DNA of 64,000 nt. Origin: an uncultured delta proteobacterium (GTDB taxonomy: Bacteria > Desulfobacterota > Desulfobulbia > Desulfobulbales > Desulfocapsaceae). How positions within the stretch are numbered: position 1 is the stretch's first letter; every line of letters begins with the position of its first letter. The position numbers were made by a program, and so were the translations under genes. Under the pieces are notes generated by a model. The model was not told the origin of the DNA. It did not search any database and worked only from the letters and a program-made list of their open reading frames with translations. Shown in pieces: positions 1-64,000 of the stretch. The stretch lies in NCBI GenBank assembly GCA_963718195.1, contig CAVQYQ010000004.1, forward strand, positions 94,048 through 158,047, given 5' to 3'.

Positions 1-426
1 AGATTTTTCCTGATTGTTTTTCTGCCGCAAGGCTACTTCCTTCTCTTTGGCCCGTCGCTCGACTTCTCTATCTCCTGCGACTCTCAGGCTGCGAGGCACT
101 GCCACATCAATCTGGGCTGTACAGGGTTCACAAACCTCGCGTGGACAATCGGTAATTTCCCAGCATGGAGCATAACGAAGAAGCTTTTTAATGCCCGGTA
201 TGGAAATACCTTCATCATGTATCATCTTCCTGATACATCCTATCCAGATAATATTATTCTGGGAGAAGATACGGCGATTACCATTACGAGCCGGTTTAAC
301 GAGCCCTTCATCCTCATAGATCCGTAGTGTTCTCGGGTGCACATTCAGCAATTGTGCGGCCACACCAATCGAATAAACGGGTGTTTCTGCGGTAATTGGT
401 TGTATTTCCACTTTCTTTCTGGCCAT
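1..426 (-). CDS. MerR/HspR-like transcriptional regulator with Cys-rich C-terminal tail; 3' end runs off the window
   Basis: Absent from the ORF track because there is no stop inside the window. Manual minus-strand translation from the ATG at 424-426 gives MARKKVEIQPITAETPVYSIGVAAQLLNVHPRTLRIYEDEGLVKPARNGNRRIF...KKLLRYAPCWEITDCPREVCEPCTAQ..., with 142 codons open to position 1. It has a MerR-type HTH and is a clear paralogue of 2423..2833. Confidence 0.75.
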   Translation of the reverse strand, partial: MARKKVEIQPITAETPVYSIGVAAQLLNVHPRTLRIYEDEGLVKPARNGNRRIFSQNNIIWIGCIRKMIHDEGISIPGIKKLLRYAPCWEITDCPREVCEPCTAQIDVAVPRSLRVAGDREVERRAKEKEVALRQKNNQEKS

Positions 427-547
427 GTTTTGCCTCCGTGAGACAATCTACACATTGTGGCATGGATTGACAAGGAGGTAATTGGTGAACTGGCCCTCCC
501 CGCAAGGGGGGCTGACCAGTCCGAAGCGTAACGAGTTACCTTGGTGG

Positions 548-1780
548 TCTCAGTGCTCCTCACTGAGGTGACCGCGAAACAGCCGTTCTCCGGCAAGAAA
601 CAGAAAACCGCAGAACCCGATACCGCCAAGCGTTATCATCCATTCATGAAAGGTCGGCACATACGTAAACAACTCCGGATAATCAACCAACCCCATACCG
701 TGATAGTGAGGAACCAGCTGACCAATGATCACCAGGTCATAGCGCATGAAGAAAATGCCGATCATCCCCGCAACTGACGCCACAAACAATACCGGCATAT
801 TACGGCCGCGGACAGAAAGGATCAGAATAAACGGGATAATCATCCCAAGGCCTACCTCGCCAATCCAGAAATTCACCGAGTACGGTCCATTCAGCAACGA
901 CATCATCGCCGTATACTTGCCCGGAGGGTTACCGGTTATACCGGTTATCATCTTCCAACTCGTGAAAAACAGGATCACCGCCATCATCAAAGCACCAAGT
1001 TTGGCAACACTCTCCATCGAATGCTTCATCTCATCGCTCATCTTCCAGTTATTCGCTCGATACGCCAGATACGTGAAGAAGATTATGGCTACGCAACCGG
1101 ACATCGCTGCTGAGGTTATAAAATAGATCGGCATGTACGGTCCATGCCAGAATTCTCGACCGTTGAGAAGCCCAAACACCGCGCCCAGGTTCGAATGGGC
1201 AACAACACCGGTCAGAAGTCCGGCCAGACCAAACATGGTGGCTGTGCGGTGCTGGTCTTTCTGCAGCATCACAAACTCGATCATCATGAAAAAGAGATAC
1301 GCGCCGTAAAGCGTGCCCATCCACCAGATATTCGAGGTCGGGTTGGCTCCAACCACATTGCCAACCGGCATGCGCCAGGAGTTCTCGATCTCAAAGGCGA
1401 TGACCAGAAAACCGGCAACGATGGTCGCGATCGACAGGAACACCGCCCGCTTGGCGATCGGGTTAAAGTTCTTGAAACCAAAGACGTGACCAATTGACGA
1501 GACCATGCACAGTCCTGTCGAGGTCACAACAAAAAACACATAGGCTGCAATCAGTATGCCCCACGGGACATCGCGGGTAACACCGAATGTATGTTCATGC
1601 CCCACCGCTATCGAGTGAACACCCAGGGCCACCCCGGCAATGGTTAACAGACCGCACAGATACACCGCTGCTGAATATTTCCACGAGCTGGGAGAATCCA
1701 GACCCCCTTCCTGCGGCAGCACTCCTGCTAATAGATTGTTCATTGCTCTACTCCTTTCTCTTTGTTAATGCTCATCCGTT
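548..1780. repeat. Copy A of a 1,233-bp perfect direct repeat (partner 6162..7394, offset 5,614 bp)
   Basis: Direct comparison of both stretches, plus identical ORF translations in several frames. Identity covers the nrfD-like CDS, 2 nt beyond its stop and 37 nt upstream of its ATG (including the RBS). The flanks are unrelated. Confidence 0.95.
550..1743 (-). CDS. NrfD/PsrC-family polytopic membrane quinone-interacting subunit (copy 1)
   Basis: 397-aa multi-TM ORF with an NrfD-type N-terminal region (GHEHTFGVTRDVPWGILIAAYVFFVVTSTGLC). An AAGGAG RBS lies upstream of the ATG. It aligns along its full length with 2840..4021 and is identical to 6164..7357. Confidence 0.85.
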   Translation of the reverse strand: MNNLLAGVLPQEGGLDSPSSWKYSAAVYLCGLLTIAGVALGVHSIAVGHEHTFGVTRDVPWGILIAAYVFFVVTSTGLCMVSSIGHVFGFKNFNPIAKRAVFLSIATIVAGFLVIAFEIENSWRMPVGNVVGANPTSNIWWMGTLYGAYLFFMMIEFVMLQKDQHRTATMFGLAGLLTGVVAHSNLGAVFGLLNGREFWHGPYMPIYFITSAAMSGCVAIIFFTYLAYRANNWKMSDEMKHSMESVAKLGALMMAVILFFTSWKMITGITGNPPGKYTAMMSLLNGPYSVNFWIGEVGLGMIIPFILILSVRGRNMPVLFVASVAGMIGIFFMRYDLVIIGQLVPHYHGMGLVDYPELFTYVPTFHEWMITLGGIGFCGFLFLAGERLFRGHLSEEH

Positions 1781-1795
1781 ATTCTCTGGTCACGA

Positions 1796-1912
1796 TTAAC
1801 TTGATTGCTCAGCTTGCTTTTCGGATTTGAGAATATGTTTGATCTTCAGGTCATACAACGTATGAAGTATAGCCCCCCCCAACCAGAAGCAAAGAAACAG
1901 CAGACCGTCCAT
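1796..1912 (-). CDS. Small hydrophobic peptide (38 aa), hypothetical
   Basis: Manual translation gives MDGLLFLCFWLGGAILHTLYDLKIKHILKSEKQAEQSS. A GAGAGGAG RBS lies 5 nt upstream of the ATG at 1910-1912. It is below the ORF-track size cut-off, sits 52 nt upstream of nrfD copy 1 and contains the homopolymer at 1873..1880. Confidence 0.3.
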   Translation of the reverse strand: MDGLLFLCFWLGGAILHTLYDLKIKHILKSEKQAEQSS

Positions 1913-1973
1913 AATGACTCCTCTCATGACTTTTGTTGATATTAACATTTGCAAGATATCGTAAATTAAAAAC

Positions 1974-2002
1974 ATCGTATATTCTTACATTTTAATTGTC
2001 AA
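1974..2002 (-). promoter_or_regulatory. Candidate sigma70-type promoter for the small ORF / nrfD copy 1
   Basis: Minus strand reads TTGACA (1997..2002), a 17-nt spacer, then TACGAT (1974..1979), in an AT-rich intergenic region about 60 nt upstream of the 1912 start. Confidence 0.3.
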
Positions 2003-2347
2003 CTTATTTGTACATGTTGGTTAACTAAAAAACATTAACTGCGAGCGATTATTGCTTTTTTATCATGTTATATCATGTGCTTAAAAGGTATGAAGTATTT
2101 TCTAATTTTCAGGCGCATTTTGCTCCTTGGTGCATCGATGAACGTCGAGGGCTCAAATTGCGCCCACTTTGATGAGTTCAGGCTGAGTATTTCTCGACTT
2201 GCGTCGGCCTGCTGGCCACGGAGCGTTGGCAAGACTCTTCCTACGGCCTTTTCCAAAAGAGACACAGGATCGCTGGCCGTATCGACACGGGGATGGAAAT
2301 GAGCCGAGAAAACAGTGGTATATGATACGGACAGCGATAGGTGATGG

Positions 2348-2394
2348 ATAAAGAGAAACGCCCCCGGTCGATGGATGATACGACCGGGGGCGTT
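2348..2394 (-). terminator. Rho-independent terminator downstream of the MerR-like gene
   Basis: Perfect 14-bp stem AACGCCCCCGGTCG / CGACCGGGGGCGTT (2357..2370 and 2381..2394) with a 10-nt loop, followed on the minus strand by TCTCTTTAT. It lies about 30 nt after the stop at 2423. Confidence 0.7.
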
Positions 2395-2422
2395 GGTTGT
2401 TGAGGTGACTGCTGATGTTTAA

Positions 2423-2833
2423 TTAGACGTTTACAACATGCTTTTTCTTTCTTTGCGGAACTGGTTTTAACCTCACCACCTTGTTTGGCACGAGGGTATT
2501 GGAGAAAAACGCACTGCAACGCTGCCTTTTCTCAAACGGACAATCAATAATATTCCAGCAGGGAGTATAAGCCAGCAGCTTCTTGACCGCGTTGATGCTG
2601 ATTCCATGTTCATGAATCATCTCCCGCAGACATTCAATCCACTTGATATCGCGCATGGAATAATATCTCCACTTACCTCTTCTGGCTGGCCGTACTAAAC
2701 CGCTTTCTTCATAATTCCGGAGGGTACGCTGGTGAACTTCCAGAATTTTTGCTGCCATTCCGATAGTGAAGATTGGTTCATCTTGAGAGATCATTTCATA
2801 TCCTCCTTGACCACCTTCTGGATCAACATACAT
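2423..2833 (-). CDS. MerR/HspR-like transcriptional regulator with C-terminal Cys motif
   Basis: HTH region IFTIGMAAKILEVHQRTLRNYEESGLVRPARRGKWRYYS, and tail PCWNIIDCPFEKRQRC (C-x5-C-x7-C). The start at 2833 is 6 nt after the upstream nrfD-like stop, with GAGGAG 9 nt upstream. An alternative start at 2794 (MISQDEP) has a GGAGG RBS. Confidence 0.8.
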   Translation of the reverse strand: MYVDPEGGQGGYEMISQDEPIFTIGMAAKILEVHQRTLRNYEESGLVRPARRGKWRYYSMRDIKWIECLREMIHEHGISINAVKKLLAYTPCWNIIDCPFEKRQRCSAFFSNTLVPNKVVRLKPVPQRKKKHVVNV

Positions 2834-2839
2834 TCTCTA

Positions 2840-4021
2840 TTACTCCTCATCATGATGGGTAAATCGTTCACCAAGAAGATATTCGCCGACCAGGAAACAC
2901 ACGCCAAGCAGACCGATACCACTGAGAACAATCCCAAGTTCGGGGGCCGTGGGTGCGTAACTCAACTGTGCGGGCACCCCTTCATAACCTGAATATTGAG
3001 GAATTAACTGGCCAGCGACAACGAGATTCAATCTCGAGAAAAATTGTCCAACAAGAATCATCAGAGCCGCGGCAGATAGAGCCTGAATCGACTCGAGACG
3101 TGTCATGATCAGCAACACGAAGGGAAAGACAAGTCCGATACCGATTTCAAACAACCAGAAATTGGTGGACAATGATCCGGTCGTCAACAACTTTGCAGCA
3201 CTCCCGACAGCCTCTGAACCGACAGATGCGTTGATAAATTTCCAGGCGGTGGCAATGCCGATCAGAAAAATCATCAGTGCCATAACCTTTCCTGCAGTCT
3301 GCATACCGTCAAACGTTTTTCCTCCGAGCGGGCGCTTCCTCAGGGCGTATGCTCCATGGGTAAACAGGACAATGGCTGCAGCACCGGAGAGAAATGCAGA
3401 TGCGAGGAAAAAAATAGGCAGTTGGGAGCCATACCAGAACGGCCTGGAATTCAGGGAAGCGAACACCGACCCGAGGTTACTGTTTGCTAACAACTCAGTA
3501 ACAGCAGCACAAACACCGAGGATAACGGCAAGTTTATAGCGCCTAGTAATTATCAGGAACAGTTCTGCTAACATGATACCCACAGCCATACCGTAGAGGG
3601 TGCCCATCCACCAGATATTTGAAGTTGGATTTGGGTGGAGTATAACCCCCAGTGGCATCCGCCAGACATTTTCAATCTCAAGCCCGATGACGAGAAAGGC
3701 AGCAAGAATCGCAGCAATCGACAGCCAGACCATACGGTTGGCCAGTGGAGCAAGGTTATTACCACCGAAAAGATGGCTTAATGCTGCAAGACCGCACAAG
3801 CCGGTGGATATAATAGCAAAATATGCATAGGTACTGATTGCGATACCCCAGGGAACCCCTCGTGAAACACCAAAAGCATGGTGATGACCCACATAAAGAG
3901 CGTACAGTCCGCCCGAGATACCAATTGCTGTCATGGCGAGCATGACCCATAATAATAGATTGAATTGAGGCTTACTGATCTCCTGCCCCTGAACGACTGC
4001 TGTTTGATACTGAATAGACAT
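2840..4021 (-). CDS. NrfD/PsrC-family polytopic membrane protein (divergent paralogue)
   Basis: 393-aa multi-TM ORF with GHHHAFGVSRGVPWGIAISTYAYFAIISTGLC, aligning with the 397-aa copies. A GGAGG RBS lies upstream of the ATG at 4021. Confidence 0.85.
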   Translation of the reverse strand: MSIQYQTAVVQGQEISKPQFNLLLWVMLAMTAIGISGGLYALYVGHHHAFGVSRGVPWGIAISTYAYFAIISTGLCGLAALSHLFGGNNLAPLANRMVWLSIAAILAAFLVIGLEIENVWRMPLGVILHPNPTSNIWWMGTLYGMAVGIMLAELFLIITRRYKLAVILGVCAAVTELLANSNLGSVFASLNSRPFWYGSQLPIFFLASAFLSGAAAIVLFTHGAYALRKRPLGGKTFDGMQTAGKVMALMIFLIGIATAWKFINASVGSEAVGSAAKLLTTGSLSTNFWLFEIGIGLVFPFVLLIMTRLESIQALSAAALMILVGQFFSRLNLVVAGQLIPQYSGYEGVPAQLSYAPTAPELGIVLSGIGLLGVCFLVGEYLLGERFTHHDEE

Positions 4022-4066
4022 AATTCCTCCTTTGCTTCTGCCTGTGACGGTAAAATGTATTGCTTC

Positions 4067-4297
4067 TTACATTGCTTCATTGTTTAACGATTCCGGTTCC
4101 TGCATGGTGCCTTCCATATCTTTGTTGAAGAACAGGTATGCCAGGACAATTGGAGCAGAGAACGGACCGAGAACGATAAAAAGAGCGAGACAGAGCGAGA
4201 ACCAGAACCCCTCGACTATCTTCTCTCGACAGCTCACCAGTGAACCCAGGCTGATCCTGTTAAATGCTTTTCTTGTTTCAAGATATGTTGCAGCCAT
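4067..4297 (-). CDS. Small membrane protein (76 aa), hypothetical
   Basis: The internal Met of the 117-aa track ORF is preceded by a GAGGAGG RBS (MAATYLETRKAFNR...). There is one strongly hydrophobic segment, FWFSLCLALFIVLGPFSAPIVLAYLFF. The gene ends 45 nt upstream of the nrfD paralogue. Confidence 0.45.
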   Translation of the reverse strand: MAATYLETRKAFNRISLGSLVSCREKIVEGFWFSLCLALFIVLGPFSAPIVLAYLFFNKDMEGTMQEPESLNNEAM

Positions 4298-4682
4298 GAT
4301 GACCTCCTCGTGGGTTGATTGCTGATTATCTTTACTCTTGATAAAGCAAGCGATATGCCAACCTTTCAGATCATTTAAGCAAATAATTAATAAATTTATA
4401 AAATACTGATATAACTGCAATTAAATAAATATTTTTGTTTTAATAACAAGAAAGACGGAACAGGATTTCCAAATACTTTTACCCCAGAGGACGCAATATG
4501 CGTCTTGAGGTATAACCAGTGAGGCGAATCTTGCGCCTTGTTGGTTTAAGGAGCATATTAGTTGTTATACTAAATAGTTATGGATAAACATGGGGGAGGC
4601 AATAACCAACAGCAGCTATTGTCAAGGCCAGCGAATCATCGACGAACTGCAAAAACTACATAATTTCAATATGTTATTGGCT

Positions 4683-4711
4683 GCGAAAAGAGAGGGCGCA
4701 GAACACGCCCT
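4683..4711 (-). terminator. Candidate terminator after the cytochrome c gene
   Basis: Stem AGGGCG / CGCCCT (4693..4698 and 4706..4711) with a 7-nt loop, followed on the minus strand by CTCTTTTC. Confidence 0.45.
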
Positions 4712-4840
4712 ATAACGCGAGATTACGTGGGTCTGTTTCCGACCTGCTGGAGACGAAGAAATGTAAGAGGGATGAAAAGATGCTGGAAGGTCGAAATGAT
4801 GGGCAGACTGCTCATCATTTCGACCTTCTAGGAAGAACGT

Positions 4841-5269
4841 TTAGTGACCGCCCCCAGCTTCCCCGGGCGAGTCACCACGGAGCAACCGAGCATGGCCCAG
4901 AACGCCAATATGACAAGAGGTACAGCGGGTATTTGAAGCAAATGCAGTATCGCCATCATGGCAGGCACCGCAATAATTGCCCTCGTAAAGCGATTCCATG
5001 TTAAAATCATCTGCTTCCTGGGCGACTCCTGCTTCCATTTCGAACAGGTCATCATGACAGGATTCACAATCGAGGTCCTGCTCCATGGTGTGTGTCTTGT
5101 GATTGAATATGACGGCTTTAACCGGCTTTGTCCAGACAATTGGTGCTTCCGGGCCATAGGTGTCCTCATCATAAGGCTCCTGCTCTTCAGCAGGCTGATT
5201 TGAAGCCGAAATGGCAACAAAGCTGAACGTGGCCAGCCCCAGGATGATTATCATTACTATTTTATTCAT
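4841..5269 (-). CDS. Periplasmic triheme c-type cytochrome (cytochrome c7/c3-like)
   Basis: Three CxxCH motifs (CESCH, CGACH, CTSCH) plus FNHKTH. Signal peptide MNKIVMIIILGLATFSFVAISA. The start at 5269 is chosen because a GGGAGAG RBS lies 5 nt upstream; the track ORF starts at 5284. Confidence 0.85.
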   Translation of the reverse strand: MNKIVMIIILGLATFSFVAISASNQPAEEQEPYDEDTYGPEAPIVWTKPVKAVIFNHKTHTMEQDLDCESCHDDLFEMEAGVAQEADDFNMESLYEGNYCGACHDGDTAFASNTRCTSCHIGVLGHARLLRGDSPGEAGGGH

Positions 5270-5346
5270 TATGCTCTCCCACAATCCCGCGATAGTTAAG
5301 ATTCACGTATTGACATTTTCTCTGGTAAATGAATGACTCCATACAA

Positions 5347-6102
5347 TTATGCATTTGTATAGAATACGTTTGGCAACGCACCGGCTTCTTGACGCAGCAC
5401 CCAGACAATGGTTTCCGGCGCATGTACCAGCGCAAATACCCGACTGTTATTATCACTTAAATCTCCGAACACTCTGACATCGGCAGGACATGCATCAGAA
5501 CATGCTGTTGTCGTTTCACCCTTTGACAGTTTGGTATCATAACAGAAATTACATTTATCAACGGCCCGGGTCTCTTCGTCAAAATATCTGGCATTATAGG
5601 GACAGGCAGTCATACAGGTTTTGCAGCCGATACAACGACCCTCATTCATCACCACAATACCGGTTTTTTCATCTTTCCAGGTTGCAGTTGTCGGACAAAC
5701 ACGAACACAGGGAGGCCTGTTACAGTGGTTGCAGAGAACCGGCATAAATATGGTTTCAAACCCGCCTCCGACAATATCTCTGCGCTTTTCAAGAATGGTC
5801 GTCCTGAACCCGTAAGCAGGAACGTGATTGGTCTCAACACATGCTTCCTTGCATAACTCACAATCAATGCAGAACCGTTCGCGGATAACCATGGAATAGT
5901 GAGGGCTATACGGATATTTACCCACTTTTGGAACGACCCCTTCAGCCATGACATTTTTGGCTGAAGTTAAAGAAAGAACCGTACCGCCAAGGTAGACACC
6001 GGTAACAGCCAAACCAATTTTCAACAGGGACCTTCTTTCTTTTGAGGGAAGAACATCTGGACTTTCTGGTTTCATTTTTTCAAGCTCTTCAATCTTCATC
6101 AC
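5347..6102 (-). CDS. Tat-exported 4Fe-4S ferredoxin-type subunit (NrfC/PsrB/DmsB-like)
   Basis: Twin-arginine motif KERRSLLKIG followed by a hydrophobic stretch. Multiple Cys clusters: CIDCELCKEAC, CNHCNRPPCVRVCP, CIGCKTCMTACP. Confidence 0.9.
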   Translation of the reverse strand: MMKIEELEKMKPESPDVLPSKERRSLLKIGLAVTGVYLGGTVLSLTSAKNVMAEGVVPKVGKYPYSPHYSMVIRERFCIDCELCKEACVETNHVPAYGFRTTILEKRRDIVGGGFETIFMPVLCNHCNRPPCVRVCPTTATWKDEKTGIVVMNEGRCIGCKTCMTACPYNARYFDEETRAVDKCNFCYDTKLSKGETTTACSDACPADVRVFGDLSDNNSRVFALVHAPETIVWVLRQEAGALPNVFYTNA

Positions 6103-6161
6103 TGGCTCTCAAAGTATAGTTACAGCCGATTATGGCCATTTTAAAATTTCATTGTTCCTTT

Positions 6162-7394
6162 TCTCAGTGCTCCTCACTGAGGTGACCGCGAAACAGCCGT
6201 TCTCCGGCAAGAAACAGAAAACCGCAGAACCCGATACCGCCAAGCGTTATCATCCATTCATGAAAGGTCGGCACATACGTAAACAACTCCGGATAATCAA
6301 CCAACCCCATACCGTGATAGTGAGGAACCAGCTGACCAATGATCACCAGGTCATAGCGCATGAAGAAAATGCCGATCATCCCCGCAACTGACGCCACAAA
6401 CAATACCGGCATATTACGGCCGCGGACAGAAAGGATCAGAATAAACGGGATAATCATCCCAAGGCCTACCTCGCCAATCCAGAAATTCACCGAGTACGGT
6501 CCATTCAGCAACGACATCATCGCCGTATACTTGCCCGGAGGGTTACCGGTTATACCGGTTATCATCTTCCAACTCGTGAAAAACAGGATCACCGCCATCA
6601 TCAAAGCACCAAGTTTGGCAACACTCTCCATCGAATGCTTCATCTCATCGCTCATCTTCCAGTTATTCGCTCGATACGCCAGATACGTGAAGAAGATTAT
6701 GGCTACGCAACCGGACATCGCTGCTGAGGTTATAAAATAGATCGGCATGTACGGTCCATGCCAGAATTCTCGACCGTTGAGAAGCCCAAACACCGCGCCC
6801 AGGTTCGAATGGGCAACAACACCGGTCAGAAGTCCGGCCAGACCAAACATGGTGGCTGTGCGGTGCTGGTCTTTCTGCAGCATCACAAACTCGATCATCA
6901 TGAAAAAGAGATACGCGCCGTAAAGCGTGCCCATCCACCAGATATTCGAGGTCGGGTTGGCTCCAACCACATTGCCAACCGGCATGCGCCAGGAGTTCTC
7001 GATCTCAAAGGCGATGACCAGAAAACCGGCAACGATGGTCGCGATCGACAGGAACACCGCCCGCTTGGCGATCGGGTTAAAGTTCTTGAAACCAAAGACG
7101 TGACCAATTGACGAGACCATGCACAGTCCTGTCGAGGTCACAACAAAAAACACATAGGCTGCAATCAGTATGCCCCACGGGACATCGCGGGTAACACCGA
7201 ATGTATGTTCATGCCCCACCGCTATCGAGTGAACACCCAGGGCCACCCCGGCAATGGTTAACAGACCGCACAGATACACCGCTGCTGAATATTTCCACGA
7301 GCTGGGAGAATCCAGACCCCCTTCCTGCGGCAGCACTCCTGCTAATAGATTGTTCATTGCTCTACTCCTTTCTCTTTGTTAATGCTCATCCGTT
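6162..7394. repeat. Copy B of the 1,233-bp perfect direct repeat (partner 548..1780)
   Basis: See copy A. The junctions differ outside 6162 and 7394. Confidence 0.95.
6164..7357 (-). CDS. NrfD/PsrC-family membrane subunit (copy 2, identical to 550..1743); first gene of the nrfD / Fe-S / cytochrome c operon
   Basis: 397-aa translation identical to copy 1. It ends 61 nt upstream of the Fe-S gene on the same strand. Confidence 0.85.
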   Translation of the reverse strand: MNNLLAGVLPQEGGLDSPSSWKYSAAVYLCGLLTIAGVALGVHSIAVGHEHTFGVTRDVPWGILIAAYVFFVVTSTGLCMVSSIGHVFGFKNFNPIAKRAVFLSIATIVAGFLVIAFEIENSWRMPVGNVVGANPTSNIWWMGTLYGAYLFFMMIEFVMLQKDQHRTATMFGLAGLLTGVVAHSNLGAVFGLLNGREFWHGPYMPIYFITSAAMSGCVAIIFFTYLAYRANNWKMSDEMKHSMESVAKLGALMMAVILFFTSWKMITGITGNPPGKYTAMMSLLNGPYSVNFWIGEVGLGMIIPFILILSVRGRNMPVLFVASVAGMIGIFFMRYDLVIIGQLVPHYHGMGLVDYPELFTYVPTFHEWMITLGGIGFCGFLFLAGERLFRGHLSEEH

Positions 7395-7904
7395 CAAACT
7401 AAAAAACCTGACCCTGGCCGTCACCTGCGAAGAATTGACGGTCAATAGTCAGGATAACAATTCATAATAATGGTGCTGAAATTACGCTGTACCGGAAATG
7501 TTTCAAACATCGTTTTATCGAGGAATATTTGTCGCGCATTGATCCTTGTCTGTCCAAGGTCGGAAACCACCTGCGATCATTGTTGGATCAACCATGGAAA
7601 ATCACCAGCAATGTACTCCAAAAACAAAAATACGTACACCAAAAAAGAGGTACCACAAATGTCCTTTTGAACCGTATTACAGAACCTTCAAGTAATAAAT
7701 GTATTAATTAAATATGTACCACAAATGAGATTACTAAGGTAGCTCACCTCTGTCAAGAATTTTGGTGCAAATGCACACAAATTTTATTTTTCACCTTATT
7801 ATGAGGTGTCAGACAGCGTAAATTGCATACCACAATGCAGTATTTAGACTTATTTGTTGTCAGGCATGATGTGCTGTTTTCCAGGTTGAGTTTCTTGCAG
7901 GATA

Positions 7905-7940
7905 GATACAATTCCTGATACAATTCCTGTTACAATTCCT
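7905..7940. repeat. Three tandem 12-bp repeats (GATACAATTCCT, GATACAATTCCT, GTTACAATTCCT)
   Basis: Read directly. The repeats lie in the 650-bp divergent intergenic region, 67 nt upstream of the ATG at 8007. Confidence 0.9.
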
Positions 7941-8006
7941 CGGCAAACGATGAAAAGTAGGATAAAATAATATCATTATTATATTTCAGACGATTCAGGC
8001 GTATCA

Positions 8007-8480
8007 ATGGAACGACATAACCAGCCAATTACAGTCGTTGGGGTCCCTCTCAAGGGGATTATCACAACACTCGTTTTCCTGACGCTACTATTTGCTGTGT
8101 TCGATCCTTTTGATTTTCAATCGACCATCAGTGACATGGTCTCCTCTTCTCAGGAAAAGGAGCAAGATGCAGATCAATCCAGGCAGGAAAACAGTATCGT
8201 AGCGACTCCGGAGATGATTTCAAAGGCCGCAAATGAGATCAGGGCAGAGAAGATAGCCGATTACGAACAAACTGAAAACGTTTCTCCGACGGATCAGTTC
8301 TTCTATATCGTTGAACTTTCAAATGGAGGGGATATCGAGGCTTCAGATGTTACCATTGAACCGGATAGAGTGACGATTGTTTCACAAAGCGGCATTGAGA
8401 CAATCATCCCGCGGACCACGATCAAAAATATTCGTCGCTACAAGCTTCCAGACCAGCCACAGCCACAATCCTCACCATAA
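8007..8480 (+). CDS. Hypothetical membrane-anchored protein
   Basis: 157-aa ORF with one N-terminal TM segment (GIITTLVFLTLLFAVF) and an acidic/polar remainder. I do not recognise a family. Confidence 0.4.
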   Translation: MERHNQPITVVGVPLKGIITTLVFLTLLFAVFDPFDFQSTISDMVSSSQEKEQDADQSRQENSIVATPEMISKAANEIRAEKIADYEQTENVSPTDQFFYIVELSNGGDIEASDVTIEPDRVTIVSQSGIETIIPRTTIKNIRRYKLPDQPQPQSSP

Positions 8481-8695
8481 AGCACCGTAGCCAGGGACCC
8501 CATATCTTCTTCTTGTCTATTTCGATATATCATTGGCCTTGTTAAGGCTTCAATAGTTCGAGTCCTGGGAATTTAAATCATCAGGGTATCACCCTGCCGT
8601 TTCAATCGTACCATGCAGATGTCATAGTCATTTTCTGTAGCTATAACCACACTGCTGTGATAGAGTCACCGCCTCTCAATAAGCGGTTACTTTTT

Positions 8696-8730
8696 GAGCC
8701 ACTTGCAAAATGCCCTTTTGCAAAAGACTC
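8696..8730. repeat. Short palindromic member of the GAGCCnnTTGCAAAA repeat family
   Basis: GAGCCACTTGCAAAATG CCC TTTTGCAAAAGACTC. The two arms are inverted repeats. 21 nt are identical to 56321..56341, and it is near-identical to the reverse complement of 15929..15954. Confidence 0.7.
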
Positions 8731-9666
8731 TTTTGTTTAGCCTTTTTCTGTTACTTTTTCTGGAGCCCACTCTTGCCGCTGGATCTTAAAAAATGGCTTC
8801 CCGCCCTGAGCCTCACAACAGCAATGGTTCTCTGGGCAAGCTCATTTATTGCCCTGAAGCTTGCTTTTCAGGGTTACTCCCCGATGGTCGTTATCTGGGG
8901 ACGTATGGTGATCGGCAGCCTCTGCTTTGTCTTTTTCTATAACCAGCTGCGCTCGGTGTCATTCAGGCGTACCGACCTGAAGTATCTGTTTTTCATGGGG
9001 ATCTGTGAACCATGTATCTATTTCATCTTCGAGGCCAAAGCGCTCGAGTTGACCACCGCTTCCCAGGCGGGTCTGATTACCTCCATGTTCCCCCTGATGG
9101 TTGCGCTTGGCGCCTATTTGGTCCTCAAGGAAACAATCACGCGACGAACGCTTCTCGGTTTCTCCATAGCAATCAGCGGTGCCTGCTGGCTCAGTTTAGG
9201 CGGAGAAACGTCTGCAAGTGCACCAAATCCGCCACTGGGCAATTTTCTGGAATTTCTGGCGATGGTTGCAGCAACCGGTTACACCCTGTCGTTAAAACAC
9301 CTGACTGCACGCTATTCCCCGATCTTTCTCACTGCCTTCCAGTCGTGGATCGGCGCGATCTTCTTTTCTTTTTTCCTGCTATCTCCTGAAACAAACATAC
9401 CAACCAAATTCCCACTTACTCCGACACTGGCGGTTATCTACCTGGGCAGTTTTGTCACGCTGGGAGCGTACCTGCTCTACAATTTTGGTGTCAGCAGGAT
9501 ACCGGCTAACAAGGCGTCAGCTTATGTCAACCTTATCCCGGTTTTTACAGTAATCATGGGCTTTTTTATTCTCGGAGAAACCTTCACCGTCACCCAGTAT
9601 TGCGCTTCGACACTGGTCCTTTTGGGTGTCTATATCAGCCAGCGCAAACCCCGAGAGCTGGACTGA
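8710..9666 (+). CDS. DMT-superfamily (EamA-type) transporter
   Basis: About 10 TM segments in a two-EamA-repeat architecture. The start codon is uncertain because the first 21 nt lie inside the repeat element at 8696..8730. Confidence 0.8.
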   Translation: MPFCKRLFCLAFFCYFFWSPLLPLDLKKWLPALSLTTAMVLWASSFIALKLAFQGYSPMVVIWGRMVIGSLCFVFFYNQLRSVSFRRTDLKYLFFMGICEPCIYFIFEAKALELTTASQAGLITSMFPLMVALGAYLVLKETITRRTLLGFSIAISGACWLSLGGETSASAPNPPLGNFLEFLAMVAATGYTLSLKHLTARYSPIFLTAFQSWIGAIFFSFFLLSPETNIPTKFPLTPTLAVIYLGSFVTLGAYLLYNFGVSRIPANKASAYVNLIPVFTVIMGFFILGETFTVTQYCASTLVLLGVYISQRKPRELD

Positions 9667-9678
9667 AACAGGTCTGGC

Positions 9679-10242
9679 TCAATAGTCAATACCCGGTTGA
9701 GGCTCTATATCCTTGCGGTAGGCATGTTTTATTTCCTTCACTTCGCTGACCGTGTCAGCCCGCTCAACAACCTGTGAGTGAGCGTCTCTGCCGGTGATCA
9801 CCAGGTGCAGCTGCTCAGGCTTCTTATCGAGTATTGACATTACCTGATCAATATCCACCAGTTTCAGATGAAGCGCATTGTTGAGCTCATCAAGGACCAG
9901 GAGATCAAAAGCAGACGATTCCATTTTCTGGTGAACAAGTTGTATCGCATCCTGGGCATTTTGCCGATGTTCAGCATGCGAATATGGATTTCCCTGAATA
10001 CCGCAAAAGCCCTTGCCGGTTGAGGTAAAATCGACCTGGCCTCCGAGCAATTTAACCCCATCCCATTCCCCCGAATAGAGATCGCCTTTCATAAACTGGA
10101 TCACACAGATTTTCATGCCATGCCCGGCGGCCCGTAACACCATGCCCATGGCACTCGTTGTCTTGCCTTTTCCATAGCCGGTCATGACAACGACAAGTCC
10201 CCGTTTTTCTTTTGGCTCAAGTTTGCTGATCTCCATTCTCAC
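9679..10242 (-). CDS. cobO: Cob(I)yrinic acid a,c-diamide / cob(I)alamin adenosyltransferase
   Basis: 187 aa with P-loop GYGKGKTTSAMG and the typical CobO/BtuR length and C-terminal KHAY...G(I)DY. Confidence 0.85.
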   Translation of the reverse strand: MRMEISKLEPKEKRGLVVVMTGYGKGKTTSAMGMVLRAAGHGMKICVIQFMKGDLYSGEWDGVKLLGGQVDFTSTGKGFCGIQGNPYSHAEHRQNAQDAIQLVHQKMESSAFDLLVLDELNNALHLKLVDIDQVMSILDKKPEQLHLVITGRDAHSQVVERADTVSEVKEIKHAYRKDIEPQPGIDY

Positions 10243-10260
10243 CCCCTGCTCAATGCTGAT

Positions 10261-10746
10261 TTATCCTCGCGCCTGAAGTTTACCGATCGCCGTTCCGTAA
10301 GCAATCGCCTCAACGCTGCCAACATTATTTTTCTGGTTGGCGCGGGCACCGATAGCTGCTGTTTCCAGGCGCACATTAACCACTCGTTCATAGCCCCGAA
10401 TTGCGGCGGTCTCTTTCATTCTCAAAATCGCTTCCCGCCTGGAGCGCTCGACCAGGGATTCATAAGAGGCGACTCGTCCCCCAAAGATGTTGCGAATAAC
10501 GGCGAGTATTCTTTTAAAGTAATCTATGGAGATAACCACACTGCCGGTTACCAGTTCTGCTCCCTGGCATAGGCGTGATTCAACATCCTCTTCAGCGGTA
10601 ACTGCCACGATATGGGCGAATTGCTGTTCCCTGGCCCGTAGAGAACGATAGTGGCGCTTTTCATTGAATGTGCCTGCCCCATAACCAAGACAGAGCAGAA
10701 ATAAAAAGATGATTATTCCTGAATAATCAAAACCAGCCGTCATCAT
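10261..10746 (-). CDS. YbjQ/UPF0145-family protein with N-terminal TM anchor
   Basis: N-terminal hydrophobic segment IIIFLFLLCLGYGAG, then a YbjQ-like domain (GSVVISIDYFKRILAVIRNIFGGR...GYERVVNVRLETA...AIAYGTAI). Confidence 0.65.
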   Translation of the reverse strand: MMTAGFDYSGIIIFLFLLCLGYGAGTFNEKRHYRSLRAREQQFAHIVAVTAEEDVESRLCQGAELVTGSVVISIDYFKRILAVIRNIFGGRVASYESLVERSRREAILRMKETAAIRGYERVVNVRLETAAIGARANQKNNVGSVEAIAYGTAIGKLQARG

Positions 10747-11061
10747 CTAATCAACCCTGACCGCAGTTCCATAAACAAACAATTCCGCCGCACCCTGTGC
10801 AACTGAAGAGGTGGCAAAACGGATGTTGACAACTGCATTTGCTCCCATTTCACGGGCCTGTTCACCCATACGTTCCATTGCCTCCTCACGCGAGTCTTGC
10901 AGAAGCTCGGTATACCCCTGAAGTTCTCCCCCCACAAGATTCTTCAATGATGCCATAACGTCCCGGCCGATATGTTTTGCCCTGACTGTACTTCCCTGGA
11001 CAATGCCATAATGCTCGGTAATCTCTTTACCGGGCACAATTCCAATATTTGTAAAAATCAT
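10747..11061 (-). CDS. YbjQ/UPF0145-family protein
   Basis: 104 aa, full-length YbjQ pattern (GIVQGSTVRAKHIGRDVMASLKNLVGGE...GANAVVNIRF...VYGTAVRV). Its stop abuts the start of 10261..10746. Confidence 0.8.
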   Translation of the reverse strand: MIFTNIGIVPGKEITEHYGIVQGSTVRAKHIGRDVMASLKNLVGGELQGYTELLQDSREEAMERMGEQAREMGANAVVNIRFATSSVAQGAAELFVYGTAVRVD

Positions 11062-11214
11062 TCTTTTTCCTCACATCTAAACGGGTAATCACTGCCGATT
11101 CTAATGAACGATGATCGCACCTCTGTATTCGACAACTTATATATCCACCTGGCCATATTGTCAAAATGCATATACTTGTGTATGACATGATCTATTTATT
11201 TCTGTGAGAAAGGC

Positions 11215-12015
11215 ATGAAACTCTATTCCCGCATAATTGGCACCGGTAAACCGCTCATTATTCTGCATGGCCTGTTCGGCATGTCGGACAATTGGATAAC
11301 CATCGGCAATGCCCTGGCGGGACATGGTTTTCGTGTTCACCTTGTTGACCTGAGAAACCATGGAAGATCCCCGCACACACAGAGCCACCGATACCCCGAC
11401 ATGTGTGAGGATCTGCTGAATTATTTTGACCAGCAGAGATTGGACAGCGCAGCCGTTATCGGGCACTCAATGGGCGGTAAACTGGCAATGGTGTTTGGTC
11501 TGCTTGAACCGGAAAGAATCAGCAATCTGGTTATCGTGGATATCGCTCCCTCCGATTATCGATCATCCCGGAACAATCACCACCGTGACATCATCGACTC
11601 CCTCCATCAGATTGATCTGAACCATCACAAAAGCAGGGGGTCCATACGTGAAGAGCTCGTCCAGCGGCTCGGTGATCAGCTGCTGGCAATGTTTCTTGCC
11701 AAAAGCATAGCCAAAGACAAAGAGTCAAAAACTTTTAAATGGAAGTTCAATCTGGCAGTGCTGGAAAAATTTCTCCAGCACATCTATATCGGCCTTGAGG
11801 AGCTCTCTATCTATGCGCCCTGTCCGGTACCAACACTTTTTGTAAAGGGTAGCAATTCATCATATTACCGCGACAAACATGAAGCGGACAGACAGTTTTT
11901 CTTCCCTGACTCCGATGTTGTAACCATAGATAACGCCGGTCACTGGCTGCACAGTGATCAACCGGAACAATTTATTGAAATCGTTGTCCGGTTTCTTTGC
12001 CGACACAAAGATTAG
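11215..12015 (+). CDS. Alpha/beta-fold hydrolase (esterase YbfF-like)
   Basis: Nucleophile elbow GHSMGG, HGLFG oxyanion region, and C-terminal His in NAGHWLH. Confidence 0.8.
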   Translation: MKLYSRIIGTGKPLIILHGLFGMSDNWITIGNALAGHGFRVHLVDLRNHGRSPHTQSHRYPDMCEDLLNYFDQQRLDSAAVIGHSMGGKLAMVFGLLEPERISNLVIVDIAPSDYRSSRNNHHRDIIDSLHQIDLNHHKSRGSIREELVQRLGDQLLAMFLAKSIAKDKESKTFKWKFNLAVLEKFLQHIYIGLEELSIYAPCPVPTLFVKGSNSSYYRDKHEADRQFFFPDSDVVTIDNAGHWLHSDQPEQFIEIVVRFLCRHKD

Positions 12016-12390
12016 TTACAAAAGATTGCTGGCAACGTTTCGACCATAAACGTTTTCCGGTAATATCGTCAGCGCAGTTCAGCCGGTTATTCGTTTTGAT
12101 TTATCGTTTTAATACCTGCGATCGACAAAGATCTCTGAGAGAAGATTCTTCCTGTCACCTTGTTGCATCATGCGGCTGTACCACTGTTCTGGCAAGATGG
12201 TATGCACAATCACACACGATCAGGAGGTATTACCTGCACCGATGTATCTCTTTTTCGGTTGATTTCTTTTTTTTCGTCACAATTATGTGCTTATCGAGAA
12301 TCGTTGTTATTTTCTTGTTGCATACGCAAATCATTTCAATAAACAGATAAACCGCAATTAGCGAACGTCCTACAGTAAAGGAGAGTAATC

Positions 12391-13944
12391 ATGCGGATCG
12401 GGGTGCCAAAAGAAACTCGCCAAGGCGAGCATCGTGTCGCAACAACGCCAGAAGCAGCCGTGCTGCTGCAGAAGCTTGGCTACCAGATAGCTATAGAATC
12501 AGGAGCCGGGACAGCTGCAAAATTCACCGACGACAATTACCGCGATGCAGAAGTGGCGATCGTAGATGACGTCACATCACTTTATGAAAAGAGCGATATC
12601 ATTCTCAAGGTCAGAGCTCCGGAAATCGATACTGCTGGTGGCGTTAACGAAACTGAGCTGCTGCGCGAAGGCCAGACCCTTATCAGTTTTATTCAGCCGG
12701 GACAGAATGAAGAATTGATGGGGGAGCTGGCAGCAAAGAACGTATCAGTTCTCGCCATGGACTCCATCCCTCGAATATCAAGAGCCCAGAAAATGGACGC
12801 CTTGAGTTCAATGGCCAACATCGCCGGTTATCGTGCCGTCATCGAAGCTGCCCAGCATTTTGGCAGATTCTTTACCGGCCAGATTACCGCTGCAGGGAAA
12901 ATACCGCCGGCCAAGGTGTTAGTGATCGGGGCAGGGGTTGCGGGTCTATCAGCCATTGGTGCAGCCAAGAGCATGGGGGCAATCGTCCGCTCGTTCGACA
13001 CGCGTCCCGAGGTGAAGGAACAGGTTGAATCGATGGACGCAGAGTTCCTGCTGCTCGATTTTGCCGATGAGGACGGCAGTGGTGAGGGCGGCTACGCCAA
13101 GGTGATGAGCGATGAGTTTATCAAAGCGGAGATGGCCCTGTTTGCCGAGCAGGCAAAAGAAGTTGATATCATCATTACCACTGCACTGATTCCCGGAAGA
13201 CCGGCTCCCGAGTTGATCATGGAGGATATGGTAAAGAGCATGAAAGAAGGCAGTGTCATTGTTGATCTGGCGGCAGAGATGGGTGGCAACTGCAAACTCA
13301 GTGAGGCGGACAAGGTAGTCGTCAAACACGGAGTTACCATCATCGGTTATACCGACTTGCCGTCACGGCTTGCTACCCAGTCCAGCCAGCTTTATGCCAC
13401 AAACCTCCGTCACTTGCTGACTGAGCTGACTCCAGATAAGAATGGTGAGCTGGTGATCAATATGGAGGATGAAATTATCCGCGGGGCTACCGTCATCAAC
13501 AAAGGAGAAATAACCTGGCCACCGCCGCCGCCGAAACTCTCAGCGGCTCCCGCCAAAAAACCACCTGCACCAATCATCGAAAAGGCCGAACCTGAAAAGA
13601 AGAGTGCTCTGGGAACGCTCATTGCCGTCGGAGTCGGCGCCCTTGCCCTCCTTGGGATGGGAAGTGTTGCCCCCCCTGAGTTCATGTCTCACTTCACGGT
13701 TTTTGTTCTGGCCTGTGTCATCGGCTACATGGTTATCTGGAATGTAACTCCAGCGCTGCACACGCCGTTGATGAGCGTGACCAATGCTATCAGTTCCATC
13801 ATTATCATTGGTGCACTCCTCCAGATATCATCGGATAGAGGTTTTATTATCTTTCTTGCCGGTATTTCAGTCCTGATCACCAGCATCAACATCTTCGGTG
13901 GATTTGCAGTAACTGCGCGAATGCTCTCGATGTTCAGAAAATAG
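12391..13944 (+). CDS. pntA: NAD(P) transhydrogenase subunit alpha
   Basis: 517 aa with an alanine-dehydrogenase/PNT N-terminal domain, a VIGAGVAGL Rossmann motif and C-terminal TM helices. AAGGAG RBS. Confidence 0.95.
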
Positions 13945-13954
13945 GAGAAATCAG

Positions 13955-15352
13955 ATGTCACAGGGTATCGTTACAGCATCATATATCGGCGCAACCATCC
14001 TGTTCATCCTTGCGCTGGGGGGCCTGAGCAACCAGGAAAGTGCCAGGCGTGGAAACCTCTATGGTATGCTCGGAATGGCGCTGGCATTGCTGGCAACCTT
14101 AATCGGTATTGTTTCGGACAACTATCTTATCCTCATTCTCGGTCTTCTCGTTGGAGGAACAATTGGGCTGATCCTTGCAAAAAAGGTGGAGATGACCCAG
14201 ATGCCGGAGCTGGTTGCAATACTGCACAGTCTGGTCGGACTGGCTGCGGTGATTGTTGGTTTCGCCAACTTTATGGACCACACGGTTGTCATGACAGGCG
14301 TTGACAAAACAATCCACGATGTGGAAACATATCTCGGCATCCTGATCGGGGGGTTGACGTTTTCCGGTTCCATTGTTGCATTTCTCAAGCTCAGTGCCAA
14401 GATCAGCGGCAAGCCGCTGCTGCTACCGGCTCGCCACTGGCTCAATCTTGGTTTACTGGTATTGAGTATCTTGCTCTGTTTTGCATTTATCAATCAGTCT
14501 GCTGCAGGAGGAGGTACGCTCCCGCTTCTCCTGATGACCCTCATTTCACTTGCCTTCGGTGTCCACATGGTGATGGCAATTGGCGGAGCAGACATGCCGG
14601 TCGTTGTCTCCATGCTCAACAGCTACTCGGGATGGGCGGCTGCTGCCACCGGTTTTATGCTGAGCAACAACCTGCTGATCGTTGTCGGCGCCCTGGTAGG
14701 TAGTAGTGGTGCAATTCTCAGTTTCATCATGTGCCGCGCAATGAACAGAAAATTCATTGCTGTTATTGCAGGGGGATTTGGTACATCTGGAGGTGAAACC
14801 GTAGCCGGTGCGGAAGGGGAGGAAGGTGAAATCATCGCAGTTGAAGCAATGGAAGTCGCAGACCTACTCCTTGATGCCAAAGAAGTTATGATCATTCCGG
14901 GATACGGCATGGCTGTCGCCCAGGCTCAACACACGGTGAATGATATAACCCGCAAGCTGCGAGAAAAAAAGATCAATGTCCGGTTTGGTATCCATCCGGT
15001 TGCCGGTCGCATGCCCGGGCACATGAACGTATTGCTCGCGGAAGCCAAAGTCCCTTACGATATCGTCTTTGAACTCGACGAGATTAACGACGACTTCCCG
15101 AACGTCGATGTATCAATTGTGATCGGGGCAAATGATATCGTCAATCCCGCGGCCCAGGAAGTTCCTGACAGTCCAATAGCCGGGATGCCTGTGCTTGAAT
15201 GCTGGAAAGGAAACACCACTGTTGTCCTGAAACGCTCCATGGCCACCGGTTACGCTGGCGTCTCAAACCCGCTTTTCTACAAGGAAAACACAAGAATGTT
15301 ATTTGGTGATGCCAGGGACAGTCTGGAAGCGGTGCTGAAACAGCTCCAATAA
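13955..15352 (+). CDS. pntB: NAD(P) transhydrogenase subunit beta
   Basis: 465 aa with an N-terminal TM bundle and a C-terminal NADP(H) domain ([20 protein letters not shown]). Confidence 0.95.
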
Positions 15353-15395
15353 GCCAGCTGCGAGCAGAATGGAACTGGCCATGAGCAGTTATAAA

Positions 15396-15437
15396 CTCAT
15401 TGCTGCCTGGGCTCTATAAAGCTGAGGCAGCAATGAG
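15396..15437. terminator. Hairpin between convergent pntB and PilZ genes (possible bidirectional terminator)
   Basis: 13-bp perfect stem CTCATTGCTGCCT / AGGCAGCAATGAG with a 16-nt loop. TTTATAA follows on the minus strand. There is no clear T-tract on the plus strand. Confidence 0.45.
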
Positions 15438-15452
15438 TAACATCGCGTTGCC

Positions 15453-15776
15453 TTATTTTTGCGACACCTGGTGAAATGGGAATTGTGAAAAGACAGGCCA
15501 CCACTCTAGGGGTTTGTGGAAGCTCAAGGCGACGCCATCATGGTCTGTCCTCTCTACTCGTGCCGCGACCTTAATAATCAGCTCACTCTCGTTCCCAAGC
15601 AGTACTATTTCCAGGCTTACCTCATCGCCAACACTCAGTTGGGATTGACAAATGAGGTAAATTGCGTCGATGCTGACGTCCCGGACAATACCTTTGCTGA
15701 TGCCCTTCTTGCCCGATTTAATAAACGCATGAGCCGAATAGTTTATCCTTGTTCTCGACCGTAGTGATGTATCCAT
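15453..15776 (-). CDS. PilZ-domain protein
   Basis: 107 aa with an RSRTR (RxxxR) motif followed by DVSIDA (a DxSxxG-like motif with Ala in place of Gly). Confidence 0.65.
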   Translation of the reverse strand: MDTSLRSRTRINYSAHAFIKSGKKGISKGIVRDVSIDAIYLICQSQLSVGDEVSLEIVLLGNESELIIKVAARVERTDHDGVALSFHKPLEWWPVFSQFPFHQVSQK

Positions 15777-15812
15777 GATTTCTCTTGCTCACCTGTTGGC
15801 TTAACGTTGTTT

Positions 15813-15954
15813 GAGCCTTTTGCAAAATGATGATTTTCGTTCAACGTCAAACCATGTGAAAAATTTTTACCGCAGGCATATAATTGATATTCCGAGGATA
15901 AAAATTTAAGCATAACGTAGAGATTGAGCGAAAAGGGCGTTTTGCAAGTGGCTC
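15813..15954. mobile_element. MITE-like 142-bp element with imperfect terminal inverted repeats
   Basis: The left end is GAGCCTTTTGCAAAATG. The right end is CGTTTTGCAAGTGGCTC, whose reverse complement is GAGCCACTTGCAAAACG, giving 14 of 17 matches. The AT-rich interior has no ORF of its own, and each end recurs elsewhere in the window. Confidence 0.5.
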
Positions 15955-16012
15955 TGTTTGTCATACCGGTTCGTTCTTTGATCATCAAAACCGGCACAGT
16001 GTACTGTACTGA

Positions 16013-16429
16013 TCAGCGAAACGCCTTTTTCACTCCCACCTGCTGACCATTGATATTCTGGACAATAAATCGTCTCCTGCTTACCAATTGTGGATTCCAG
16101 CTACATTTCAATGAGACTTCCTGCCCGACAGAGAGGAAACTCGACGAAACACCAGCTGGAATTTCCAAGCCCGCGCCGTAGTAGGACAAATCTTTCAGGT
16201 TAACCTCTAATTCATTACCCGCTCTAGTGGTCAGAATGATTTTCCCGCTCTGGTAAATCCGTTTATCGGTGCGACGGTTGAACACACACCGTGTGCTCTG
16301 GCCGCACTTGAAACATTTTATGCTTTTTCTGCGCAGGTCGTTAACAAAAAAGTTTCTCCTGCCACCACAAGAGGGACACTTGAATTGAAAACGCCTGTTA
16401 ATGACTCTGAATTCTTTAGTCTTTCCCAC
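16013..16429 (-). CDS. Zinc-ribbon + PilZ-domain protein
   Basis: N-terminal CPSCGG...CFKCGQ (a 4-Cys ribbon), then canonical PilZ motifs RRTDKR (RxxxR) and DLSYYG (DxSxxG). Confidence 0.75.
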   Translation of the reverse strand: MGKTKEFRVINRRFQFKCPSCGGRRNFFVNDLRRKSIKCFKCGQSTRCVFNRRTDKRIYQSGKIILTTRAGNELEVNLKDLSYYGAGLEIPAGVSSSFLSVGQEVSLKCSWNPQLVSRRRFIVQNINGQQVGVKKAFR

Positions 16430-16875
16430 AACCGTTCAGTCCGGATCGTATGGTTACCATCTTAAAATATAATTATTCTTTAGTTTCATAAAGATACGTT
16501 TGAAATCAGACAGTGGTTGATAGCAGATCCTACATATCATTCACCACTGTTTATCACTGATCACATTCCCCACTCTTTTCCTTGTATCACATTGATAGGC
16601 CAATTGTCAGGTATGTAACGATTTTTTTCTCTTCTATCCTGAATATTTCACGGAAAACGTGGTGAAGGTTAGCTATGTATTGCTATCGCTGAAAGCCACG
16701 CGGGATAGCGGGTCATATCGACTCGCCTCTGTTGTTATAAGAAATTGGTCAGATCCTGAAGCTATACTGCACACAACAGATCAGTTGAGGGTCGACCCAT
16801 AGTGCCTTCACTGCATTGCCAGCAGCCTGGCTGACAGGTTCCCATTACACCTAATCTCAGCAAGAGGAGGACTCC

Positions 16876-17454
16876 ATGACGGATCGCATCTATCTCTCGA
16901 CACAATCACAAACACTCCTGGTAAAACACGGGGCGGCAGCTCCGGCTATCACTGCCAGATACTTGATGGAATCGATTATTCCGGACAATAACAATCTTGA
17001 AATTGAAATAAACCGCTGTTTCAATCATGAGCAGAACCGTTTTAATACCTTCGGGTCCGTGCGTCTGGAGATCCTGTTTTATGAAAAAAATTCTTTTGAA
17101 TGGGACCGGGAGCAAATAACCTTGTATGGCGTTGCCGAAAACATTTATTTCCAGTTACAATCTTTCACCATCTTCTGCGACACACGCTGGTTTGAGGGTA
17201 ACAACTATCACGCTGAAAACAACTATTTCGGCTCGATCATTATAGATTTATCCGACTCGTCACCTGTCATTACCGGCTCATCTCTGGAACTGACCATCCG
17301 AACACCAGAAGGAATTGTTTCCGCTCGCAGCTCGATACTTTTACGATTTAATTCAGAACTAACCCCCAATCAATCACGCCCCGTCCCGGACACTCTTGTC
17401 TGTCAAAAGATCATTGAAAAAACGACAGGGCCCGGACAGGAGATGGAGATATGA
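16876..17454 (+). CDS. Hypothetical protein
   Basis: 192-aa ORF with a strong GAGGAGG RBS. I do not recognise a family. Confidence 0.5.
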   Translation: MTDRIYLSTQSQTLLVKHGAAAPAITARYLMESIIPDNNNLEIEINRCFNHEQNRFNTFGSVRLEILFYEKNSFEWDREQITLYGVAENIYFQLQSFTIFCDTRWFEGNNYHAENNYFGSIIIDLSDSSPVITGSSLELTIRTPEGIVSARSSILLRFNSELTPNQSRPVPDTLVCQKIIEKTTGPGQEMEI

Positions 17455-17512
17455 TACTCGAGGTTCTGCAGGCATGCAGAGGGCAATGATTCGTTTTCCA
17501 GATATCACGGAA

Positions 17513-18628
17513 TCACGTGCGAGGCCCGATCAGCTGATCAATACGCTCACCACCAACCACTTTCTCACTATAGAGCTGGCCGTTGCGGGTCGCAAGAAAT
17601 GCATCCAGCGAAATCTCTTCCTGCCTGAGGAACCCTTTTTCAGGCAGGACTCCACTGTTCACCATCTCGACCACCGCTGAAAGAGAAGCCGCCGTTGTCC
17701 AGGCAATCGTTCTTCTCACGCCACCACCAATTTTCCGTGGAAAGTAAGCCCTGACAAATTCTTCACGGGACAGGTTACGCTTCCTCCAGCCCTCGACCGA
17801 AGCGTGCACATAGACAACATCCTCACTCACAGGCGGCTTGGCATTAACCAGGATTTTGCCGGCCGTCTCCCTGTCCTCCCGCATCAGCAGCTCATGCAGA
17901 AAAAAATTCATCAGTGCCGCGTGCCCCGGATAGCGGATCGATTTATAATCGAGATTCTCCACCAGCCCCTCATAGGTTTCACACATGGTTCCAAGTCCAC
18001 CCGAGGTCGTAAAGGCTTCCAGCTGCAACCCTTCGATAACGATCTGCTCGAGCCATTCAAGCGGAGAAACCCACTTTCGCACTCCGTTTTCAATGACCTC
18101 GCAATCGTTCAGATATTCATTGACCACCCCCTCCGGCGACCAGTTGAAGGCATAGCCAAGCAGTCCTGTCGGGTGTCTGGGCAGTGCGCCAACCCGCAGT
18201 TTAATTGATCTGATCTTGTCAAAAGTGTTGGCCAGTGATGCTCCAACAATACCGATAAAACCAGGTGCAAGTCCGCATTGTGGAGCCATAACCGAAGGCG
18301 CGCTCTTGCTCAATTCTTTAATTTTTATGGTGGTAGTAACATCTTCAGTGAGATCAAAATAGTGAGCACCATTGTCTGCAGCATATCGTGCAATTTCAAG
18401 ATTATAGTTATACGGCAGGCAGGAAATAATGGCATCAAAGCCATCCAGTGCACTGCTGAGTTCAGTGGTTTGTGTAACGTCGATGTTCCTGGTGGCAAAG
18501 GGCAAGTCAGCCACCGGGTTTAAATCACCGCCAGTGACCTTAAATCCTGTTTCATGGAGAAGAAGTCCAACCAGGTGACCAACCTTGCCGAGTCCGAGCA
18601 CGAGTATTGAGTTGATGCGATTTGTCAT
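17513..18628 (-). CDS. Saccharopine-dehydrogenase-family enzyme (L-lysine 6-dehydrogenase-like)
   Basis: N-terminal Rossmann motif ILVLGLGKVGHLVG. Its length (371 aa) and C-terminal domain are typical of the saccharopine/lysine dehydrogenase family. The context is gcdH and ALDH7. Confidence 0.7.
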   Translation of the reverse strand: MTNRINSILVLGLGKVGHLVGLLLHETGFKVTGGDLNPVADLPFATRNIDVTQTTELSSALDGFDAIISCLPYNYNLEIARYAADNGAHYFDLTEDVTTTIKIKELSKSAPSVMAPQCGLAPGFIGIVGASLANTFDKIRSIKLRVGALPRHPTGLLGYAFNWSPEGVVNEYLNDCEVIENGVRKWVSPLEWLEQIVIEGLQLEAFTTSGGLGTMCETYEGLVENLDYKSIRYPGHAALMNFFLHELLMREDRETAGKILVNAKPPVSEDVVYVHASVEGWRKRNLSREEFVRAYFPRKIGGGVRRTIAWTTAASLSAVVEMVNSGVLPEKGFLRQEEISLDAFLATRNGQLYSEKVVGGERIDQLIGPRT

Positions 18629-18686
18629 TGCTTCTCTCCGGGGTTTTCAATAACACGCAGGGCAGAGGTGATGGGAACGTGCCATG

Positions 18687-19865
18687 CTAACGAAATGCCG
18701 CGATTCCAGTTACTTCCTGGCCGACAATAAGGGTATGCATGTCGTGGGTACCCTCATAGGTATAGACCGACTCCAGATTATTGGCATGACGCATTATCGG
18801 ATATTCTCCCATGATCCCGTTGGCGCCGAGCATTGTCCGAGCTGTACGGCAGATTTCAAGGGCTATCGCGACATTATTCATCTTTGCCATTGATACCTGG
18901 GCAGGACTGTATTCTCCCTGATCCTTGAGCCTGCCCAGTTGCAGGGCGAGCAGCTGCCCTTTTGTCAGTTCTGTGACCATCTCGGTCAATTTCTTCTGCT
19001 GGAGCTGGAAAGCGGCAATCGGTTTCTCAAACTGTATTCTTTCTTTTGCATATTCAAGGGCAGTCTGGTAGCAGTTGTCTGCTGCACCGAGCGCTCCCCA
19101 GGCGATTCCATAGCGTGCCTGGGTAAGACACCCGAGTGGCCCTTTAATGCCGATCACCTCCGGCAAAAGACTTTTCTCTTCATTCACCAGCACATTGTCG
19201 AGGATAAGTTCCGAGGTAACCGAGGCGCGCAGACTCTACTTGCCCTTCATCTGTGGTGCTGAAAACCCGGGTGTTCCTTTTTCCACAAGAAATCCGCGTA
19301 TGCCCTCCTCGGTCTGCGCCCAGACAATGGCTACATCAGCCAGCGTTCCGTTGGTTATCCACATTTTTGTACCATTGAGCCGCCAGTTTCCGCCAGGCTC
19401 GCGAACAGCCTTGGTTCGCATTCCGCTTGGATTTGAGCCATGGTCCGGCTCGGTTAATCCAAAACAGCCGATGATCTCTCCGGTTGCCATCCGGGGAAGC
19501 CAATGTTGTTTCTGGGTCTCGCTGCCGTAGGCATAGATCGGATACATCACCAGAGACCCCTGAACAGAAGCCATACTTCGCAGGGCAGAATCACCACGTT
19601 CGAGCTCATACATCAATAAACCATAGGCGACATTGGAAAGCCCAGCACACCCATACGCTTCGGGAAGTGTTGGACCGAAAAAGCCCATCTCGCCCATGAT
19701 TGGAACCAGATGGCTGGGGAATCGCTCATCTTGAGCATATTCGTCAATAATTGGCAGGACCTGTTCATTGACAAATTTCCGGGCGGTGTCCCGGACCAGC
19801 CGCTCCTCGTCATCCAGGAGTGGTATAAAGTTCATATAATCGGTCAGTTCCGTGATGGTTTGCAT
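18687..19865 (-). pseudogene. gcdH: Glutaryl-CoA dehydrogenase interrupted by one in-frame TAG (19236..19238); the gene is otherwise intact
   Basis: The track ORFs 19236..19865 and 18687..19193 are in the same frame (start offset 672 nt). The translation across the stop, ...FSAPQMKGK*SLRASVTSELILDNVLVNEEKSLLPEVIGIKGPLGCLTQARYGIAWG..., stays collinear with glutaryl-CoA dehydrogenases (GKFSLRAS...GPFGCLNNARYGIAWG). The C-terminal motif YTYEGTHDMH is present. Confidence 0.85.
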
Positions 19866-19908
19866 ACATTCACTCCTTTAAGTGATAACGTCCCGGGCAT
19901 ATTTCGGT

Positions 19909-21441
19909 TTACAGCTCAAACCTGATTCCCTGGGCAAGAGGCATTGCGGTACCATAATTAATCGTATTTGTCTGTCGCCGCATATAGCCTTTCCAGGCAT
20001 CTGAACCTGACTCTCTGCCGCCGCCGGTTTCTTTCTCGCCACCGAAAGCCCCGCCGATCTCTGCACCCGAAGTGCCGATATTGACATTGGCTATGCCGCA
20101 ATCAGATCCAGCGGCCGAGATAAAGCGTTCCGCTTCTCTGAGATTCTCTGTGAAGACAGAGGAAGACAAGCCCTGTGCAACATCGTTCTGGAGAGAGATT
20201 GCATTGTCGATCCCACCCGAATATTTAATCAGGTAAAGAATGGGGGCAAAGGTCTCCTGCTGAACGATCGGGAAATTGTTTTCGGCTTCAGCGATTACCG
20301 GTTCGACGTAACAGCCAGACTCAAAACCTTCTCCTGCAAAGACTTTTCCACCACAGATGATGGTGCCGCCCTGATCCGTTAACTCCTCCAATGCCGTTTG
20401 ATATCCTGCCACCGCCTGTGAATCGATCAGCGGACCCATGTGATTTTTCTCATCGAGCGGTGAGCCGATTTTGATCGACCCGTATGCCCTGACCAGTGTT
20501 TGCTTAATCCTGTCATAAATTGACTCATGGACAATCAGGCGTCGTGTCGTTGTGCACCGCTGACCGGCCGTACCAACTGCCGAAAAGACAATGGCCGGTA
20601 CTGCCAGTTCAAGATCTGCATGCGGGCTCAGAACAATCGCATTATTACCGCCAAGCTCCAGAATGCATTTGCCAAATCTCGAGGCAACCACGCCTGCCCC
20701 ATGTCGCCCGATCCTGGTGGACCCGGTGATTGACACCAGGGAAATGTCCGGATCCCGGAGGAGGTGTTCACCAATTGTTGCACCGGACCCGATAACAAGG
20801 TTGAAAAGACCTTCGGGAAGATTGTTTTTCCTGATTACTCCTGCAAGGATATGCTGAATGGCGATTGCCGTCAGCGGTGTCTTTGACGACGGTTTCCACA
20901 GGCAGGTGTCTCCGCAGACTGCGGCCAGCATAGCGTTCCATGACCAGACCGCTACAGGGAAATTAAACGCACTGATAATTCCCACCACCCCGAGCGGGTG
21001 ATACTGGTCATAAAGGCGATGATCCTCACGCTCTGAGGCCATGGTAGCCCCATAGAGCTGCCGTGACTGTCCCACGGCAAAATCACAGATATCTATCATC
21101 TCCTGGACTTCTCCCAGCCCTTCCTGGAGCGATTTGCCCACCTCCCAGGTTACCAGCGTACCGAGTTCGTCCTTTTTGGCACGCAGGGCGTCTCCTATCT
21201 GGCGTACCACCGCTCCCCGCTGAGGAGGCGGCACCATGCGCCACTGGATAAAGGCTTTCCTCGCAGCTGCGACACAGTTTCGATAATCATCCTCCGAAGC
21301 ACGCCTTACTTTTGCCAGTAACCTGCCGTCAACCGGAGAAAAGACATCGAGCTCGCCCGCCTGGTTACTGCAATCCCAATTGAGACCAGTCGATGCCCCT
21401 GAATTGATCTCTTCAACTCCCAGAGCACGTAAAATTTCCAT
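19909..21441 (-). CDS. ALDH7-type aldehyde dehydrogenase (alpha-aminoadipic semialdehyde / piperideine-6-carboxylate dehydrogenase-like)
   Basis: 510 aa with the antiquitin-like segment EGLGEVQEMIDICDFAVGQSRQLYG, plus ELGGNNA and the catalytic Cys region GTAGQRCTT. Confidence 0.85.
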   Translation of the reverse strand: MEILRALGVEEINSGASTGLNWDCSNQAGELDVFSPVDGRLLAKVRRASEDDYRNCVAAARKAFIQWRMVPPPQRGAVVRQIGDALRAKKDELGTLVTWEVGKSLQEGLGEVQEMIDICDFAVGQSRQLYGATMASEREDHRLYDQYHPLGVVGIISAFNFPVAVWSWNAMLAAVCGDTCLWKPSSKTPLTAIAIQHILAGVIRKNNLPEGLFNLVIGSGATIGEHLLRDPDISLVSITGSTRIGRHGAGVVASRFGKCILELGGNNAIVLSPHADLELAVPAIVFSAVGTAGQRCTTTRRLIVHESIYDRIKQTLVRAYGSIKIGSPLDEKNHMGPLIDSQAVAGYQTALEELTDQGGTIICGGKVFAGEGFESGCYVEPVIAEAENNFPIVQQETFAPILYLIKYSGGIDNAISLQNDVAQGLSSSVFTENLREAERFISAAGSDCGIANVNIGTSGAEIGGAFGGEKETGGGRESGSDAWKGYMRRQTNTINYGTAMPLAQGIRFEL

Positions 21442-21456
21442 GGCAACTCCCTTTTG

Positions 21457-22770
21457 TTAAATCAACCTGCTTGCAAAAACGTTAGTGATTATTTTCATTG
21501 CGGCCAGGTAGGTTTTACTTTTTTCAAATCTCGATTGGAGCGCCTGCTGCAGCATCTCAAAATCGAGTACCTCTGTGTTTTTTGCCAGGATAGCGACAGC
21601 AGCCAGAGCCCAGTCCTGTTTATTGATTTTCATAGCACCAAAATCAACGTCAAGAACTCTGGCCCGAGTCTCAGGGAGTTCGACGCCTTTTGCCCGGATA
21701 ATCTGGCAATCGGACTGCAATCCGGCAATAACCGCTTTCCGCCTCTGAACTCCCTCATGACTCAGGGCCAATACAACATCTGGAGATTCCAGACCCGAAT
21801 AACCTATCTTTTCTGGATCAATGAGAATTTCACTCACCGACGGTCCCCGAAGAACGGTAATGTCATAATCACTCTTCATCGATACATTCATGCCTGCAGC
21901 CAGTCCTGCACAACAGACGATATCTCCTGCAGTGACAATCCTCATCCCCGCACTGCCAAGAATAGCCACCTCATGACGCTGATAATCGAGCCTGTCAACG
22001 CTCTTTTCGACAGTGACCGGAGCGGGAAAGTCCTGGATCTTTGTCGCCAGTTCACGGTAACGTGAGCCATACTCGGGTCTCTGGTTCCTGGTAACGACAC
22101 CGTTGGTTGGTGCCATCTCCGCAGTCATCTGATCGAGTATTGCAGGTGTTAAGCGGTTCTGTTTCGTATAGCGCCCGGTGCATAGGCCAAGGGTCTCGAC
22201 AACTGCAAAACCTTTGTGGCTTATGGCCCGGACGATATAATCTGAAAGCTCCCGGTCCAGGGCAGAACATCTCGCCACAAAGGTTGCCCCACTGCTCTCA
22301 GCGATTGCACAGATATCAATGGGACTCTCCACCTGATTGAGAAACGCTGAGCTCACCACCGCCTCTGTGGGGGTTGTAGGAGAAAACTGCCCTCCTGTCA
22401 TACCAAAATTGAAATTGTTCAAGACAAGCAGGGTGATATCCAGATTTCGCCTGCATGCAGAGAGAACATGCGCCCCGCCGATACCCAACCCACCATCTCC
22501 CATTGTCACGATAACAGTGAGTTCCGGATCAGCCAGTTTCAGTCCGGTTGCATAGGTGAGGGCGCGACCGTGAACACCATGGAGGGCGTGAACATTGAAA
22601 AAGGTATCAAAGAGCCCGGAGCAACCGATATCAGTGACGATAACCACCTTGTCCGCCTGCAGTTTCAGGCTGACCATGGCCTGGTCAAGCCTGGTGGCAA
22701 TCGTTTCGTGAGTGCAGCCTGGACAATAAACCGGGGGACGACCTTTGTTCAGAAAACTACCCATTACCAA
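21457..22770 (-). CDS. 2-oxoacid:ferredoxin oxidoreductase beta subunit (TPP-binding) fused to a gamma domain
   Basis: The N-terminus has YCPGCTHE and GDGG...GGAH TPP motifs (KorB-like). The C-terminal 180 aa or so resemble the gamma (catalytic-domain) subunit. Confidence 0.8.
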   Translation of the reverse strand: MVMGSFLNKGRPPVYCPGCTHETIATRLDQAMVSLKLQADKVVIVTDIGCSGLFDTFFNVHALHGVHGRALTYATGLKLADPELTVIVTMGDGGLGIGGAHVLSACRRNLDITLLVLNNFNFGMTGGQFSPTTPTEAVVSSAFLNQVESPIDICAIAESSGATFVARCSALDRELSDYIVRAISHKGFAVVETLGLCTGRYTKQNRLTPAILDQMTAEMAPTNGVVTRNQRPEYGSRYRELATKIQDFPAPVTVEKSVDRLDYQRHEVAILGSAGMRIVTAGDIVCCAGLAAGMNVSMKSDYDITVLRGPSVSEILIDPEKIGYSGLESPDVVLALSHEGVQRRKAVIAGLQSDCQIIRAKGVELPETRARVLDVDFGAMKINKQDWALAAVAILAKNTEVLDFEMLQQALQSRFEKSKTYLAAMKIITNVFASRLI

Positions 22771-23872
22771 TCACCTCCGTAACCTTCCGAGGAGATATCA
22801 GCACACCATCCATCTGGCCAAAAAACTCCACCTCTTTGTCACACAATACCCGCCTGATTTCCCGGACATATTGGCCCAGGTTCATTTCAAAGACGATAAC
22901 TCGACGAAATTGCCCACCCTTTTCCTTGAGCAGCTGCTCAGGTACAGGCCAGAGCGTCTTCAGGGTGAGGGTTGAAACAGCGACACCACTCTGGGCAAGC
23001 ACCTTCACTGCCTCCGCTACAGCACAGGAAGTGATACCATAACTTATGATCAGGATCTCTGAATGTTCCTTTATGTCTGCCTCAAAAAGTGTGATTCTCG
23101 GGCCGGCACTGTCAATTTTATCCCGCAGTCGTTCATTGTTCTGGGCAATCACCACAGGGTCAGTCGTTATATAACCATCCGGGCCATGAGTCGAGGAGGT
23201 GATTCTCACCAGCGTCTTACCGCCAACAGGAAGAAATGGCGGAGAACTGCCTGGTGCAGCAGCAAATGGCAGGTACGTTTTCCCGGTGAAGCGTTTTCTC
23301 TCGATAACCGGCGGCAGATCGATATTCTCAAGATCGACACTCTGCTTTGTCAGGCCGATCTCCTTGTTGGACGCAATGAAGACGGGACACCTGAATTCTT
23401 CAGCATAGTTGAAGGCGTGGGCCGCCAGGACATAGCAGTCTGTAACATCTGTTGGGGCAAGGACAATGACCGGTACTCCCCCGGTACTGCCCCATCTCAG
23501 GAACTGGATATCACTGTCCGCTCCTCTGGTTGCCGAACCGGTTGAAGGGCCGAGTCTTTGTACGTCTACTATAACCAGCGGAGTTTCACTGCCGAGGGCA
23601 AAAGAGATATGCTCGCTGTAGAGGCTGATACCAGGGCCCGAGGTCGCGGTGAGCGCTTTTCTACCGGCAATGGAAGCGCCAATGCAATAGCCCATGGAAG
23701 CGATTTCATCTTCCCCCTGCAGACAGATGCCGCCCCGTGGCGGCAGCATTCTCAACATATTGTTGAAGATCGTCGTTGCCGGAGTGATAGGATAGCCTGC
23801 GAAGAAGTTGCAGCCGGCAGCGATTGCACCTCTTGCCAGCGCCTCGTTACCTTCCATAAATGACAGGGCCAT
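22757..23872 (-). CDS. 2-oxoacid:ferredoxin oxidoreductase alpha subunit
   Basis: KorA/PorA-like N-terminus MEGNEALARGAIAAGCNFFAGYPITPAT. It overlaps the beta gene by 14 nt. Confidence 0.85.
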   Translation of the reverse strand: MALSFMEGNEALARGAIAAGCNFFAGYPITPATTIFNNMLRMLPPRGGICLQGEDEIASMGYCIGASIAGRKALTATSGPGISLYSEHISFALGSETPLVIVDVQRLGPSTGSATRGADSDIQFLRWGSTGGVPVIVLAPTDVTDCYVLAAHAFNYAEEFRCPVFIASNKEIGLTKQSVDLENIDLPPVIERKRFTGKTYLPFAAAPGSSPPFLPVGGKTLVRITSSTHGPDGYITTDPVVIAQNNERLRDKIDSAGPRITLFEADIKEHSEILIISYGITSCAVAEAVKVLAQSGVAVSTLTLKTLWPVPEQLLKEKGGQFRRVIVFEMNLGQYVREIRRVLCDKEVEFFGQMDGVLISPRKVTEVIGNG

Positions 23873-23902
23873 TTGATCGCCTCGACTTAAGGAACAGTAT
23901 CT

Positions 23903-23926
23903 ATCTGATCAGATATTTAATCAGAT
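23903..23926. promoter_or_regulatory. Candidate GntR operator: perfect 12-bp palindrome ATCTGATCAGAT plus half-site AATCAGAT
   Basis: Read directly in the 205-bp divergent region between the oxidoreductase operon and the GntR gene. Related TCTGATC / TGATCT motifs occur again at 24048..24065. Confidence 0.3.
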
Positions 23927-24077
23927 TTCTAATTATATTTTATAACAAATACATCATACCCTGTACCTATGTCAAGTAATATCAAATATATACAGCGTCA
24001 TACTGGTGCCAGCAATGATGTTTTAACTATCTATTTATACTTGATTATTCTGATCCTTTGATCTACTAGTACTATTC

Positions 24078-24776
24078 ATGAACCAAAAAAACAAAGAGAA
24101 GAAACTGAGTCCTGGAGAGAGTGCCCAGAAGGCATATATGGGTATCAGGCGCATGTTTTTCGTCAACGATATCAATCCGGGACAAAAGATATCCTATGGT
24201 GATCTCGCAAAACGTCTGGGAATGAGCACAACTCCCGTCATTCAGGCCCTGAAGAGACTTGAGGACCAGGGGCTGGTCCGGCATGAACCCAATCGCGGCT
24301 ATTTCACCGAGGAAATCAGCCTGAAAGAAATTATCGAAATCTATGATTTCAGAGAAATCATCGAAGTATCGCTCTTGCCGGAAACAATGGCCAGGATGAA
24401 CAAGACACGCCTCAACGCTTTGAAAAAAAGTCTGGACAATCACCTGAAAGCTGTGCGGGACATCTACCTCAAGGAGCGTTTGTTAAAAGATATGGCGTTT
24501 CACCTGAAACTGGCAACTCTGTCCGGCTGCACCATACAGGTAAATGCTTTGAAATCGCTCTTTGACCTCCTCTATCTCAAGTACCGGGGCCATGTCTTGT
24601 TCCTGACCCCTATGGATACCGTGGACTCGGAGCACAGGCAACTCTATGAACATATCGCGGTCTCGGACCTTGAAGGTGCGACCGCGATCCTGCAAAAGCA
24701 TATTGCCAACGTCAAGGGGCATGCCATTGCCAGTATCAAGAGATTCAACAAGGAGAAATCACTGAAAATCATTTGA
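24078..24776 (+). CDS. GntR-family (FadR/FCD-type) transcriptional regulator
   Basis: N-terminal winged HTH (ISYGDLAKRLGMSTTPVIQALKRLEDQGLV) and a helical C-terminal FCD-like domain. Confidence 0.85.
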   Translation: MNQKNKEKKLSPGESAQKAYMGIRRMFFVNDINPGQKISYGDLAKRLGMSTTPVIQALKRLEDQGLVRHEPNRGYFTEEISLKEIIEIYDFREIIEVSLLPETMARMNKTRLNALKKSLDNHLKAVRDIYLKERLLKDMAFHLKLATLSGCTIQVNALKSLFDLLYLKYRGHVLFLTPMDTVDSEHRQLYEHIAVSDLEGATAILQKHIANVKGHAIASIKRFNKEKSLKII

Positions 24777-24806
24777 GTGGCTATCCTGGCTCTCTCAACA
24801 TTTTTT

Positions 24807-26651
24807 TCAGGGTCTGACCACCTCTACCTCTACCCGTCTGTTCAGACGTCTGCCTTCTCGTGTTGCGTTGTCGGCAATAGGATTTTGGCTTCCATAGCCG
24901 TTTACAGTCATCCGGCCTGGATCGATTCCCAGCCCCAGGAGATAACTCTTGACCATGGTGGCTCGGACGAGCGATAGTCTATTATTGTATTCATCTGGTC
25001 CAGCAGAGTCGGTATAACCGATAATATCGAGCGAAACGCTTGGCTGGTTTTTGATACTGAGCCCCAGCTTAATGAGCTGATCGAGGTTGGACGTTGAAAA
25101 ATCATTTGAATTATTTTCAAATCGGATGACAACGTTTTCCTCCTCTTCTCCCGGGGGCGATTCAACCACCAGTATTTCAGACAACTCCACAGATTGTGTT
25201 TCCTGGCTCGCGGCAGGGCTCTGCGATCCTGTAGCTGGAGATACTGTTTCTGGCTGTTCACTAGGAGCAGATGCTGTGTATGTCGTGTCCTGTTCCTCTT
25301 GAGTCTCCTCTGCTTGCCTAACTGAAGGCTCCTCTTTGTTTTCCTGAATGTCTGTTTCAGGGGCTGTTGAGAGTGTATTGAGCTCCGACTCCACATCATC
25401 GCCTGCTGTTGTCACCCCTATTGACTGGGCTGCAACTTCCAGTTCAGCATTGTCTGACTCATTAGTATCTGCAGCTATCGGCGCAGGTTGAGCCTCCACA
25501 CCTGTCGTTTCCGTATTTTCTAATGCAATTTCAGAATAACGTTTCTCCACAGCACCATCAACAACCACTGGCTCGGCTTGTTTTGACAGTTCGCCGCCCT
25601 CTTCCGGTCGCTGCTCCACCGGACTCACATCAGATTTACTGAAAAGATGTTCCACACCGCGCTGATATGATGAGACGATTTTCCCCGAAAGATCAGGGTT
25701 CACCAGGGTCACAGCAATAACCGACAGCAGCATTACTGATAGCAAAGAAAGAGCGAGAGCCGGCCCGCTCAGACGGAACTGTCTGCCCTTAGAATCGTTT
25801 TCCTGATTCAGCGTGCCCTTTCTTCCCGATTGAGATGATTGATTGTACTGTGGTATCGCTATATCTTTGACGCATTCTTTGACGATCTTTTCATCAATCT
25901 TCTCTTTTTCACCAATATAGCCGGTGAGCAGGCAGTGGTCGCATATCACATTAATTCGTCGTGGAATCCCCCCGGAATAAACAGCAATAGCCTTTATCGC
26001 CGACGGGCTGAAAAGTGACCGAGATGCTCCGGCGACTTTGAGACGATGCCTGACGTAGAGTTTCGTCTCCTCCAGCGAGAGCGGACTGATCTGGTAGTTG
26101 AGCGTGATACGCTGAGTTACCGCTCGGTTTTCAGGTCTATGAAGTATTTCATTAAACTCGTTCTGCCCGACAAAGAATATATTGAGCAGATGATTACCAT
26201 CGCGATGAATGTTCGATAATAACCGTATTTCCTCGAGCAGATCCTGGGTCAGGAGTTGGGCCTCATCAACAATGAGAAGAGCCTTCTTATCCTGCTTATA
26301 AACGGTTTCCAGGAACCACCCGAAATGGAGGAGAAATGATCCTTTTGAGGTAAATTCACCATCGATGTGAAAGGCCTGGGCAATGTAATTGAGGAAATCG
26401 ATCAGCTCCAGCCTTGGATCAGGAACAGAGGCATAGTAGACATCATTGCCCAGGCTCTCAAGCAGGGTGTTAATCAACGTGGTTTTACCGGTACCGACAT
26501 CCCCTGTCAGCAACATCAGGCCCTTGTTATCGATAACACTGTATCTCAGGGTTGCCAGCGCTTCCTTATGCTTTTCCCCAAGCCATATAAAGGAAGGGTC
26601 GGAAGATATCTGAAACGGTTTTGTATCCAGTTTATAAAAATCGGTATACAT
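24807..26651 (-). CDS. ExeA-like AAA ATPase fused through a TM segment and an acidic linker to an OmpA-like peptidoglycan-binding domain
   Basis: ExeA/MshM-type N-terminus (FYKLDTKPFQISSDPSFIWLGEKHKEAL...LLTGDVGTGKTTL). TM segment LALSLLSVMLLSVIAVTLV. An E/T/S/Q-rich low-complexity region of about 170 aa. OmpA C-terminal motif GYTDSAGPDEYNNRLSLVRA...NRRVEVEV. Confidence 0.8.
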   Translation of the reverse strand: MYTDFYKLDTKPFQISSDPSFIWLGEKHKEALATLRYSVIDNKGLMLLTGDVGTGKTTLINTLLESLGNDVYYASVPDPRLELIDFLNYIAQAFHIDGEFTSKGSFLLHFGWFLETVYKQDKKALLIVDEAQLLTQDLLEEIRLLSNIHRDGNHLLNIFFVGQNEFNEILHRPENRAVTQRITLNYQISPLSLEETKLYVRHRLKVAGASRSLFSPSAIKAIAVYSGGIPRRINVICDHCLLTGYIGEKEKIDEKIVKECVKDIAIPQYNQSSQSGRKGTLNQENDSKGRQFRLSGPALALSLLSVMLLSVIAVTLVNPDLSGKIVSSYQRGVEHLFSKSDVSPVEQRPEEGGELSKQAEPVVVDGAVEKRYSEIALENTETTGVEAQPAPIAADTNESDNAELEVAAQSIGVTTAGDDVESELNTLSTAPETDIQENKEEPSVRQAEETQEEQDTTYTASAPSEQPETVSPATGSQSPAASQETQSVELSEILVVESPPGEEEENVVIRFENNSNDFSTSNLDQLIKLGLSIKNQPSVSLDIIGYTDSAGPDEYNNRLSLVRATMVKSYLLGLGIDPGRMTVNGYGSQNPIADNATREGRRLNRRVEVEVVRP

Positions 26652-26955
26652 TTATCGTGGTATTCGGGTGCTTAAATTAATGTTGAACGTCGGTCCTAAA
26701 ACAGATTACCCCTTAAAACCGTTTTCCTCATGTGAGCCGTCACAGACAGACTTCTTTTTTACCTCCCCAGCGGCGAAGTGTGAAGTGATCAGCCGGAGGC
26801 AGCAATCTGTCTGAATCCTGATCGTCTATCAGCACAATGGTACCCTGACAATTAAGAGGCCCGTCTTTGTCAATAACTATCTATGTAACTTCGTAGTAAT
26901 CACTATATGCTGTATCATCAACTATATAACGTAATGGTCCCGAAGGACAATTTTT

Positions 26956-27810
26956 TTAGGTGTGCTTAATAAAGGTCTCGTTTTGTAATTCCTTAAATGC
27001 CAACTCAAGCTCATCATGCGTATTCATCACGATCGGTCCCCTCCAGGCGATAGATTCTTTAAGCGGCCGCCCGGAGATCAGCAAGAAACGCAGCTGAATA
27101 TCGCCGGCTGTGACTTCCAGTTCATCACCATCCCCAAAGAGCAGCAATGTCTGATTTGCAACAGCAGTCCCATCAACACTCCCTTCTCCATCAATTACAT
27201 AAAGAAATGTCGTGTATCCACGCTTGGTGCTATGGATAAATTGTGTTCCGGCCGGAACCAGACAGTCAAGATACTGCGGATCAATGACAATATCGTCTGC
27301 AGGACCTGAAACCCCGGAAACCGTACCTGCGATAATCTTGATCTTTGCCCCGCTTGCCAATTCTACTTCCGGGATAGCTGCCGAGGGGATATCACGGTAG
27401 CGAGGGTCCATCATTTTCTGATCAGCGGGAAGATTGGCCCACAACTGAAAACCATACATCGAGCCCCTGTCGTCACCTTTCGGCATCTCCTGGTGAATAA
27501 TGCCGCTGCCCGCTGTCATCCACTGCACATCGCCTGAGGATATAACACCCCTGTTTCCGAGACTGTCACCATGCTCGACATCACCTCTTAAAACATAGGT
27601 TATGGTTTCTATTCCTCTATGGGGATGCCAGGGAAAACCGCTCAAGAATTCCTCCGGGACATCAGAACGAAAATCATCCAGCAGAAGAAATGGATCAAAA
27701 CGTGATGTGTCATGAAAGCCAAAGACTCTTCGCAGATGAACCCCTGCCCCCTCGATAACAGGTTCTCCCCGATAGACCTTTTCAACGTTTCGCCGTATGG
27801 GACTATTCAT
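26956..27810 (-). CDS. Pirin-family protein
   Basis: Bicupin with FPWHPHRGIETITYVLRGDVEHGDS. Confidence 0.9.
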   Translation of the reverse strand: MNSPIRRNVEKVYRGEPVIEGAGVHLRRVFGFHDTSRFDPFLLLDDFRSDVPEEFLSGFPWHPHRGIETITYVLRGDVEHGDSLGNRGVISSGDVQWMTAGSGIIHQEMPKGDDRGSMYGFQLWANLPADQKMMDPRYRDIPSAAIPEVELASGAKIKIIAGTVSGVSGPADDIVIDPQYLDCLVPAGTQFIHSTKRGYTTFLYVIDGEGSVDGTAVANQTLLLFGDGDELEVTAGDIQLRFLLISGRPLKESIAWRGPIVMNTHDELELAFKELQNETFIKHT

Positions 27811-27913
27811 GATTTTCTCCTTTTAAATGATGTCCTGAACCAATATTTTCTGGGGTTATGGAATATATGCTGTGCCGAGAAGTGCGAAACGTGTTGCCAA
27901 TAACCAGGCGCTG

Positions 27914-28303
27914 TTATTTATTCGGCATCAGGTGAAAACGGACCTGTATGTTCTCAACATCCAGTGTATCCGGGATTGGAGGGTACGGCTCCATTTCCGC
28001 CAGCGCTTTCAATGCATAGTCATTGTACACCTGGTCCGATGATAATTTGAGTATCTTCTGTTCAATGATACGGCCTTCTCTGTCCAGTATCAAATCGAGC
28101 TGAACTGAATAAAACTGGTTATCAAGTGTTTTCTTGTAGGACCACTGTTTATTGACGTATTCCTGTACGGTTTTCATATAGAGGAGTCTCGAGTCGCCAG
28201 ATTGCAGGGACGCCGGTTGCGTTTCCTTCTGCGCACAAGAGATACCAGCAGAAATAAACAAAAAAATGAGCGCAAAAAAGAACGTGACTGTTTTTATATG
28301 CAT
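27914..28303 (-). CDS. Small lipoprotein with a TonB/TolA C-terminal-like domain (tentative)
   Basis: Signal peptide ending in AGISC (a lipobox-like sequence). The C-terminus resembles a TonB_C-type fold (LDREGRIIEQKILKLSSDQVYNDYALKALAEMEPYPPIP). Confidence 0.4.
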   Translation of the reverse strand: MHIKTVTFFFALIFLFISAGISCAQKETQPASLQSGDSRLLYMKTVQEYVNKQWSYKKTLDNQFYSVQLDLILDREGRIIEQKILKLSSDQVYNDYALKALAEMEPYPPIPDTLDVENIQVRFHLMPNK

Positions 28304-28616
28304 ACCTGATCCTCTTATTTCTTTATCCTACAGTGGTCCGTGCAAATGATAGATGTCAACGCTACTCGCAATGAACAAAGAGAGTAAAGACTCTTTTGAA
28401 AATGTTATAGTGCTCAACAGGATACTGCATTACCTCCAATTGAGCAATCGTATCGGGTTACCTGGCATTGACAGTTTTGACGCTTTGACGTTCTTTGTTT
28501 CAGTGACAGACGTCACAAGGTACCTATCAGCGATTGCAAACAACTGTCTATGAGCAATGAAGGAGGGAGGGAGGGTATTACTTGCGAAGATACGGTTGGT
28601 GAATCATCGGCTGCAG

Positions 28617-29883
28617 CTATTGTTGAGCATCAACCATCAACCGAAGTCCGTTAATGACATCAAAGAGATCGACGTTGTGGTCGTAGACGATATCACCTTT
28701 TTTTCTCACATAGTCTGAGAGTTCCTGCGGTTTGGATTCGGATACAACCTGTAATGTGTAGATGATTTCAGCAAGGCCGATTTTACTGTCTCCGTTGACA
28801 TCAACAGCTATATAACTGGGAGTTTCCGCCCCACCGATTGATGAGTTAACGAGTTGCGGATCACCCCTGCCCAGATAAAAAATTCCAGGATACCCCACCG
28901 TCTCAAATGTGCCTTTCGGGTTATTCCACAATGCCGAGTTTTCAATCCGCAGCGTACCTGTTAAATTGTTGCTCACAAAAAAAATGGCTGTTCCGCCCTC
29001 AGTTGGCAGAATTGTCATGAATTGCTGTACCGCAGAGACTGAGGGTAAAGGTGTTGCCATCGTTGTATATCGCCCCGCCACTGCCGCCACCAGGTGTTCC
29101 TGGTTGCGCCGGGTTTGCACCGTAACCGATTGCGCTGTTGTGACTGAACAGGCTGTTTATCACCGTGTAGGAAACACCAATACTACTGATTCCGCCACCA
29201 TTGGAACAAGAGTTGCCAAGCCCTTCCCCACCCCCGAAGACACTGTCAACAATATAGACGGGGAGATCGTTGTACTGGCTGAAAACCCGGATCGCTGCTC
29301 CCCCGATATCGGGTCCGGTACTGTCGCAGACATTGTTGATGAACCTGCAGTGTACCGCTTTAAATCGCCCACCCCGGACAAATATCGCACCACCACCCCC
29401 GGGATCCGTGTCATCTGCTAATCCGCTCGCGTTGCCATCTTTGAATATCAGGTTCTGGACGGTGAGCCGCGGGTGATCCTGGTCCTGACAATGAGATGTT
29501 GTCCAGACCTGGGCCGGGTCGCATGTGTTCATATAAAGGATCCGAACCAGCCCACCGCCGCTCAGAGTAATTTTATCTCCACCGTCAATGACGATATCAG
29601 GCAGCTCTGTATTATTGAACACCTTCGCCGTCTCACTCAGGGTGATGGTCATCGGCTCGGGTCCGCAATCAAATGTTATGACGCCACCGCTTGCGACAGC
29701 AGCAACAAACGCTGCCGAGGTACAACTCTCTGGCGTTCCATCTCCAACAACGATGTCGGGGTGAGAACTATCCTCTTGTTGTGCATCGGGTGGAATAGCA
29801 CAGGTAAAAGCTTCTGCGGATAGTGTGCTGAAGACTGCTAAACAGAAACAGCCCAAAATATGCAGGATAGAACGTGTCCGCAC
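28617..29883 (-). pseudogene. Secreted right-handed beta-helix repeat protein with a C-terminal dockerin-like module, split by a frameshift at 28999..29001
   Basis: The 294-aa ORF ends ...CGTAIHDNSAN then TGA. The repeat pattern continues in the next frame as EGGTAIFFVSNNLTGTLRIENSALWNN (the 167-aa ORF). Skipping one base restores the DNSAN-EGG reading. The signal peptide is at the N-terminus and the DVNGDSKIGLAE calcium-loop motif lies near the C-terminus. Confidence 0.7.
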
Positions 29884-29907
29884 AAAATCACCTATAATCA
29901 GTCATCT

Positions 29908-30321
29908 TCAGGGTTCTGTGAAGGAGACCGCAGAATCGTTGTCAAAGCTCTGAGCTGCGATCTGTTCTTCAATATTTTTCTGGAGCGTATGGTTTGAATC
30001 ATCCAGCAATTTAATAACTTTGCCCTGAAGCGATATTGCCAGCTGCTGTTTTTTGATCTCTGATTTAAGATTCTTGATATCGCTGCTGAGCCGTTCCCTT
30101 TCTCTCTCAGAATCCTGGAGCTTTCGTTTCAGCTCTGCAACAACCGGATCTTCTCCTGACGTGACTTCACCGTTTTTTTCATGGGAAAAAAAACGCTTAT
30201 GGGCGCGACTATAGGCATCGCTTATCGAGTTAAAAGAGCTCTTCTCACCACAAGACGATAGAAAAACTGTCAAGAGCAGGATAACTGCCCATTTTATAAA
30301 TTGAGCGTACATAAAAAACAA
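29908..30321 (-). CDS. Lipoprotein with coiled-coil region, hypothetical
   Basis: Lipobox LSSCGE. A heptad-like charged stretch (ELKRKLQDSERERERLSSDIKNLKSEIKKQQ). Confidence 0.5.
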   Translation of the reverse strand: MFFMYAQFIKWAVILLLTVFLSSCGEKSSFNSISDAYSRAHKRFFSHEKNGEVTSGEDPVVAELKRKLQDSERERERLSSDIKNLKSEIKKQQLAISLQGKVIKLLDDSNHTLQKNIEEQIAAQSFDNDSAVSFTEP

Positions 30322-30485
30322 TAGCTCCTCTACATCTATCAGGGCAAATCTTTTCGAGCACCCGCCTGTCTAAATACCTGTTCTGCCTATTTCATTCTTT
30401 TATTCTTAAACTGCCGGCGCTACAATAATAGAGGCAAGAGCATCAGATAGAGCCCCGTCAATTAATTTTCTTATATCATATCCTG

Positions 30486-31883
30486 ATGCCGAAAGTAAAA
30501 TTGAGACGAGACATTGTGCTGGCTAAAACACTTGGTATTATAAGCGGTTCAACCACGACAGGAAGATCCTCGCCAAAGGCAAGGACTGGGCGGAGACCTT
30601 CCATTCAGCGTCAGCTCCTCTTTCGCATGGTAATTGCTGCATCAGTTATCTCTATTGCGCTTGGTGCGGCTGTCTTTATTCTTGAGTTCAATCGCCTCGG
30701 CAGCCTTGTCAATAGCCGTGCAGGCGAAATCGTCGCCAGTTTCAATAACCAGATCCGTCACCTGCTTGATACACCTGAGAAGTACAGTCAAACAACGCTT
30801 CCCCGGGAATTGGAAATGCTGCTGATCGCCGGTAAATCGAATCAATGGATGGGCCAGCTGGTTTCTTCAGGTATTTACAATATGTATGGTGAAGCGATTG
30901 CAACAGCGATTGACAAACACTATGCACAATTAGAAGATGTAGAAAAACTGCGGCAATCCCAGCGAAATTCTGCTGCAGGAACCGCAGAGAAAATAAGTAT
31001 ATTAAAACGCATCAAAGGGACGCCATACATTACGCTGAGCTTCCCCTTGAGCAACAGTGACGGTGAACCGGTCGCTGTTCTTGAGGGTGTTTTTGCCGTA
31101 TCGATACAGGCCAGAGACGAGGTTGTCGGTCGTATAATGAGGTCCGTGCTCGGGGCAATAGGTATCGTTCTCCTGACCACCCTGATACTCTATCCTGTCA
31201 TCATTACGCTGATACGGCAGCTGGCGAAATTGACCGAAAATCTTGTCGAGGCAAATATAGAGACACTCCAGGTCGTCGGAAGTGCAATTGCCAAACGTGA
31301 TAGTGACACCGACAGCCATAACTATCGTGTCACCATTTATTCCGTCACACTTGCAGAAGCCCTCAACCTCAGGCAGAACCAGATCCAGGGACTCATCAAG
31401 GGAGCTTTTCTCCATGATGTCGGCAAAATCGGCATCAGTGACCGGATCTTATTAAAACCCACGAAACTCACTGAAAACGAAATCGAAGCAATGAAACTCC
31501 ATGTCAGCCACGGGCTGGACATTGTAAAGCGCTCGGAATGGCTGAAAGATGCCGCCGACGTGGTCGGGTTCCACCACGAAAAATTTTGTGGCTCAGGATA
31601 CCCCCATGGCTTCAGCGGCTCAGATATTCCAATAAACGCACGTATATTTGCCATTGCTGATGTTTTTGATGCGCTCACCTCAGCCCGGCCCTATAAAAAA
31701 CCAATGTCTTTTGATAAAGCCATGGGGATCCTGGCTCAAGGAAGGCACTCCCACTTTGACCCGTCATACCTGGATGCTTTCAATAGTGTCGCACAGTCAC
31801 TCTACCAGGAGTTTGCCCAGTGTACAGAAAAGACCCTGCACACGAAAATGGAAGCGATCATTACCAGGTATTTCAATAGATGA
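30486..31883 (+). CDS. HD-GYP domain c-di-GMP phosphodiesterase with a membrane-bound sensor region
   Basis: Two TM segments flank a periplasmic region of about 150 aa. HD motif HDVGKIGI and HHEKFCGSGYPHG (GYP). Confidence 0.85.
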   Translation: MPKVKLRRDIVLAKTLGIISGSTTTGRSSPKARTGRRPSIQRQLLFRMVIAASVISIALGAAVFILEFNRLGSLVNSRAGEIVASFNNQIRHLLDTPEKYSQTTLPRELEMLLIAGKSNQWMGQLVSSGIYNMYGEAIATAIDKHYAQLEDVEKLRQSQRNSAAGTAEKISILKRIKGTPYITLSFPLSNSDGEPVAVLEGVFAVSIQARDEVVGRIMRSVLGAIGIVLLTTLILYPVIITLIRQLAKLTENLVEANIETLQVVGSAIAKRDSDTDSHNYRVTIYSVTLAEALNLRQNQIQGLIKGAFLHDVGKIGISDRILLKPTKLTENEIEAMKLHVSHGLDIVKRSEWLKDAADVVGFHHEKFCGSGYPHGFSGSDIPINARIFAIADVFDALTSARPYKKPMSFDKAMGILAQGRHSHFDPSYLDAFNSVAQSLYQEFAQCTEKTLHTKMEAIITRYFNR

Positions 31884-31911
31884 TGATTGATAAACCCAAT
31901 CCGTTATTATA

Positions 31912-31936
31912 TGAGCCTTTTGCAAAATGATGATTT
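31912..31936. repeat. Solo copy of the left-end repeat (25 nt identical to 15812..15836)
   Basis: TGAGCCTTTTGCAAAATGATGATTT occurs at both loci. I found no inverted partner nearby. Confidence 0.7.
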
Positions 31937-31953
31937 CCCGGAGTTTTATCCCC

Positions 31954-32910
31954 ATGAACATATTAAATATACTTGCCATCATGGTTGTTACGCTACTACT
32001 GTGCTGCGCGGTACCATTTGCAGCCCCCGCCTGGTCACAATCTGTACAATCATTTTCAAACCTCTATGAACCCTCGGATGTTACGTTTTTAGCTGATGGC
32101 AGTGTGATCGTTGTTGAAGATGAGGGCGACCATCCGCTTCGGCTCTTTTCACTCGCCCAGGACAAAAGTGAATTAACGCTATCACCACGACCACTTAAAG
32201 GAGAAATGAAAAAAGTTCATGATCTCGAGGGTGTCTCGGCAGCTAACAATAATGAAATAGTTATCATTACGTCACACTCACCATCGAAAAAAGGAGAACG
32301 GAAAAAGATTCGTGAACAACTCATTAAACTAACCATACAAGCGGAGCAGATATCTGATATCCAGGTAGTTGACAACCTCCTTCCCTTCATGCAGGAAAAA
32401 CTTCAGAAATCGCTCAAACTGGAAAAAAAAGCGCTTGAAGAAATCAATATTGAGGGACTGACCTTTGACGCAGCCAAAAAGACATTGCTCATCGGTCTGC
32501 GCTCCCCAGTCCATAACCACCAGGCACTTATCCTGAGTCTTCTCAATCCCTACGATATTTTCAATAGAAACCAAGACCCCATCTTCGACCCCAGAATAAT
32601 AGCATTAGACCTCGAAGGTGCCGGCATCAGGGCGATAACCTATGACAAGAAGAACTCCCGTTTCCTGATTGCAGGCGAGACAATTCATAAAAAGGGCAAA
32701 CTTCGCTCACGGATATGGGCCTGGGATGGACTGCAAAAGAGCAGGCCAGTTAAGGTTGATATTCCGAAAATGAAGGGAGTGAAAAATATTGAAGGAATAA
32801 CAATAGTTGAGCATGAAAACTCATCTTATCTGCTGTTTGTTTGTGATAACGGAAATAAAGACAAAAATGTCGGCGGCAGATATGGGTTCATTGATATGAA
32901 TAAGCTATAA
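31954..32910 (+). CDS. Secreted hypothetical protein
   Basis: The start is moved to MNILNILAIMVVTLLLCCAVPFAAPAWSQS, a typical signal peptide, because the track start at 31927 lies inside the repeat. I do not confidently recognise a family. Confidence 0.55.
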   Translation: MNILNILAIMVVTLLLCCAVPFAAPAWSQSVQSFSNLYEPSDVTFLADGSVIVVEDEGDHPLRLFSLAQDKSELTLSPRPLKGEMKKVHDLEGVSAANNNEIVIITSHSPSKKGERKKIREQLIKLTIQAEQISDIQVVDNLLPFMQEKLQKSLKLEKKALEEINIEGLTFDAAKKTLLIGLRSPVHNHQALILSLLNPYDIFNRNQDPIFDPRIIALDLEGAGIRAITYDKKNSRFLIAGETIHKKGKLRSRIWAWDGLQKSRPVKVDIPKMKGVKNIEGITIVEHENSSYLLFVCDNGNKDKNVGGRYGFIDMNKL

Positions 32911-32959
32911 CCGGCCTCTCTCATGTCCTTATGGTCAATACCGGTTATGCTCGACAATC

Positions 32960-34555
32960 TCATCGAGCTGACTGCTGCAGCCTGGTGACCAGCACTACAG
33001 CGACTATAGGAACGACCAGTCCGGTCATCATGACGGCGATCATCAGAAGTCCAAGTTCGCTGAAATCTCCACGTTCGACGATAAATATGCGGTTGAAATA
33101 ACTTGTCAGCAGGTTGGAGGCGGATAATGCCAGGTTGGTGAATGCTGCCATGACTGCAAAATAGGTGGCCTTCTGGTCAACCGGTGCCTCTCTGGCAATC
33201 CAGGCGAGCATTGGAACCATCATCACCTGTCCCAAGGGGGAGTCGGCCATGGTGTCAACGATGGCAATGGTATGTGCTCCAAATCCGAGATTAGCCTCCG
33301 TCCACTCATGCAGCCCATAGTACATGCCAATAAACGGCAACATCATCACGGCGTTGTAAAGTGAAAGAAAGACCACCAGGTATGGGATTGGACTCCTGAT
33401 CATCCAACCCCGTAATGCAACAAGTCCGATAATGGCAAGGATAGAGGATATCTGCCGCAAGGTGCCAAAGAAAGCCTCATCAAAATGAAGGACATCGATC
33501 TGCCACCAACTCGCCCCGGCACCGATGGTAGGCATGGCACGAAAGATGAAAATAATCAGTGCGATACCGACTATCTCTCTTTTCTTGCGCGGATCAAGCC
33601 CTTGCATTATCGAGTACATGAGATAAACAATTACAGCAAGAGAGCCCAAAAAGATAACTTCCTTCTTCCCACCAATATCCGACATTCCAAAAAAAACACT
33701 TAAGAGGACAAAAACAGCACTGCCGCCCAAGATGTGATAGTTGGGTTTAGTCACAGCATGATCCTGCTGAAATGACTGCTGGATATCAGCCTCGCTGATA
33801 CCGCTTCGCTTCATGCGCACCTTGCGGATCCGCATGCTCAGCTGTCCAAGCGTAACACCGAGAACGGAGATCACCGGGATACCAAGAGCCAACTCATACA
33901 TCACCTGGTAGGACAATGTCTTTGCCAGCCACCCGCCAAGACCGGCAACAAGGGCACTGCCCCCGATAATTGAGATCCTGCCGAGGGTCTGCATGGTGAT
34001 ATGCATACGTTTGAGCTTCTCTTCCCCGATCTGCTCACCGGCATCATCGAGTGTCGGAACTGCCTCCACGGTCATGGCGTCTGCAACCACATCCTGAATA
34101 ACAAAGCCAACAGGGGCTAGAAGAGTAGCGATGATATACCAGATTTCGGCGCTGAGGAACTGCTCCATCTGTTGTTTGAACCCGGTCAACCCAACCATGA
34201 TCAGCAGACTGAGCGCCATGAGCAGAGCACCGAAATAGACGAACAACGCCTTGCGCCGCCAGAAAAGATCAACGAGATGACCGATTGGCATTTTCAATGC
34301 CCAGGGCAGACCAGCCCAAAAACCGAGCCCTGCAAGGAAAACAGCCGTCAGTCCTAACTCATCCTTAACATAGAAACTTTCAACGATACCGGTAAATCCC
34401 GAGACACCTGCAGCGAAATAAACCATCAATGGTGGAACGTAGCTCCAACGCATTTCCCGGAAAATACCGGCAAAATCACGTACAAACCAGAGCCATAGAC
34501 GTGCGAGTACATTTTGCTCTGTGGATCGTTTTTCTCTACCTGTCATGGTTGGCAT
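32960..34555 (-). CDS. Polytopic membrane transporter (MFS / BT1 folate-biopterin-like, tentative)
   Basis: 531 aa with about 12 hydrophobic segments and a central charged loop (RIRKVRMKRSG). Confidence 0.55.
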   Translation of the reverse strand: MPTMTGREKRSTEQNVLARLWLWFVRDFAGIFREMRWSYVPPLMVYFAAGVSGFTGIVESFYVKDELGLTAVFLAGLGFWAGLPWALKMPIGHLVDLFWRRKALFVYFGALLMALSLLIMVGLTGFKQQMEQFLSAEIWYIIATLLAPVGFVIQDVVADAMTVEAVPTLDDAGEQIGEEKLKRMHITMQTLGRISIIGGSALVAGLGGWLAKTLSYQVMYELALGIPVISVLGVTLGQLSMRIRKVRMKRSGISEADIQQSFQQDHAVTKPNYHILGGSAVFVLLSVFFGMSDIGGKKEVIFLGSLAVIVYLMYSIMQGLDPRKKREIVGIALIIFIFRAMPTIGAGASWWQIDVLHFDEAFFGTLRQISSILAIIGLVALRGWMIRSPIPYLVVFLSLYNAVMMLPFIGMYYGLHEWTEANLGFGAHTIAIVDTMADSPLGQVMMVPMLAWIAREAPVDQKATYFAVMAAFTNLALSASNLLTSYFNRIFIVERGDFSELGLLMIAVMMTGLVVPIVAVVLVTRLQQSAR

Positions 34556-35085
34556 ACATTTCCAGCGTTTTTAGTTATTCAGGCATTCACGGTCGTGCAT
34601 CAAAAAATATAACCTGGTAATAGAATAAGACAGTTTCTGTTAAAGGCTTCCCCGAGCCACTCCCTTGCCACCCAATTTCTCGAGATAATTCTGTGATGAA
34701 CTCATAGGTAGCGTGTCATCAACACATTCCACAACTCATCTTTCAGACCAGAATTAAGGAACTCTGACGTTTTATGACATCACCACAAATAACCTGAGCT
34801 GGCTCGTGCTTTTTGTCTTCCATCTGCCCAAAATTTAGTTCCTGCTGCCTCTCTCTGCTCATGGCCAGAAAATGGTACATTCGTCTCTGCCCTGACGGTT
34901 TGCCAAGACAATCTTACCAGGATCACCGCTATGTCAAGCGACAGAGCCGAACAGTTACTGTTGCTTGACATGCAATACTCTGTGTCTATCATTATTCCAG
35001 GTCGACCTGCATTTAAACGAATATCATGCACTGGTCTTCCAATGAAAAAGAATCAACGCATTGTAACCTAAAATGGAGACATATC

Positions 35086-35256
35086 ATGAGTGATGATAAC
35101 AATAAAACGCTATGTGGTTACGTTGAGGAAGAGCTTCAGGTGAAAAATCCTCAGCAATATATTTCTCTGATCTCGCCCGCAACCCATTACTGCAAAGGCT
35201 GCGGCCGAAGCGTAGCTAAACCTGAAAATGTTTGTAAACCGGAAAAAATAAGTTAG
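35086..35256 (+). CDS. Small Cys-containing protein (56 aa), hypothetical
   Basis: MSDDNNKTLCGYVEE...YCKGCGRSVAKPENVCKPEKIS. GGAGA lies 7 nt upstream of the ATG at 35086. Confidence 0.3.
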   Translation: MSDDNNKTLCGYVEEELQVKNPQQYISLISPATHYCKGCGRSVAKPENVCKPEKIS

Positions 35257-35671
35257 ATTTTCATGCTACCCACAGAGTATCAGTAAAATCATGATGAGCA
35301 GCGCGCACATACATCTCGCAGTGGGCGGAAAAGCATGGCCATAGCAGGTCGTGGGCTGGGTATGAGGGGAGAAAAGATGACCCCTTCCTGGAAAAAACGG
35401 AAGTGTCAGGCTTTAATGGCAATTGTGCCGTGACCGACTGGACCTTAAGGTTGGGGATGGAAAATAGTATCAAATGGGTGCAGTCGGCAAGGACGTTGAC
35501 ATTCTCGTGACGATCGAGGCGCTGCGAAAAAAATGAAAACCTCTGGAGCCACGGTGGCTAGGAGAGGGAAAGAGCAAAATTGACCGCCGGCGATACTCCG
35601 TCGTCCGCAAATTCTTTGTCAGATCCTTTTTACATCTTATTTTCTGGGATATCATCCTGAACCGACCGGTT

Positions 35672-37288
35672 TTGCGTTGGCTCAGGACAGACCCCGCACA
35701 ACGATGGCAGAAAATCAGTCGAAACTATCGCGATTTGGCAATCGAGATGGGTGGAGTACTGATTAAACTTGGCCAGTTTCTTGCGGTCCGTGTCGATATT
35801 CTGCCCCGAGAAGTTACCAGTGAACTCAGCGGTTTACTCGATGAAATCCCTGCAGAACAGAACACTGCCATTATCAAACGGATAGAGGAGGATTTTGACC
35901 GACCGATTGCAGAGCTTTTTGAATGGTTCTCACCTGTACCACTGGGTTCGGCCTCGCTAGGCCAGGTTCATTCTGCCCGACTTGCCAGGGATCATACAGA
36001 AGTAGTCGTTAAGGTTCTGCGGCCTGGCATTGACATCCTGGTCGAGACCGATTTGGCGGCCATCTCTTTGGCAATTGGCTGGCTTAAGCGCTATCAGCGG
36101 GTCAGCAGAAGGGTTGATCTGGACTGGCTGACTGAAGAGTTCTCCAGAGTCACCAGGGCTGAACTTGATTTGTCAGCTGAGGGAAAGAATGCAGAGAGGT
36201 TTGCCCAGGATTTTGTTGATGAGCCAGGCGTTTATTTTCCCCGTATCTATTGGGATTACAGTGCCGCCCATACCCTGACTATGGAAAATGTCGGTTATAT
36301 CAAGGTTGCCGATCACCAGTCGATTGCTCTAGCGGGCATCAATGCGGCGGATGTCTCAAAAAAGATTTACAATATCTATTTAAGACAGATTTTTGAGACT
36401 CATTTCATTCATGCCGACCCCCATCCAGGCAACATTTTCATCAGGCCACTGCCCACAGAGACGGAGCGTGAGCAAGGGGTGACCGAGATTCATCCCGGCG
36501 ACCAGGTTGAATATCTGGAAAATCGACCGTTTCAGGTCGTTTTCGTCGATTTTGGCATGGTCACCGTTATTCCCAGCAGGCTTCGATCCGCACTTAAAGA
36601 GTATGCGATCGGGGTCGCCACCCGCGACGCTTTTCGTATTGTGCAGGCATATGTGCAGGCGGGCACCCTGCTTCCTGGAGCTGATCTAAAAAGACTGGAG
36701 GAGGCTCACCAGGCCCTGCTTAATCGGTTCTGGGGCGCAAATGCCCTGCAGATGAAGGATGTGGTTCTGGCAGAAGCCGGGAGCCTGATGCAGGAATACC
36801 GGGATGTAATTTATGATGCTCCTTTTCAGTTTCAGGCTGATATGCTGTTTGCCATCCGGGCAGTCGCTATTCTGTCCGGCATAGCTACCAATCTCAATGA
36901 GAAATTTGACCCATGGCAGGAGATCATCCCTTTCGTAGAACGTTTGGCGACCAGAGAGCTGCGCATGAACTGGCAGGAATGGCTGCAGGAAATTGTCACT
37001 TTTACCCAGGTCATCAGCAGACTACCAAAGAGTATTGATGCTGTCATAAGTCAGGCCCAGCAAGGTAATTTAACAGTGAAGAACAGTATTGCACCTGAAA
37101 GTCGTCGATTGCTTGTTCGGCTTGAGAGGTCAATCAATAAACTATCCTGGACAATCGGTTCGGTGGGTTTGCTCATTGCCGGAGTGACCGTTAAAGAAAG
37201 AGGTACAGGGAGTTGGCTGTGGATTGTGCTCGTTCTACTGGCAGTATGTTTTTTTGGCTGGGGAGTCTGGTGGAATCGGCGCAGGTGA
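35672..37288 (+). CDS. ABC1/UbiB-family atypical kinase; N-terminus probably longer than annotated
   Basis: GGVLIKLGQFLAVRVDILP, ASLGQVH, VVVKVLRPG, HADPHPGNIF and two C-terminal TM segments. The reading frame stays open upstream to 35537 with no ATG or GTG (see the finding at 35533). Confidence 0.85.
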   Translation: MRWLRTDPAQRWQKISRNYRDLAIEMGGVLIKLGQFLAVRVDILPREVTSELSGLLDEIPAEQNTAIIKRIEEDFDRPIAELFEWFSPVPLGSASLGQVHSARLARDHTEVVVKVLRPGIDILVETDLAAISLAIGWLKRYQRVSRRVDLDWLTEEFSRVTRAELDLSAEGKNAERFAQDFVDEPGVYFPRIYWDYSAAHTLTMENVGYIKVADHQSIALAGINAADVSKKIYNIYLRQIFETHFIHADPHPGNIFIRPLPTETEREQGVTEIHPGDQVEYLENRPFQVVFVDFGMVTVIPSRLRSALKEYAIGVATRDAFRIVQAYVQAGTLLPGADLKRLEEAHQALLNRFWGANALQMKDVVLAEAGSLMQEYRDVIYDAPFQFQADMLFAIRAVAILSGIATNLNEKFDPWQEIIPFVERLATRELRMNWQEWLQEIVTFTQVISRLPKSIDAVISQAQQGNLTVKNSIAPESRRLLVRLERSINKLSWTIGSVGLLIAGVTVKERGTGSWLWIVLVLLAVCFFGWGVWWNRRR

Positions 37289-37465
37289 ATTTCTCGATAA
37301 ACGCTTTTGAATTGAGTCTCAGAAACGACTGATTTTCAGATAATAACAGCTTACTTAACTGAAAATGCAGTACATACCAGGTACAGGAAAAATCAAAGAT
37401 CCCCTCTGTTACCAATGCAACACAAAAGGGGATCTTTTAGTATGACGTTTAATAAAAAATAAATG

Positions 37466-37645
37466 TTACCAGCTATCACCAAGAACTGTGCCTAAATCGG
37501 TACAATTGGCTTTTTCTTCTTCACTCAAATCTTCTTTCTTCTTGATGCTTTTAAGATCATCGATATAGCAGGCATATTCTTTTCCATCTTTGTCTTGTAC
37601 CCATACCATTTTCTGAAATTCTTTTGAAATCACTTCCCCTTTCAT
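37466..37645 (-). CDS. Small acidic protein (59 aa), hypothetical
   Basis: Manual translation gives MKGEVISKEFQKMVWVQDKDGKEYACYIDDLKSIKKKEDLSEEEKANCTDLGTVLGDSW. A GGGAGG RBS lies 4 nt upstream. It is one codon below the ORF-track cut-off. The overlapping 81-aa track ORF (37557..37802) is in another frame and lacks an RBS. Confidence 0.45.
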   Translation of the reverse strand: MKGEVISKEFQKMVWVQDKDGKEYACYIDDLKSIKKKEDLSEEEKANCTDLGTVLGDSW

Positions 37646-37852
37646 AATACCTCCCTCGTTTAGAATTTTTGAAAATTAAATGATGCAGGAAAGATTCCCT
37701 CTTGAGTATTGTTGGTTGATTCACCAACACAGTGTAAAGACAATAATTATCAAAAAGTTGAAAGCAAGGAAAAGACGATAATTTCAAGTTAATCCGCTCC
37801 ATTCGGCTGCAGAGAATCCTTGCTTCTATCTCTGATAGGTTACAGAGGAAAA

Positions 37853-39187
37853 CTATTGATTTTTCTTAAAGGCTGTCTTGGGGAAAAAACAATATGGGCA
37901 CTCATCTGGTGGCATTTCATCATAGTGGACGTAACCACAGATCCTGCACCTCCAGACACTGCCAATTATCGATGCCTGCTGCCCATCGCCTGGATCGTGC
38001 TCCCGATGGAGCGGCAGGTCCTCCAGCAGGGGAAGGCTCGGCTGATACTCTTTGAGCAGATAATCCGCCAGGATGATTCGTTGAATTTCGCTGGTGCCCT
38101 CATAGATCCTCAGGAGGCGAACATCGCGCAGCAATTTTTCAATGGGAAACATCTTGGTGTAACCGTATCCACCAAAAATCTGTAAGGCCTCGTTGACCAC
38201 CTCCAGAGCTGTCTCTGTCGCATAGAGTTTGCTGATCGAAGCACTGACTCTTCCGTCCTGCTGTTGGTCCGAATCCCAAGCTGCTTTCCAGGTCAGCAAG
38301 CGGGCTGTTTCCACCTTCTGATACATCTCCGCCAGCTTAAACTGAATTGCCTGAAAAGCACTGATTGCCATACCGAAAGCACGCCTTTTTTTCGCGTAAT
38401 CAAGTGCATATTCCGTCGCCGCTCTGGCTGCTCCGACGCCAAAGCTGCCAATGATTGGCCGGGTGCGGGCAAAGGTCTTCATTGCAAGCACAAATCCTTC
38501 GCCAGGCAAAGCCAAAACATTTTCCTTTGGCACCCGTACATCTTTGAAATTAACCCCTACCGTGTTGGAACAGCGCTGACCCATTTTGGGAATAGCACGT
38601 CCGATTGTCACCCCGGGCCATTTTGTCTCTACCAGGAACGCGCAGATTCCCTGATGCTGGCTTTCAGGGTCTATGGACGCAAAGACCGACAGGTAATCAG
38701 CGACACCGCCGTTGGTAATCCAATATTTTGTGCCGTTAAGAAGATAGTCATCACCTGCAGCCTCAGCCCTGCAGCGAATGCCAGCCACATCAGAACCCAT
38801 TAATGGTTCAGATGTGGCAAAAGCGGCTAATTTGAAATCCCTGGCGATTTGAGGGAGGTATTTCTGTTTGGCATAGCTGTTGGTGGAGAGCAAGATCGGC
38901 TCCATTCCCAGCGAACTGTCGAAGATCGATGTCGCCAGCCCCGGACAAGCTGCGGCTATTTCTTCGGTAATCAAAGACGACTCTAACAAGCTCAGCCCTT
39001 GACCGCCAAATTCTTTTGGAATATCGCTGCCTATCATCCCGGCATCAAAAGCCTTGCGTATCACTTTCAGGGGAAGTTCATCTTTTTCATCGTAGTACCA
39101 GGCAACAGGTAAAACTTCTTTCAGAGCAAAAATGCGCGCCTTTTGCTGCAGGTCCAGTTGATCTTGGGTCAAACGGAAATTGAGCAT
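37853..39187 (-). CDS. Acyl-CoA dehydrogenase fused to a C-terminal rubredoxin-type domain
   Basis: Full ACAD core (TSEPLMGSD, YWITNG, YEGTSEIQR), then a linker of about 35 aa and WRCRICGYVHYDEMPPDECPYC (CxxC...CxxC). Confidence 0.85.
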   Translation of the reverse strand: MLNFRLTQDQLDLQQKARIFALKEVLPVAWYYDEKDELPLKVIRKAFDAGMIGSDIPKEFGGQGLSLLESSLITEEIAAACPGLATSIFDSSLGMEPILLSTNSYAKQKYLPQIARDFKLAAFATSEPLMGSDVAGIRCRAEAAGDDYLLNGTKYWITNGGVADYLSVFASIDPESQHQGICAFLVETKWPGVTIGRAIPKMGQRCSNTVGVNFKDVRVPKENVLALPGEGFVLAMKTFARTRPIIGSFGVGAARAATEYALDYAKKRRAFGMAISAFQAIQFKLAEMYQKVETARLLTWKAAWDSDQQQDGRVSASISKLYATETALEVVNEALQIFGGYGYTKMFPIEKLLRDVRLLRIYEGTSEIQRIILADYLLKEYQPSLPLLEDLPLHREHDPGDGQQASIIGSVWRCRICGYVHYDEMPPDECPYCFFPKTAFKKNQ

Positions 39188-39232
39188 AAGCGTTTCTCCA
39201 TCGGTTTTGGTTAAAAAGAGCGAACGAGCTGT

Positions 39233-39848
39233 TCAACTTTTCTCTCTGATTATCTCAAGGTTTATTAGGTCGTGCCGAAGTTTCTCAGCCGTGGTAAAGA
39301 GCAGTGCCCGCATGCCAAGATCCTTGGCTGCCAGAACGTGTTCCATCGTGTCATCAATAAAAACAGCTTCTGACGCTGTAACACCCAATCGCTCAAGGGC
39401 TCTAAAAAAGATTGCAGGCTCAGGTTTTGCCACCCCTTCGTCCCCGGAACAGATAACCTGTTTAAACAGCCAGCGAATGTCCCATTCTTTTAACCACTGG
39501 TCCAGGCCTGAGGGGTGATTTGAAACGACAGCGAGCTGATAGTGGTCTTTTAGCAACGTGAGGAGTTCAAAGACACCTGGGTTGATCTTTTCATCACGGT
39601 AGTAGCGTTTCTGGAATAATATGCAACGCTGAAGGATCATCCAGATTTAACTGTGGACCGATTGCCTGCCAGTAAGCCGCCATGTCGATCTCACCGACAA
39701 GTGCCTTTTCCCAGAAAGGCGACTCGAACATAATGGTGTTGATGGTTCCTGGTAACAGATTCAGTGCAGACTCATATGTTTCAAAAAGACTTTTCGGTTT
39801 CTGTGCAGAGATAACACGACCAAAATCGAATAAAAGCGCCTTAATCAT
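39233..39848 (-). pseudogene. HAD-superfamily phosphatase split by a frameshift between 39594 and 39640
   Basis: The N-terminal ORF has motif I, LLFDFGRV (DxG variant). The C-terminal ORF, in another frame, continues with FQKRYYRDEKINPGVFELL, motif II VVSN and motif III/IV K...FIDD. The two ORFs overlap by 47 nt. Confidence 0.75.
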
Positions 39849-39905
39849 CGTGGAGTGGTCTTTTCTTCTCTTGCCGAACTATTTAACAGCTCCAGTTCAG
39901 GATTC

Positions 39906-41003
39906 TCAGCAGAACTCGTTGACAAATTTTGATATCATATGAAACGCCTCGTCGTCAGTGAACTGCTCCGGAGGATGTTTACAGAAAAACGCCGAAGGTC
40001 CGAGCAGTGCTCCTGCTTTCCCACGGTCAAGGGCCAGCCGGGCACAACGGATCATATCAATAACCACACCGGCCGAATTTGGTGAATCTTCGACCGAAAG
40101 CCTCATTTCAATATCAATAGGGACATCACCAAAAATCTTCCCTTCCATGCGGATAAAACCAACCTTGTTGTCCCTTTGCCATTGTACATAATCACTGGGA
40201 CCTATGTGGATACGATCATCGACAAGCCTGCGCGCAGCTACCGATTGAACGGCCTCTGTCTTTGACTTCTTCTTGGATGCGAGCCTGGTCCTGTCGAGCA
40301 TATTGAGAAAATCCGTATTGCCGCCGGTATTGAGCTGATAGGTCCGTTCCAACTCGACGCCACGTCGCCGAAAGAGATCTGTGAGGGCGCGGTGAACAAT
40401 GGTGGCGCCCATCTGGGACTTCACATCATCACCAATCACGGGGAGCCCCCGGGTGGTAAACCGGCCGGCCCAGCCAGGATCACTGGCAATAAATATCGGG
40501 ATACAGTTGACCACCGCCACACCTGCCTCTAGGGCACAATTCATATAAAATTCAGTAGCCTGCTGGGACCCGACCGGCAGAAAATTCACCATAACCTGGG
40601 CCCCGCTGTTTCTCAGCTCCCCAACGACTGCTGCCATAGAGGCGTCCGGCTCTTCACTTGGAACAAATCGATACTTGGGATCAAGGTCCGCCATATGCGG
40701 TGATACACCATCAAGCAGGGCTCCCATATGAACGGTAACGCCAGTTTCAGGCACTTCAGGATAAAAGAGTTTGGTGCAGTTTGGGGGCTGCAATATCGCC
40801 TTCCCCACATCCAGACCAACCTTTCGTTGGTCTATATCAAACGCTGCCGCAATGGTGATATCGGTCGGATTGTAACCACCCAGGTCCCAGTGCATCAGGC
40901 CATTGACCTGTTTGGTTTGATGCTTTTTATAGAAGTATAAACCTTGTATCAAGGCACTGGCACAGTTACCGACACCGACAATAGCAATTTTGATTGTCTC
41001 CAT
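39906..41003 (-). CDS. ino1: myo-Inositol-1-phosphate (inositol-3-phosphate) synthase
   Basis: 365 aa with N-terminus IKIAIVGVGNCASALIQGLYFYK and overall collinearity with bacterial and archaeal MIPS. Confidence 0.9.
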   Translation of the reverse strand: METIKIAIVGVGNCASALIQGLYFYKKHQTKQVNGLMHWDLGGYNPTDITIAAAFDIDQRKVGLDVGKAILQPPNCTKLFYPEVPETGVTVHMGALLDGVSPHMADLDPKYRFVPSEEPDASMAAVVGELRNSGAQVMVNFLPVGSQQATEFYMNCALEAGVAVVNCIPIFIASDPGWAGRFTTRGLPVIGDDVKSQMGATIVHRALTDLFRRRGVELERTYQLNTGGNTDFLNMLDRTRLASKKKSKTEAVQSVAARRLVDDRIHIGPSDYVQWQRDNKVGFIRMEGKIFGDVPIDIEMRLSVEDSPNSAGVVIDMIRCARLALDRGKAGALLGPSAFFCKHPPEQFTDDEAFHMISKFVNEFC

Positions 41004-41062
41004 TAAAGCTCCTTATCTCCTTTTATGCAGGAAATTTTACTCGATGAAAGGCCTCCGCAAGT

Positions 41063-41743
41063 TCAAATGCTGTACCCTTTGCCATCTTCTGGCATCTCTT
41101 TTGTAACCATATCTTCAAGATCGCCGACATTGAGCTCTTTAACCTGGCTTGCGTGACATTTTAATGCTGCGAGTTTCTGGGAAAATGTCTCCGAGATATC
41201 GACATGATAGTTGATATCTTCAGCACCAAAAAAAAGCACTTCTTTTACCTTATGAGGCTCCAGACCTTCGGCAAGCATCTGCGGGTAGGCCATGTGATCT
41301 CGGGCATATGGGAAAAGGGCATCCATCACGACCTGACCGACAATCCGGTGATCGCGGTGCCAAAGATAACGCCGATATGGATCGGAACTGAGCACCATTT
41401 GTGGTCTAAAACGCCTTATCAGGCGAACGATTTCTTCCCGAAAAGCAGGCGTCTCCTCCAACTGCTGATCCGGCTTTCCCAGAAAAACAACATCTGCAAC
41501 GCCAAGCAGACGTGCCGCTTTCCTCTGTTCCTGCTGACGTATCCGGGCAAGCTCCAGAGCGGTCACCGCTCGATCACTGGTCCCCTTGTCACCGTTTGTA
41601 CACAATACATAGACGACTGATTTGCCTTCAGTGATCCACCTGGCAATGCTGCCGGCTGCCCCAAATTCGGCATCATCGGGATGAGCAATGATGACCATAA
41701 TGTCACATGTAATAGACATAAAACACCCCAGAATATTACTCAA
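41063..41743 (-). CDS. PIG-L/LmbE-family N-acetylglucosaminyl deacetylase (MshB/BshB-like)
   Basis: AHPDDAEFG metal motif and the HRDHR motif. It overlaps the upstream GT4 gene by 4 nt. Confidence 0.85.
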   Translation of the reverse strand: MSNILGCFMSITCDIMVIIAHPDDAEFGAAGSIARWITEGKSVVYVLCTNGDKGTSDRAVTALELARIRQQEQRKAARLLGVADVVFLGKPDQQLEETPAFREEIVRLIRRFRPQMVLSSDPYRRYLWHRDHRIVGQVVMDALFPYARDHMAYPQMLAEGLEPHKVKEVLFFGAEDINYHVDISETFSQKLAALKCHASQVKELNVGDLEDMVTKEMPEDGKGYSI

Positions 41744-42951
41744 GTATGAAATAACAAAGTATCATAGACTTTCAGCAGCGACGTCACTGCCTTTGCCCAG
41801 GTAAAGCCGCTGACGCTTTGTCTGATCTTTTCAGCGTCCTGTTGTTTTGCCAGCACCAGTCCACTCGATATCGCCTCCGCCAAACTATGATCATCGCCTG
41901 CTGCTGCCAGAAAACCGTTCGTCCCCTGCAAAATGACGTGAGGGGCAATACCCACCGGTGTGGAGGCGACTGGTGTGCCGGATGCCAAAGCCTCCAGGAT
42001 GACCAGGCCAAAGCTTTCGTAACGTGACGAAATCACCACCACATCCGCTTTTTGATAATACCGTACCATCTGTGAATGCTCAACCGGGCCAATCAGCTGC
42101 ACCTGCTCGCCGATTCCCAGTTCATTCACATAGTGTTCGATCTTTTGATAAGGATCACTCGACGGCCCGTCTCCACCAATGATAACCAGCTCAATCTCAT
42201 TACTGTCTGCAAGATGATAGACACTTCTTATCGCCAGATCCACACCCTTCATGGGATCAAATCTGCCGACAAACAGTACGAGTGGCCTTGCCTCTAAACC
42301 ACCGTTTTTGCAATTTACTGGGGCTGGGTCAGCTGTTTTAAAACGATCCATATTCACGCCCCAGGGAATATGGTAGATAGCAGCTCCCTCATCGGTAATC
42401 ATTGAAGCAAGATACTGACCCTCCTCCTCGGTAGGTACGATCACCCCGTCGCAGCACTGCAGCAGACGAGTTTCCTCGTCAATACGGTTTTGTTCCTCGA
42501 CATGGCCTGGGAAGGCAGCCATTTTAACCGCAGCGAGGGTGTGAAACGTAACTGCATGAGGGCAGTGCCAGAGCCTCTTTAATTGTTCACCCACCACGCC
42601 TGACAGCCAGTAATTGCTATGGATCAGATCATAAGAACCACCTTCTTGCCTGATAAAATTATCAATTACCGTGCAAAACCTGTCTAAATGCTCAAAAAGT
42701 GCGGACCGCGAGAGGCCTTCTGTCCCTTCAACAGCAAGATTTATGACCCTGACATGCGGCGCGTACGCAACAACCTGCTGCCAACCGTGGGTTGTTTGAC
42801 GCGTAAAAATGTCCACATGATGGCCCCTTCTGCCAAGTTCTGATGCCAGTTCCAGTAAATAGATACTCATTCCCCCGGTGTCGGCAGACCCCAGCCGACC
42901 AAGCGGACTGGAGTGCACAGAAAGCATGGCAATTCGAAGGTTTCTTCGCAT
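41740..42951 (-). CDS. GT4 glycosyltransferase, MshA-like (candidate inositol-phosphate GlcNAc transferase)
   Basis: IAMLSVHSSPLGRLGSADTGGMSIYLLE and DLIHSNYWLSGVVG...HTLAAVK are closely collinear with the corresponding MshA segments ([37 protein letters not shown]...HTLAAVK). The C-terminal E-x7-E region reads ESFGLVILEALASGTPV. Confidence 0.75.
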   Translation of the reverse strand: MRRNLRIAMLSVHSSPLGRLGSADTGGMSIYLLELASELGRRGHHVDIFTRQTTHGWQQVVAYAPHVRVINLAVEGTEGLSRSALFEHLDRFCTVIDNFIRQEGGSYDLIHSNYWLSGVVGEQLKRLWHCPHAVTFHTLAAVKMAAFPGHVEEQNRIDEETRLLQCCDGVIVPTEEEGQYLASMITDEGAAIYHIPWGVNMDRFKTADPAPVNCKNGGLEARPLVLFVGRFDPMKGVDLAIRSVYHLADSNEIELVIIGGDGPSSDPYQKIEHYVNELGIGEQVQLIGPVEHSQMVRYYQKADVVVISSRYESFGLVILEALASGTPVASTPVGIAPHVILQGTNGFLAAAGDDHSLAEAISSGLVLAKQQDAEKIRQSVSGFTWAKAVTSLLKVYDTLLFHT

Positions 42952-42985
42952 GATCAGCAGTCTTCCCGGGATGACCTGTCTCGTG

Positions 42986-43987
42986 TTATTCTCGTTGAAT
43001 AATACATTTCATCAGAGGAACTTCCATTCCACCAAGATGGAATTTGTACCTCTCCGTACCACCTAAAAAATCATATACCGCCTTCCCTGCCTCAATACTG
43101 GCGCGGATTGTTTCAATTTTGCTGACCACCCCAAGGGATATGGTGCGAAACCGGGGATCAAATCCGTTATTGTAAAGATAGGTGGTTTTGCCAATTTCAA
43201 CACAAAATACTGCGGCCACCTGCGAATCATTAACAGTAAGCGTATGAAGAGACAACATATCGAACTGCGAAAGTTCGGCTGCAAGGGTGCGAAAAAAGCC
43301 CTCTCTCGCATCGGTCATGAATTTTTTTTTATCCTCGCGACTCTGGCGAAACAGGTGAACAAATGAGTCCATGGCCGCTTCTGTCTCAGACCCTGTCCTG
43401 GCATTAGACTGAACACGCACTCCGGCCTCATTTGCCCGTCGAAGCTTTCGCCTCACTTCATGGCGTTGTTTACCAACCAGACTCTGGATATACTCCTCCC
43501 AGCTGGCTGGCAGGTCAGTTTGTACCGATGCAGTCTCTTGAGTAACAGAAACTCGCCACCCCTTTTCCCGGGCGGCTGGCACAAGATCATGATAGACGAG
43601 GGAATCTGGGCGTACCCGTTCCAAGGTCAGACAATGCACACCCTCTGCTTCCAGAAAACCAAGGATCTCCCGGGAAAAAAAATCCCGGCCCCCGGGCGCT
43701 GCGATAAAATCGCCAGTGTCACAGAGGTCAATAGAACCAATGAACCTGGCAATACCTCGTCTCACCATCAATGGCGCCACGCCCAGCGGTCGTGTACCTT
43801 CCGATACCAACAATATGAGCGACTCGTTGTCAGCTCCAAAATGGCGCCACCAGGATTTCAGCCAGGGCGGGGTGGTAAACGGGTTGTGCCACTGCCAGTT
43901 TTCACCATACTTGCTCCAGAGAGAAAAGAGCTCCGGTAATGTCGTTCTTTTTATCATCACCCCTGTTGCCGAACCCGTTCTCTTCAT
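42986..43987 (-). CDS. CelD/FemAB-like GNAT-fold acyltransferase
   Basis: 333 aa with N-terminus NPFTTPPWLKSWWRHF and C-terminus YLYNNGFDPRFRTISLGVVSKIETIRASIEAGKAVYDFLGGTERYKFHLGG, typical of the CelD/BioF2-like GNAT family. Confidence 0.6.
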   Translation of the reverse strand: MKRTGSATGVMIKRTTLPELFSLWSKYGENWQWHNPFTTPPWLKSWWRHFGADNESLILLVSEGTRPLGVAPLMVRRGIARFIGSIDLCDTGDFIAAPGGRDFFSREILGFLEAEGVHCLTLERVRPDSLVYHDLVPAAREKGWRVSVTQETASVQTDLPASWEEYIQSLVGKQRHEVRRKLRRANEAGVRVQSNARTGSETEAAMDSFVHLFRQSREDKKKFMTDAREGFFRTLAAELSQFDMLSLHTLTVNDSQVAAVFCVEIGKTTYLYNNGFDPRFRTISLGVVSKIETIRASIEAGKAVYDFLGGTERYKFHLGGMEVPLMKCIIQRE

Positions 43988-45031
43988 CGTACCGGGCTAT
44001 CCTCTTTGCTGCTGTCATTAATAGAAACACTGCAGCCGGTACGCGCAGCCTCTGCCAGCGCATCGAGAACCGCCATGTTGTTAATACTGTCATCGATCGG
44101 CACCATCGGCTCACCCCCACCAAGAACCAGATCACCAAAATGTTCAATCATCAACCGGTACTCATCGACACCAGGAATAACGATCTTCTCGGCAATTTCT
44201 TCAGCACCTGGCCGGTAGTATATTACAGCGTCTTTTTCCCACGGAACAAAGGCATCCTGAGGAAGATCGATAACGCCATCACTGCCAACAATACTATAGG
44301 TTTGTTGCAGCCCTGAACAGAAACTTGCCTCTATCGCAGCCAGCCTTCCATGAGCAAAGAGAAGATGAGCAACCAGGTGAATATCCACATCACTTTCAGG
44401 TCTGCGCACCGCCAGGGCTTGCACCCTGACAGGCTCTGCCTCCAGCAGCCAGCGGGCAACACTTGTTCCATAACAGCCAACGTCCAGAAGCGCCCCACCG
44501 CCGTGTGGAGAAACTGAGCCGGTGATTTGCACCGCTTTTCAGTACCGCTTCAGCCATGGAAAAACAAAATGCGGCGCGAACCAGCCGGGGCTTACCGATT
44601 GCTCCTGCAGAAATCATCGTTTTTATTCGTTGCGTGCGTGGATGGAACCGATACATCAGTGCCTCCATCAGGACACGGTCTGCCGATAAAGCCAGGGTTT
44701 TCATTTCCCTGGCCTCTGCAGCATTGCAGGCCAGTGGTTTTTCGCACAGCACATGTTTTCCAGCAAGGAGTGCCTTCTCTACCCACCTCAGGTGCAGATG
44801 ATTGGGCAGCGGAATATATACCGCATCCACACCAGGGTCCTGGACAACTTCATCATAACTCTGATAAATGGAGTCAATACCAACCTGCCGGGCAATGTCA
44901 TCGGCTTGATCAGGGCGCCGGGTACCAAGAGCACGAATTCTGCCGTTGTGTGAATGGGTAATTGCCGGCATCACGCATTTGCGGCCAATCATGGCATTGC
45001 CAAGAATGCCCCAGTTCAGTTTATCGCCCAT
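43984..45031 (-). pseudogene. Gfo/Idh/MocA-family oxidoreductase split by a frameshift near 44536..44539
   Basis: The N-terminal ORF has a Rossmann domain (WGILGNAMIGRK, GKHVLCEKPLA). The C-terminal ORF, in another frame, continues with GGGALLDVGCYG. Removing one base of the T4 run (A4 on the coding strand) at 44536..44539 gives a continuous reading, AVLKAVQITGSVSPHGGGALLD. The start at 45031 (MGDKLNWGILG) overlaps the upstream stop. Confidence 0.75.
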
Positions 45032-46697
45032 TGATCGTCTCAATCCTCCCGCCATATGCCATTGACCGGGCCGCCGCCTCAAGAATGGAGACGACTTTCA
45101 CTGAATCAGCAAGGGGAGCCGCGAGCGGCTCACCCCAGAAAAGATGATCCGCAAGGTTGTAGTGAAACGCCCATGGGTGTCTCTCTGGCAAAACAGGTTT
45201 TATCTGTTCGACATCGCCTGTCGAACGGCGCCGGTAAACGGTGATCTCCGGCATCATCTCTGTTGCGGGAATTTCTGTTTTGGTAAAGTAATGGAGCGGG
45301 TCTGCAGCAAAAGCTGTAATGTCTCGCCAGTCGCCACGGATTGCCCCTGAAGATCCAAGGATATACCATTTCGGCTTGTGGGCTGCGGCGATATCCGAGT
45401 GCATAAACTCGGCCTCCCGGCCATCTTCAAACCGTATCTGAATACGTTCCTGATCACCGTTGGTCACATCATGCCAGACGCGCTTATGTCTTGTGCCAAT
45501 TACCGCCTCAACCGGATACGGCATGAGCCCAACGAGCCAATCGATATAGTGGGCACCCCAGTCAAAAGATGTGCCTCCCGATACCGGCGCATGGGAATGC
45601 CAGTAGCCGCAGGGGTGATGAAATCCTCCAACAAAGGTCTCCAGATAAAACGGCTCACCGATCATTCCTTTGGCCAGCATATCTTTTATAGCGATGAAAT
45701 CGGCATCCCAACGACGGTTCTGATGGCAGCTCAAGTGTCGTGAACAACGCGCTGCCATTTCCTCCATTGCCCCGGTTTCTTCCCTGCTCAGGGCAAGCGG
45801 TTTTTCACACAACACATGCTTGCCGGCTGCCATCATCTGCATTGACAGGCGGGCATGACTGTTTGGAGCGGTTGCGACAATGACCAGGTCGACATGCTCG
45901 TCTTCAGCCATCGCCGCAGCATCAGCATAGGTCGTTATTCCAGGAAAGTCCAGTGTTGCCTGGTCAAGCTGTCCGGGATTGAGATCACAGGCGGCAACCA
46001 GGTGAAGCCCGGGGGTATTCTCTGCCGCACGCCCGTGAAATTTGCCCACCGAGGGTGCGTAACCGAGAATACCGATACCCAGCGAGACATCAGCAGCTGG
46101 CGCCTCGTTTTGAAAAGAGCGAAGCAGACGATAAAACGTCTGGCGAATCATCTGCGCACCAAAATCCTGCAGCGTTGTGGAGGCAAGGTAGCCTTTTCCA
46201 TAGGGGCGAGTAGTCAGAACACTGCTGTGGGCGTAATGCCAATCAGCATAGAGAACAGTCTCGGTATCCTCAGCTGTCACGTGCAATGGCTGGTAAAAAC
46301 CGTCAACATAAACGGCATCAGGCAGACGGACCCCGAGAAAGTTGTCTGAATCTGTAAACAGGACACGGAGCTCAGAGCGGGGACCGACCGGGCCCGGTTG
46401 TACACCAAACGCTTCAGGCAAGCGAATATCGTTCAGCCCGACCAGGGCAAGCCAAGCCCCGCCAGCTCTTACAAACTCAAGCATTCGATCGATTTCTCGT
46501 TTGCCAGTCAATTTCCCGGCGGTAAGTATGGCATCAATATCACTTAGGTCTGCAGGCAATTCGGATAGGTATGATGTCCGGACATGATCCATACCACCTC
46601 CAAATTCTGGCCATGGAAAATCGGTGCCGCACTCTACTTCTGTAATTATCAAAACAGAAAGCTCAGGATGATTGATCATTGTCTTCCTCTTTGCCAT
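45021..46697 (-). CDS. Fusion of a ThuA-like (class-I amidotransferase-fold) domain and a Gfo/Idh/MocA oxidoreductase
   Basis: The N-terminal 200 aa or so contain FVRAGGAWLALVG and YGKGYLASTTL (ThuA-like, tentative). The C-terminal 350 aa contain IGILGYAPSVGKFH and GKHVLCEKPLAL (Gfo/Idh/MocA). Confidence 0.65.
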   Translation of the reverse strand: MAKRKTMINHPELSVLIITEVECGTDFPWPEFGGGMDHVRTSYLSELPADLSDIDAILTAGKLTGKREIDRMLEFVRAGGAWLALVGLNDIRLPEAFGVQPGPVGPRSELRVLFTDSDNFLGVRLPDAVYVDGFYQPLHVTAEDTETVLYADWHYAHSSVLTTRPYGKGYLASTTLQDFGAQMIRQTFYRLLRSFQNEAPAADVSLGIGILGYAPSVGKFHGRAAENTPGLHLVAACDLNPGQLDQATLDFPGITTYADAAAMAEDEHVDLVIVATAPNSHARLSMQMMAAGKHVLCEKPLALSREETGAMEEMAARCSRHLSCHQNRRWDADFIAIKDMLAKGMIGEPFYLETFVGGFHHPCGYWHSHAPVSGGTSFDWGAHYIDWLVGLMPYPVEAVIGTRHKRVWHDVTNGDQERIQIRFEDGREAEFMHSDIAAAHKPKWYILGSSGAIRGDWRDITAFAADPLHYFTKTEIPATEMMPEITVYRRRSTGDVEQIKPVLPERHPWAFHYNLADHLFWGEPLAAPLADSVKVVSILEAAARSMAYGGRIETINGR

Positions 46698-47934
46698 CGG
46701 CGAGCTGCCAACGATAGCCGGAATCTGTATCTTCTACCATGATGCCGGCACGACTCAGGGCATCACGCAGGGCATCGCCTAATTCAAATTGTTGTGCGTC
46801 TCTCAGCTGCTGGCGGGTTGCAAGAAGGCTGTCGACAATTGGACCGATCGCCTTTGCCAGTGCAGATCTGGTCAGTGCAGTCCTGGTTCCGAGTTCCGCC
46901 AGCTGTTCCCGAAAGAGATCCCTGGCCTGGGAAATTAACTCCGGGTTCTCCCTGTTTCCCTCTGCCTGCCAGAGGATACGGTCCAATTCCAATAGTCCAT
47001 TAGCGGATTGTCTGAGATCATCAGTAGCAATGGCCTGCTGAAAATCCTCTTTAAGATCATGCACCGCGCACCAGAAATCCGATTCATCGTCTTGCTGAGC
47101 TGCAACCTTTAAACCGGAGGCTGACTCAACTGCAGCCGCAACGAGGCCCCCGCCCTCTCCCTGCAAGAGTTCGATGGGGTATGTTTTGTTGCAGACAAAA
47201 TAATGGGTATTACCACAGTGTTGCAACACCGCCCTGCCAATACCATAAATCTGAAAAGAGTTGCTGGAAAAATCAATGATACAGGCGGTATGTTCATCGA
47301 GGCCAAGCACCGGTACGGGTTCTTCCAGCATTGATACGAGTTCATCAAACCGGGAACTACCCATAAAGCAGCGGCTGGTATCATGGGTTCCGCCTTCGGC
47401 ATTATTCCAATGGGGGATTACGATGATTTGCAAACCGAATGGACCGAGAATATCGAGACCTGCAACCCAGTGCAGCGGCTGACCGACTTTATATATTTCA
47501 TATACCGGAAGTGTAAAACGGCCGGCAGTCAGTGCAGCGGCGCTTGCCGCCACGAGACAGCCACCTTTTCGAATATGGTTGATAAAAATCTCCGGAATCC
47601 GGGATTTGGAGAGTTGTTCGACTGCATAGGTGGGACTACCTGGTCCCATCAGAATATAGTCAGCGCCTCGTAATTTATGATAGGCCTCGGCAGCATCAAC
47701 CTCAGAAATCGTTTCAGACGATTTATACGAAGCGATGTCCAAACGGCATCCCACCCGCTTGCGAAAATATTCAATCGCAGTTGCGCCGATCTGCTCCGCA
47801 TTAAGCTGAAACCCGGCTGGAGTGTCGAGAAAAAGTGCAGATCTGTCGGCGGGGAATTGAGAGAGAAGCATTTTGTGGACCTCAACCATAGTGGCTGTAA
47901 GCTCACCTGATCCCATGAGTGCAAGTGTACCCAT
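46663..47934 (-). CDS. Peptidase-S51-like domain fused to a cysteinyl-tRNA-synthetase-type C-terminal (DALR/anticodon-binding-like) domain
   Basis: The N-terminus is LALMGSGE...ILMGPGSP...VAASAAAL (S51/cyanophycinase-like fold with a degenerate Ser motif). The C-terminus is FQQAIATDDLRQSANGLLELDRIL...LLATRQQLRDAQQFELGDALRDALSRAGIMVEDTDSGYRWQL. It follows the CysRS C-terminal pattern F..A..DDFNT..A...LFEL.R......R...R..K.F..AD.IRD.L...GI.LEDT..G..W. Confidence 0.55.
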   Translation of the reverse strand: MGTLALMGSGELTATMVEVHKMLLSQFPADRSALFLDTPAGFQLNAEQIGATAIEYFRKRVGCRLDIASYKSSETISEVDAAEAYHKLRGADYILMGPGSPTYAVEQLSKSRIPEIFINHIRKGGCLVAASAAALTAGRFTLPVYEIYKVGQPLHWVAGLDILGPFGLQIIVIPHWNNAEGGTHDTSRCFMGSSRFDELVSMLEEPVPVLGLDEHTACIIDFSSNSFQIYGIGRAVLQHCGNTHYFVCNKTYPIELLQGEGGGLVAAAVESASGLKVAAQQDDESDFWCAVHDLKEDFQQAIATDDLRQSANGLLELDRILWQAEGNRENPELISQARDLFREQLAELGTRTALTRSALAKAIGPIVDSLLATRQQLRDAQQFELGDALRDALSRAGIMVEDTDSGYRWQLADGKEEDNDQSS

Positions 47935-48022
47935 AACCTGTCGCGTCCTCTAGAGCTGCAGTTTCTGTAAATGTCGTAATGTGGTTTTAAGCAGGATGGT
48001 AAGTAAATCATTACCATTTTCT

Positions 48023-48751
48023 TTACAGTAGGTCAATTTGCGGGGAAGGCAACTTCTCATTTGAAATTACTGCACCTGCAGCATAGGAGTGGACATTTCC
48101 CTGATCATAGAGCACGACTCTTCCACCGCCATACACTGTCCATCCACCATAAACCGCATCGTTGATGATGCCGGTTTCCTCGTCAATGCCGAGTATACTG
48201 AACCCCGGCAGCAGGTGGAGTAATCTTTTGACCCAGGCAATACCAACACTATTGTGATGTGGGATGAGGCAAATCCCCGCCATGAGATTAAGTCCGGCCA
48301 CGACCGTTTGAGAAGAAGGGTCGTAAAATGTTTCGCACAGCACCATTGCTCCAGCACTGCTACCGCCAATCACCCCACCAGTCTGGTACACAGAGCAGAT
48401 ACTCTCCCAGCTATGTGTTCCCCTCAACGTCTCTGCCAGGTGAAAAGGAAAACCGCCGAGCAAAAAAACAAGGCGCGAACACCTCAACTGCATGCTTAAT
48501 TCTTGGTCATCTGCTGAATCCCGATCGATCACTGGCCTGCATACCACGTTGCGTGCACCAATCCCGCGGAACCATTGGACACCGTTTTGGCCGGCACGAT
48601 GATGGTTGTTATCAGGCGCCGCTGCCGCAGGGATAATATCGACTGCAACATGCTCGCCACCGGCAAGAACCAACGCCCTGCTGTCAGCATCAATCATACG
48701 ACCGCTAAACTCAGCCCCACCTTCCAATAGTAGATAGCCCATGCAATGCAC
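48023..48751 (-). CDS. Peptidase S51 family protein (cyanophycinase / dipeptidase E-like)
   Basis: LLLEGGAEF, LVFLLGG and the canonical nucleophile motif GGSSAGAMV. Confidence 0.7.
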   Translation of the reverse strand: MHCMGYLLLEGGAEFSGRMIDADSRALVLAGGEHVAVDIIPAAAAPDNNHHRAGQNGVQWFRGIGARNVVCRPVIDRDSADDQELSMQLRCSRLVFLLGGFPFHLAETLRGTHSWESICSVYQTGGVIGGSSAGAMVLCETFYDPSSQTVVAGLNLMAGICLIPHHNSVGIAWVKRLLHLLPGFSILGIDEETGIINDAVYGGWTVYGGGRVVLYDQGNVHSYAAGAVISNEKLPSPQIDLL

Positions 48752-49021
48752 CCCAGCATATTGTTGGAGCAGCCCCTGGAAGAATCCTCTTGATGTAAAC
48801 CAGGAGATAATTATACAAGTAGTAGCATATCTATCTTGAAATTTCAGGAAGAAACCATCCTCAATCTGTTATCTCAGCCCACCTGCTTCCCCCTGTCGGA
48901 ACTGGTACGCTCAACAATAGACCTTTTACCTAAAGTAGGTTATTCTGCTCTTTTAGTGCAATTCACAAAGTTGAAGCTCATACCAGAAAGATCATGAAAA
49001 CTATAAATACGGGAGCGCACT

Positions 49022-49749
49022 ATGACCAAACGAATCGTCATCTATGGTGGCTCAGGGGGGATCGGCTCGGCAACAGCGAGGCTTCTGCGGGCAGATGGGC
49101 ATGAACTCCATTTGGCCGGAAGGTCTGAGGATAAACTTGCAACACTCTCATCAGAACTCAAAGCCGGGTATACCGTGGGCGATGTGTGCGATGCAGGCCT
49201 CTTCACTCAGGTGGTCAATGATTTTCCCGGTCCATGGGATGGTCTTGTCTACAGTGTTGGCACCATTAATCTTGGCAGTATAAGGCGACTTTCCGACACC
49301 GATTTCCTCCACGATTTTCAGTAAATGCAATGGGAGCGGCCCTCGCTATACAGTCCGGCCTGCCAGCGCTAAAAAAGAGCAATGGTGTCCCCTCGATCGT
49401 TCTGTTTTCCAGTGTCGCATCACTCCAGGGCTTCACCTTCCATGGTTCCATGGGAATGGCAAAAGGGGCGGTCAATGGGTTGACGCTTGCGCTTGCTGCA
49501 GAGCTGGCACCAAACGTTCGGGTCAATGCTATTGCCCCATCGTTAACCAGGACCCCCCTTGCTCAATCAATATTGGCAAACGACAAGGTTGCCCAGGCTG
49601 TCACGGATCTTCATGCCTTAAAAAAACTGGGCACCAGTGACGATATAGCCAATCTTGTGGTGTACCTGCTCTCGGATCAGGCGGGCTGGGTCACCGGGCA
49701 AATCATCAGTGTTGACGGGGGTCGTTCAACTCTGAGACCACAGGGCTAA
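49022..49749 (+). pseudogene. Short-chain dehydrogenase/reductase split by a 1-nt frameshift at about 49315..49330
   Basis: ORF 1 has GGSGGIGSA and ends ...DFLHDFQ*. ORF 2, in another frame, continues MGAALAIQ...SSVAS...GSMGMAKGAVNGL...NAIAPS. Adding one T to the T4 run at 49315..49318 gives DFLHDFSVNAMGAALAIQ, the usual SDR ..vN..g.. segment. Confidence 0.8.
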
Positions 49750-49861
49750 ACGAAACAGAGACAATAATCAAATAGAACGCCTGAGCTGAAATACAGAGGA
49801 TTTCAGCTGAATCTTTGCGAATATCAGGTAGTTTATTTCTTTGCAAAACAGGAGGAGATGT

Positions 49862-51424
49862 ATGGATGTTGTAATGTTGTCCCGATTGCAGTTTGCCTTT
49901 ACAATCATGTTTCATTACATATTTCCACCCCTGACCATTGGTCTCGGGGTGATTATTGCCTATCTTGAGACCAGATACTATCTCACGAGAAAGCCGGTCT
50001 TCGCTATCGCCACCCAATTCTGGACCAAAATCTTTGTCTTAAACTTCGCCATAGGAGTCTCCAGCGGCATCGTCATGGAGTTCCAGTTCGGCACCAACTG
50101 GGCGACCTATTCCCGTTTTGTCGGTGATGTTTTCGGTAGCGCTCTTGCTGCAGAAGGTATATTTGCATTTTTCCTTGAATCCGGCTTCCTGGCAATTGTC
50201 GCATTCGGTAGAGAAAAGGTAAGTGCTGGTCTCTATCTTTTCAGCATGTATATGGTGGCCCTGGGCTCAATCTTTTCCTCCATATGGATTGTGGTCGCCA
50301 ACAGCTGGCAGCAGACACCGGCCGGACACCACATCGTCGATATACTCCGACCAGACTCCTCAGCAGGCGGCTCCGGCGAAATGATTCCCTGGGTCGTCGA
50401 TGGAGTCGTTCAGCGAAGGGCGGAAATCGTAGATTTCCTGGCCATGGTCTTCAACCCGTCAACGGTGCAGCGCCTGAGCCATGTCCTTCTGGGCTGTGCA
50501 GCCGTTGGCGGCTTTTTCGTACTGAGTATTTCCGCCTACTATATACTGAAAGACAAGCATCATGAGTTTGCCCGCCATTCTTTTAATGGGGCACTCCTTT
50601 TCAGCCTTGCAGCCTCACTTGGCCTTGCCATTAATGGTCACACCCAGGCCCAAGATGTTTATAGAAATCAACCGGCAAAACTCGCAGCCTTTGAAGGCCA
50701 TTATACAACCGGCCGCGCCGATTTAAATCTGGTCGGCTGGCCAAATGAACGCGAAGAGCGTATCGATTATGAGTTGAGTCTTCCCGGCGGTCTCAGCTTT
50801 ATGGTCTTTGATGATTTTACCTTCAGCAAACCCGTAGTCGGGCTTGACCGATTCAAACCAGAAGACCGGCCTCCCCTGCTGATTCCATTTTTTTCCTGGC
50901 GCCTGATGGTTGGCTTTGGCGGCCTAATGATTGTCCTCTGCACGGCTGGCCTCGTCTTCAATCTTAAAAAACAACTCGCCCAGAAACGTCCGCTCCTCTG
51001 GTCCTTTGTGTTTGCCATCGGCTTTGTCATGGTCGCAAACCAGAGCGGCTGGATAGCGGCCGAAGTTGGCCGACAGCCATGGACAGTCCATCCGCCGGTT
51101 ATCTGGAATGAGAGTGGCACCGATTTAGTCACCGCCGCCGATGGGTTGTATCAGTATGACGAAAGTCTTGGTTTACGAACAAGCAACTCATTCAGTGCGG
51201 CTGTCAGCGTTGAAGAGGCCAGGACGTCACTCATCCTTTTTGCTATTCTCTACGCTGCCCTGACAGCGGTTTGGATCATCGTGCTCGACAGAAAAATACG
51301 CATCGGTCCGGAACCTCTGCCGGCAGCTGCAGCTTCCGGGGGGACAGGTGTGGTGCAGGCGGCAACCGACAGGCAGCATGCCCGGTTGAGTGACAAAGAA
51401 AAAGACCAAGGAGGTGCATCGTGA
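49862..51424 (+). CDS. cydA: Cytochrome bd-type quinol oxidase subunit I
   Basis: [24 protein letters not shown]-terminus and [12 protein letters not shown]. The start is set at the ATG at 49862, preceded by AGGAGG; the track starts at a TTG at 49841. Confidence 0.9.
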
Positions 51425-52449
51425 GTTCTGAAATCCTCTGCATTGTCTGGTTTGTAATACTGAATATTCTGCTCATCGGCTATGCAATACTCGATGGCTT
51501 TGATCTCGGAGTCGGCATCCTGCATCCCTTTGTTGCAAAAACCGACCGGGAAAGACGACTGGTCATGAACAGTATCGGGCCGCTCTGGGATGGCAACGAA
51601 GTGTGGCTTGTGACGTTTGGCGGGGCATTGTTCGCCATGTTCCCGAATGGTTACGCCTCGATTTTCAGTGCATTTTATCTCCCCTTTGTCCTGCTTCTTT
51701 TCGCCCTCATTTTTCGGGCAGTATCTCTGGAATTCCGTTCAAAACGAACGAACACCTTCTGGCGCAACTTCTGGGACCTGCTCTTTTTCATCGGATCCAC
51801 CATGGCGACATTCCTGTTTGGCGTAGCGGTTGGTGCAACTATGCAGGGATTGGAACTCTCCGAGCTGGGAGACTATCAGGGGACCATGCTTGATCTTCTT
51901 TCTGGTTTCAGTGTGAGTGTGGGGTTGTTTAGCGTGGCACTTTTTGCCATGCACGGGGCCATTTATCTGTATTTAAAAACTGAAGGGGAATTGCAGCAAC
52001 GTCTTTTCACCTGGATGAAAGGAACCTATTATCTCTATCTCGCGCTCTTTATTATCGTTACCCTGTGGTCGGTTTTTCTGGTGCCTGCATCATTGCAGCA
52101 TTTTGGTGACTATCCACTCCTTTGGCTGGTGCCTCTAATCAATGTTCTGGCAATCGCCAATATTCCCAGGGCAATAGCCAGAAAAAAACCTCTTTATGCC
52201 TTTTTTAACAGTTGCTTTACTATTGCAGCGCTGGTTTTCCTGTTCAGTGCCGCTATTTTTCCTGATCTTTTACCTGCATCAAACAATTCAGCATTTTCCA
52301 TTACAATATTCAACGCTGCATCCAGCATGCTGACCCAGAAGATCGGACTCGTTATCGTAGCACTTGGAATGCCGATGGTTCTATCCTATACCATTCTGAT
52401 ATACTGGACATTCCGGGGGAAAGTTGAATTGGGTGAGGGCAGCTATTAA
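51421..52449 (+). CDS. cydB: Cytochrome bd-type quinol oxidase subunit II
   Basis: 342-aa polytopic protein with a GTG start overlapping the cydA stop by 4 nt, and a typical CydB N-terminus (LDGFDLGVGIL...GPLWDGNEVWL). Confidence 0.9.
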   Translation: MSSEILCIVWFVILNILLIGYAILDGFDLGVGILHPFVAKTDRERRLVMNSIGPLWDGNEVWLVTFGGALFAMFPNGYASIFSAFYLPFVLLLFALIFRAVSLEFRSKRTNTFWRNFWDLLFFIGSTMATFLFGVAVGATMQGLELSELGDYQGTMLDLLSGFSVSVGLFSVALFAMHGAIYLYLKTEGELQQRLFTWMKGTYYLYLALFIIVTLWSVFLVPASLQHFGDYPLLWLVPLINVLAIANIPRAIARKKPLYAFFNSCFTIAALVFLFSAAIFPDLLPASNNSAFSITIFNAASSMLTQKIGLVIVALGMPMVLSYTILIYWTFRGKVELGEGSY

Positions 52450-52597
52450 AACAACACTATGATTATACCTTTTTGATAAGAGCTCGGTCACAACCCAACC
52501 GACGACAAAGGTAACAAGATGCAACGATACCAGGCTACCGGTTTCAAGGAATTTACCGGCAAAGAACAGGGCAGCAGCAGAGTGGACTCACCTCTTG

Positions 52598-53197
52598 CTA
52601 GTTGAACACTTTTATCCAGTCAACCTCAATCCTAAATGGACCGGACTGCCCATCCGCTATCAGAAATCCGATCTGCTGAATAGTTTCGGGTAACAGTGGC
52701 GCGGCATCATTGACGATTCGCCCCCTGAAAACCGGCTCGAAATCGGTGAACAGAGCCTTTATACTTTGTGTTTCCCCTGACTGTGTTTTAAATCGGTATC
52801 GATAAGATATGCCGTCAAAGCGATCATCAGTTCGTAGACGAAGCTGGTAGTCTTTACCATCACCTCGGATCTGCAGAATTAATCCGGAATACGCTGCAAG
52901 TTTGTAGGGCCGGGGAGTAGTTCTTGTTGAGGCAAAACCGCCATTATTTTCCAGTGAAACTGTTCCCTGAAAAATGGCTGTTCCACCTTCGGTAAAGATA
53001 ATCTCGCTGCGTGAAATTCCCCCCATAACTCCATCGTTAACTATGTACCAAGATTCTCTATCTTCAGCACGACTGAAATCAAGTACCATATGTTCCTTTT
53101 GTTCCATCTTGTCAGTGGCTCCTGCACTCCTCAAAACCGGTGTGAAACAGAGAGTGAGAGTAATCAAAAGAGTTGTTATGTTAGAGTAAGTTACCAT
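52598..53197 (-). CDS. CIA30-domain (complex I intermediate-associated protein 30-like) secreted protein
   Basis: Signal peptide, then VNDGVMGGISRS...LENNGGFASTRT, typical of the CIA30 family. Confidence 0.75.
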   Translation of the reverse strand: MVTYSNITTLLITLTLCFTPVLRSAGATDKMEQKEHMVLDFSRAEDRESWYIVNDGVMGGISRSEIIFTEGGTAIFQGTVSLENNGGFASTRTTPRPYKLAAYSGLILQIRGDGKDYQLRLRTDDRFDGISYRYRFKTQSGETQSIKALFTDFEPVFRGRIVNDAAPLLPETIQQIGFLIADGQSGPFRIEVDWIKVFN

Positions 53198-53510
53198 CTG
53201 AGTATCACTTTCTTTTAGAAATCAGGGGTTAAATAGCCTTCAAGCATCCTCTGGTTTTCAATCTCAGAAACAATAAGTATGAACAATTGCAATTTCTTGT
53301 TTAATTTCAGGCAACACCGGTTCCCATCGGCCCAGAATTGATCGACAGCCTGAAATTTAGTATGATAACGGTATCTTTGAAACTTATTCATTGACAAGCA
53401 AGCGCAATTCCCATACCAGAATACGTAAGAGATGCTTGGTTAAATCACAGAGAAAGAAGTGGCATTTTTATGGTAAAATTGTTAAACAAAACTCCCACAT
53501 TTCCCATAGT

Positions 53511-53587
53511 GGTCCCGTAGCTCAGTAGGATAGAGCACGAGATTCCTAATCTCGGTGTCGCAGGTTCGAATCCTGCCGGGATCACCA
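53511..53587 (+). tRNA. tRNA-Arg (anticodon CCT)
   Basis: Manual cloverleaf. Acceptor GGTCCCG/CGGGATC (one G-U pair). D arm GCTC-AGTAGGATA-GAGC. Anticodon arm CGAGA-TTCCTAA-TCTCG. Variable loop GTGTC. T arm GCAGG-TTCGAAT-CCTGC. Encoded CCA. Confidence 0.9.
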
Positions 53588-53696
53588 CTTTTCTTCAACG
53601 GTCGAATAGACGCAATACTGACGCCGCATTCAAGCTCTATATAAGGGTGTGCAGAATCGGTATTTTGGAAGGACATGATCCAGAGAGTGCAACACC

Positions 53697-54095
53697 TTAA
53701 TCGGCAGCCCGTTCGATACTAAAATAACTGCCGAGAGCAAATTCAATGCTCTGCAAAGGCGTAAGATGAATCGCGGATACATATGTCAATACCAGTTCTC
53801 CTCTAGTCCGTGTCAGGCTAAGCTGAGCATCATTAAACTCTATGACATCGAATGTTCCCGATTTATATCTTTTTTCTACCAGTTGGACATTTTCCTTGGC
53901 CAGCCTCAAAGCCTGTAATGCCAAATCTACACTTTCCCGGTTCTCTTCAGCCTCATTATCATCATTGGCAAAAATGAGCGGATCATTATTATAGATTCCA
54001 ACTTTAATCAATGGAGTCGAGCTGAGGCTGCCGGGAACCAGATATTGGCTTAAAATAAGAAGAAGGACGAGTATGGATTTATTCATGGAAGCCAT
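53697..54095 (-). pseudogene. Chimeric remnant ORF: signal peptide / periplasmic-binding-like start joined to a TolC-family outer-membrane-factor C-terminal fragment
   Basis: The N-terminus is MNKSILVLLLIL...KVGIYNNDPLIF. The C-terminal 80 aa (LALQALRLAKENVQLVEKRYKSGTFDVIEFNDAQLSLTRTRGELV...) look like one TolC repeat. The ORF is far too short for either family. Confidence 0.35.
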
Positions 54096-54345
54096 AAAAG
54101 AATTCTGTTTGAATTGTACCGATTATTTTCCCTATTTGGCTCAGGAAATAAGCCCATTGCTGAAACATCTTTAGATAGTCTGGTACTATTGAGGTGGTAC
54201 TCATTCCTGTGAATCCATCACCAATACTCATATAAAAGCACAACTTTAGATCACAAATCAATGATAAGTTCAGGTGTCACAGATTTTTTTACGCGCATAG
54301 TACAATTTGCCACAAATGTCTTCTTTTACCTGCAAGAGATAATAA

Positions 54346-54594
54346 CCCGACGGGATATTCAATCCTCGCCAAATAAAAGTCATTGACCGAATACTCAAAA
54401 AAATGCCCAAAGGTTTTGACGGAGGATTGCGTGCTCAAAATTATCGAGCAATTACAAAATCTCCGGCAGCAACAGCAACTAGAGATTTACAAGATTTGGT
54501 GAGTGTAGGTATCTGTTCAAAAACCGACCAGCAAAAGTGCACTCGCTCTACATTGAGCCTTTCCCACTTCTTGGGTAGAGGTTCCCTGTCATAG
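54346..54594 (+). pseudogene. C-terminal fragment of a Fic-family paralogue
   Basis: FNPRQIKVIDRILKKMPKGFDGGLRAQNYRAITKSPAATATRDLQDLVSVGI aligns with the last 80 aa or so of 54794..55942 (LNPRQLKVITRILQEGPKYFEGGLSAKNYRAITKSPTATATRDLQDLVSKGI). A stop lies immediately upstream at 54343..54345. Confidence 0.65.
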
Positions 54595-54793
54595 AGGTTT
54601 AGAAATAGATGGATCGCAAAGCTATTACGCTAAGCTCTAAGAAGTGGTCAACCAGAAACAAAAAAGGCAAAAGACAATGCTGCTTGATCCCAAGCCCACA
54701 ACTTCTATTAATAATGTTTCATGATCTAAAAAATACGTTTTTATAGATCATAATTATGTTTATATTGATCTATAAAGGGAGGTTTTATAAATC

Positions 54794-55942
54794 ATGACAC
54801 GAATAATATGGAATTGGCAAAAAGATGATTGGGGAAATTTTTCCTATGATAACAGCGAAATCGAGAAATTAGAACGAGAATATTCAAGGCAATCCGGTTT
54901 TTCGATTGGCATTGCCAGGCACCTATCACGTGAAGACCAAAACAACTTAATAGTTGAACTTGTGTGTAATGAAGCCATTAAAACATCTGAAATTGAGGGA
55001 GAATTTTTAGACCGGGAAAGCCTGCAGTCTTCTATTAGGAGAGAATTCGGATTGAAAATTTCCGATCATCACAGGGTAAAACCAGCGGAAGCCGGAATCG
55101 CTGAAATGATGAAAGATATATTCACCAATTATAACTCACCATTGACAGAAAAGACTCTCTGCAATTGGCATGAAATGTTGATGTCCGGTAGAAGAAAAAT
55201 AGAGATAGGGAAATATCGAACCCACAAGGAGGCAATGCAGGTTGTGTCGGGGCGATATGATAAACCAAAAATCCATTTTGAAGCTCCCCCATCTGCAGAT
55301 GTTTCAAAGGAAATGGAAAAATTCATAGGCTGGTTCAACAAATCGGCCCCTGACGGGAAAGAACCGATGACGCCGTTGGTTAGGGCAGGAATTGCTCATA
55401 TCTATTTTGTTTCAATCCATCCTTTCGAGGACGGAAACGGACGGATCGGGCGGGGAATAGTTGAAAAATCATTGTCACAAAATATGGGTCAACCGACACT
55501 CATTGCGATTTCTTCAACCATTGACGACAGGAAAAGAGAATATTACGAGGAGTTAGCAGCCCAGAGTACAGGAAATGACTTGACAAACTGGCTTATCTAT
55601 TTTGGTAAGACTATTATCAGCGCCCAAAAACAGACCATAAAGCAAGTGGATTTCATAATAACCAAAGCAAAGTTTTTCGATGCCCACAAAGAGAACCTCA
55701 ATCCTCGCCAATTAAAAGTGATCACCCGGATACTGCAGGAAGGGCCGAAGTACTTTGAAGGTGGACTTAGTGCAAAAAACTACAGAGCAATTACAAAATC
55801 TCCCACGGCAACAGCGACAAGAGATTTACAAGATCTGGTAAGCAAAGGGATCTTTACAAAAACCGGTCAGCTAAAAAGCACCCGTTACGCTTTGGATCTT
55901 TCCCCCTTCCAGGCCAAACAAGATGAAGAAAACATGACCTGA
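54794..55942 (+). CDS. Fic-family protein (AMPylase-type) with an N-terminal inhibitory-helix motif and a C-terminal wHTH-like domain
   Basis: Fic motif HPFEDGNGRIGR. Upstream TSEIEG matches the [ST]xxxE[GN] auto-inhibition motif. Confidence 0.9.
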   Translation: MTRIIWNWQKDDWGNFSYDNSEIEKLEREYSRQSGFSIGIARHLSREDQNNLIVELVCNEAIKTSEIEGEFLDRESLQSSIRREFGLKISDHHRVKPAEAGIAEMMKDIFTNYNSPLTEKTLCNWHEMLMSGRRKIEIGKYRTHKEAMQVVSGRYDKPKIHFEAPPSADVSKEMEKFIGWFNKSAPDGKEPMTPLVRAGIAHIYFVSIHPFEDGNGRIGRGIVEKSLSQNMGQPTLIAISSTIDDRKREYYEELAAQSTGNDLTNWLIYFGKTIISAQKQTIKQVDFIITKAKFFDAHKENLNPRQLKVITRILQEGPKYFEGGLSAKNYRAITKSPTATATRDLQDLVSKGIFTKTGQLKSTRYALDLSPFQAKQDEENMT

Positions 55943-55981
55943 CAATTAGGTGTGTGATTCATAGACATCATTTCAATTATT

Positions 55982-56284
55982 GATTAAAGAAATGGTGTTA
56001 GGCAACCAGAGGTAGAAGCACGCTTAACAACTCTCGCCTTCCAGAGACGCCAAATGATCTGAAAAGTCGTATATATTTTGCCAGTCCCTGTTCTCATAAC
56101 AAGGAGAATGCCGCTTATCTCCTCTGGCTACAGCTTGTATAGTTCGATTTATTGCTTCTGTCTGGTAATATCGAGGTTCTTTCCCTGAGCTATCAATACG
56201 ATAGGGTCGAACTATTAGATTTTCGTTTTTATCCTCGATTTTGCGGTACGTTTTAAAACGTTTCCTGAGAATTTCCCAGAACTT
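55982..56284 (-). pseudogene. N-terminal fragment of a type I restriction enzyme R subunit (HsdR), frameshifted and truncated
   Basis: Manual translation gives ...[23 protein letters not shown] in one frame, continuing as [25 protein letters not shown] in the next (helicase motifs Q and I). Both frames stop within about 100 aa. Confidence 0.6.
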
Positions 56285-56320
56285 TTAGAACACACTAAAA
56301 ACCGGGTTTATAATTAGCCA

Positions 56321-56341
56321 TTTGAGCCACTTGCAAAATGC
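56321..56341. repeat. Solo copy of the GAGCCACTTGCAAAATG repeat (21 nt identical to 8693..8713)
   Basis: Direct comparison. Confidence 0.7.
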
Positions 56342-56481
56342 TCATTTTATTACTACTACCTCGAACAACTCCTCAAACAGCTTTCAAAGTCTTGGGCCAC
56401 AAATCACACCATCATTACACAGGAATTACACATAAACAAAAAAGGGTCACACGCATAAATCCTGTAACCATATGAAATTAA

Positions 56482-56554
56482 TAGCATCTCCGGGGCGATT
56501 CGAACATGCTACACCATGACTAGGAATACCTTTTCCCTATCCCTTCAGCATGGG
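56482..56554 (-). pseudogene. Degenerate tRNA-Arg(CCT)-like sequence (tRNA pseudogene), inverted relative to 53511..53587
   Basis: The minus strand reads ...GGATAGGGAAAAGGTATTCCTAGTCATGGTGTAGCATGTTCGAATCGCCCCGGAGATGCTA. 26 of 32 positions are identical to the tRNA from the anticodon loop through the T loop. The acceptor and T stems no longer pair. Confidence 0.45.
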
Positions 56555-56628
56555 AGCAATCGGGAAAATAGAGAATCACAATACCGCGTTAAAAAACCGA
56601 TTTTATATCAGGGTTATTCAGTTGGGAG

Positions 56629-57894
56629 CTATAGGGCCTCTCCATCCTGAACTATATTTGCGGTAAACATTTCTGCTTTGGCGTTGCAGCAGATGATGCA
56701 ATTGCGCCCGATTCTTTTTTCTGGTGGTATCTGGGCCTTTTCTCCAACGAGCGTAATTCCGGTATAAAGATGTTTCGGATAAAGTCTGTTGGCGATATCA
56801 TGGTGTTCGCCGAAACCGACCACACAGCCTTCTCCAAACTGAACCAGTTTATCGGAAACGACGAGATCCAGTGCTGCATTTTCCCCGACGTATACCTCCC
56901 TATGAAGAATTGAGTCCCTGACCACGGCCCCCTCTTCAATGACCACACCTGGGGATAATATGGAGTTAATAACAGTGCCTTTGATCACGCAGCCGGATGA
57001 AATCAGGGAATTACTTACCTTTGCCTCGCTGGTGTAGCGTGCAGCAGCCCAGTCCGCCTTTCGTTCGTCTGCCTCGACGTTGGTGCGGATATACCATTTT
57101 TCAGGGGTTAGGCCACTCTCGGGTTTGAGCATATCCATATTTGCTTCCCAATAGGCCTGGATGGTTCCGACATCTCGCCAATACCCATAAAACGGATAGG
57201 CAAACACGTTATCGTTTTCGATTGCCCAGGGAAGAATATGCATGCCAAAATCTATTTCTGCCTGGTTACGGGAGAGGGTCTGCAACAGATAGTTTCGATC
57301 AAAGATGTAGATCCCCATGGACGCCAGATTGGTTCGGGGGACCTGTGGCTTTTCTTCCCAGTCAACGATACGGTTGTCGTTGTTGGTGATACCGGCACCA
57401 AACTGATGAATTTCGCTTTTGGGCACAACCATCATCCCCACCGTCACATCCGCTTTTTTTGACCGGTGGTATTCGAGCATCACATCAAAGTCCATGTGAT
57501 AGATATGATCTCCGGACAGGATCAATACTTCATCGGTCGGGTTGGCTTCTATAAAATCGATATTTCGCCTGATCGCATCGGCGGTTCCCTGGTACCAGTC
57601 TGAATCTTTTGAACCGGTTCGCGGTGGCAGTATTGTGACACCACGACTCCTGCCGGTAAAATCCCAGGATTCACCCATGCCGAGATGTTTCATCAACGAT
57701 AGCGGTTTATACTGGGTCAAGACTCCCACTTTTGAAAATCCAGAGTTCATGACATTACTGAGGCTGAAATCGATTATTCTATAGATTCCGCCAAATGGTA
57801 CCGCTGGCTTCGCCCTGGTTGCAACGAGCAGGTTCAAGCGACTTCCAACTCCACCGGCAAGCAGTAATACGAGGGCGTCTCCTGTTCGTCTCAT
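56629..57894 (-). CDS. glgC: Glucose-1-phosphate adenylyltransferase
   Basis: LAGGVGSRL...TRAKPAVPFGGIYRIIDFSLSN, with a left-handed beta-helix C-terminus. Confidence 0.9.
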   Translation of the reverse strand: MRRTGDALVLLLAGGVGSRLNLLVATRAKPAVPFGGIYRIIDFSLSNVMNSGFSKVGVLTQYKPLSLMKHLGMGESWDFTGRSRGVTILPPRTGSKDSDWYQGTADAIRRNIDFIEANPTDEVLILSGDHIYHMDFDVMLEYHRSKKADVTVGMMVVPKSEIHQFGAGITNNDNRIVDWEEKPQVPRTNLASMGIYIFDRNYLLQTLSRNQAEIDFGMHILPWAIENDNVFAYPFYGYWRDVGTIQAYWEANMDMLKPESGLTPEKWYIRTNVEADERKADWAAARYTSEAKVSNSLISSGCVIKGTVINSILSPGVVIEEGAVVRDSILHREVYVGENAALDLVVSDKLVQFGEGCVVGFGEHHDIANRLYPKHLYTGITLVGEKAQIPPEKRIGRNCIICCNAKAEMFTANIVQDGEAL

Positions 57895-59144
57895 TTGAGT
57901 ACCCTCCCCGGTTCCACCTGTTCAACCCACTTTTCCGGACCAAGACTTGGTGTCACGGTCACCCCCTCCCCAAGCTTCGTTCCGGATGGTATCTTGTTAT
58001 TCCAGCCGATAATGGTGATTTTCTTTGATGTATCGCCCTTCTTGATGCCGATTTCGATATTGTCACCATAGCTGGTGTTCACATCTGATATAGTGTTTTT
58101 AATGATACTGTTTTTGCCGATATCATTTTTAAAACAGATCACCGAATTTTCAACAATGGAGTCGGGCCCGACATGGACACCAGGAAAGAGGATGGAGTTT
58201 TTTACCCGTCCCTCGATCGTGCAGCCATTATAGACCAGGCTGTTTCTTACATCTGCATTGTTTCCGATCAGCGCAGGTTGGTTATCCCGAATACTGCGGT
58301 GATCAAGATTGCTCCTAATCCCCCACTTCTCCATGTCAATGAGCGGATTACTGCCGAGCAGATCCATATTGGCCTGCCAGTATTCCTGCACGGTTCTGGT
58401 ATAGCCCCAATAACCGTGAAACTTATATCCGAAAATTCTTTTATTCTGACGCATCAGCCGCGGAATGATGTCTCTGCCAAATTCAAAGGAGCTGTCGGAC
58501 TGGTTCTCTTCCAGGGCCCTGTAGAGCACCTCCGGTTTAAAACAGAGCACAGTCAGTGAGGACCAGTTACCCTCAGGGTTGTCCTGCTTTTCCTGGTAAT
58601 TGGTCAACCTGCCACCCCTCTCTCCATCCTCGTTGTCTATTGCGGCCATGCCAAATCGATACGCCCTGTGACGTGCCACACGTTTGCAAACAACGGTCAG
58701 ATCTGCATTTTTCTCATGGTGATAGTCGATAACGTCGCGGTAATCCATCTGGTAGATATGGTCTCCAGACAGGATCAGGATCTCTTCAGGGACATGATAA
58801 CGAACAAAGTCAAGGTTCTTGAATATCGCATCGGCAGAACCGCGGTACCAGTCATTTTGCTCGGAATCAATGAACGGCGGTAAAATTGAGACACCCCGGT
58901 ATCTGCCGATCATATCCCAGGAGGCTCCCGTTCCGATATGATTAATTAACGAGTAACTGCGATATTGGCTCAGGATGGCGATCTGCTCTATACCCGAATT
59001 CATCAGGTTGGACAGGGCAAAATCGATCACCCGGGCGAAACCGCCAAAGGGAACTGCCGCTTTTGGACGATAGTAGGTGAGAACATTGAGTTCGTCGGCC
59101 CGACCTCCGGCCAGAATCATCGCAAGTGTGGAAGGTTTCAGCAT
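57891..59144 (-). CDS. Glucose-1-phosphate adenylyltransferase paralogue with a degenerate N-terminal motif (GlgD-like, probably regulatory)
   Basis: Same fold and length, but the GGxGxRL motif reads GGRADEL and RAKPAV reads RPKAAV. It overlaps glgC by 4 nt. Confidence 0.75.
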   Translation of the reverse strand: MLKPSTLAMILAGGRADELNVLTYYRPKAAVPFGGFARVIDFALSNLMNSGIEQIAILSQYRSYSLINHIGTGASWDMIGRYRGVSILPPFIDSEQNDWYRGSADAIFKNLDFVRYHVPEEILILSGDHIYQMDYRDVIDYHHEKNADLTVVCKRVARHRAYRFGMAAIDNEDGERGGRLTNYQEKQDNPEGNWSSLTVLCFKPEVLYRALEENQSDSSFEFGRDIIPRLMRQNKRIFGYKFHGYWGYTRTVQEYWQANMDLLGSNPLIDMEKWGIRSNLDHRSIRDNQPALIGNNADVRNSLVYNGCTIEGRVKNSILFPGVHVGPDSIVENSVICFKNDIGKNSIIKNTISDVNTSYGDNIEIGIKKGDTSKKITIIGWNNKIPSGTKLGEGVTVTPSLGPEKWVEQVEPGRVLK

Positions 59145-59239
59145 GAGGTACCCGTACGTTGTAATGAGACCAGAGACTGCGTGGCCTGTACCGTCACATC
59201 TAAAACATCGTGGCCGAATCAGCCGCTCAGGAACAACGA

Positions 59240-60346
59240 TTACTTCATGTGACGCATGGTCAGACGTTTCAGGGTTAGAGAGTTAATTTCATACTCGGTG
59301 AGTTCAAGATTTTTCAGCGGAACTTCAGCCCGAGCGGCTCCCTTATGCCCACCGGCAGAGCCAAGATGGCCAAACACACGTGTTGCCAGTTTGCCGGCAC
59401 TCTTACGATAGCCGTCACATCGAAATATGACAACTAATTTATCGTTGTGTATACCGGAGACCAACACCCAGTCGATATCTGCCACATGACTGAGAAAATC
59501 GGCGATAATCACCAGGACATCTGGACTGCGGACCTTGCCGATGTGGCTATAATAACGGCCTTTTGAATACTTAAGTTCGGCAAGGGCAGTGCTGAAGTAT
59601 TTGAGTTCGGAACGCCGCAAGTCCGTCAGTTCAAATTTTCTTACCAGGTTGCGATTAGCTATATCAAAAAGATATCTGAAAGATATCGCATCTGAGAGCC
59701 TGGCATCCTTCTCAAAATCCTGCGTATCGACTTTGATCCCATAAAACATTGCTGTTGCCAGAGAAACTGAGGGCTTGATGGAGGCAGCGCGGAGATATTC
59801 AACCAGCATTGAGGAGGCGGCGCCATAATTGGGTCTGATATCGACATAGGCTGCCTCCCAGTCCTGACCGAGCGGATGGTGGTCGATGATTACGTCAAAA
59901 TCGATTCTCTCAAAAGCCGGCAAATGGTCAGGCTGGGAATCGACAATTACTTTTTTTGTATAGTCAGATATTTTTACAGTGCCGAGCCGTTCGAGAGGAA
60001 TTCTCAAACGATTCACCATTTCAACATTGTTCAATCGACTGATTTCATTCGGATGTGCTATTGCAACGAATTTGACACGATATCTGAGTAATCGTTTAAT
60101 AGCCAAGGCACAGGCCAGAGAATCGGGGTCTGCATTGATACAGACGAGGACACTGTCTTCTTTGTCAAAAACATCCCAGAACTCTTCAAGGCGTATTTTT
60201 GCTGATTTTTTATAGGATTGCTCGCAAATAGATTGAATTCCGTTACTATTCCGTTTTCTCGCCATTAATGGTAACCGTGACAAACCGTACCGACAGGAGT
60301 ACCGCACGCGTTGCCAACCCTCGGAACACCGCTGCTCACCCCTCAT
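59240..60346 (-). CDS. DHH/DHHA1-family phosphoesterase (NrnA-like)
   Basis: Motifs INADPDSLAC, IIDHHP and GGHKGAA. The start is uncertain; the alternative is Met at 60265. Confidence 0.8.
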   Translation of the reverse strand: MRGEQRCSEGWQRVRYSCRYGLSRLPLMARKRNSNGIQSICEQSYKKSAKIRLEEFWDVFDKEDSVLVCINADPDSLACALAIKRLLRYRVKFVAIAHPNEISRLNNVEMVNRLRIPLERLGTVKISDYTKKVIVDSQPDHLPAFERIDFDVIIDHHPLGQDWEAAYVDIRPNYGAASSMLVEYLRAASIKPSVSLATAMFYGIKVDTQDFEKDARLSDAISFRYLFDIANRNLVRKFELTDLRRSELKYFSTALAELKYSKGRYYSHIGKVRSPDVLVIIADFLSHVADIDWVLVSGIHNDKLVVIFRCDGYRKSAGKLATRVFGHLGSAGGHKGAARAEVPLKNLELTEYEINSLTLKRLTMRHMK

Positions 60347-60816
60347 CTCAACAATCCTTTTTTACTTCTTATCCAGATGTTGGCAGAACCGTCTAAAGGA
60401 AATCTTCCTGAAAAAGGATCTGCAATAAAGCTGTCAGCCACCTCCTGTTGAGTTATATCTCTTACGATTTCGGACGAGTAAAGAGACAACAATGCTGATC
60501 AGCGATAAATAGCACATCCGGATCACCGAACAGCAACGAAAGATCGTAGTATACTATAATTCACCACCAAAGTGCAAGGGAGAGGTGATCGCTTAACCGA
60601 TTGTAATTAATAGATAAAAAAAATACATCCACGCCGGGGGTAACAGGACGTCCCTGACTTCAGTGAATAATATCGATTACCTGCACCAATAACCCTGTTT
60701 TACGGAGGCCCTTCTTCTTGACGGAAATAACAGGTAATGGTACCTAGTGGAACAACTATGGGGTATATCTTTCCAGGCAGAACCAGTTCCTGAAATACAG
60801 AGACGAGTATCATCAC

Positions 60817-61209
60817 ATGTTAAAAATTCTTGCTGTAGCAGTTGGCGGTGCGCTGGGGTCGGTTTGTCGCTATCTGATCGCACTATTAATCGGGCGAATC
60901 TCCAGGTACGATTTTCCCTACGAAACATTGGCGGCAAACCTCATAGGCTGCCTGCTGATCGGTCTGCTTTGGGGATATTTTGAACGGATTCAGGTGAGCA
61001 ATGAATTCAGGCTGTTCATTTTTACCGGCGTCCTTGGCGGGTTTACCACTTTTTCTACGTTCGCCCGTGAAAATGTGCAGTACTTAAAGTCTGGAGAGCC
61101 CCTCTATGCTTTGACCTACCTGCTGGCCAGTAATATCTTCGGGCTGACCCTGGTTGGTGTCGGATTCATGATATCCGTGCGTTTTTTGCACTCTGAGAGG
61201 TTCTTTTAG
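60817..61209 (+). CDS. crcB: Fluoride ion channel CrcB/FluC
   Basis: 130 aa with 4 TM segments and GGALGSVCRY...GVLGGFTTFSTF. Confidence 0.9.
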   Translation: MLKILAVAVGGALGSVCRYLIALLIGRISRYDFPYETLAANLIGCLLIGLLWGYFERIQVSNEFRLFIFTGVLGGFTTFSTFARENVQYLKSGEPLYALTYLLASNIFGLTLVGVGFMISVRFLHSERFF

Positions 61210-61212
61210 TCG

Positions 61213-62295
61213 ATGCATCTGCTCACACGCTATCTTCTCGCCCAGTTTACCCGCTACTTTTTCACGATCAACATCGGTTTCGTTGCTGTTTATCTGCTGA
61301 TTGACTTTTTCGAGAAATATGATGAATTTGCTGAGGCAGGTAAACCGGCATCACTGATTATTCAATTCTTTGTTTACAATATACCGTTTGTCATAGATCA
61401 GCTGGGCCCGATCCTGATCCTTCTCTCAGGTGTAATAACCCTCGGTATTCTCAACCACAGCAACGAGCTGACAGCCCTTAAAGCGGCAGGAATCCCCCTC
61501 AAGCGAATAATCCGACCAATATTTATCGCCGCACTCATATTTACTGCGATCTTTATCGGAACAGCGCAAGTGCTACTCCCGAAAACCATTTCCATTACCA
61601 ATGACATATGGTTTGAGCAGGTACGTGGTAAGGTTCCGCTCGGAATATTTAGAAACGGTCGGTATTACTTCAAGGGAAAGGAAGGTTTCTATTCCTTTCA
61701 ATGGCCCAACAGCCAGGATATTGTATTTCAAAATTTCTCCTATTCGACCTGGGATGACGACTACAACATCAAGGAGATCGTGGTAGCAAAAGTTGCCAGA
61801 TGGACCAAGTACGGCTGGGCTCTCAGGGTTGGCCAGGCTCAGGTACATACATCGGAAGGTTCATTTGTCACAGAACTTTTCGGAGCGCGTCATTTCTCTT
61901 TTCCTGAGACACCCGAAGACTTCCTGATTCCTGAATATGAGTCAGCTGAAATGTCGCTGACCAGCCTTTTCTTTAATATCGAGGAACAGGAAACCGCTGC
62001 TGACAAAACAATGGCACAGGCAGAATTCTACGGCCGGGTATCCTACTTGATTCTTGGTATACCATTATTGTTACTCGGTCTGCCAATTCTCATCCTGTCG
62101 TATCGGAAGTGGGGACGTGATCTCTCTATTGCTATCCCTGTGAGCTGTGGCATGGCATTTTTTGCCTGGGGAATTTGGGGCGCCCTGCAATCACTTGCCA
62201 AAACCGGTTATATGCCATCAATCCCGGCTGCACTTGGCGTACATATTGTTTTTTCACTCTTTGGGATATATCTTCTGAGGAAACAGGATCGTTAA
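61213..62295 (+). CDS. LptF/LptG-family LPS export permease
   Basis: 360 aa with the YjgP/YjgQ pattern: N-terminus LLTRYLLAQFTRYFF, 3+3 TM segments and a periplasmic beta-jellyroll region. Confidence 0.85.
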   Translation: MHLLTRYLLAQFTRYFFTINIGFVAVYLLIDFFEKYDEFAEAGKPASLIIQFFVYNIPFVIDQLGPILILLSGVITLGILNHSNELTALKAAGIPLKRIIRPIFIAALIFTAIFIGTAQVLLPKTISITNDIWFEQVRGKVPLGIFRNGRYYFKGKEGFYSFQWPNSQDIVFQNFSYSTWDDDYNIKEIVVAKVARWTKYGWALRVGQAQVHTSEGSFVTELFGARHFSFPETPEDFLIPEYESAEMSLTSLFFNIEEQETAADKTMAQAEFYGRVSYLILGIPLLLLGLPILILSYRKWGRDLSIAIPVSCGMAFFAWGIWGALQSLAKTGYMPSIPAALGVHIVFSLFGIYLLRKQDR

Positions 62296-62313
62296 ACAGT
62301 AATCACCATCAGC

Positions 62314-63192
62314 TTGGACAATTTATTTCGGGTGCACATGACTAATAACTATTCAGCTGCGCAACAGGGAGTCGTCTGGAGTGGACCATCTTCTGACCTG
62401 GATCACTGCATGGAAGTATTGCTTGAAAGGATAAATCTTTTTGAAGTACTGGGGAATGAGAAACAGGTAATACTCAAACCCAACCTGGTCGAGGCCCTTG
62501 AACCACCTGTTACGACACCGGCGTCGTTTATAGTAGCTATTGTAACGCATCTTCGCAAACACTGTCCCCATCTGAATATTATTATTGCAGATGGAACAGG
62601 GTCGCTGTCTTACGATACCTTTCACTGTTTTGATGTGCTCGGCTATCTTCCGATAGCTGAGCACACCAATGTTTCCCTGGTTGACCTGAACAGTGAACCA
62701 TCACGCCATATAGAGAACCGCGACTGCCTGCGTTGGCCCGAGATGTACCTGCCTGAGCTGATTTTCGACAGTTTTTTAATTTCAGTTCCTGTTCTGAAAG
62801 CCCATTCCATGTCACGGGTCACACTCACCATGAAGAATATGATGGGATGTGCACCTCCTGCCCACTATCAAGGAAATGGAGGGTGGGGCAAATCATCGTT
62901 TCATCATCATCTGGACGAGGCAATCTTCGACTTGAACAGGTATCGAACACCTGACTTTACTATTCTGGATGCATCGATTGGTATGGCGCAGGCACACCTC
63001 TGGGGACCAACCTGCGACCCGCCGGTTGGTAAAATCGCTGTTTCGTATGATCCGGTAGCAATAGACGCATACGGTACGTCACTTCTGGGAAAATCATGGC
63101 AGGATATCGGGCATATCAGGATGGCACACCAGCTCCTGGGAAGTGCTGATCCGCTTACGGTTAAAGAACCGCTGAGTGTTAAAACAACATAA
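62314..63192 (+). CDS. DUF362-domain protein
   Basis: VILKPNLVEA...IIIADGTG...VPVLKAHS pattern. The likely true start is the ATG at 62338 (MTNNYS). Confidence 0.65.
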   Translation: MDNLFRVHMTNNYSAAQQGVVWSGPSSDLDHCMEVLLERINLFEVLGNEKQVILKPNLVEALEPPVTTPASFIVAIVTHLRKHCPHLNIIIADGTGSLSYDTFHCFDVLGYLPIAEHTNVSLVDLNSEPSRHIENRDCLRWPEMYLPELIFDSFLISVPVLKAHSMSRVTLTMKNMMGCAPPAHYQGNGGWGKSSFHHHLDEAIFDLNRYRTPDFTILDASIGMAQAHLWGPTCDPPVGKIAVSYDPVAIDAYGTSLLGKSWQDIGHIRMAHQLLGSADPLTVKEPLSVKTT

Positions 63193-63227
63193 AAGGGGAA
63201 GAGCGTCTGGCTCCGCCCCTCCCCTTT
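63192..63227. terminator. Imperfect hairpin between convergent genes (possible bidirectional terminator)
   Basis: AAAGGGGAAG ... CCTCCCCTTT with one or two mismatches and a 16-nt loop. Confidence 0.35.
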
Positions 63228-63246
63228 GCAACTGATTACTTACAGG

Positions 63247-63954
63247 CTATTGCTCTTCTATCGCCAGCAGGTCGATTTCAAAGACGAGTACCGAGTTTGG
63301 CTCGATAACCGGTGGAGCACCGGTTTCTCCATAGGCGAGATCTGACGGAATAACAACACGATATTTTGAGCCAACTTCCATCAGCTGCAACGCCTCACCC
63401 CAACCTGGTATTACCTGGTCTACGCCAAAGATGGCGGGTTCACCTCTTTTGACTGAACTGTCAAACTCTGTTCCATCAACCAGTGTGCCGGTATAATCAA
63501 CCTTTACCGTATCAGTTTCTTTTGGTTTTGGCCCCTCAGCAGCTGTGATCACCTCATACTGCAGCCCACTTTCTGTAACTTTAACGCCTTCTTTCTTTTT
63601 GTTTTCGTCCAGAAATGCCTGTCCTGCAGCCTTATTCTTTTCCATCATTGCTGCCAGTTGCTCCTCCTGCTTTGCCTTCATCTTGGCAGCAAATTCCTCC
63701 TGAACGGCAGCAAGTTCCTCCTGGCTCATCTTTGGTTCAGCACCGGTAAAACCATCTTCAATACCTGATTTCAAGGTATCGAGATCCAGCTCATTTCCCA
63801 TACTTTTCAAATAATTACCGAGATCGAGCCCCATTGAATAGCTGAGTTTCTCGTTTGAGGTTTTGAAGGGGGATTCTGCTGCCTTGTCATCAGCCTGAAT
63901 ACAGAGCGGCATCAGGAACAAACCAGCCACAAACAAACTAACTATCTTCTTCAT
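63247..63954 (-). CDS. FKBP-type peptidyl-prolyl cis-trans isomerase (FkpA/Mip-like), periplasmic
   Basis: Signal peptide, N-terminal dimerisation helix region, and C-terminal FKBP domain (YTGTLVDGTEFDSS...VIPGWGEAL...IPSDLAYG). Confidence 0.9.
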   Translation of the reverse strand: MKKIVSLFVAGLFLMPLCIQADDKAAESPFKTSNEKLSYSMGLDLGNYLKSMGNELDLDTLKSGIEDGFTGAEPKMSQEELAAVQEEFAAKMKAKQEEQLAAMMEKNKAAGQAFLDENKKKEGVKVTESGLQYEVITAAEGPKPKETDTVKVDYTGTLVDGTEFDSSVKRGEPAIFGVDQVIPGWGEALQLMEVGSKYRVVIPSDLAYGETGAPPVIEPNSVLVFEIDLLAIEEQ

Positions 63955-64000
63955 TACATCTCCTTGGTATTAGATTTTCTCAATTAATCATAATGGCGGT

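Follow-up and report, generated by a model that had tools for sequence, protein, structure and literature searches.

A Desulfobulbales gene cluster in which NrfD-family membrane proteins are paired with cysteine-rich MerR-type regulators beside an NrfC-type Fe-S protein and a c7 cytochrome

The window analysed here, 64,000 nucleotides of DNA from an uncultured member of the Desulfobulbales, starts with a single cluster of nine genes on one strand that reaches up to position 7394; positions 1 to 4021, where a preliminary description of the locus ended, make up its downstream two-thirds. That part holds two minus-strand genes for NrfD-family membrane subunits, nrfD-A (550..1743, 397 amino acids) and nrfD-B (2840..4021, 393 amino acids), whose family membership, first proposed from the letters alone, is confirmed by PF03916 matches of 118 and 86 bits. 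Behind each, on the same strand, lies a gene for a minimal MerR/HspR-like regulator, merR-A (1..426) after a gap of 123 nt (550 to 426) and merR-B (2423..2833, 136 amino acids) after a gap of 6 nt (2840 to 2833), just as first described. The window edge cuts the merR-A frame at codon 142 of 149; the full protein (P0121) has 149 amino acids. Each of the two merR-linked nrfD genes is also preceded by a small membrane ORF on the minus strand, the single-helix smA (1796..1912, 38 amino acids) or smB (4067..4297, 76 amino acids). Both of these ORFs, already picked out earlier, are real and conserved, with tblastn matches to smA in about 44 related loci, the distant L089 included, and to smB in about 35.

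The preliminary description also held that there was no Fe-S partner. This was wrong, its view having ended at 4021. Just upstream, on the same strand, lie genes for a c7-type triheme cytochrome with a signal peptide and three CxxCH motifs (4841..5284; PF14522, 57 bits; TIGR04257, 75 bits against a cut-off of 40) and for an NrfC/DsrO/TtrB-like Fe-S subunit with four Cys clusters (5347..6102; PF13247, 86 bits) and, farther upstream still, a third nrfD gene, nrfD-A' (6164..7357), an identical second copy of nrfD-A and the first gene of an nrfD-nrfC-c7 operon. The Fe-S subunit is of the 4x[4Fe-4S] ferredoxin type and is predicted to be Tat exported from its twin-arginine signal (KERRSLLK); it scores 155 to 161 bits with the TtrB, NrfC and DsrO models, in each case under the equivalog cut-off. 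Of 43 loci of at least 15 kb, 37 have the NrfC-type and c7 genes in the cluster. An nrfD of its own is missing from nrfC-c7 in 37 of 48 species, leaving the merR-linked nrfD genes as the only nearby membrane partners.

The NrfD proteins encoded in front of nrfC and next to merR-A are 100% identical and their genes are nucleotide-identical, lying in an exact direct repeat of 1233 nt (548-1780 and 6162-7394) that comprises nrfD-A and 37 nt upstream of it. The exactness of the repeat, and a short public contig (L084) that joins the gene upstream of nrfD-A' straight to nrfD-A-merR-A, could be taken to mean that the second nrfD-merR pair comes from a misjoined repeat. We find such an artefact hardly credible: in independent two-copy genomes the copies differ by a few SNPs (98.7 to 99.5% nucleotide identity in L004, L005 and L007), the same layout occurs with copies 94 to 97% identical in L021, L023 and L024 and with diverged copies in the isolate Desulforhopalus singaporensis, and the L084 contig more likely reflects a collapse of the repeat during assembly of short reads. 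In sister genomes the copies are 94 to 99.5% identical inside one genome, whereas the figure between distant genomes is only about 78%, a pattern suggestive of concerted evolution.

NrfD-A and NrfD-B share 39% identity. The best NCBIfam match of NrfD-A is HmcC, at 69 bits far under the cut-off of 550. An AF2 model of NrfD-B (pLDDT 81.6) has 10 helices and most closely resembles, among PDB structures, ActC (TMq 0.79) and ActF of alternative complex III, and then PsrC. Sequence comparison finds invariant periplasmic loops in NrfD-B, and the cytoplasmic surface of NrfD is predicted to be tiny, consisting of short loops and a tail of about 10 residues.

Both regulators match PF13411 (61 to 62 bits, 62 for MerR-A), and HspR is the best NCBIfam match for both (NF047375; 67 to 69 bits, 68.9 for MerR-A), below its cut-off of 105. 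Their C-terminal tails, PCWNIIDCPFEKRQRC and PCWEITDCPREVCEPC, and a further Cys in the WI(E/G)C helix are present as previously noted. Four Cys are kept in all complete MerR sequences of both paralogues (C68, C92, C98 and C106 in MerR-B; MerR-A has one extra), with the spacing C-x23-C-x5-C-x7-C, the first in helix 3 and the others in the tail; such constancy is far beyond chance. In an AF2 model of MerR-B the core is confident and the Cys tail moderate (pLDDT 56 to 72); its best PDB fold match is GlnR/TnrA, and the fold is a minimal winged helix like that of HspR and GlnR/TnrA, with no coiled-coil helix. The invariance of the Cys residues makes it reasonable to infer a regulator that works through a metal, a cluster or thiols. 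Many more distant MerR relatives have PCW...C...C followed by a second PCW...C..C, and the only match to their tails is the "two-CW domain" NF045718, whose whole profile is covered at 10 to 18 bits (cut-off 35). The MerR proteins of the window, each with a single CW unit, do not match NF045718, and full-text searches returned no paper on such a domain.

The recurrence of the pairing, first suggested by the two instances in this window, is borne out by a neighborhood survey. At loci sampled as one genome per species, nrfD lies directly upstream of merR on the same strand for 112 of 122 merR genes (92%), an adjacency far beyond chance, and the unit is maintained throughout the order; D. singaporensis, Desulfopila and about 80 species representatives of the Desulfobulbales retain the cluster in full. 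At several loci (L025, L040, L071, L077 and L089) nrfD-merR occurs with no nrfC-c7 within 6 to 10 kb; L089 has smA-nrfD-merR and no nrfC-c7 within 6 kb, and L085 has the reverse order, merR and then nrfD, again without nrfC. As far as gene order goes, the pair can thus occur without the Fe-S module. FtsH and two small membrane proteins form a further unit that recurs near the cluster (L001, L022 and L085). Full-text literature searches found no paper linking NrfD to a MerR regulator, in keeping with the earlier statement that no such system was described; a pairing kept in about 80 Desulfobulbales species is yet absent from the literature searched.

Each NrfD module appears to be its own transcription unit, with the minimal MerR gene last and probably cotranscribed. 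Downstream of merR-B is the strong terminator noted before (2348..2394, minus strand), with a 14-bp G+C stem and a U run (-30 kcal/mol, z-score -8.6); it is the only strong terminator of that unit, with none between nrfD-B and merR-B. Separate transcription of merR-A is possible, as the 123-nt gap behind nrfD-A contains a weak promoter-like site and a hairpin. The two units differ in their promoters. The smA-nrfD-A-merR-A unit has a sigma-70-type promoter (TTGACA, 17 nt, TACGAT; 1974..2002, minus strand) whose -35 context, CTTGACAA, is conserved and in some species extends to a HAIR-like (HspR-operator-like) palindrome, TTGACA-N7/8-TGTCAA. The smB unit has a sigma-54 promoter, TGGCAT-N5-TTGCT (4345..4360, minus strand), 63 nt upstream of smB, and a sigma-54-like site is found there in 31 of 31 loci. 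No sigma-54 promoter was found upstream of smA in the window, and 3 of 41 loci have one, which is chance level; upstream of nrfC the count is 6 of 48.

Both units share a second element, the palindrome GRCGCA-N3-TGCGYC. The window has 5 matches to it against 0.46 expected; 1.23 Mb of loci have 168, and almost all of these precede one or other of the two nrfD-merR units. Two copies, conserved in related loci, lie about 110 to 160 nt upstream of the smA promoter (2112-2126 and 2150-2164), and a proximal pair lies 130 to 180 nt upstream of the sigma-54 promoter (4490-4504 and 4523-4537), where, with an A+T-rich spacer, its layout looks enhancer-like. A third palindrome, distal and degenerate (GGCGTG-TTC-TGCGCC, 4693..4711), recurs in most related loci with no more than a single mismatch; this sequence, downstream of the cytochrome gene, is at the same time scored as a weak terminator-like hairpin. 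Candidates for binding these palindromes are the MerR proteins and a sigma-54 activator; genes for an orthologous PAS-AAA+-HTH_8 activator are linked at 33 or more related loci. With more than 100 nt between them and the sigma-70-type promoter that they precede, the palindromes of the smA unit are a neat fit for neither.

What, then, do the regulators do? One can envision ordinary HspR-like repressors of heat or envelope stress that stand behind nrfD by happenstance, with the four Cys forming only a structural zinc site in place of the missing coiled coil. Such a role would agree with the NCBIfam match, with the likeness of the conserved CTTGACA at the smA -35 to the HspR operator half-site CTTGAGT, with close homologues carrying the same Cys tail that adjoin ftsH and not nrfD (L065-L069 and L075) and with the FtsH unit that recurs near the cluster. 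We nevertheless think it improbable, as the HspR scores are well under the cut-off, the cluster has no chaperone genes and the nrfD pairing is kept so widely. Moreover, the two MerR paralogues are each retained with their own nrfD paralogue across an order, which argues for an NrfD-specific function.

Such a function could be sensing proper, with NrfD as the signal input and the Cys4 MerR docked on its small cytoplasmic face, to be held, released or redox switched by the state of the quinone pool, and with NrfC-c7 as an optional add-on. The adjacency of nrfD and merR is tighter than the linkage to nrfC, the pair stands as a separate unit in L089, L025 and L040 and, reversed, in L085, and the nearest sequence and fold relatives, HspR and GlnR/TnrA, are precedents for regulation by a partner: GlnR/TnrA is controlled by glutamine synthetase and HspR by DnaK, each partner being encoded in the regulator's own operon. 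We regard this reading as possible, if on the unlikely side. NrfD-A is identical to the copy in the nrfC operon, and the majority of nrfC-c7 operons rely on the merR-linked nrfD genes; the invariant periplasmic loops of NrfD-B argue for a normal partner- or quinone-facing function, and the predicted cytoplasmic surface is very small.

The reading we favor, with moderate confidence, is that of a modular NrfCD-cytochrome complex in which each of two NrfD modules has a Cys4 feedback regulator to itself. The Fe-S partner and cytochrome just upstream make a self-regulated respiratory complex most likely, rather than a stand-alone sensor. Because NrfD-A is identical to the nrfC-operon protein, nrfC-c7 mostly lacks its own nrfD and nrfC and c7 usually accompany the cluster, we take the merR-linked NrfD to be a structural subunit and not a sensor that has degenerated. 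Of the sensing module proposed earlier, the pairing and the invariant Cys behind a thiol- or metal-cluster regulator thus stand; its premise of a missing Fe-S partner does not, and its preference over a respiratory complex is unsupported.

We imagine that the Tat-exported NrfC-type protein and the triheme cytochrome would form a periplasm-facing electron-transfer module, and that NrfD-A and NrfD-B would be paralogous 10-helix quinone/quinol subunits, with SmA and SmB as tiny membrane partners. Together these parts may build an Hmc-, DsrJOP- or alternative-complex-III-like quinone:cytochrome c oxidoreductase, in which the two NrfD types could be alternative membrane modules or a joint pair like ActC/ActF. 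The MerR proteins would act on DNA as operon-internal feedback regulators, their Cys4 site (an Fe-S cluster, a metal site or a thiol switch) reporting redox or cofactor status and so tuning the amount of each NrfD module made. The smB unit would answer to its sigma-54 promoter and three-palindrome enhancer, presumably served by the linked PAS-domain activator, and the smA unit to a promoter of sigma-70 type, with a -35 region like the HspR operator half-site.

Among known regulators, the one whose NCBIfam model best matches the DNA-binding domain is HspR, a MerR-family heat-shock repressor whose gene closes the actinobacterial dnaK operon; like the proteins here it is small and encoded last in the operon it is thought to control, and the CTTGACA-N7/8-TGTCAA-like element of the smA unit resembles its HAIR operator. 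The scores fall under the equivalog cut-off, however, there is no dnaK context and HspR is not known to have a four-Cys tail. GlnR/TnrA, a type of minimal MerR-family regulator of the Bacillota, gives the best solved-structure profile match (4r4e, E = 4e-14) and fold match (TMt 0.79 to 0.89) and likewise combines a missing long coiled-coil helix with a short C-terminal tail, which in GlnR/TnrA is a regulatory element contacted by glutamine synthetase. Here the tail is Cys rich, with a sequence unrelated to that of GlnR/TnrA; the TnrA model of NCBIfam gives 17 to 24 (cut-off 140), and a membrane protein takes the place of glutamine synthetase as operon partner. The obvious analogy in function is SoxR, a [2Fe-2S] redox-sensing MerR activator whose Cys cluster is C-terminal. 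Its model yields 17 bits, however, where the cut-off is 116.9, its cysteines are spaced CX2CXCX5C, the proteins here have no coiled coil, and the promoter spacer is 17 nt, whereas the spacers of SoxR targets are overlong.

Among redox complexes, alternative complex III (ActABCDEF) is similar in combining two NrfD paralogues, an NrfC-type Fe-S protein, a multihaem cytochrome and small single-helix proteins, and NrfD-B is modelled as a 10-helix ActC/ActF-like protein. The cluster differs in having no molybdopterin-like ActB domain, pentahaem ActA or ActE. The NrfD proteins here are far under the HmcC, DsrP and NrfD equivalog cut-offs, and, unlike alternative complex III, Hmc, DsrMKJOP, Psr and Nrf, the genes are spread over three transcription units with regulators interleaved. 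In Desulfovibrio vulgaris the hmc operon for an NrfCD-containing redox complex is reportedly followed by rrf1/rrf2, with a gene for a Cys-containing regulator that modulates it; Rrf2 belongs to another fold family, and the analogy is a lead only. A locus in the same bacterial order, dsrOhPh-tetrahaem, is comparable in gene content. Described in cable bacteria and other Desulfobulbales, it combines orphan NrfC-like and NrfD-like proteins, a periplasmic multihaem cytochrome and a small single-helix protein, with no mention of a MerR regulator, and has been put forward either as a quinone-to-periplasm link for electrons or as a candidate alternative complex III (PMC13047784). It differs from the cluster here in its order, O-P-tetrahaem, in having a tetrahaem and not a c7 triheme cytochrome and in its single NrfD-like gene.

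The two nrfD-merR pairs sit in a longer run of genes on the minus strand. Read in the direction of transcription, the run begins with a third nrfD gene, nrfD-A′ (7357->6164, 397 aa), a copy of nrfD-A. Next are the genes for a 251-aa NrfC/DsrO/TtrB-like ferredoxin (6102->5347), which has a twin-arginine (Tat) signal and four Cys clusters (PF13247, 86 bits) and scores 155 to 161 bits to TtrB, NrfC, and DsrO, each time below the cut-off, and for a 147-aa c7-type triheme cytochrome (5284->4841; TIGR04257, 75 bits, exceeding the cut-off of 40). Unit B follows, with smB (4297->4067, 76 aa, encoding a tiny membrane protein), nrfD-B (4021->2840, 393 aa), and merR-B (2833->2423, 136 aa). Unit A is made up of smA (1912->1796, 38 aa), nrfD-A (1743->550, 397 aa), and merR-A (426->1), which is cut by the window edge; the full protein has 149 aa, and an XdhC-like gene lies past position 1.

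The preliminary description had taken the two pairs to lack an Fe-S partner and had proposed a redox or quinone sensor instead of a respiratory complex. Its coordinates, the 6-nt and 123-nt gaps between the nrfD and merR genes, the Cys tails, and the small ORFs all hold, and the strong terminator after the first pair is real, with a 14-bp G+C stem and a U run 3′ of merR-B (-30 kcal/mol, z = -8.6). The premise of a missing Fe-S partner does not stand; the Fe-S protein, the cytochrome, and the third nrfD gene, all beyond 4021, had been overlooked. The observation is largely right, and the interpretation is supported in part. The spacer between nrfD-A and merR-A (427-549) has a G+C-rich hairpin at about 487-522, without a U run, followed by a weak promoter-like site, TTGTCA-17-TAGATT, at 473-445; merR-A may be transcribed from a start of its own, or the hairpin may serve in transcript processing or stability. 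No known RNA family from Rfam was found in positions 1-9000 or in the leader of L089, a related locus. The wider window is ordinary chromosome, in which PntAB transhydrogenase and cytochrome bd quinol oxidase are present (12391-15352 and 49841-52449, the latter with cydA at 49841-51424 and an adjoining ORF at 51421-52449), as is an acyl-CoA dehydrogenase fused to a rubredoxin-like domain (37853-39187).

MerR-A and MerR-B each have hundreds of homologues and, where the organism is named, it always belongs to the Desulfobulbales. Desulforhopalus singaporensis and Desulfopila sp. IMCC35008 retain the entire cluster. A scan of one genome per species, with the window proteins mapped by tblastn, gave 80 loci. 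Among the 122 merR genes with enough upstream sequence, 112 follow immediately on a co-directional nrfD gene (42 A-type and 70 B-type pairs); of the 43 loci that reach at least 15 kb, 37 also contain the nrfC and c7 genes. In the Desulfocapsaceae, the layout is [nrfD-A′]-nrfC-c7-smB-nrfD-B-merR-B-smA-nrfD-A-merR-A; in the Desulfobulbaceae and Desulfurivibrionaceae, it is smA-nrfD-A-merR-A, a divergent gene of about 800 codons, and nrfC-c7-(smB)-nrfD-B-merR-B. In 37 of 48 species no nrfD gene precedes nrfC, which leaves the Fe-S/cytochrome module with no membrane partner encoded nearby other than the merR-linked nrfD genes.

nrfD-A′ lies inside the second copy of an exact direct repeat of 1233 nt (548-1780 and 6162-7394) that spans nrfD-A and 37 nt upstream of it. 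An assembly artefact was considered and rejected by comparing the copies across related genomes. Within genomes the two copies are 94 to 100% identical (94 to 99.5% in sister genomes), and the upstream copy is usually nearest to the merR-linked copy of its own genome; in three genomes the copies have diverged (73 to 88%). This pattern of identity points to gene conversion or concerted evolution. On one short public contig (L084; ENA contig NODE_7105, 3872 bp), a homologue of the window gene at 8007-8480 is joined straight to nrfD-A-merR-A-XdhC, skipping nrfC, c7, and unit B; this is either a short-read repeat collapse or a natural deletion by recombination between both nrfD-A copies.

Both NrfD proteins exceed the gathering score of the NrfD/PsrC family (PF03916; NrfD-A, 118 bits, and NrfD-B, 86 bits, against 25.8) and are 39% identical to each other. 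Neither reaches a named NrfD equivalog in NCBIfam (HmcC, 69 against 550; NrfD of nitrite reductase, 49 against 348; DsrP, 42 against 350). The AF2 model of NrfD-B (pLDDT 81.6, pTM 0.86) has about 10 transmembrane helices, in keeping with the 8- to 10-helix polytopic fold of PsrC and ActC; in a Foldseek search the closest structures were ActC (6btm_C, TMq 0.79) and ActF, both of alternative complex III, followed by PsrC (2vpw_C, TMt 0.68). By our reading of the positive-inside rule, both NrfD termini would be cytoplasmic and the cytoplasmic surface small, and the invariant residues would fall mostly in predicted periplasmic loops and helix ends. The periplasmic side is where an NrfC-type partner and quinone would bind, and an NrfC/PsrB-type four-cluster Fe-S protein, with its Tat signal, is encoded nearby (5347-6102).

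Many anaerobic respiratory complexes (Psr, Nrf, Hmc, Dsr, Qrc, and alternative complex III, ACIII) are built around an NrfD-type subunit, which couples them to quinone and possibly translocates ions. The merR-linked NrfD is probably a structural subunit, since the copy ahead of nrfC is identical in this window and in most species no further copy exists. On that ground, we favor reading the cluster as a quinone oxidoreductase of modular build, an NrfCD-cytochrome c7 complex in which a Cys4 regulator closes each of the two NrfD modules. Unit B would be further gated by sigma-54 and, presumably, a PAS activator.

With a -24 GG/-12 GC pattern of TGGCAC-N5-TTGCW as the criterion, a putative sigma-54 promoter, TGGCATATCGCTTGCT, lies at 4345-4360, 63 nt upstream of smB, and a similar site precedes smB in all 31 loci compared. 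A sigma-54 promoter for unit A or nrfC was rejected (3 of 41 loci for smA and 6 of 48 for nrfC). Upstream of the unit-B promoter are two GRCGCA-N3-TGCGYC palindromes (4490-4504 and 4523-4537), with an A+T-rich stretch in between palindromes and promoter, and a degenerate distal palindrome (4693-4711), which is the same element as the terminator-like hairpin after the cytochrome gene. In most related loci the distal palindrome recurs, with no more than one mismatch and some 170 nt farther upstream than the proximal pair. Judged by its arrangement, this three-palindrome array is apparently a classical enhancer layout. Unit A has two such palindromes upstream (2112-2126 and 2150-2164). The motif occurs 5 times in the whole window, against 0.46 expected, and 168 times in the 1.23 Mb of 83 loci, nearly all upstream of the two nrfD-merR units; an N5 spacer gave chance-level counts, and N3 is correct.

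Unit A instead has a sigma-70-type promoter, TTGACA-17-TACGAT (2002-1974), and CTTGACAA at the smA -35 is conserved in all lineages. In some species it is followed after 6 to 8 nt by TGTCAA, TTGCAA, or TTACAA, which resembles an HspR operator. Measured against the HAIR operator, CTTGAGT-N7-ACTCAAG at the controlled promoter, a strict HAIR-like pattern had only two matches across the loci; a perfect TTGACA-N7/8-TGTCAA is found only in some species (those of L022 and L063), and TTGACAA alone is not enriched in the window.

What binds the palindromes? The product of the divergent gene, about 800 aa, has three or four PAS domains, a sigma-54 AAA+ activator domain, and an HTH_8 domain. At least 33 related loci have an orthologue linked to the cluster; in this genome the gene is outside the window and would lie beyond position 1. 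Because of the unit-B layout, we lean somewhat toward this activator as the binder. The MerR proteins are still in play, given the palindromes at a sigma-70 promoter and the near-identical recognition helices of MerR-A and MerR-B.

Both regulators have the N-terminal winged helix-turn-helix of the MerR family (PF13411/PF00376, 61 to 62 bits against a cut-off of 21.6). Four Cys are invariant in both paralogue families, C68 (helix 3, W-I-x-C), C92 (P-C-W/Y/H), C98, and C106 in MerR-B numbering, and are kept in every complete sequence from 83 loci; the seven failures of a strict regular expression are C-H or W-T-K-C variants or contig ends. In the AF2 model of MerR-B, confidence is high over residues 20-95 (pLDDT 87 to 95). 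After helix 4 the model shows only two 4-residue helices, which bear Cys (pLDDT 56 to 72), and no coiled-coil helix. The best NCBIfam model is HspR (NF047375; 68.9 and 67.1 bits, under the equivalog cut-off of 105), and the nearest solved structures of MerR-B are GlnR/TnrA (profile match to 4r4e, E = 4e-14; fold TMt 0.79 to 0.89). SoxR is distant (TIGR01950, 17 bits against 116.9), and the Cys spacing differs from its CX2CXCX5C [2Fe-2S] motif. We infer a role for the Cys4 site as a redox sensor with an Fe-S cluster or a metal bound, and feedback of each regulator on the operon that encodes it.

A plainer explanation would make these proteins generic HspR-like stress regulators with a structural zinc site at Cys4. 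It draws on Cys-tailed homologues that adjoin ftsH without nrfD (related loci L065-L069 and L075); the nrfD pairing of 112 of 122 merR genes is the other side of the record. In another clade, a Cys-tailed MerR gene is directly ahead of ftsH, with nrfD absent. A recurring unit of two paralogous membrane proteins (about 71 to 78 aa) and then FtsH is found near the cluster or right after merR-nrfD (L001:19043-20399, L022:19624-20092, L085:2983-5461, and L075:9953-12277); the pair has the motif GLW..C..GG...GGP...GWFKAV.

The regulators have many relatives. An exhaustive profile search of 1.84 billion cluster representatives gave 11,892 matches at E < 1e-3 and 1328 at E < 1e-10, the latter including other MerR proteins. 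Most of the top 148 representatives (P0241-P0388) have PCW-x4-C-x6-8-C, which looks like a sensory metal or cluster site, and many have a second PCW...C..C..Y unit. The sole match of the two-unit tails is the uncharacterised "two-CW domain" of NCBIfam (NF045718; 10 to 18 bits against a cut-off of 35), on which a literature search found nothing; the window's single-CW tails do not match it even at E = 10. Some relatives are fused to a receiver (response-regulator) domain. Contigs of the distant representatives were often too short for informative gene context. This brings to light a large, unstudied and uncharacterised family of HspR-like MerR proteins with a CW tail.

The main rival to NrfD as a structural subunit is that NrfD itself would be the regulator's input. 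HspR is regulated by DnaK and GlnR/TnrA by glutamine synthetase, each a protein from its own operon, and NrfD could by analogy play that part here. Stand-alone units favor this: L089 is smA-nrfD-A-merR-A with no nrfC-c7 within 6 kb, L025 and L040 are also stand-alone, and L085 has the order merR, nrfD, two small proteins, FtsH. The numerous species whose nrfC has no other nrfD nearby speak for the structural role. One can envision the four-Cys single-CW tail as the sensing part of a minimal MerR that lacks an effector domain: through this tail, either by docking on NrfD or by exchanging electrons with it, the regulator would follow the redox state of the NrfD protein encoded in its operon.

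Sister lineages might add a layer at the mRNA level. In 17 to 19 loci (of Desulfobulbaceae and Desulfurivibrionaceae type, and L089), a hairpin in the unit-A leader displays the hexaloop CCGCCA without variation; UGGCGG, an equally invariant hexaloop, caps one to three hairpins of the unit-B transcript in 37 loci (for example, L071:6253-6284, L071:8525-8556, and L089:4429-4460). Compensatory changes are frequent in the two stems (9 of 10 and 10 of 10 pairs), and neither hairpin matches Rfam. Because the loops are exactly complementary, the two nrfD-merR mRNAs are candidates for a kissing-loop contact. The hairpins are absent from the window's own lineage within the Desulfocapsaceae, in which no complementary leader loops were found. 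Taken whole, the proposal that the Sm-NrfD-MerR trio is a conserved core, giving a direct line from the quinone pool to transcription with mRNA-level coupling of the units in sister lineages, seems to us improbable. If it were true, redox or metal sensors would gain a new class in the far larger CW-tailed MerR family.

The cluster offers a compact, order-wide case of two NrfD paralogues, one Fe-S/cytochrome module, and a Cys4 regulator apiece, with one unit under predicted sigma-54/PAS control: a well-conserved variation, open to testing, on the regulation of an important respiratory module. These hypotheses can be tested directly, since hosts are available in culture (Desulforhopalus singaporensis, Desulfopila, Desulfogranum japonicum, and Desulfogranum mediterraneum). 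Our literature searches found no paper linking NrfD with a MerR regulator and nothing relevant on HspR in the Desulfobulbaceae or on a sigma-54 regulon with NrfD; a Geobacter cobalt paper that seemed to match was a false lead. The parts belong to known families (NrfD, NrfC-like, c7, and MerR). Three features appear to be undescribed: the minimal MerR with a single-CW Cys4 tail, the constancy with which it is coupled to nrfD, and the regulatory layout in two modules.

Among known systems, ACIII has ActB, a molybdopterin-like/Fe-S fusion, the pentahaem ActA, and the monohaem ActE, whereas here there are only the NrfC-like protein and the triheme c7. An orphan dsrOhPh-tetrahaem locus of cable bacteria and other Desulfobulbales, proposed as a quinone-to-periplasm link or candidate ACIII, differs from this cluster, and no regulator is mentioned for it (2026, PMC13047784). 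The classical MerR activators (MerR, CueR, SoxR, and BmrR) have a long antiparallel coiled coil and an effector site or domain, and their operator lies in an overlong 19- to 20-bp spacer; the proteins here are without the coil, as are their best fold matches GlnR/TnrA, the unit-A spacer is 17 nt, and unit B appears to be sigma-54 dependent. By analogy, the NrfD-MerR pair would do at the membrane what glutamine synthetase does with TnrA/GlnR and DnaK with HspR.

Follow-up and report, generated by a model that had tools for sequence, protein, structure and literature searches.

Nine closely spaced genes on the minus strand of the window (the whole 64-kb stretch of DNA analysed here, from an anaerobic sulfate-reducer relative) point to an undescribed, widespread route to a mycothiol-like compound, in which a FemX-like enzyme and an anticodon-reading protein would replace the cysteine ligase. 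The favored reading, to which we assign a rough probability of 0.5, is that GlcN-inositol is cysteinylated in a Cys-tRNA(Cys)-dependent reaction, in place of that of MshC, to give a mycothiol-like thiol; no chemistry has been tested. No description of a mycothiol-like system built on an S51/CysRS-tail protein and a FemX-like enzyme was found in the searchable literature.

The operon extends from 48751 to 39233. Re-inspection of the sequence bore out the nine minus-strand genes of the initial annotation together with their coordinates and overlaps, which measure 4 nt at 41740/41743 and at 43984/43987, 11 nt at 45021/45031 (the ATG at 45031 being the same start as in the intact orthologue of a related locus, L001) and 35 nt at 46663/46697; the remaining intergenic gaps are 34-88 nt. 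Upstream, a divergent intergenic region of 270 bp (48752..49021), the presumed promoter, separates the operon from SDR/cydAB genes and includes no Rfam element; one weak sigma-70-like match is found on the minus strand at 49028-49000. Downstream, a co-directional gene for an acyl-CoA dehydrogenase with a rubredoxin-like C-terminal tail (37853..39187, minus strand) starts 45 nt beyond the HAD gene. Whether this gene belongs to the operon is uncertain: L001 lacks it at the corresponding position, and orthologues (67% identity) adjoin the fusion gene in three other loci (L020, L026 and L045).

The glycosyltransferase of the proposed GlcN-inositol core (GT4 family, 403 aa, 41740..42951, minus strand) matches the MshA model TIGR03449 best, at 284 bits compared with 107 bits for the next model, and scores 222 bits against Corynebacterium glutamicum MshA (3c48); for ten orthologues taken from diverse loci the MshA score is 253-367 bits, and no second-best model exceeds 138 bits. 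In addition, the equivalents of MshA Y110, H133 and T134 and of an Arg at 154/155, all residues of the acceptor/inositol-phosphate site, are invariant in 53 cluster GT4s. On these sequence comparisons the window enzyme and its ten orthologues group, by a wide score margin, with MshA and not with the lipid- or polysaccharide-directed GT4s; a placement with the latter is what the initial annotation had said would refute its proposal. The N-deacetylase (PIG-L family, MshB/BshB-like, 226 aa, 41063..41743, minus strand; PF02585, 115 bits) is matched by the NCBIfam models for BshB1 (110 bits, the best), Mca (68 bits) and MshB (51 bits), all under the equivalog cut-offs. Also encoded are a myo-inositol-1-phosphate (inositol-3-phosphate) synthase, INO1 (365 aa, 39906..41003, minus strand; TIGR03450, 408 bits; PF01658, 117 bits), and a HAD-IA phosphatase identified by HMM (39233..39848, minus strand; a split gene with an intact 204-aa orthologue in L001), which is a candidate for the dephosphorylation of GlcNAc-Ins-P. 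Because the equivalog cut-offs of the MshA, MshB, MshD and INO1 models were all missed, substrate specificities are extrapolated. The reported absence of an MshC catalytic domain holds within the 64-kb window, which contains no class-I aaRS-like ORF with a KMSKS motif.

A 423-aa protein (46663..47934, minus strand) joins an S51 serine-hydrolase-fold domain (residues 1-260), via a flexible linker, to a CysRS-type helical and anticodon-binding domain (residues 284-411; PF23493 CysS_C, 27.5 bits). The latter Pfam domain, named 'CysS/YqeB C-terminal domain' by NCBI, also occurs in non-aaRS proteins. The PF03575 score of the fusion, 19.6 bits, lies below the cut-off of 23.9 bits, and its S51 identity was confirmed by fold, with a TM-score of 0.81 to 6nqc in a structure search that also returned the CysRS:tRNACys complex 1u0b. 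Across 42 sequences neither the Ser-His-Glu triad (S131/H175/E214) nor an extra HWNNAEGGTHDTSRC loop varies, and the invariant residues of the tail are R374, R378, D387, R390, D402 and W409. Fusion residues R378, F/W/Y383, D387 and R390 align with R427, W432, D436 and R439 of E. coli CysRS, which contact the anticodon (PMC13449415); judged from this alignment, the tail retains the anticodon-reading residues of CysRS. An Asp-dipeptide is an unlikely substrate for the S51 domain of the fusion. A standalone S51 protein of the cyanophycinase/PepE-like type (242 aa, 48023..48751, minus strand; PF03575, 41.6 bits; TIGR02069, 51 bits) carries a GSSAGA nucleophile motif as well as PH.. and DEE motifs.

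Pfam families (Acetyltransf_6, 95 bits; FemAB_like, 28.3 bits) and predicted fold agree that the 333-aa protein encoded at 42986..43987 (minus strand), initially called a CelD/FemAB-like GNAT, is a FemX/FemAB-like tandem GNAT. Some Acetyltransf_6 proteins are acyl-CoA users. The best Foldseek PDB matches of the AF2 model (pLDDT 93.8) are all aminoacyl-tRNA-dependent enzymes (Sbb17/Sba18, FemX, MprF/A-PGS and FemA; TM 0.55-0.70), the Sbb17/Sba18 structures being bound to the amino-sugar compound streptothrisamine, whereas acetyl-CoA-dependent tandem GNATs reach only TM 0.36-0.51. The other family names of the initial annotation were likewise upheld by HMM, with the exception of a weak 'ThuA-like' label. 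The 558-aa protein to which it was applied (45021..46697, minus strand) does contain a C-terminal Gfo/Idh/MocA NAD(P) oxidoreductase, but its N-terminal ~205 aa are only possibly ThuA-like: residues 1-205 of the window protein have no Pfam match, a family profile matches PDB 4jqs at E = 0.003, and the PF06283 match of an orthologue is flagged 'weak'. A second Gfo/Idh/MocA oxidoreductase, also assigned by HMM, is encoded by a split gene (43984..45031, minus strand) with an intact 348-aa orthologue in L001.

Genomes of at least 336 species carry the fusion gene. Within 47 well-flanked loci its neighbors include the GNAT in 40, the MshA-like GT4 in 37, the PIG-L protein in 34 and all three together in 29, with the 558-aa oxidoreductase in 22/47 and the standalone S51 protein in 13/47. 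This association, seen again in dozens of species, goes far beyond what chance would produce and defines a conserved core of fusion, GNAT, GT4 and PIG-L genes anchored by the fusion; what recurs of the nine-gene set first described is this core, while the oxidoreductases, standalone S51, INO1 and HAD genes are lineage-variable additions (INO1 or a second MIPS type is present in at least 12 related loci). The cluster is broadly conserved and housekeeping-like, not a sporadic secondary-metabolite island. Related loci also contain an MshD-like double GNAT (100 bits over a full-length match), a glyoxalase-II-like MBL hydrolase (20 loci) and, tightly inside one operon (L025), a TrxR-like enzyme with a fused mycoredoxin-like domain; MshD-like, glyoxalase-II-like and reductase genes are all lacking from the window itself. 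A DinB/MST-family gene lies upstream in one locus (L083). No tRNA-Cys gene is near any of the clusters, and only two related loci, both of Syntrophobacteraceae, have cysS next to the cluster, possibly by chance. Chloroflexota contigs hold GNAT, GT4, MshD-like, PIG-L and GloB-like genes together, without MshC and, within the available flanks, without the fusion gene; the fusion is therefore not obligatory for the GNAT.

What the analysis shows is the identity of the domains, their folds, the conservation of residues and that of gene order; the substrates of the first four steps of the proposed pathway are inferred. INO1 would supply inositol-3-phosphate, the MshA-like GT4 would combine it with UDP-GlcNAc to GlcNAc-Ins-P, the HAD phosphatase would remove the phosphate and the PIG-L enzyme would deacetylate GlcNAc-Ins to GlcN-Ins. 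The next three steps, and the identity of the product, are hypothesized. Substituting for MshC, the FemX-like tandem GNAT would transfer cysteine from Cys-tRNA(Cys) to the free GlcN amine (step 5); the fusion would bind tRNA(Cys) at its GCA anticodon, thereby providing tRNA identity, with the S51 domain of the fusion placed at the acceptor end, in the position of the CysRS catalytic domain, handing over or processing the aminoacyl ester (step 6); and, in the window lineage, the two Gfo/Idh/MocA oxidoreductases may tailor the sugar or inositol by oxidation or epimerization (step 7). In other lineages, an MshD-like enzyme would N-acetylate the cysteine, and the glyoxalase-II-like hydrolase and the mycoredoxin-TrxR fusion would use or recycle the thiol (step 8). 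The undescribed GlcN-inositol pathway without an MshC catalytic domain that was initially suggested is supported, and the first of the products then considered, a mycothiol-like thiol made by another ligation chemistry, is favored by the MshA-like GT4, the lack of a phosphatidyltransferase motif, the GNAT fold, the CysRS-tail residues and the thiol-related neighbors. It should be noted that other parts of the carrier genomes could hold a gene for MshC, BshC or GshA.

The product may instead be a GlcN-inositol derivative that is not a thiol, for example an inositol glycoside that has been oxidised or epimerised, a compatible solute or a secondary metabolite resembling an aminoglycoside; the GNAT would then attach some other acyl group or amino acid, and the role of the CysRS-like tail would not be tRNA(Cys)-specific. 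This reading is unlikely. In its favor, the window operon combines two sugar/inositol oxidoreductases with no thiol-handling genes, the closest structural analogues of the GNAT serve antibiotic pathways and every equivalog cut-off was missed. It fits poorly, however, with the invariance of the CysRS-specific anticodon-contact residues, with the recurrence of MshD-like, glyoxalase-II-like, mycoredoxin-TrxR and DinB/MST neighbors in related loci and with housekeeping-like conservation across 336 or more species.

Slightly less probable again is the same pathway and product with the roles exchanged, the fusion acting as cysteinyl transferase through a Ser131 acyl-enzyme formed from Cys-tRNA(Cys) and the GNAT performing a second acylation (an aminoacyl or N-acyl cap). 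The invariant triad and loop speak for this, as do the location of the S51 domain, N-terminal to the same helical and anticodon-binding module as the CysRS catalytic domain, and the lack of an MshD-like capping enzyme in the window operon. Against it, a transferase role on aminoacyl-tRNA is not known for any S51 enzyme, and the Chloroflexota clusters, which have GNAT, GT4, PIG-L and MshD-like genes and no fusion in their flanks, make the GNAT a constant partner of the GlcN-forming enzymes alongside a separate capping enzyme. Which of the two, the GNAT or the S51 Ser-His-Glu domain, catalyses amide-bond formation is unresolved.

A cell-envelope glycoconjugate (either a GlcN-phosphatidylinositol lipid resembling GPI or a cell-wall modification of the Fem type, in place of a soluble metabolite) is very improbable. 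In GPI synthesis GlcNAc-PI is indeed deacetylated by PIG-L enzymes, peptidoglycan precursors are substrates of Fem enzymes, and GT4s are frequent in envelope synthesis, many weaker HMM matches being of this kind; but a CDP-alcohol phosphatidyltransferase motif, whose co-occurrence the initial annotation had proposed to check, is in no ORF of 80 related loci, the core proteins match no membrane-protein or lipid-enzyme family in Pfam or NCBIfam, the GT4 falls with MshA by a large score margin, and INO1 and a soluble HAD phosphatase accompany the cluster.

Both frameshifts noted initially are present in this sequence, as one extra T near 44512 in the Gfo/Idh/MocA gene (TTT versus TT in L001) and one extra base relative to L001 near 39620 in the HAD gene, but they are probably assembly errors. 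An assembly indel is the likeliest cause because a third split gene, the neighboring SDR (49022-49749), is unbroken in a 98.4%-identical Illumina contig, from which it differs in homopolymer length. That the operon is decaying and no longer functional, as an insertion in two of its nine genes might suggest, is scarcely credible given a single lesion per gene, halves 80-83% (Gfo/Idh/MocA) and 74-85% (HAD) identical to the intact orthologues, the SDR precedent and seven other unbroken genes.

The standalone S51 protein and the fusion have in common with the S51 peptidases (PepE, cyanophycinase) the fold, at TM up to 0.81, and the positions of the Ser-His-Glu triad; the fusion differs from that family in its sub-threshold Pfam score, its family-specific invariant loop and its tRNA-binding tail. 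The fusion resembles CysRS in having a helical bundle and then a small alpha/beta domain, C-terminal to the catalytic domain and with equivalents of the anticodon contacts, but an S51 domain replaces the Rossmann-fold aminoacylation domain and the HIGH/KMSKS motifs are absent. Among the FemXAB-type transferases, Orf11/Sbb17/Sba18 in particular use aminoacyl-tRNA to aminoacylate streptothrisamine, an amino-sugar intermediate; they share the tandem-GNAT fold, as best structural match (TM 0.59-0.70), and the transfer proposed here, from aminoacyl-tRNA to the amine of an amino-sugar-containing acceptor. In contrast, the GNAT shows no similarity at the sequence level to the Fem-type enzymes in the PDB, its proposed donor is Cys-tRNA instead of Gly-tRNA, its context is widely conserved and resembles primary metabolism, and it is paired with a separate anticodon-binding-domain protein, an arrangement not known among Fem-type enzymes. 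Bacillithiol biosynthesis (BshA, BshB, BshC) follows the same logic of GT4, PIG-L and cysteine addition, and BshB1 is the best NCBIfam model for the PIG-L protein; however, the GT4 scores only 93 bits to BshA as opposed to 284 bits to MshA, an inositol-phosphate synthase is present and no BshC was seen. Actinobacterial mycothiol biosynthesis (Ino1, MshA, MshA2, MshB, MshC, MshD) shares with the window cluster the MshA-like GT4 with its inositol-phosphate site residues, the PIG-L deacetylase, INO1 and a phosphatase candidate, and with related loci the MshD-like double GNATs and the mycoredoxin-like domain. The cluster differs in that its genes are grouped and not scattered, no equivalog cut-off is reached, it occurs in anaerobic hosts (Desulfobacterota, Nitrospirota and Chloroflexota), and the window lineage has additional oxidoreductases. 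MshC, a CysRS catalytic paralogue, is the ATP-dependent ligase of the mycothiol pathway; in its stead the cluster carries a FemX-like GNAT and a fusion of an S51 domain with a CysRS anticodon-binding domain.

The nine co-directional minus-strand genes between window positions 48751 and 39233 show the four overlaps listed in the initial annotation (4 nt at 41740/41743 and at 43984/43987, 11 nt at 45021/45031 and 35 nt at 46663/46697), and the other intergenic gaps in the operon measure 34-88 nt. The ATG at 45031 is the same start as that of the intact orthologue in L001, a locus from an uncultured deltaproteobacterial MAG with 70-88% protein identity over the operon genes (82% for the fusion protein). 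Pfam and NCBIfam supported nearly all of the families first assigned from the sequence alone, which comprise a standalone S51 protein (48023-48751; PF03575, 41.6 bits), a 423-residue fusion of an S51-like domain and a CysRS C-terminal domain (46663-47934), a 558-residue protein with a Gfo/Idh/MocA oxidoreductase domain, a second, split Gfo/Idh/MocA gene, an Acetyltransf_6/FemAB-like GNAT protein (42986-43987), a GT4 glycosyltransferase (41740-42951), a PIG-L deacetylase (41063-41743), an inositol-3-phosphate synthase (39906-41003) and a split HAD-IA phosphatase (39233-39848). The weak point is the 'ThuA-like' label: the Gfo/Idh/MocA domains are clear by Pfam in the comparison with ThuA/ThuB-type disaccharide 3-dehydrogenase, but the N-terminal domain of the 558-residue window protein has no Pfam match, and the remaining support consists of a match of a 25-orthologue profile of this domain to PDB 4jqs (E = 0.003) and a PF06283 match, flagged as weak, on one orthologue. 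No riboswitch or T-box was found upstream of or inside the operon, and scans for promoters and terminators performed at or near chance level and were uninformative.

Both frameshifts noted at the outset are present, each broken gene carrying one extra base relative to its intact L001 orthologue (TTT in place of TT near 44512 in the Gfo/Idh/MocA gene; one additional base near 39620 in the HAD gene), and the halves of the split genes are still 74-85% identical to the L001 proteins. A third split gene, a short-chain dehydrogenase (SDR) just upstream of the operon (49022-49749, plus strand), is read as two ORFs as a result of a 1-nt deletion near 49319 (TT to T) and is intact in L087, an Illumina contig sharing 98.4% identity with the window over 4.7 kb; this third lesion suggests that the window derives from an indel-prone assembly. 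Since three single-base frameshifts fall within 11 kb and at least two of them lie at short T runs, they are more plausibly indels of the assembly than signs of decay, although proof would need re-sequencing. Pseudogene decay was rejected as the main explanation because the lesions are single-base differences from L001 and the SDR gene is whole in L087. The L087 contig has an indel of its own, with 4 nt of the fusion gene missing at L087:3301-3330 (window 47393-47334), which cuts the gene call to 233 residues; the intact copy is that of the window.

In the mycothiol pathway, MshA is the GT4 enzyme that moves GlcNAc onto 1L-inositol-1-phosphate, MshB is the GlcNAc-Ins deacetylase of the PIG-L family, MshC is an ATP-dependent Cys:GlcN-Ins ligase and a paralogue of the CysRS catalytic domain, and MshD is a double-GNAT acetyltransferase. 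The GT4 protein of the operon aligns end to end with Corynebacterium glutamicum MshA (222 bits) and has MshA (TIGR03449) as its top model with 284 bits, under the equivalog cut-off of 462.5, the runner-up scoring 107; ten orthologues from diverse loci were likewise all top-scoring to MshA (253-367 bits; second-best at most 138). Furthermore, 53 cluster GT4 proteins all retain the equivalents of MshA Tyr 110, His 133 and Thr 134 together with an Arg at position 154/155, and 44 of them have Lys or Arg at the equivalent of Lys 78; in MshA these residues act in inositol-phosphate binding. Judged at the level of sequence, the cluster GT4 is a sister group of actinobacterial MshA and not a proven orthologue, since all scores remain under the equivalog cut-off. 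For the deacetylase, membership of the PIG-L family is supported (115 bits) and equivalog status is not (51 bits versus a cut-off of 224 for the MshB model and 110 versus 182.5 for BshB1). The inositol-3-phosphate synthase that the mycothiol pathway calls for is putatively supplied by the cluster (PF01658, 117 bits, above its cut-off; TIGR03450, 408 bits, under the equivalog cut-off of 638).

The absence of an MshC catalytic domain, inferred in the initial annotation, withstood a search of the 64-kb window for class-I synthetase-like (KMSKS/HIGH) ORFs, none of which was found there or in the related loci (the rest of the genomes was not covered), except for genuine, full-length cysS genes (TIGR00435, 568-574 bits) at L073:5710-7251 (minus) and L080:5773-7263 (minus). 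As this adjacency, in which cysS precedes the fusion gene by about 3 kb, is confined to two related Syntrophobacteraceae loci, it is treated as possibly coincidental, and no tRNA-Cys gene was found near the clusters in 60 loci or in the window. The main refutation foreseen for a GlcN-inositol pathway, that the cluster would accompany phosphatidylinositol synthesis and so make a GPI-like GlcN-PI lipid, is removed and that reading rejected, because no ORF of at least 90 residues bearing the CDP-alcohol phosphatidyltransferase (PI synthase) motif D..DG..AR...G...D...D was found in 80 loci or in the window region.

The fusion protein was modeled by AlphaFold (pLDDT 76) as an S51 domain, a disordered linker and a helical bundle with a beta-hairpin, the last of which matches the CysRS:tRNACys complex (1u0b_B of 1u0b) in a Foldseek search and the CysRS C-terminal domain by profile (PF23493, 27.5 bits versus a cut-off of 23; TIGR00435 positions 338-464). 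In an alignment of the fusion to Escherichia coli CysRS, considered together with the conservation in 42 sequences, the fusion residues Arg 374, Arg 378, Asp 387, Arg 390, Asp 402 and Trp 409, equivalent to CysRS Arg 423, Arg 427, Asp 436, Arg 439, Asp 451 and Trp 458, respectively, are invariant, and position 383, equivalent to Trp 432, is always Phe, Trp or Tyr. Residues Arg 427, Trp 432, Asp 436 and Arg 439 of CysRS have been mutated to re-target anticodon recognition, and Arg 427 contacts G34 (PMC13449415). By predicted fold and by the GCA-contact residues, the C-terminal part qualifies as a putative CysRS anticodon-binding domain.

The S51 domain of the fusion superposes on 6nqc with a TM-score of 0.81, and its fold also matches PepE and cyanophycinase. 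A Ser-His-Glu triad is present, in that Ser 131 aligns with the nucleophilic Ser of 6nqc and Ser 131, His 175 and Glu 214 are invariant in the 42 sequences; the His and Glu assignments are inferred by analogy with the motifs PH.. and DE.T. Also invariant in these sequences is a family-specific loop, HWNNAEGGTHDTSRC (residues 175-189), which could serve as a lid induced by substrate or tRNA, or else as a second catalytic element; residues 178-190 were predicted by AlphaFold with a pLDDT below 50.

The GNAT protein scores 95 bits against PF13480 and 28.3 bits against PF04339 (FemAB_like; cut-off 27). Comparison with the PDB by single sequence and by family profile gave no match, so that only the fold search was informative: with an AF2 model (pLDDT 93.8), 16 of the 20 best Foldseek matches were aminoacyl-tRNA-dependent transferases, the best PDB fold matches being Sbb17 and Sba18 (crystallised with streptothrisamine), Weissella FemX, MprF/A-PGS/L-PGS and FemA (TM-scores 0.55-0.70). 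The modeled protein thus meets the description of a tandem-GNAT Fem fold, from which the use of an aminoacyl-tRNA donor is an inference.

In a scan of one genome per species, relatives of the fusion were found in at least 336 genomes, the best 80 loci being from Desulfobacterota (Desulfobulbales, Desulfobacterales, Syntrophobacterales), Nitrospirota/Thermodesulfovibrionia and single Aminicenantes and Verrucomicrobiota bins. The recurrent gene order, obtained by tBLASTN and ORF clustering, is fusion, an optional pair of a possibly ThuA-like Gfo/Idh/MocA gene and a second Gfo/Idh/MocA gene, GNAT, GT4 and PIG-L. Of the 47 loci that have sufficient flanking sequence, 40 contain the GNAT, 37 the GT4 and 34 PIG-L, all three occurring together in 29, and the less frequent members are the Gfo/Idh/MocA pair (22/47), HAD (17/47), the standalone S51 gene (13/47) and inositol-phosphate synthase (7/47). 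The nine genes are arranged exactly as in the window in the Desulfobulbales form of the cluster (L001, L003, L005, L007, L009 and L010; also L081/L082). A sub-variant, fusion-GNAT-PIG-L, has no GT4 within 10 kb (L020, L026, L044 and L045), which implies either a glycosyltransferase gene at another site or a different acceptor. Orphan fusion genes without GNAT, GT4 or PIG-L also exist (e.g. L039, L052 and L063), among unrelated neighbours (thioesterase, fucosidase, AccA, M20 peptidase).

The additional recurrent neighbours in related loci point to a thiol product. An MBL-fold protein in 20 loci has hydroxyacylglutathione hydrolase (glyoxalase II) as its best match (102 bits), and a two-GNAT protein encoded in six related Desulfobacterota loci and three Chloroflexota loci has mycothiol synthase, MshD, as its best, full-length match (TIGR03448, 100 bits versus a cut-off of 163). 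In four loci a mycoredoxin-like glutaredoxin domain (76 bits) is joined to a thioredoxin-reductase-like flavoprotein, one of these fusion genes stopping 10 nt before the S51 gene (L025), and a second inositol-phosphate synthase, of eukaryote/archaeal type, occurs in four loci. The window itself contains no MshD-like, glyoxalase-II-like or reductase gene. In 5-13 loci the cluster is flanked by a gene trio, an ABC ATPase with a Walker A motif and two hydrophobic proteins (L017:13618-16146, L018:13939-16739 and L025:16165-18127, all minus strand), which looks like an ECF/Cbi-type transporter as judged from the sequences alone.

Other features of the window are recorded here as observations. The HAD gene is followed by an acyl-CoA dehydrogenase gene whose product has a rubredoxin-like domain at its C terminus (37853-39187, minus strand), a 67%-identical orthologue of which lies just upstream of the fusion in three of the GT4-less loci (L020:7046-8374, L026:7973-9301, L045:8398-9729). 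Divergent from the operon are cydA and cydB (cytochrome bd oxidase; 49841-52449, plus strand), which places an oxygen-detoxifying function beside a putative redox-thiol cluster, be it significant or mere coincidence. The region 52000-56000, in which the GC content falls to 0.40-0.43, resembles a small island that has integrated at a tRNA gene, with tRNA-Arg(CCT) (53511-53587), a 132-residue ORF with a partial OEP-domain match only, possibly a gene fragment (53697-54095), and a Fic/DOC (DUF4172) gene (54794-55942). Outside the operon, two tandem genes, each for an NTP_transferase + GlmU-like hexapeptide protein (421 and 417 residues; 56629-59144, minus strand), resemble a sugar-1-phosphate nucleotidylyltransferase pair of the GlgC/GlgD type.

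From family membership and synteny, inositol-phosphate synthase would form Ins-3-P, the GT4 would convert this to GlcNAc-Ins-P, the HAD phosphatase would strip the phosphate to leave GlcNAc-Ins, and the PIG-L protein would deacetylate it to GlcN-Ins. The subsequent steps are hypothetical: cysteine would be transferred from Cys-tRNA(Cys) by the FemX-like GNAT to give Cys-GlcN-Ins, with the identity of tRNA(Cys) supplied by the fusion protein, whose S51 domain would work on the acceptor end, where it may hand the aminoacyl group over, relay it as an acyl-enzyme or exert control by hydrolysis; MshD-like enzymes may cap the cysteine in some lineages, and the two Gfo/Idh/MocA enzymes may tailor the sugar or inositol in that of the window. 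The roles of the two proteins could be swapped, with the fusion rather than the GNAT forming the amide, and this is not excluded. The GNAT is the more likely amide-forming enzyme, because Chloroflexota MAG contigs carry a compact cluster of GNAT, GT4, MshD-like, PIG-L and glyoxalase-II-like MBL genes (L083:10001-14617, L084:5043-9686, L085:5716-10406) from which the fusion is absent within the available flanks. Upstream of the cluster in L083 is a DinB/MST-family gene, homologues of which were not found in 80 Desulfobacterota/Nitrospirota loci.

The cluster is provisionally read as a route to a glycoside thiol that relies on another ligation system, a prediction that is specific and directly testable. 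The full reading is tentative, with a probability of roughly one in four: that many anaerobic Desulfobacterota, Nitrospirota and Chloroflexota use a hitherto overlooked mycothiol-type thiol as their redox buffer and attach its cysteine through a new two-protein, tRNA(Cys)-dependent ligase composed of an S51 domain on a CysRS anticodon module (a new aminoacyl-tRNA-handling class acting by acyl-enzyme relay) and a FemX-like transferase. Little is established about the main low-molecular-weight thiols in sulfate reducers, syntrophs and Thermodesulfovibrionia, and the conserved gene set makes a definite structural prediction, Cys-GlcN-inositol (N-acetylated and tailored or not), that can be sought by mass spectrometry. 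A full-text literature search found no paper on a tRNA-dependent or non-actinobacterial mycothiol-type pathway, no NCBIfam equivalog covers these cluster proteins, and their current PGAP/JGI annotations are unspecific ('hypothetical', 'peptidase E', 'CelD/BcsL family acetyltransferase', 'CysS/YqeB C-terminal domain-containing protein').

If correct, the reading would extend mycothiol-type chemistry well beyond Actinobacteria, would be, to our knowledge, the first use of an aminoacyl-tRNA in building a redox cofactor, and would provide a function for the S51/CysRS-tail fusion, a family found in hundreds of species and now called 'hypothetical' or 'peptidase E'. It would also show that a Fem-type transferase can acquire its tRNA specificity from a recruited tRNA-synthetase anticodon module. 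Compared with the bacillithiol route, in which the BshA-type GT4 uses a malate acceptor, the cluster differs in that its GT4 scores 93 bits against BshA (TIGR03999, cut-off 273.7), far under its MshA score. The likeness of the fusion protein is to CysRS itself, the domain order of which it mirrors, from catalytic domain to helical bundle to anticodon binder.

Follow-up and report, generated by a model that had tools for sequence, protein, structure and literature searches.

An S51-type fold fused to the tRNA-recognition region of cysteinyl-tRNA synthetase, in a mycothiol-like gene cluster without MshC, may point to tRNA-dependent thiol synthesis

Cyclodipeptide synthases move the aminoacyl group of an aminoacyl-tRNA onto an active-site serine through a covalent intermediate, and the stand-alone trans-editing deacylases YbaK, ProXp and AlaX target the aminoacyl ester of certain tRNAs. 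The cyclodipeptide synthases are listed as an aminoacyl-tRNA-dependent class, and the Fem-type enzymes Sbb17 and Sba18 aminoacylate an amino sugar with an aminoacyl-tRNA as donor (PMC12945691). Among the S51 peptidases, the acyl-enzyme of PepE holds just one N-terminal amino acid, and MccG separates an aminoacyl group from the nucleotide to which it is bonded (PMC9239234). In E. coli cysteinyl-tRNA synthetase (CysRS), G34 of the anticodon is hydrogen-bonded by R427 and D436 and stacked by W432, with water-mediated contacts from R423 (PMC12684709), and mutation of R427, W432, D436 and R439 re-targets the anticodon (PMC13449415). Here we describe a gene, found in a 64-kb stretch of DNA that was analysed as a whole (the window), that joins parts of two of these systems.

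The fusion protein

The gene at 46663..47934 on the minus strand, for which we use the working name FUS, starts with ATG and encodes a protein in which an S51-type fold is joined to the C-terminal tRNA-recognition region of CysRS. Its parts are as follows.

46663..47934, minus strand: FUS, 423 aa, with S51-like domain, linker, CysRS-type helical bundle and anticodon-binding domain (ORF list, Pfam/NCBIfam, PDB profile, AlphaFold and Foldseek)
47155..47934, minus strand: S51 (PepE/cyanophycinase-like) domain, residues 1-260 (Foldseek, triad conservation)
47542-47544, 47410-47412 and 47293-47295, minus strand: putative triad Ser131, His175 and Glu214 (codon positions confirmed by translation)
47083..47154, minus strand: linker, residues 261-284 (pLDDT <50; variable alignment columns)
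46798..47082, minus strand: four-helix region, homologue of the CysRS helical bundle, residues 285-379 (profile alignment, model)
46699..46797, minus strand: CysS_C anticodon-binding domain, residues 380-412 (PF23493 match, residue mapping)

The AlphaFold model is of moderate confidence (pLDDT 75.9) and places the bundle helices at residues 286-303, 307-326, 331-351 and 356-379. The first-pass annotation had read this gene as an S51-like and CysRS C-terminal fusion devoid of a class-I catalytic domain, and had asked for profile and structural checks of both halves; these supported both the CysS_C domain and the S51 fold. The class-I catalytic (Rossmann) domain is absent, and neither HIGH nor KMSKS occurs as a string in the sequence. 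Longer family members (451-565 aa) were inspected for additional fused domains, and S51 and CysS_C alone were present.

Profile searches show that residues 285-412 share ancestry with the helical bundle and anticodon-binding domain of CysRS, with a similarity far beyond chance. Pfam CysS_C (PF23493) matches residues 364-409 above its gathering score (E=3.3e-6, 27.5 bits against 23), and residues 286-410 align with positions 338-464 of the 466 in TIGR00435 (cysS; E=1.2e-4, 21 bits, with a cut-off of 340). A profile built from 66 diverse FUS family members matched the CysRS structures 8qhp (E=1.1e-14) and E. coli 1li5/1u0b (E=3.7e-12, residues 332-460 of 461), and its PDB matches to CysRS were restricted to residues 332-460; the helical-bundle region aligns with E. 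coli residues 332 to about 428. An HMM of the C-terminal part alone retrieved E. coli CysS at 6.8e-20, and it gave no match to E. coli YqeB, which had been tried as a comparator on account of the NCBI label 'CysS/YqeB C-terminal domain'.

The residues that contact G34 in E. coli CysRS, together with D451 and W458, have equivalents in FUS: R374, R378, F383, D387, R390, D402 and W409, carried by the CysS_C domain and its flanking helix, correspond to R423, R427, W432, D436, R439, D451 and W458. Across 121 diverse family members these residues are kept in 116-120, and position 383 is aromatic (F/W/Y) in 117, while the surrounding positions vary freely among relatives of 28-58% identity (120 sequences). 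Part of the Arg/Asp/Trp conservation could be structural, since the same residues are a hallmark of the CysS_C fold. It is very unlikely, in our estimate, that FUS is an ordinary S51 peptidase whose CysRS-derived helices serve structure or oligomerisation alone and involve no RNA, a reading that draws on these hallmark positions, on the net acidic character of the C-terminal region (by inspection) and on the failure to find a tRNA-Cys gene or RNA element linked to the clusters, but that has to contend with surface Arg, Asp and aromatic equivalents of the G34 contacts kept at 95-99% amid varying surroundings and with an equivalent region of E. coli CysRS that is acidic too (by inspection), yet binds tRNA.

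At the N-terminus, Pfam S51 (PF03575) scores just under its gathering threshold (E=7.9e-4, 19.6 bits against 23.9), and PF03575 matches are on record for many FUS homologues. The resemblance to the adjoining 242-aa S51 protein, noted in the first annotation, was borne out by tblastn (23.7% identity over 262 aa, E=3.8e-7). In Foldseek, the top 20 matches of the AlphaFold model were all S51 structures (E=1e-12 to 5e-6), with PepE and cyanophycinase among them; the best was 6nqc (TM 0.80, E=1.4e-12), then 6a4r, 3en0 and 7uqw. The family profile also matched 6nqc (E=1.2e-12). This comparison, made on the predicted model, confirms an S51 fold for residues 1-260.

The nucleophile elbow of FUS reads AASAAAL in place of GxSxG. 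The earlier description of this motif as degenerate therefore holds for its flanks, where the glycines are gone, but not for the serine, which is retained and near-invariant: Ser131 is kept in 120/121 family members, His175 in 121/121 and Glu214 in 117/121. Ser131 and His175 align with PepE S120 and H157 in the family HMM, all three residues align with the Ser/His/Glu positions of 6nqc, and Glu214 corresponds to PepE Glu192 by motif position only. The domain had been taken for a binding rather than a hydrolytic module; the kept triad does not support that view, and the serine-hydrolase domain is apparently active.

The gene cluster and its conservation

FUS lies in an apparent operon with the following genes.

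48023..48751, minus strand: stand-alone S51 (cyanophycinase-like) protein, 242 aa, GSSAG nucleophile motif, first gene of the apparent operon (PF03575 E=1.5e-10, TIGR02069 51 bits)
45021..46697, minus strand: Gfo/Idh/MocA oxidoreductase, 558 aa, its start overlapping the FUS stop by 35 nt
43984..45082, minus strand: second Gfo/Idh/MocA oxidoreductase, in two overlapping ORFs split by a 1-nt insertion near 44513
42986..43987, minus strand: Fem-type double-GNAT transferase (Acetyltransf_6/FemAB_like), 333 aa (Pfam, orthologue model)
41740..42951, minus strand: GT4 glycosyltransferase, MshA-like (best match TIGR03449, 283.7 bits, under the cut-off of 462.5)
41063..41743, minus strand: PIG-L family deacetylase, BshB/MshB-like (PF02585 E=5e-33, TIGR04001 109 bits)
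39906..41003, minus strand: inositol-3-phosphate synthase, Ino1 (TIGR03450, mycothiol_INO1, 408 bits, E=4e-122, cut-off 638)
39257..39848, minus strand: HAD-type phosphatase, candidate GlcNAc-Ins-P phosphatase, frameshifted near 39621 (tblastn in two frames)

The frameshift in the phosphatase is a 1-nt insertion relative to a related locus (L001), and in related loci this gene comes after Ino1. The best NCBIfam match of the PIG-L protein is of the BshB1/MshB type, under the equivalog cut-off. About 200 aa at the N-terminus of the 558-aa oxidoreductase have no family match; a ThuA-like identity was considered and rejected, as Pfam gave no match even at E<=10.

The transferase matches PF13480 (E=5.9e-27) and PF04339 (28.3 bits, threshold 27). 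It had no match in the PDB by sequence, and its likeness to known enzymes came from structure comparison: in Foldseek the model of an orthologue (pLDDT 94.9) resembles FemX with peptidyl-RNA, MprF and Sbb17/Sba18 (E around 1e-11), which agrees with its initial description as Fem-like and places it, as modelled, in the double-GNAT Fem fold.

The first-pass annotation had also described a GlcN-inositol-type cluster that lacks MshC, and we found no CysRS catalytic-domain homologue anywhere in the 64-kb window. An MshD-type tandem GNAT is absent from the window as well. No riboswitch, T-box or other Rfam element was found in 38500-50000 at E<=1, a promoter and terminator scan around the FUS gene gave counts at shuffle level, and neither the window nor any of 60 loci has a tRNA-Cys gene next to the cluster.

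In close relatives, FUS heads a conserved cluster with two Gfo-type dehydrogenases, the Fem-type GNAT, the MshA-like GT4, PIG-L, inositol-phosphate synthase and the phosphatase. Of the related loci, 52 extend far enough downstream to be scored; 46 of these retain the cluster, and the GNAT is present in 43, the GT4 in 41 and PIG-L in 36. The stand-alone S51 gene is immediately upstream of FUS in 30/65 related loci. Genes that hint at thiol use lie near the clusters, namely a GloB-like (glyoxalase-II-like) MBL in 12-13 loci, an MshD-like GNAT in five and a Grx-TrxR fusion in three. The search for CysRS catalytic domains gave one weak match in 80 related loci and none in 40 loci of a Chloroflexota type, so that at the loci searched no FUS cluster appears to have MshC. 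These Chloroflexota-type loci hold the set of Fem-type GNAT, GT4, MshD-like, PIG-L and MBL genes without FUS. The MshD-like tandem GNAT occurs in 31 of them (TIGR03448, about 100 bits, cut-off 163) and in 5/80 related FUS loci; as those five loci hold FUS, the Fem-type GNAT and the MshD-like gene together, we rejected FUS as a simple alternative to MshD.

The FUS family is widespread but uncharacterised. It comprises 561 clusters at 50% identity, and at least 586 species genomes carry a member, spread over Desulfobacterota, Nitrospirota, Acidimicrobiia and Ktedonobacteria and including the cultured Acidithrix ferrooxidans. A literature search on the fusion, on a tRNA-dependent thiol pathway and on a Desulfobacterota thiol pathway gave nothing relevant. 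The gene linkage does not extend to the distant members in Acidimicrobiia and Ktedonobacteria, where GT4 and PIG-L genes do not adjoin FUS; in Acidimicrobiia it is adjoined by orthologues of the 558-aa oxidoreductase (39-40% identity). These distant members are a caveat for the reading in the first-pass annotation, which had named a wide occurrence in contexts without a tie to inositol or thiol metabolism as evidence against it. An alpha/beta hydrolase beside acidimicrobial FUS genes was compared with the one that replaces PIG-L in five Desulfobacterota loci, and orthology was rejected because the similarity is generic (27-41% over short stretches).

Proposed tRNA-dependent cysteine addition and its alternatives

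A tRNA-reading fusion in a thiol cluster that lacks the usual cysteine ligase may point to tRNA-dependent thiol synthesis. We tentatively propose, with a little less than an even chance of being right, that FUS is a tRNA-Cys-directed acyl-enzyme catalyst that carries cysteine from Cys-tRNA-Cys via Ser131 to GlcN-inositol in a mycothiol-like pathway without MshC. The helical bundle and anticodon-binding domain would dock the GCA anticodon of Cys-tRNA-Cys, and the flexible linker would bring the S51 domain within range of the aminoacylated 3' end. With His175 and Glu214 activating it, Ser131 would attack the cysteinyl ester to form a Cys-O-Ser131 intermediate, which would be resolved by the free amine of GlcN-inositol to give Cys-GlcN-Ins; the product of the pathway is predicted to be a thiol. 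GlcN-inositol would be supplied by Ino1, the MshA-like GT4, a phosphatase and PIG-L, and the Fem-type GNAT, or the MshD-like tandem GNAT if present, would acylate the cysteine amine or share the step.

In favour of a ligase role for FUS we count the CysRS homology, the kept equivalents of the G34 contacts, the S51 fold with its triad, the conserved MshC-less cluster, the hints of thiol use and S51 chemistry, which fits the proposal given the PepE acyl-enzyme and the MccG cleavage. We also count three loci (L015, L023 and L070) that hold FUS, GT4 and further members of the cluster (PIG-L, HAD and/or MBL) but no Fem-type GNAT, which leaves FUS as the only candidate ligase in the locus. Against it, we know of no S51 enzyme with transferase activity or action on tRNA; the distant FUS genes of Acidimicrobiia and Ktedonobacteria lie away from GT4 and PIG-L; part of the residue conservation may be structural; the pLDDT of the model is 75.9; and the cluster-carrying genomes could encode MshC or BshC at another locus. 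Because the Fem-type GNAT is structurally of an aminoacyl-tRNA-dependent type and the 40 Chloroflexota-type loci do without FUS, the GNAT could also be the cysteine ligase alone.

This last point leads to the main alternative, one that we consider unlikely: GlcN-Ins would be acylated by the Fem-type GNAT, acting as a Cys-tRNA-dependent ligase, and FUS would assist at this step as an accessory enzyme specific for tRNA-Cys. FUS could then capture or present Cys-tRNA-Cys, or it could act as a hydrolase on tRNA-Cys that is N-acylated or bears the wrong acyl group, which would keep the single tRNA-Cys pool usable for translation. The structural match to FemX with peptidyl-RNA, MprF and Sbb17/Sba18, the Chloroflexota-type clusters and the presence of the GNAT beside or near FUS in 43/52 loci are all consistent with such a division of labour. 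The three compact clusters with FUS and no Fem-type GNAT are not, nor are the acidimicrobial FUS genes, for which no GNAT neighbour was found; moreover, a plain Cys-tRNA hydrolase would be wasteful, and to our knowledge no Fem enzyme needs an anticodon-binding partner. Even if the GNAT is the actual ligase, the clusters would still represent an MshC-less, probably tRNA-dependent thiol pathway.

FUS might instead be a PepE-type amidase that takes the N-terminal cysteine off Cys-GlcN-Ins, or off a thiol of similar kind, thereby freeing stored cysteine, with the CysRS-like domain sensing uncharged tRNA-Cys and turning the hydrolase on in cysteine shortage. S51 enzymes hydrolyse aminoacyl-amide bonds with a free alpha-amine (PMC9239234), the triad of FUS is intact, and its occurrence apart from biosynthetic genes in Actinomycetota and Ktedonobacteria would fit general turnover or homeostasis. 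We nevertheless regard this as improbable: in close relatives FUS stands first or nearly first in what looks like a biosynthetic operon, with an overlap into the following gene; a distinct, canonical S51 gene, to which the amidase role could fall, is often present; and we found no precedent for a sensor of this kind.

Returning to FUS as the ligase, a wider claim appears possible, if rather doubtful: that it founds an aminoacyl-tRNA-dependent enzyme class, an anticodon-guided S51 hydrolase whose cysteinyl-enzyme is ligated to GlcN-inositol, and with it an ATP-independent, MshC-free thiol route in sulfate reducers, Nitrospirota and some Actinomycetota and Chloroflexota. We know of no characterised thiol buffer for Desulfobacterota or Nitrospirota, and a literature search found none; if FUS acts as proposed, an undescribed mycothiol-like low-molecular-weight thiol is predicted in the anaerobic members of these phyla.

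Comparison with known systems

FUS residues 285-412 are homologous to residues 332-460 of E. coli CysRS (CysS_C, PDB 1U0B) and share its G34-contact residues, whereas the class-I Rossmann domain (HIGH, KMSKS and zinc site) and the stem-contact fold of CysRS are replaced by the S51 domain and flexible linker. With the S51 peptidases (PepE, the cyanophycinases CphB/CphE, MccG and the acI-B1 actinobacterial protein 6NQC), FUS has in common the fold (TM 0.65-0.80 relative to the targets) and the Ser-His-Glu triad positions, in a family where MccG cleaves an aminoacyl-nucleotide bond. It differs from them in its A-A-S-A-A elbow, its C-terminal tRNA-recognition module and an invariant, family-specific insertion after the catalytic His (NAEGGxHDT..C), and the FUS sequence of the window falls just under the Pfam S51 threshold.

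The Fem-type transferases (FemX, MprF, PacB and Orf11/Sba18/Sbb17) form small-molecule amides from an aminoacyl-tRNA donor, as proposed for FUS, and for Orf11 and Sba18 the acceptor is an amino sugar. They are GNAT-fold enzymes, their attack is direct rather than by way of a covalent intermediate such as that proposed for FUS, and they carry no anticodon-binding domain; the family member here is the GNAT beside FUS. Cyclodipeptide synthases have a class-I synthetase-like Rossmann fold and make cyclodipeptides, and YbaK, ProXp and AlaX have folds unrelated to FUS, lack a synthetase-derived anticodon-binding module and stand outside small-molecule biosynthetic clusters. If the tRNA-dependent reading is true, FUS would bring a new catalytic fold to the few enzyme types that draw aminoacyl-tRNA away from translation (Fem/GNAT, CDPS and PEARL).

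MshC, the ATP-dependent Cys:GlcN-Ins ligase, makes the Cys-GlcN-Ins proposed here for FUS, and its pathway has a similar context of MshA-like, MshB-like, Ino1 and sometimes MshD-like genes. Both proteins are derived from CysRS, but their catalytic parts are not homologous: the catalytic domain of CysRS survives in MshC, which needs no tRNA, whereas FUS, in which only the tRNA-recognition half survives, lacks an adenylate-forming domain. If FUS acts as we propose, CysRS would have been split two ways in evolution, the catalytic half giving rise to MshC and the tRNA-reading half to the FUS family.

Domain architecture and spread of the fusion protein

The protein considered here is encoded by one open reading frame:

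46663-47934, minus strand: S51/CysRS fusion protein, 423 amino acids

A Pfam search placed the CysS_C domain (the CysRS anticodon-binding domain) on residues 364-409 with a score over the gathering threshold (E=3.3e-6) and Peptidase_S51 on residues 4-220, slightly under threshold (E=7.9e-4). The NCBIfam cysS model aligned through positions 338-464 (of 466) with residues 286-410, and a motif scan of the protein found neither HIGH nor KMSKS. The first-pass annotation, which described an S51-like N-terminal part joined to a CysRS C-terminal region without these motifs, was therefore correct, as was its remark that the N-terminal 260 residues resemble the neighboring 242-amino acid S51 protein (23.7% identity, E=3.8e-7).

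Profile and structural comparisons recovered both homologies. We aligned 20 close relatives and, separately, 66 diverse relatives. The profile of the diverse set matched CysRS structures (8qhp, E=1.1e-14; residues 332-460 of E. coli 1li5/1u0b, E=3.7e-12) and the actinobacterial S51 protein 6nqc (E=1.2e-12), and an HMM of the C-terminal region only matched E. coli CysS (E=6.8e-20). In an AlphaFold model built from the close relatives (pLDDT 75.9), an alpha/beta N-domain is joined by a disordered linker (residues 261-284) to a C-terminal half of four long helices followed by a small helix-plus-hairpin terminal domain. The top 20 Foldseek matches to this model were all S51 structures (including 6nqc, TM 0.80; PepE, 6a4r; and cyanophycinase, 3en0/7uqw), and the C-terminal 130 columns also returned the CysRS-tRNA-Cys complex 1u0b. 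Because the catalytic domain is absent, the protein is outside the CysRS family; it is an S51-fold protein with a putative activity. Among the top hits, the nearest relatives share an acidic tail after the anticodon-binding domain (KEEDNDQSS-like; residues 413-423, window 46666-46698) that more distant ones do not have.

Scanning 1.84 billion representative proteins in full yielded 561 clusters (50% identity) of the family at E<=1e-30, and among genomes sampled at one per species a motif scan found it in at least 586. Carriers are mostly Desulfobacterota, plus Nitrospirota/Thermodesulfovibrionia, and a distant branch occurs in Ktedonobacterales and in Acidimicrobiia, including the cultured Acidithrix ferrooxidans (WP_052604962.1). 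Longer members contain no additional domains. Databases name the family "hypothetical", "cyanophycinase-like exopeptidase", "peptidase E" or "CysS/YqeB C-terminal domain-containing protein", and literature searches found no published work on it.

Conserved residues of the two domains

From a degenerate nucleophile motif, the first-pass annotation had proposed a binding rather than a hydrolytic role for the S51 domain. The motif, AASAAAL, has indeed lost the glycines of GxSxG, but its serine is retained, and the conservation of the active site does not support the proposed role. Among 121 sequences (the window protein and 120 representatives with 28-58% identity to it), S131 is conserved in 120, H175 in all 121 and E214 in 117. 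The family HMM pairs S131 and H175 with S120 and H157 of PepE, where the triad is Ser120-His157-Glu192 (PMC9239234), and in family HMM and profile comparisons the whole triad falls on the CSAGAM, IPHF and GIDE positions in 6nqc. Further invariant motifs (GSGE, DTPxGFQ, GPGSPTY, PVYEIYK and PHxxNAEGGxHDT..C) suggest that the active site is elaborate and conserved.

Behind the catalytic histidine lies a family-specific insertion, NAEGGTHDTSRC (residues 176-189, window 47368-47409), that 6nqc does not have. H184, D185 and C189 within it are near-invariant, and H20 and H215 elsewhere in the protein are also conserved. Together, these residues might bind a metal, perhaps to recognize a thiolate in the way CysRS does. 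Confidence in the AlphaFold model is low for this loop.

We mapped C-terminal residues onto the E. coli CysS sequence through the profile of the diverse relatives and the C-terminal HMM alignments.

Fusion protein residues and their E. coli CysRS equivalents
R374: R423
R378: R427
F383: W432
D387: D436
R390: R439
D402: D451
W409: W458

In the 1U0B complex, G34 is hydrogen-bonded by R427 and D436 and stacked by W432, while the contacts of R423 are water-mediated (PMC12684709), and mutating R427, W432, D436 and R439 alters the anticodon specificity of CysRS (PMC13449415). The mapped positions are conserved in 116-120 of the 121 sequences (117 have W, F or Y at position 383), and adjacent positions vary freely. 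No other observation argues as strongly that the module may still read tRNA-Cys.

Gene neighborhoods

The fusion gene lies in a run of minus-strand genes, in this order:

48023-48751, minus strand: canonical S51 protein, 242 amino acids, upstream neighbor
46663-47934, minus strand: fusion protein
45021-46697, minus strand: long Gfo/Idh/MocA protein, 558 amino acids
43984-45082, minus strand: second Gfo/Idh/MocA protein
minus strand: Fem-type GNAT
minus strand: MshA-like GT4 glycosyltransferase
minus strand: PIG-L deacetylase
minus strand: inositol-3-phosphate synthase
39257-39848, minus strand: HAD-type phosphatase

In the 52 related loci that extend at least 7 kb downstream, GNAT was found in 43, GT4 in 41, and PIG-L and the long Gfo in 36 each. 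In 30/65 loci the small S51 gene precedes the fusion gene. Other genes that recur encode a HAD or histidine phosphatase, a GloB-like hydrolase of the metallo-beta-lactamase fold (12-13 loci) and an MshD-like tandem GNAT (5 loci, each also with the Fem-type GNAT). Encoded beside three clusters (L041, L048 and one more) is a flavoprotein resembling thioredoxin reductase with a fused glutaredoxin domain, a candidate disulfide reductase of the predicted thiol. The first-pass annotation had the cluster lacking MshC, and we found no CysRS catalytic-domain homolog across the whole 64-kb window and one weak match in the related loci. The cluster resembles a mycothiol-type gene set minus the cysteine ligase.

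Several features of individual genes were also recorded. Relative to the closest related locus, L001, a 1-nt insertion (TTT vs TT) near 44513 splits the second Gfo/Idh/MocA gene into two overlapping reading frames, the halves of which share a single frame in L001 and L002; the split reflects a sequencing error or marks a pseudogene. The HAD-type phosphatase gene is frameshifted by a 1-nt insertion near 39621 relative to L001, and finding two frameshifts in the same operon hints at errors of assembly or at homopolymers. Residues 1-200 of the long Gfo form an N-terminal extension with no Pfam match even at E<=10; similarity reaches back to about residue 124 in the acidimicrobial ortholog at L082 and starts near residue 182-192 in the others. 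In five loci (L011, L016, L018, L025 and L032) with no PIG-L gene, an alpha/beta-fold hydrolase immediately after GT4 occupies the usual PIG-L slot and may have displaced the deacetylase. Judged by eye from translations, the flanks encode a protein resembling acyl-CoA dehydrogenase that ends in a rubredoxin-like CxxC...CxxC tail (37853-39187, minus strand) and a gene pair resembling cytochrome bd oxidase subunits (49841-52449, plus strand).

The gene linkage is conserved in close relatives, where at least one of GNAT, GT4 and PIG-L is present in 46/52 loci, but distant members show that the fusion also occurs outside the GT4/PIG-L cluster. Three loci from Acidimicrobiia (L082, L085 and L086) have the order long Gfo, Gfo, alpha/beta hydrolase, fusion gene, with the long Gfo 39-40% identical to that of the window; at L083 there is only the hydrolase, overlapping the fusion start codon. 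This hydrolase and the one in the PIG-L slot share generic similarity only. CtaA, ClpS and DUF2017 genes precede the fusion gene in L085 (Acidithrix ferrooxidans), L086 and L174, and at L173 the CtaA-ClpS order is kept with an unannotated 169-amino acid protein replacing DUF2017. Genes for tRNA-Glu, Asp and Phe lie behind the fusion gene in L085 and L086. The aminoacyl-tRNA protein transferase gene aat of E. coli lies near clpS as well; the synteny may be coincidental. The Ktedonobacterales member lies among F420-related genes. Because mycothiol genes are dispersed in Actinomycetota, these distant contexts speak neither for nor against a thiol role.

Candidate enzymes for a proposed cysteine-adding step

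We tentatively propose a mechanism in which the C-terminal module would dock tRNA-Cys via its anticodon, the cysteinyl group would move from the tRNA 3' ester to Ser131 to give an acyl-enzyme, and the amine of GlcN-Ins would resolve this intermediate. The homologies, the conserved residues and the linked genes are observed; all substrates and products here we infer, and we rate the mechanism as a whole somewhat below an even chance. The reaction would yield Cys-GlcN-Ins, and the fusion protein would therefore be a functional replacement of MshC.

The cluster holds a second credible aminoacyl-tRNA user, the Fem-type GNAT, because its best structural neighbors are aminoacyl-tRNA-dependent enzymes. 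A high-confidence model of a Chloroflexota ortholog (pLDDT 94.9) was closest to FemX with peptidyl-RNA, MprF, Sbb17 and Sba18, the last two being peptide synthases that were crystallized together with streptothrisamine, an amino sugar. Tandem GNATs of the acetyl-CoA type scored clearly lower. Orf11, of the same type as Sbb17 and Sba18, transfers glycine from Gly-tRNA to streptothrisamine (PMC12945691). A metagenome search with the GNAT family yielded 40 loci, each at least 6 kb long and related to the GNAT of a Chloroflexota genome. These metagenome and Chloroflexota loci (L090-L170) share the conserved order Fem-type GNAT, MshA-like GT4 (MshA model, 323 bits), MshD-like tandem GNAT (MshD model, 103 bits), PIG-L and GloB-like hydrolase. 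The Chloroflexota reference locus, L090, also has a DinB protein alongside that best matches mycothiol S-transferase. None of the 40 loci contains a fusion or CysRS-like gene, and this sister cluster looks like an MshC-free mycothiol-like pathway of its own. Conversely, the Fem-type GNAT is missing from L015, L023 and L070, which encode the fusion protein, the two Gfo proteins, GT4 and further cluster members (PIG-L, HAD and/or MBL). Because the two genes co-occur or each occurs alone, gene presence does not single out the cysteine-adding enzyme. That the GNAT is the ligase and the fusion protein a tRNA-Cys handler or proof-reader is a doubtful but serious alternative.

That the fusion protein is a tRNA-Cys-gated amidase freeing cysteine from the thiol we regard as unlikely. 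A plain peptidase with a structural tail sits poorly with the conserved equivalents of the G34-contacting residues and is very improbable.

The fusion feature is real, widespread, uncharacterized and unusually suggestive. A 2026 review of aminoacyl-tRNA-dependent enzymes covers GNAT/Fem, CDPS and PEARL classes, and the terms S51 and peptidase are absent from it (PMC12945691). The proposed transfer through Ser131 is reasonable because of known S51 chemistry: the acyl-enzyme of PepE carries a single amino acid whose amine is free, and MccG breaks an aminoacyl-nucleotide linkage (PMC9239234).
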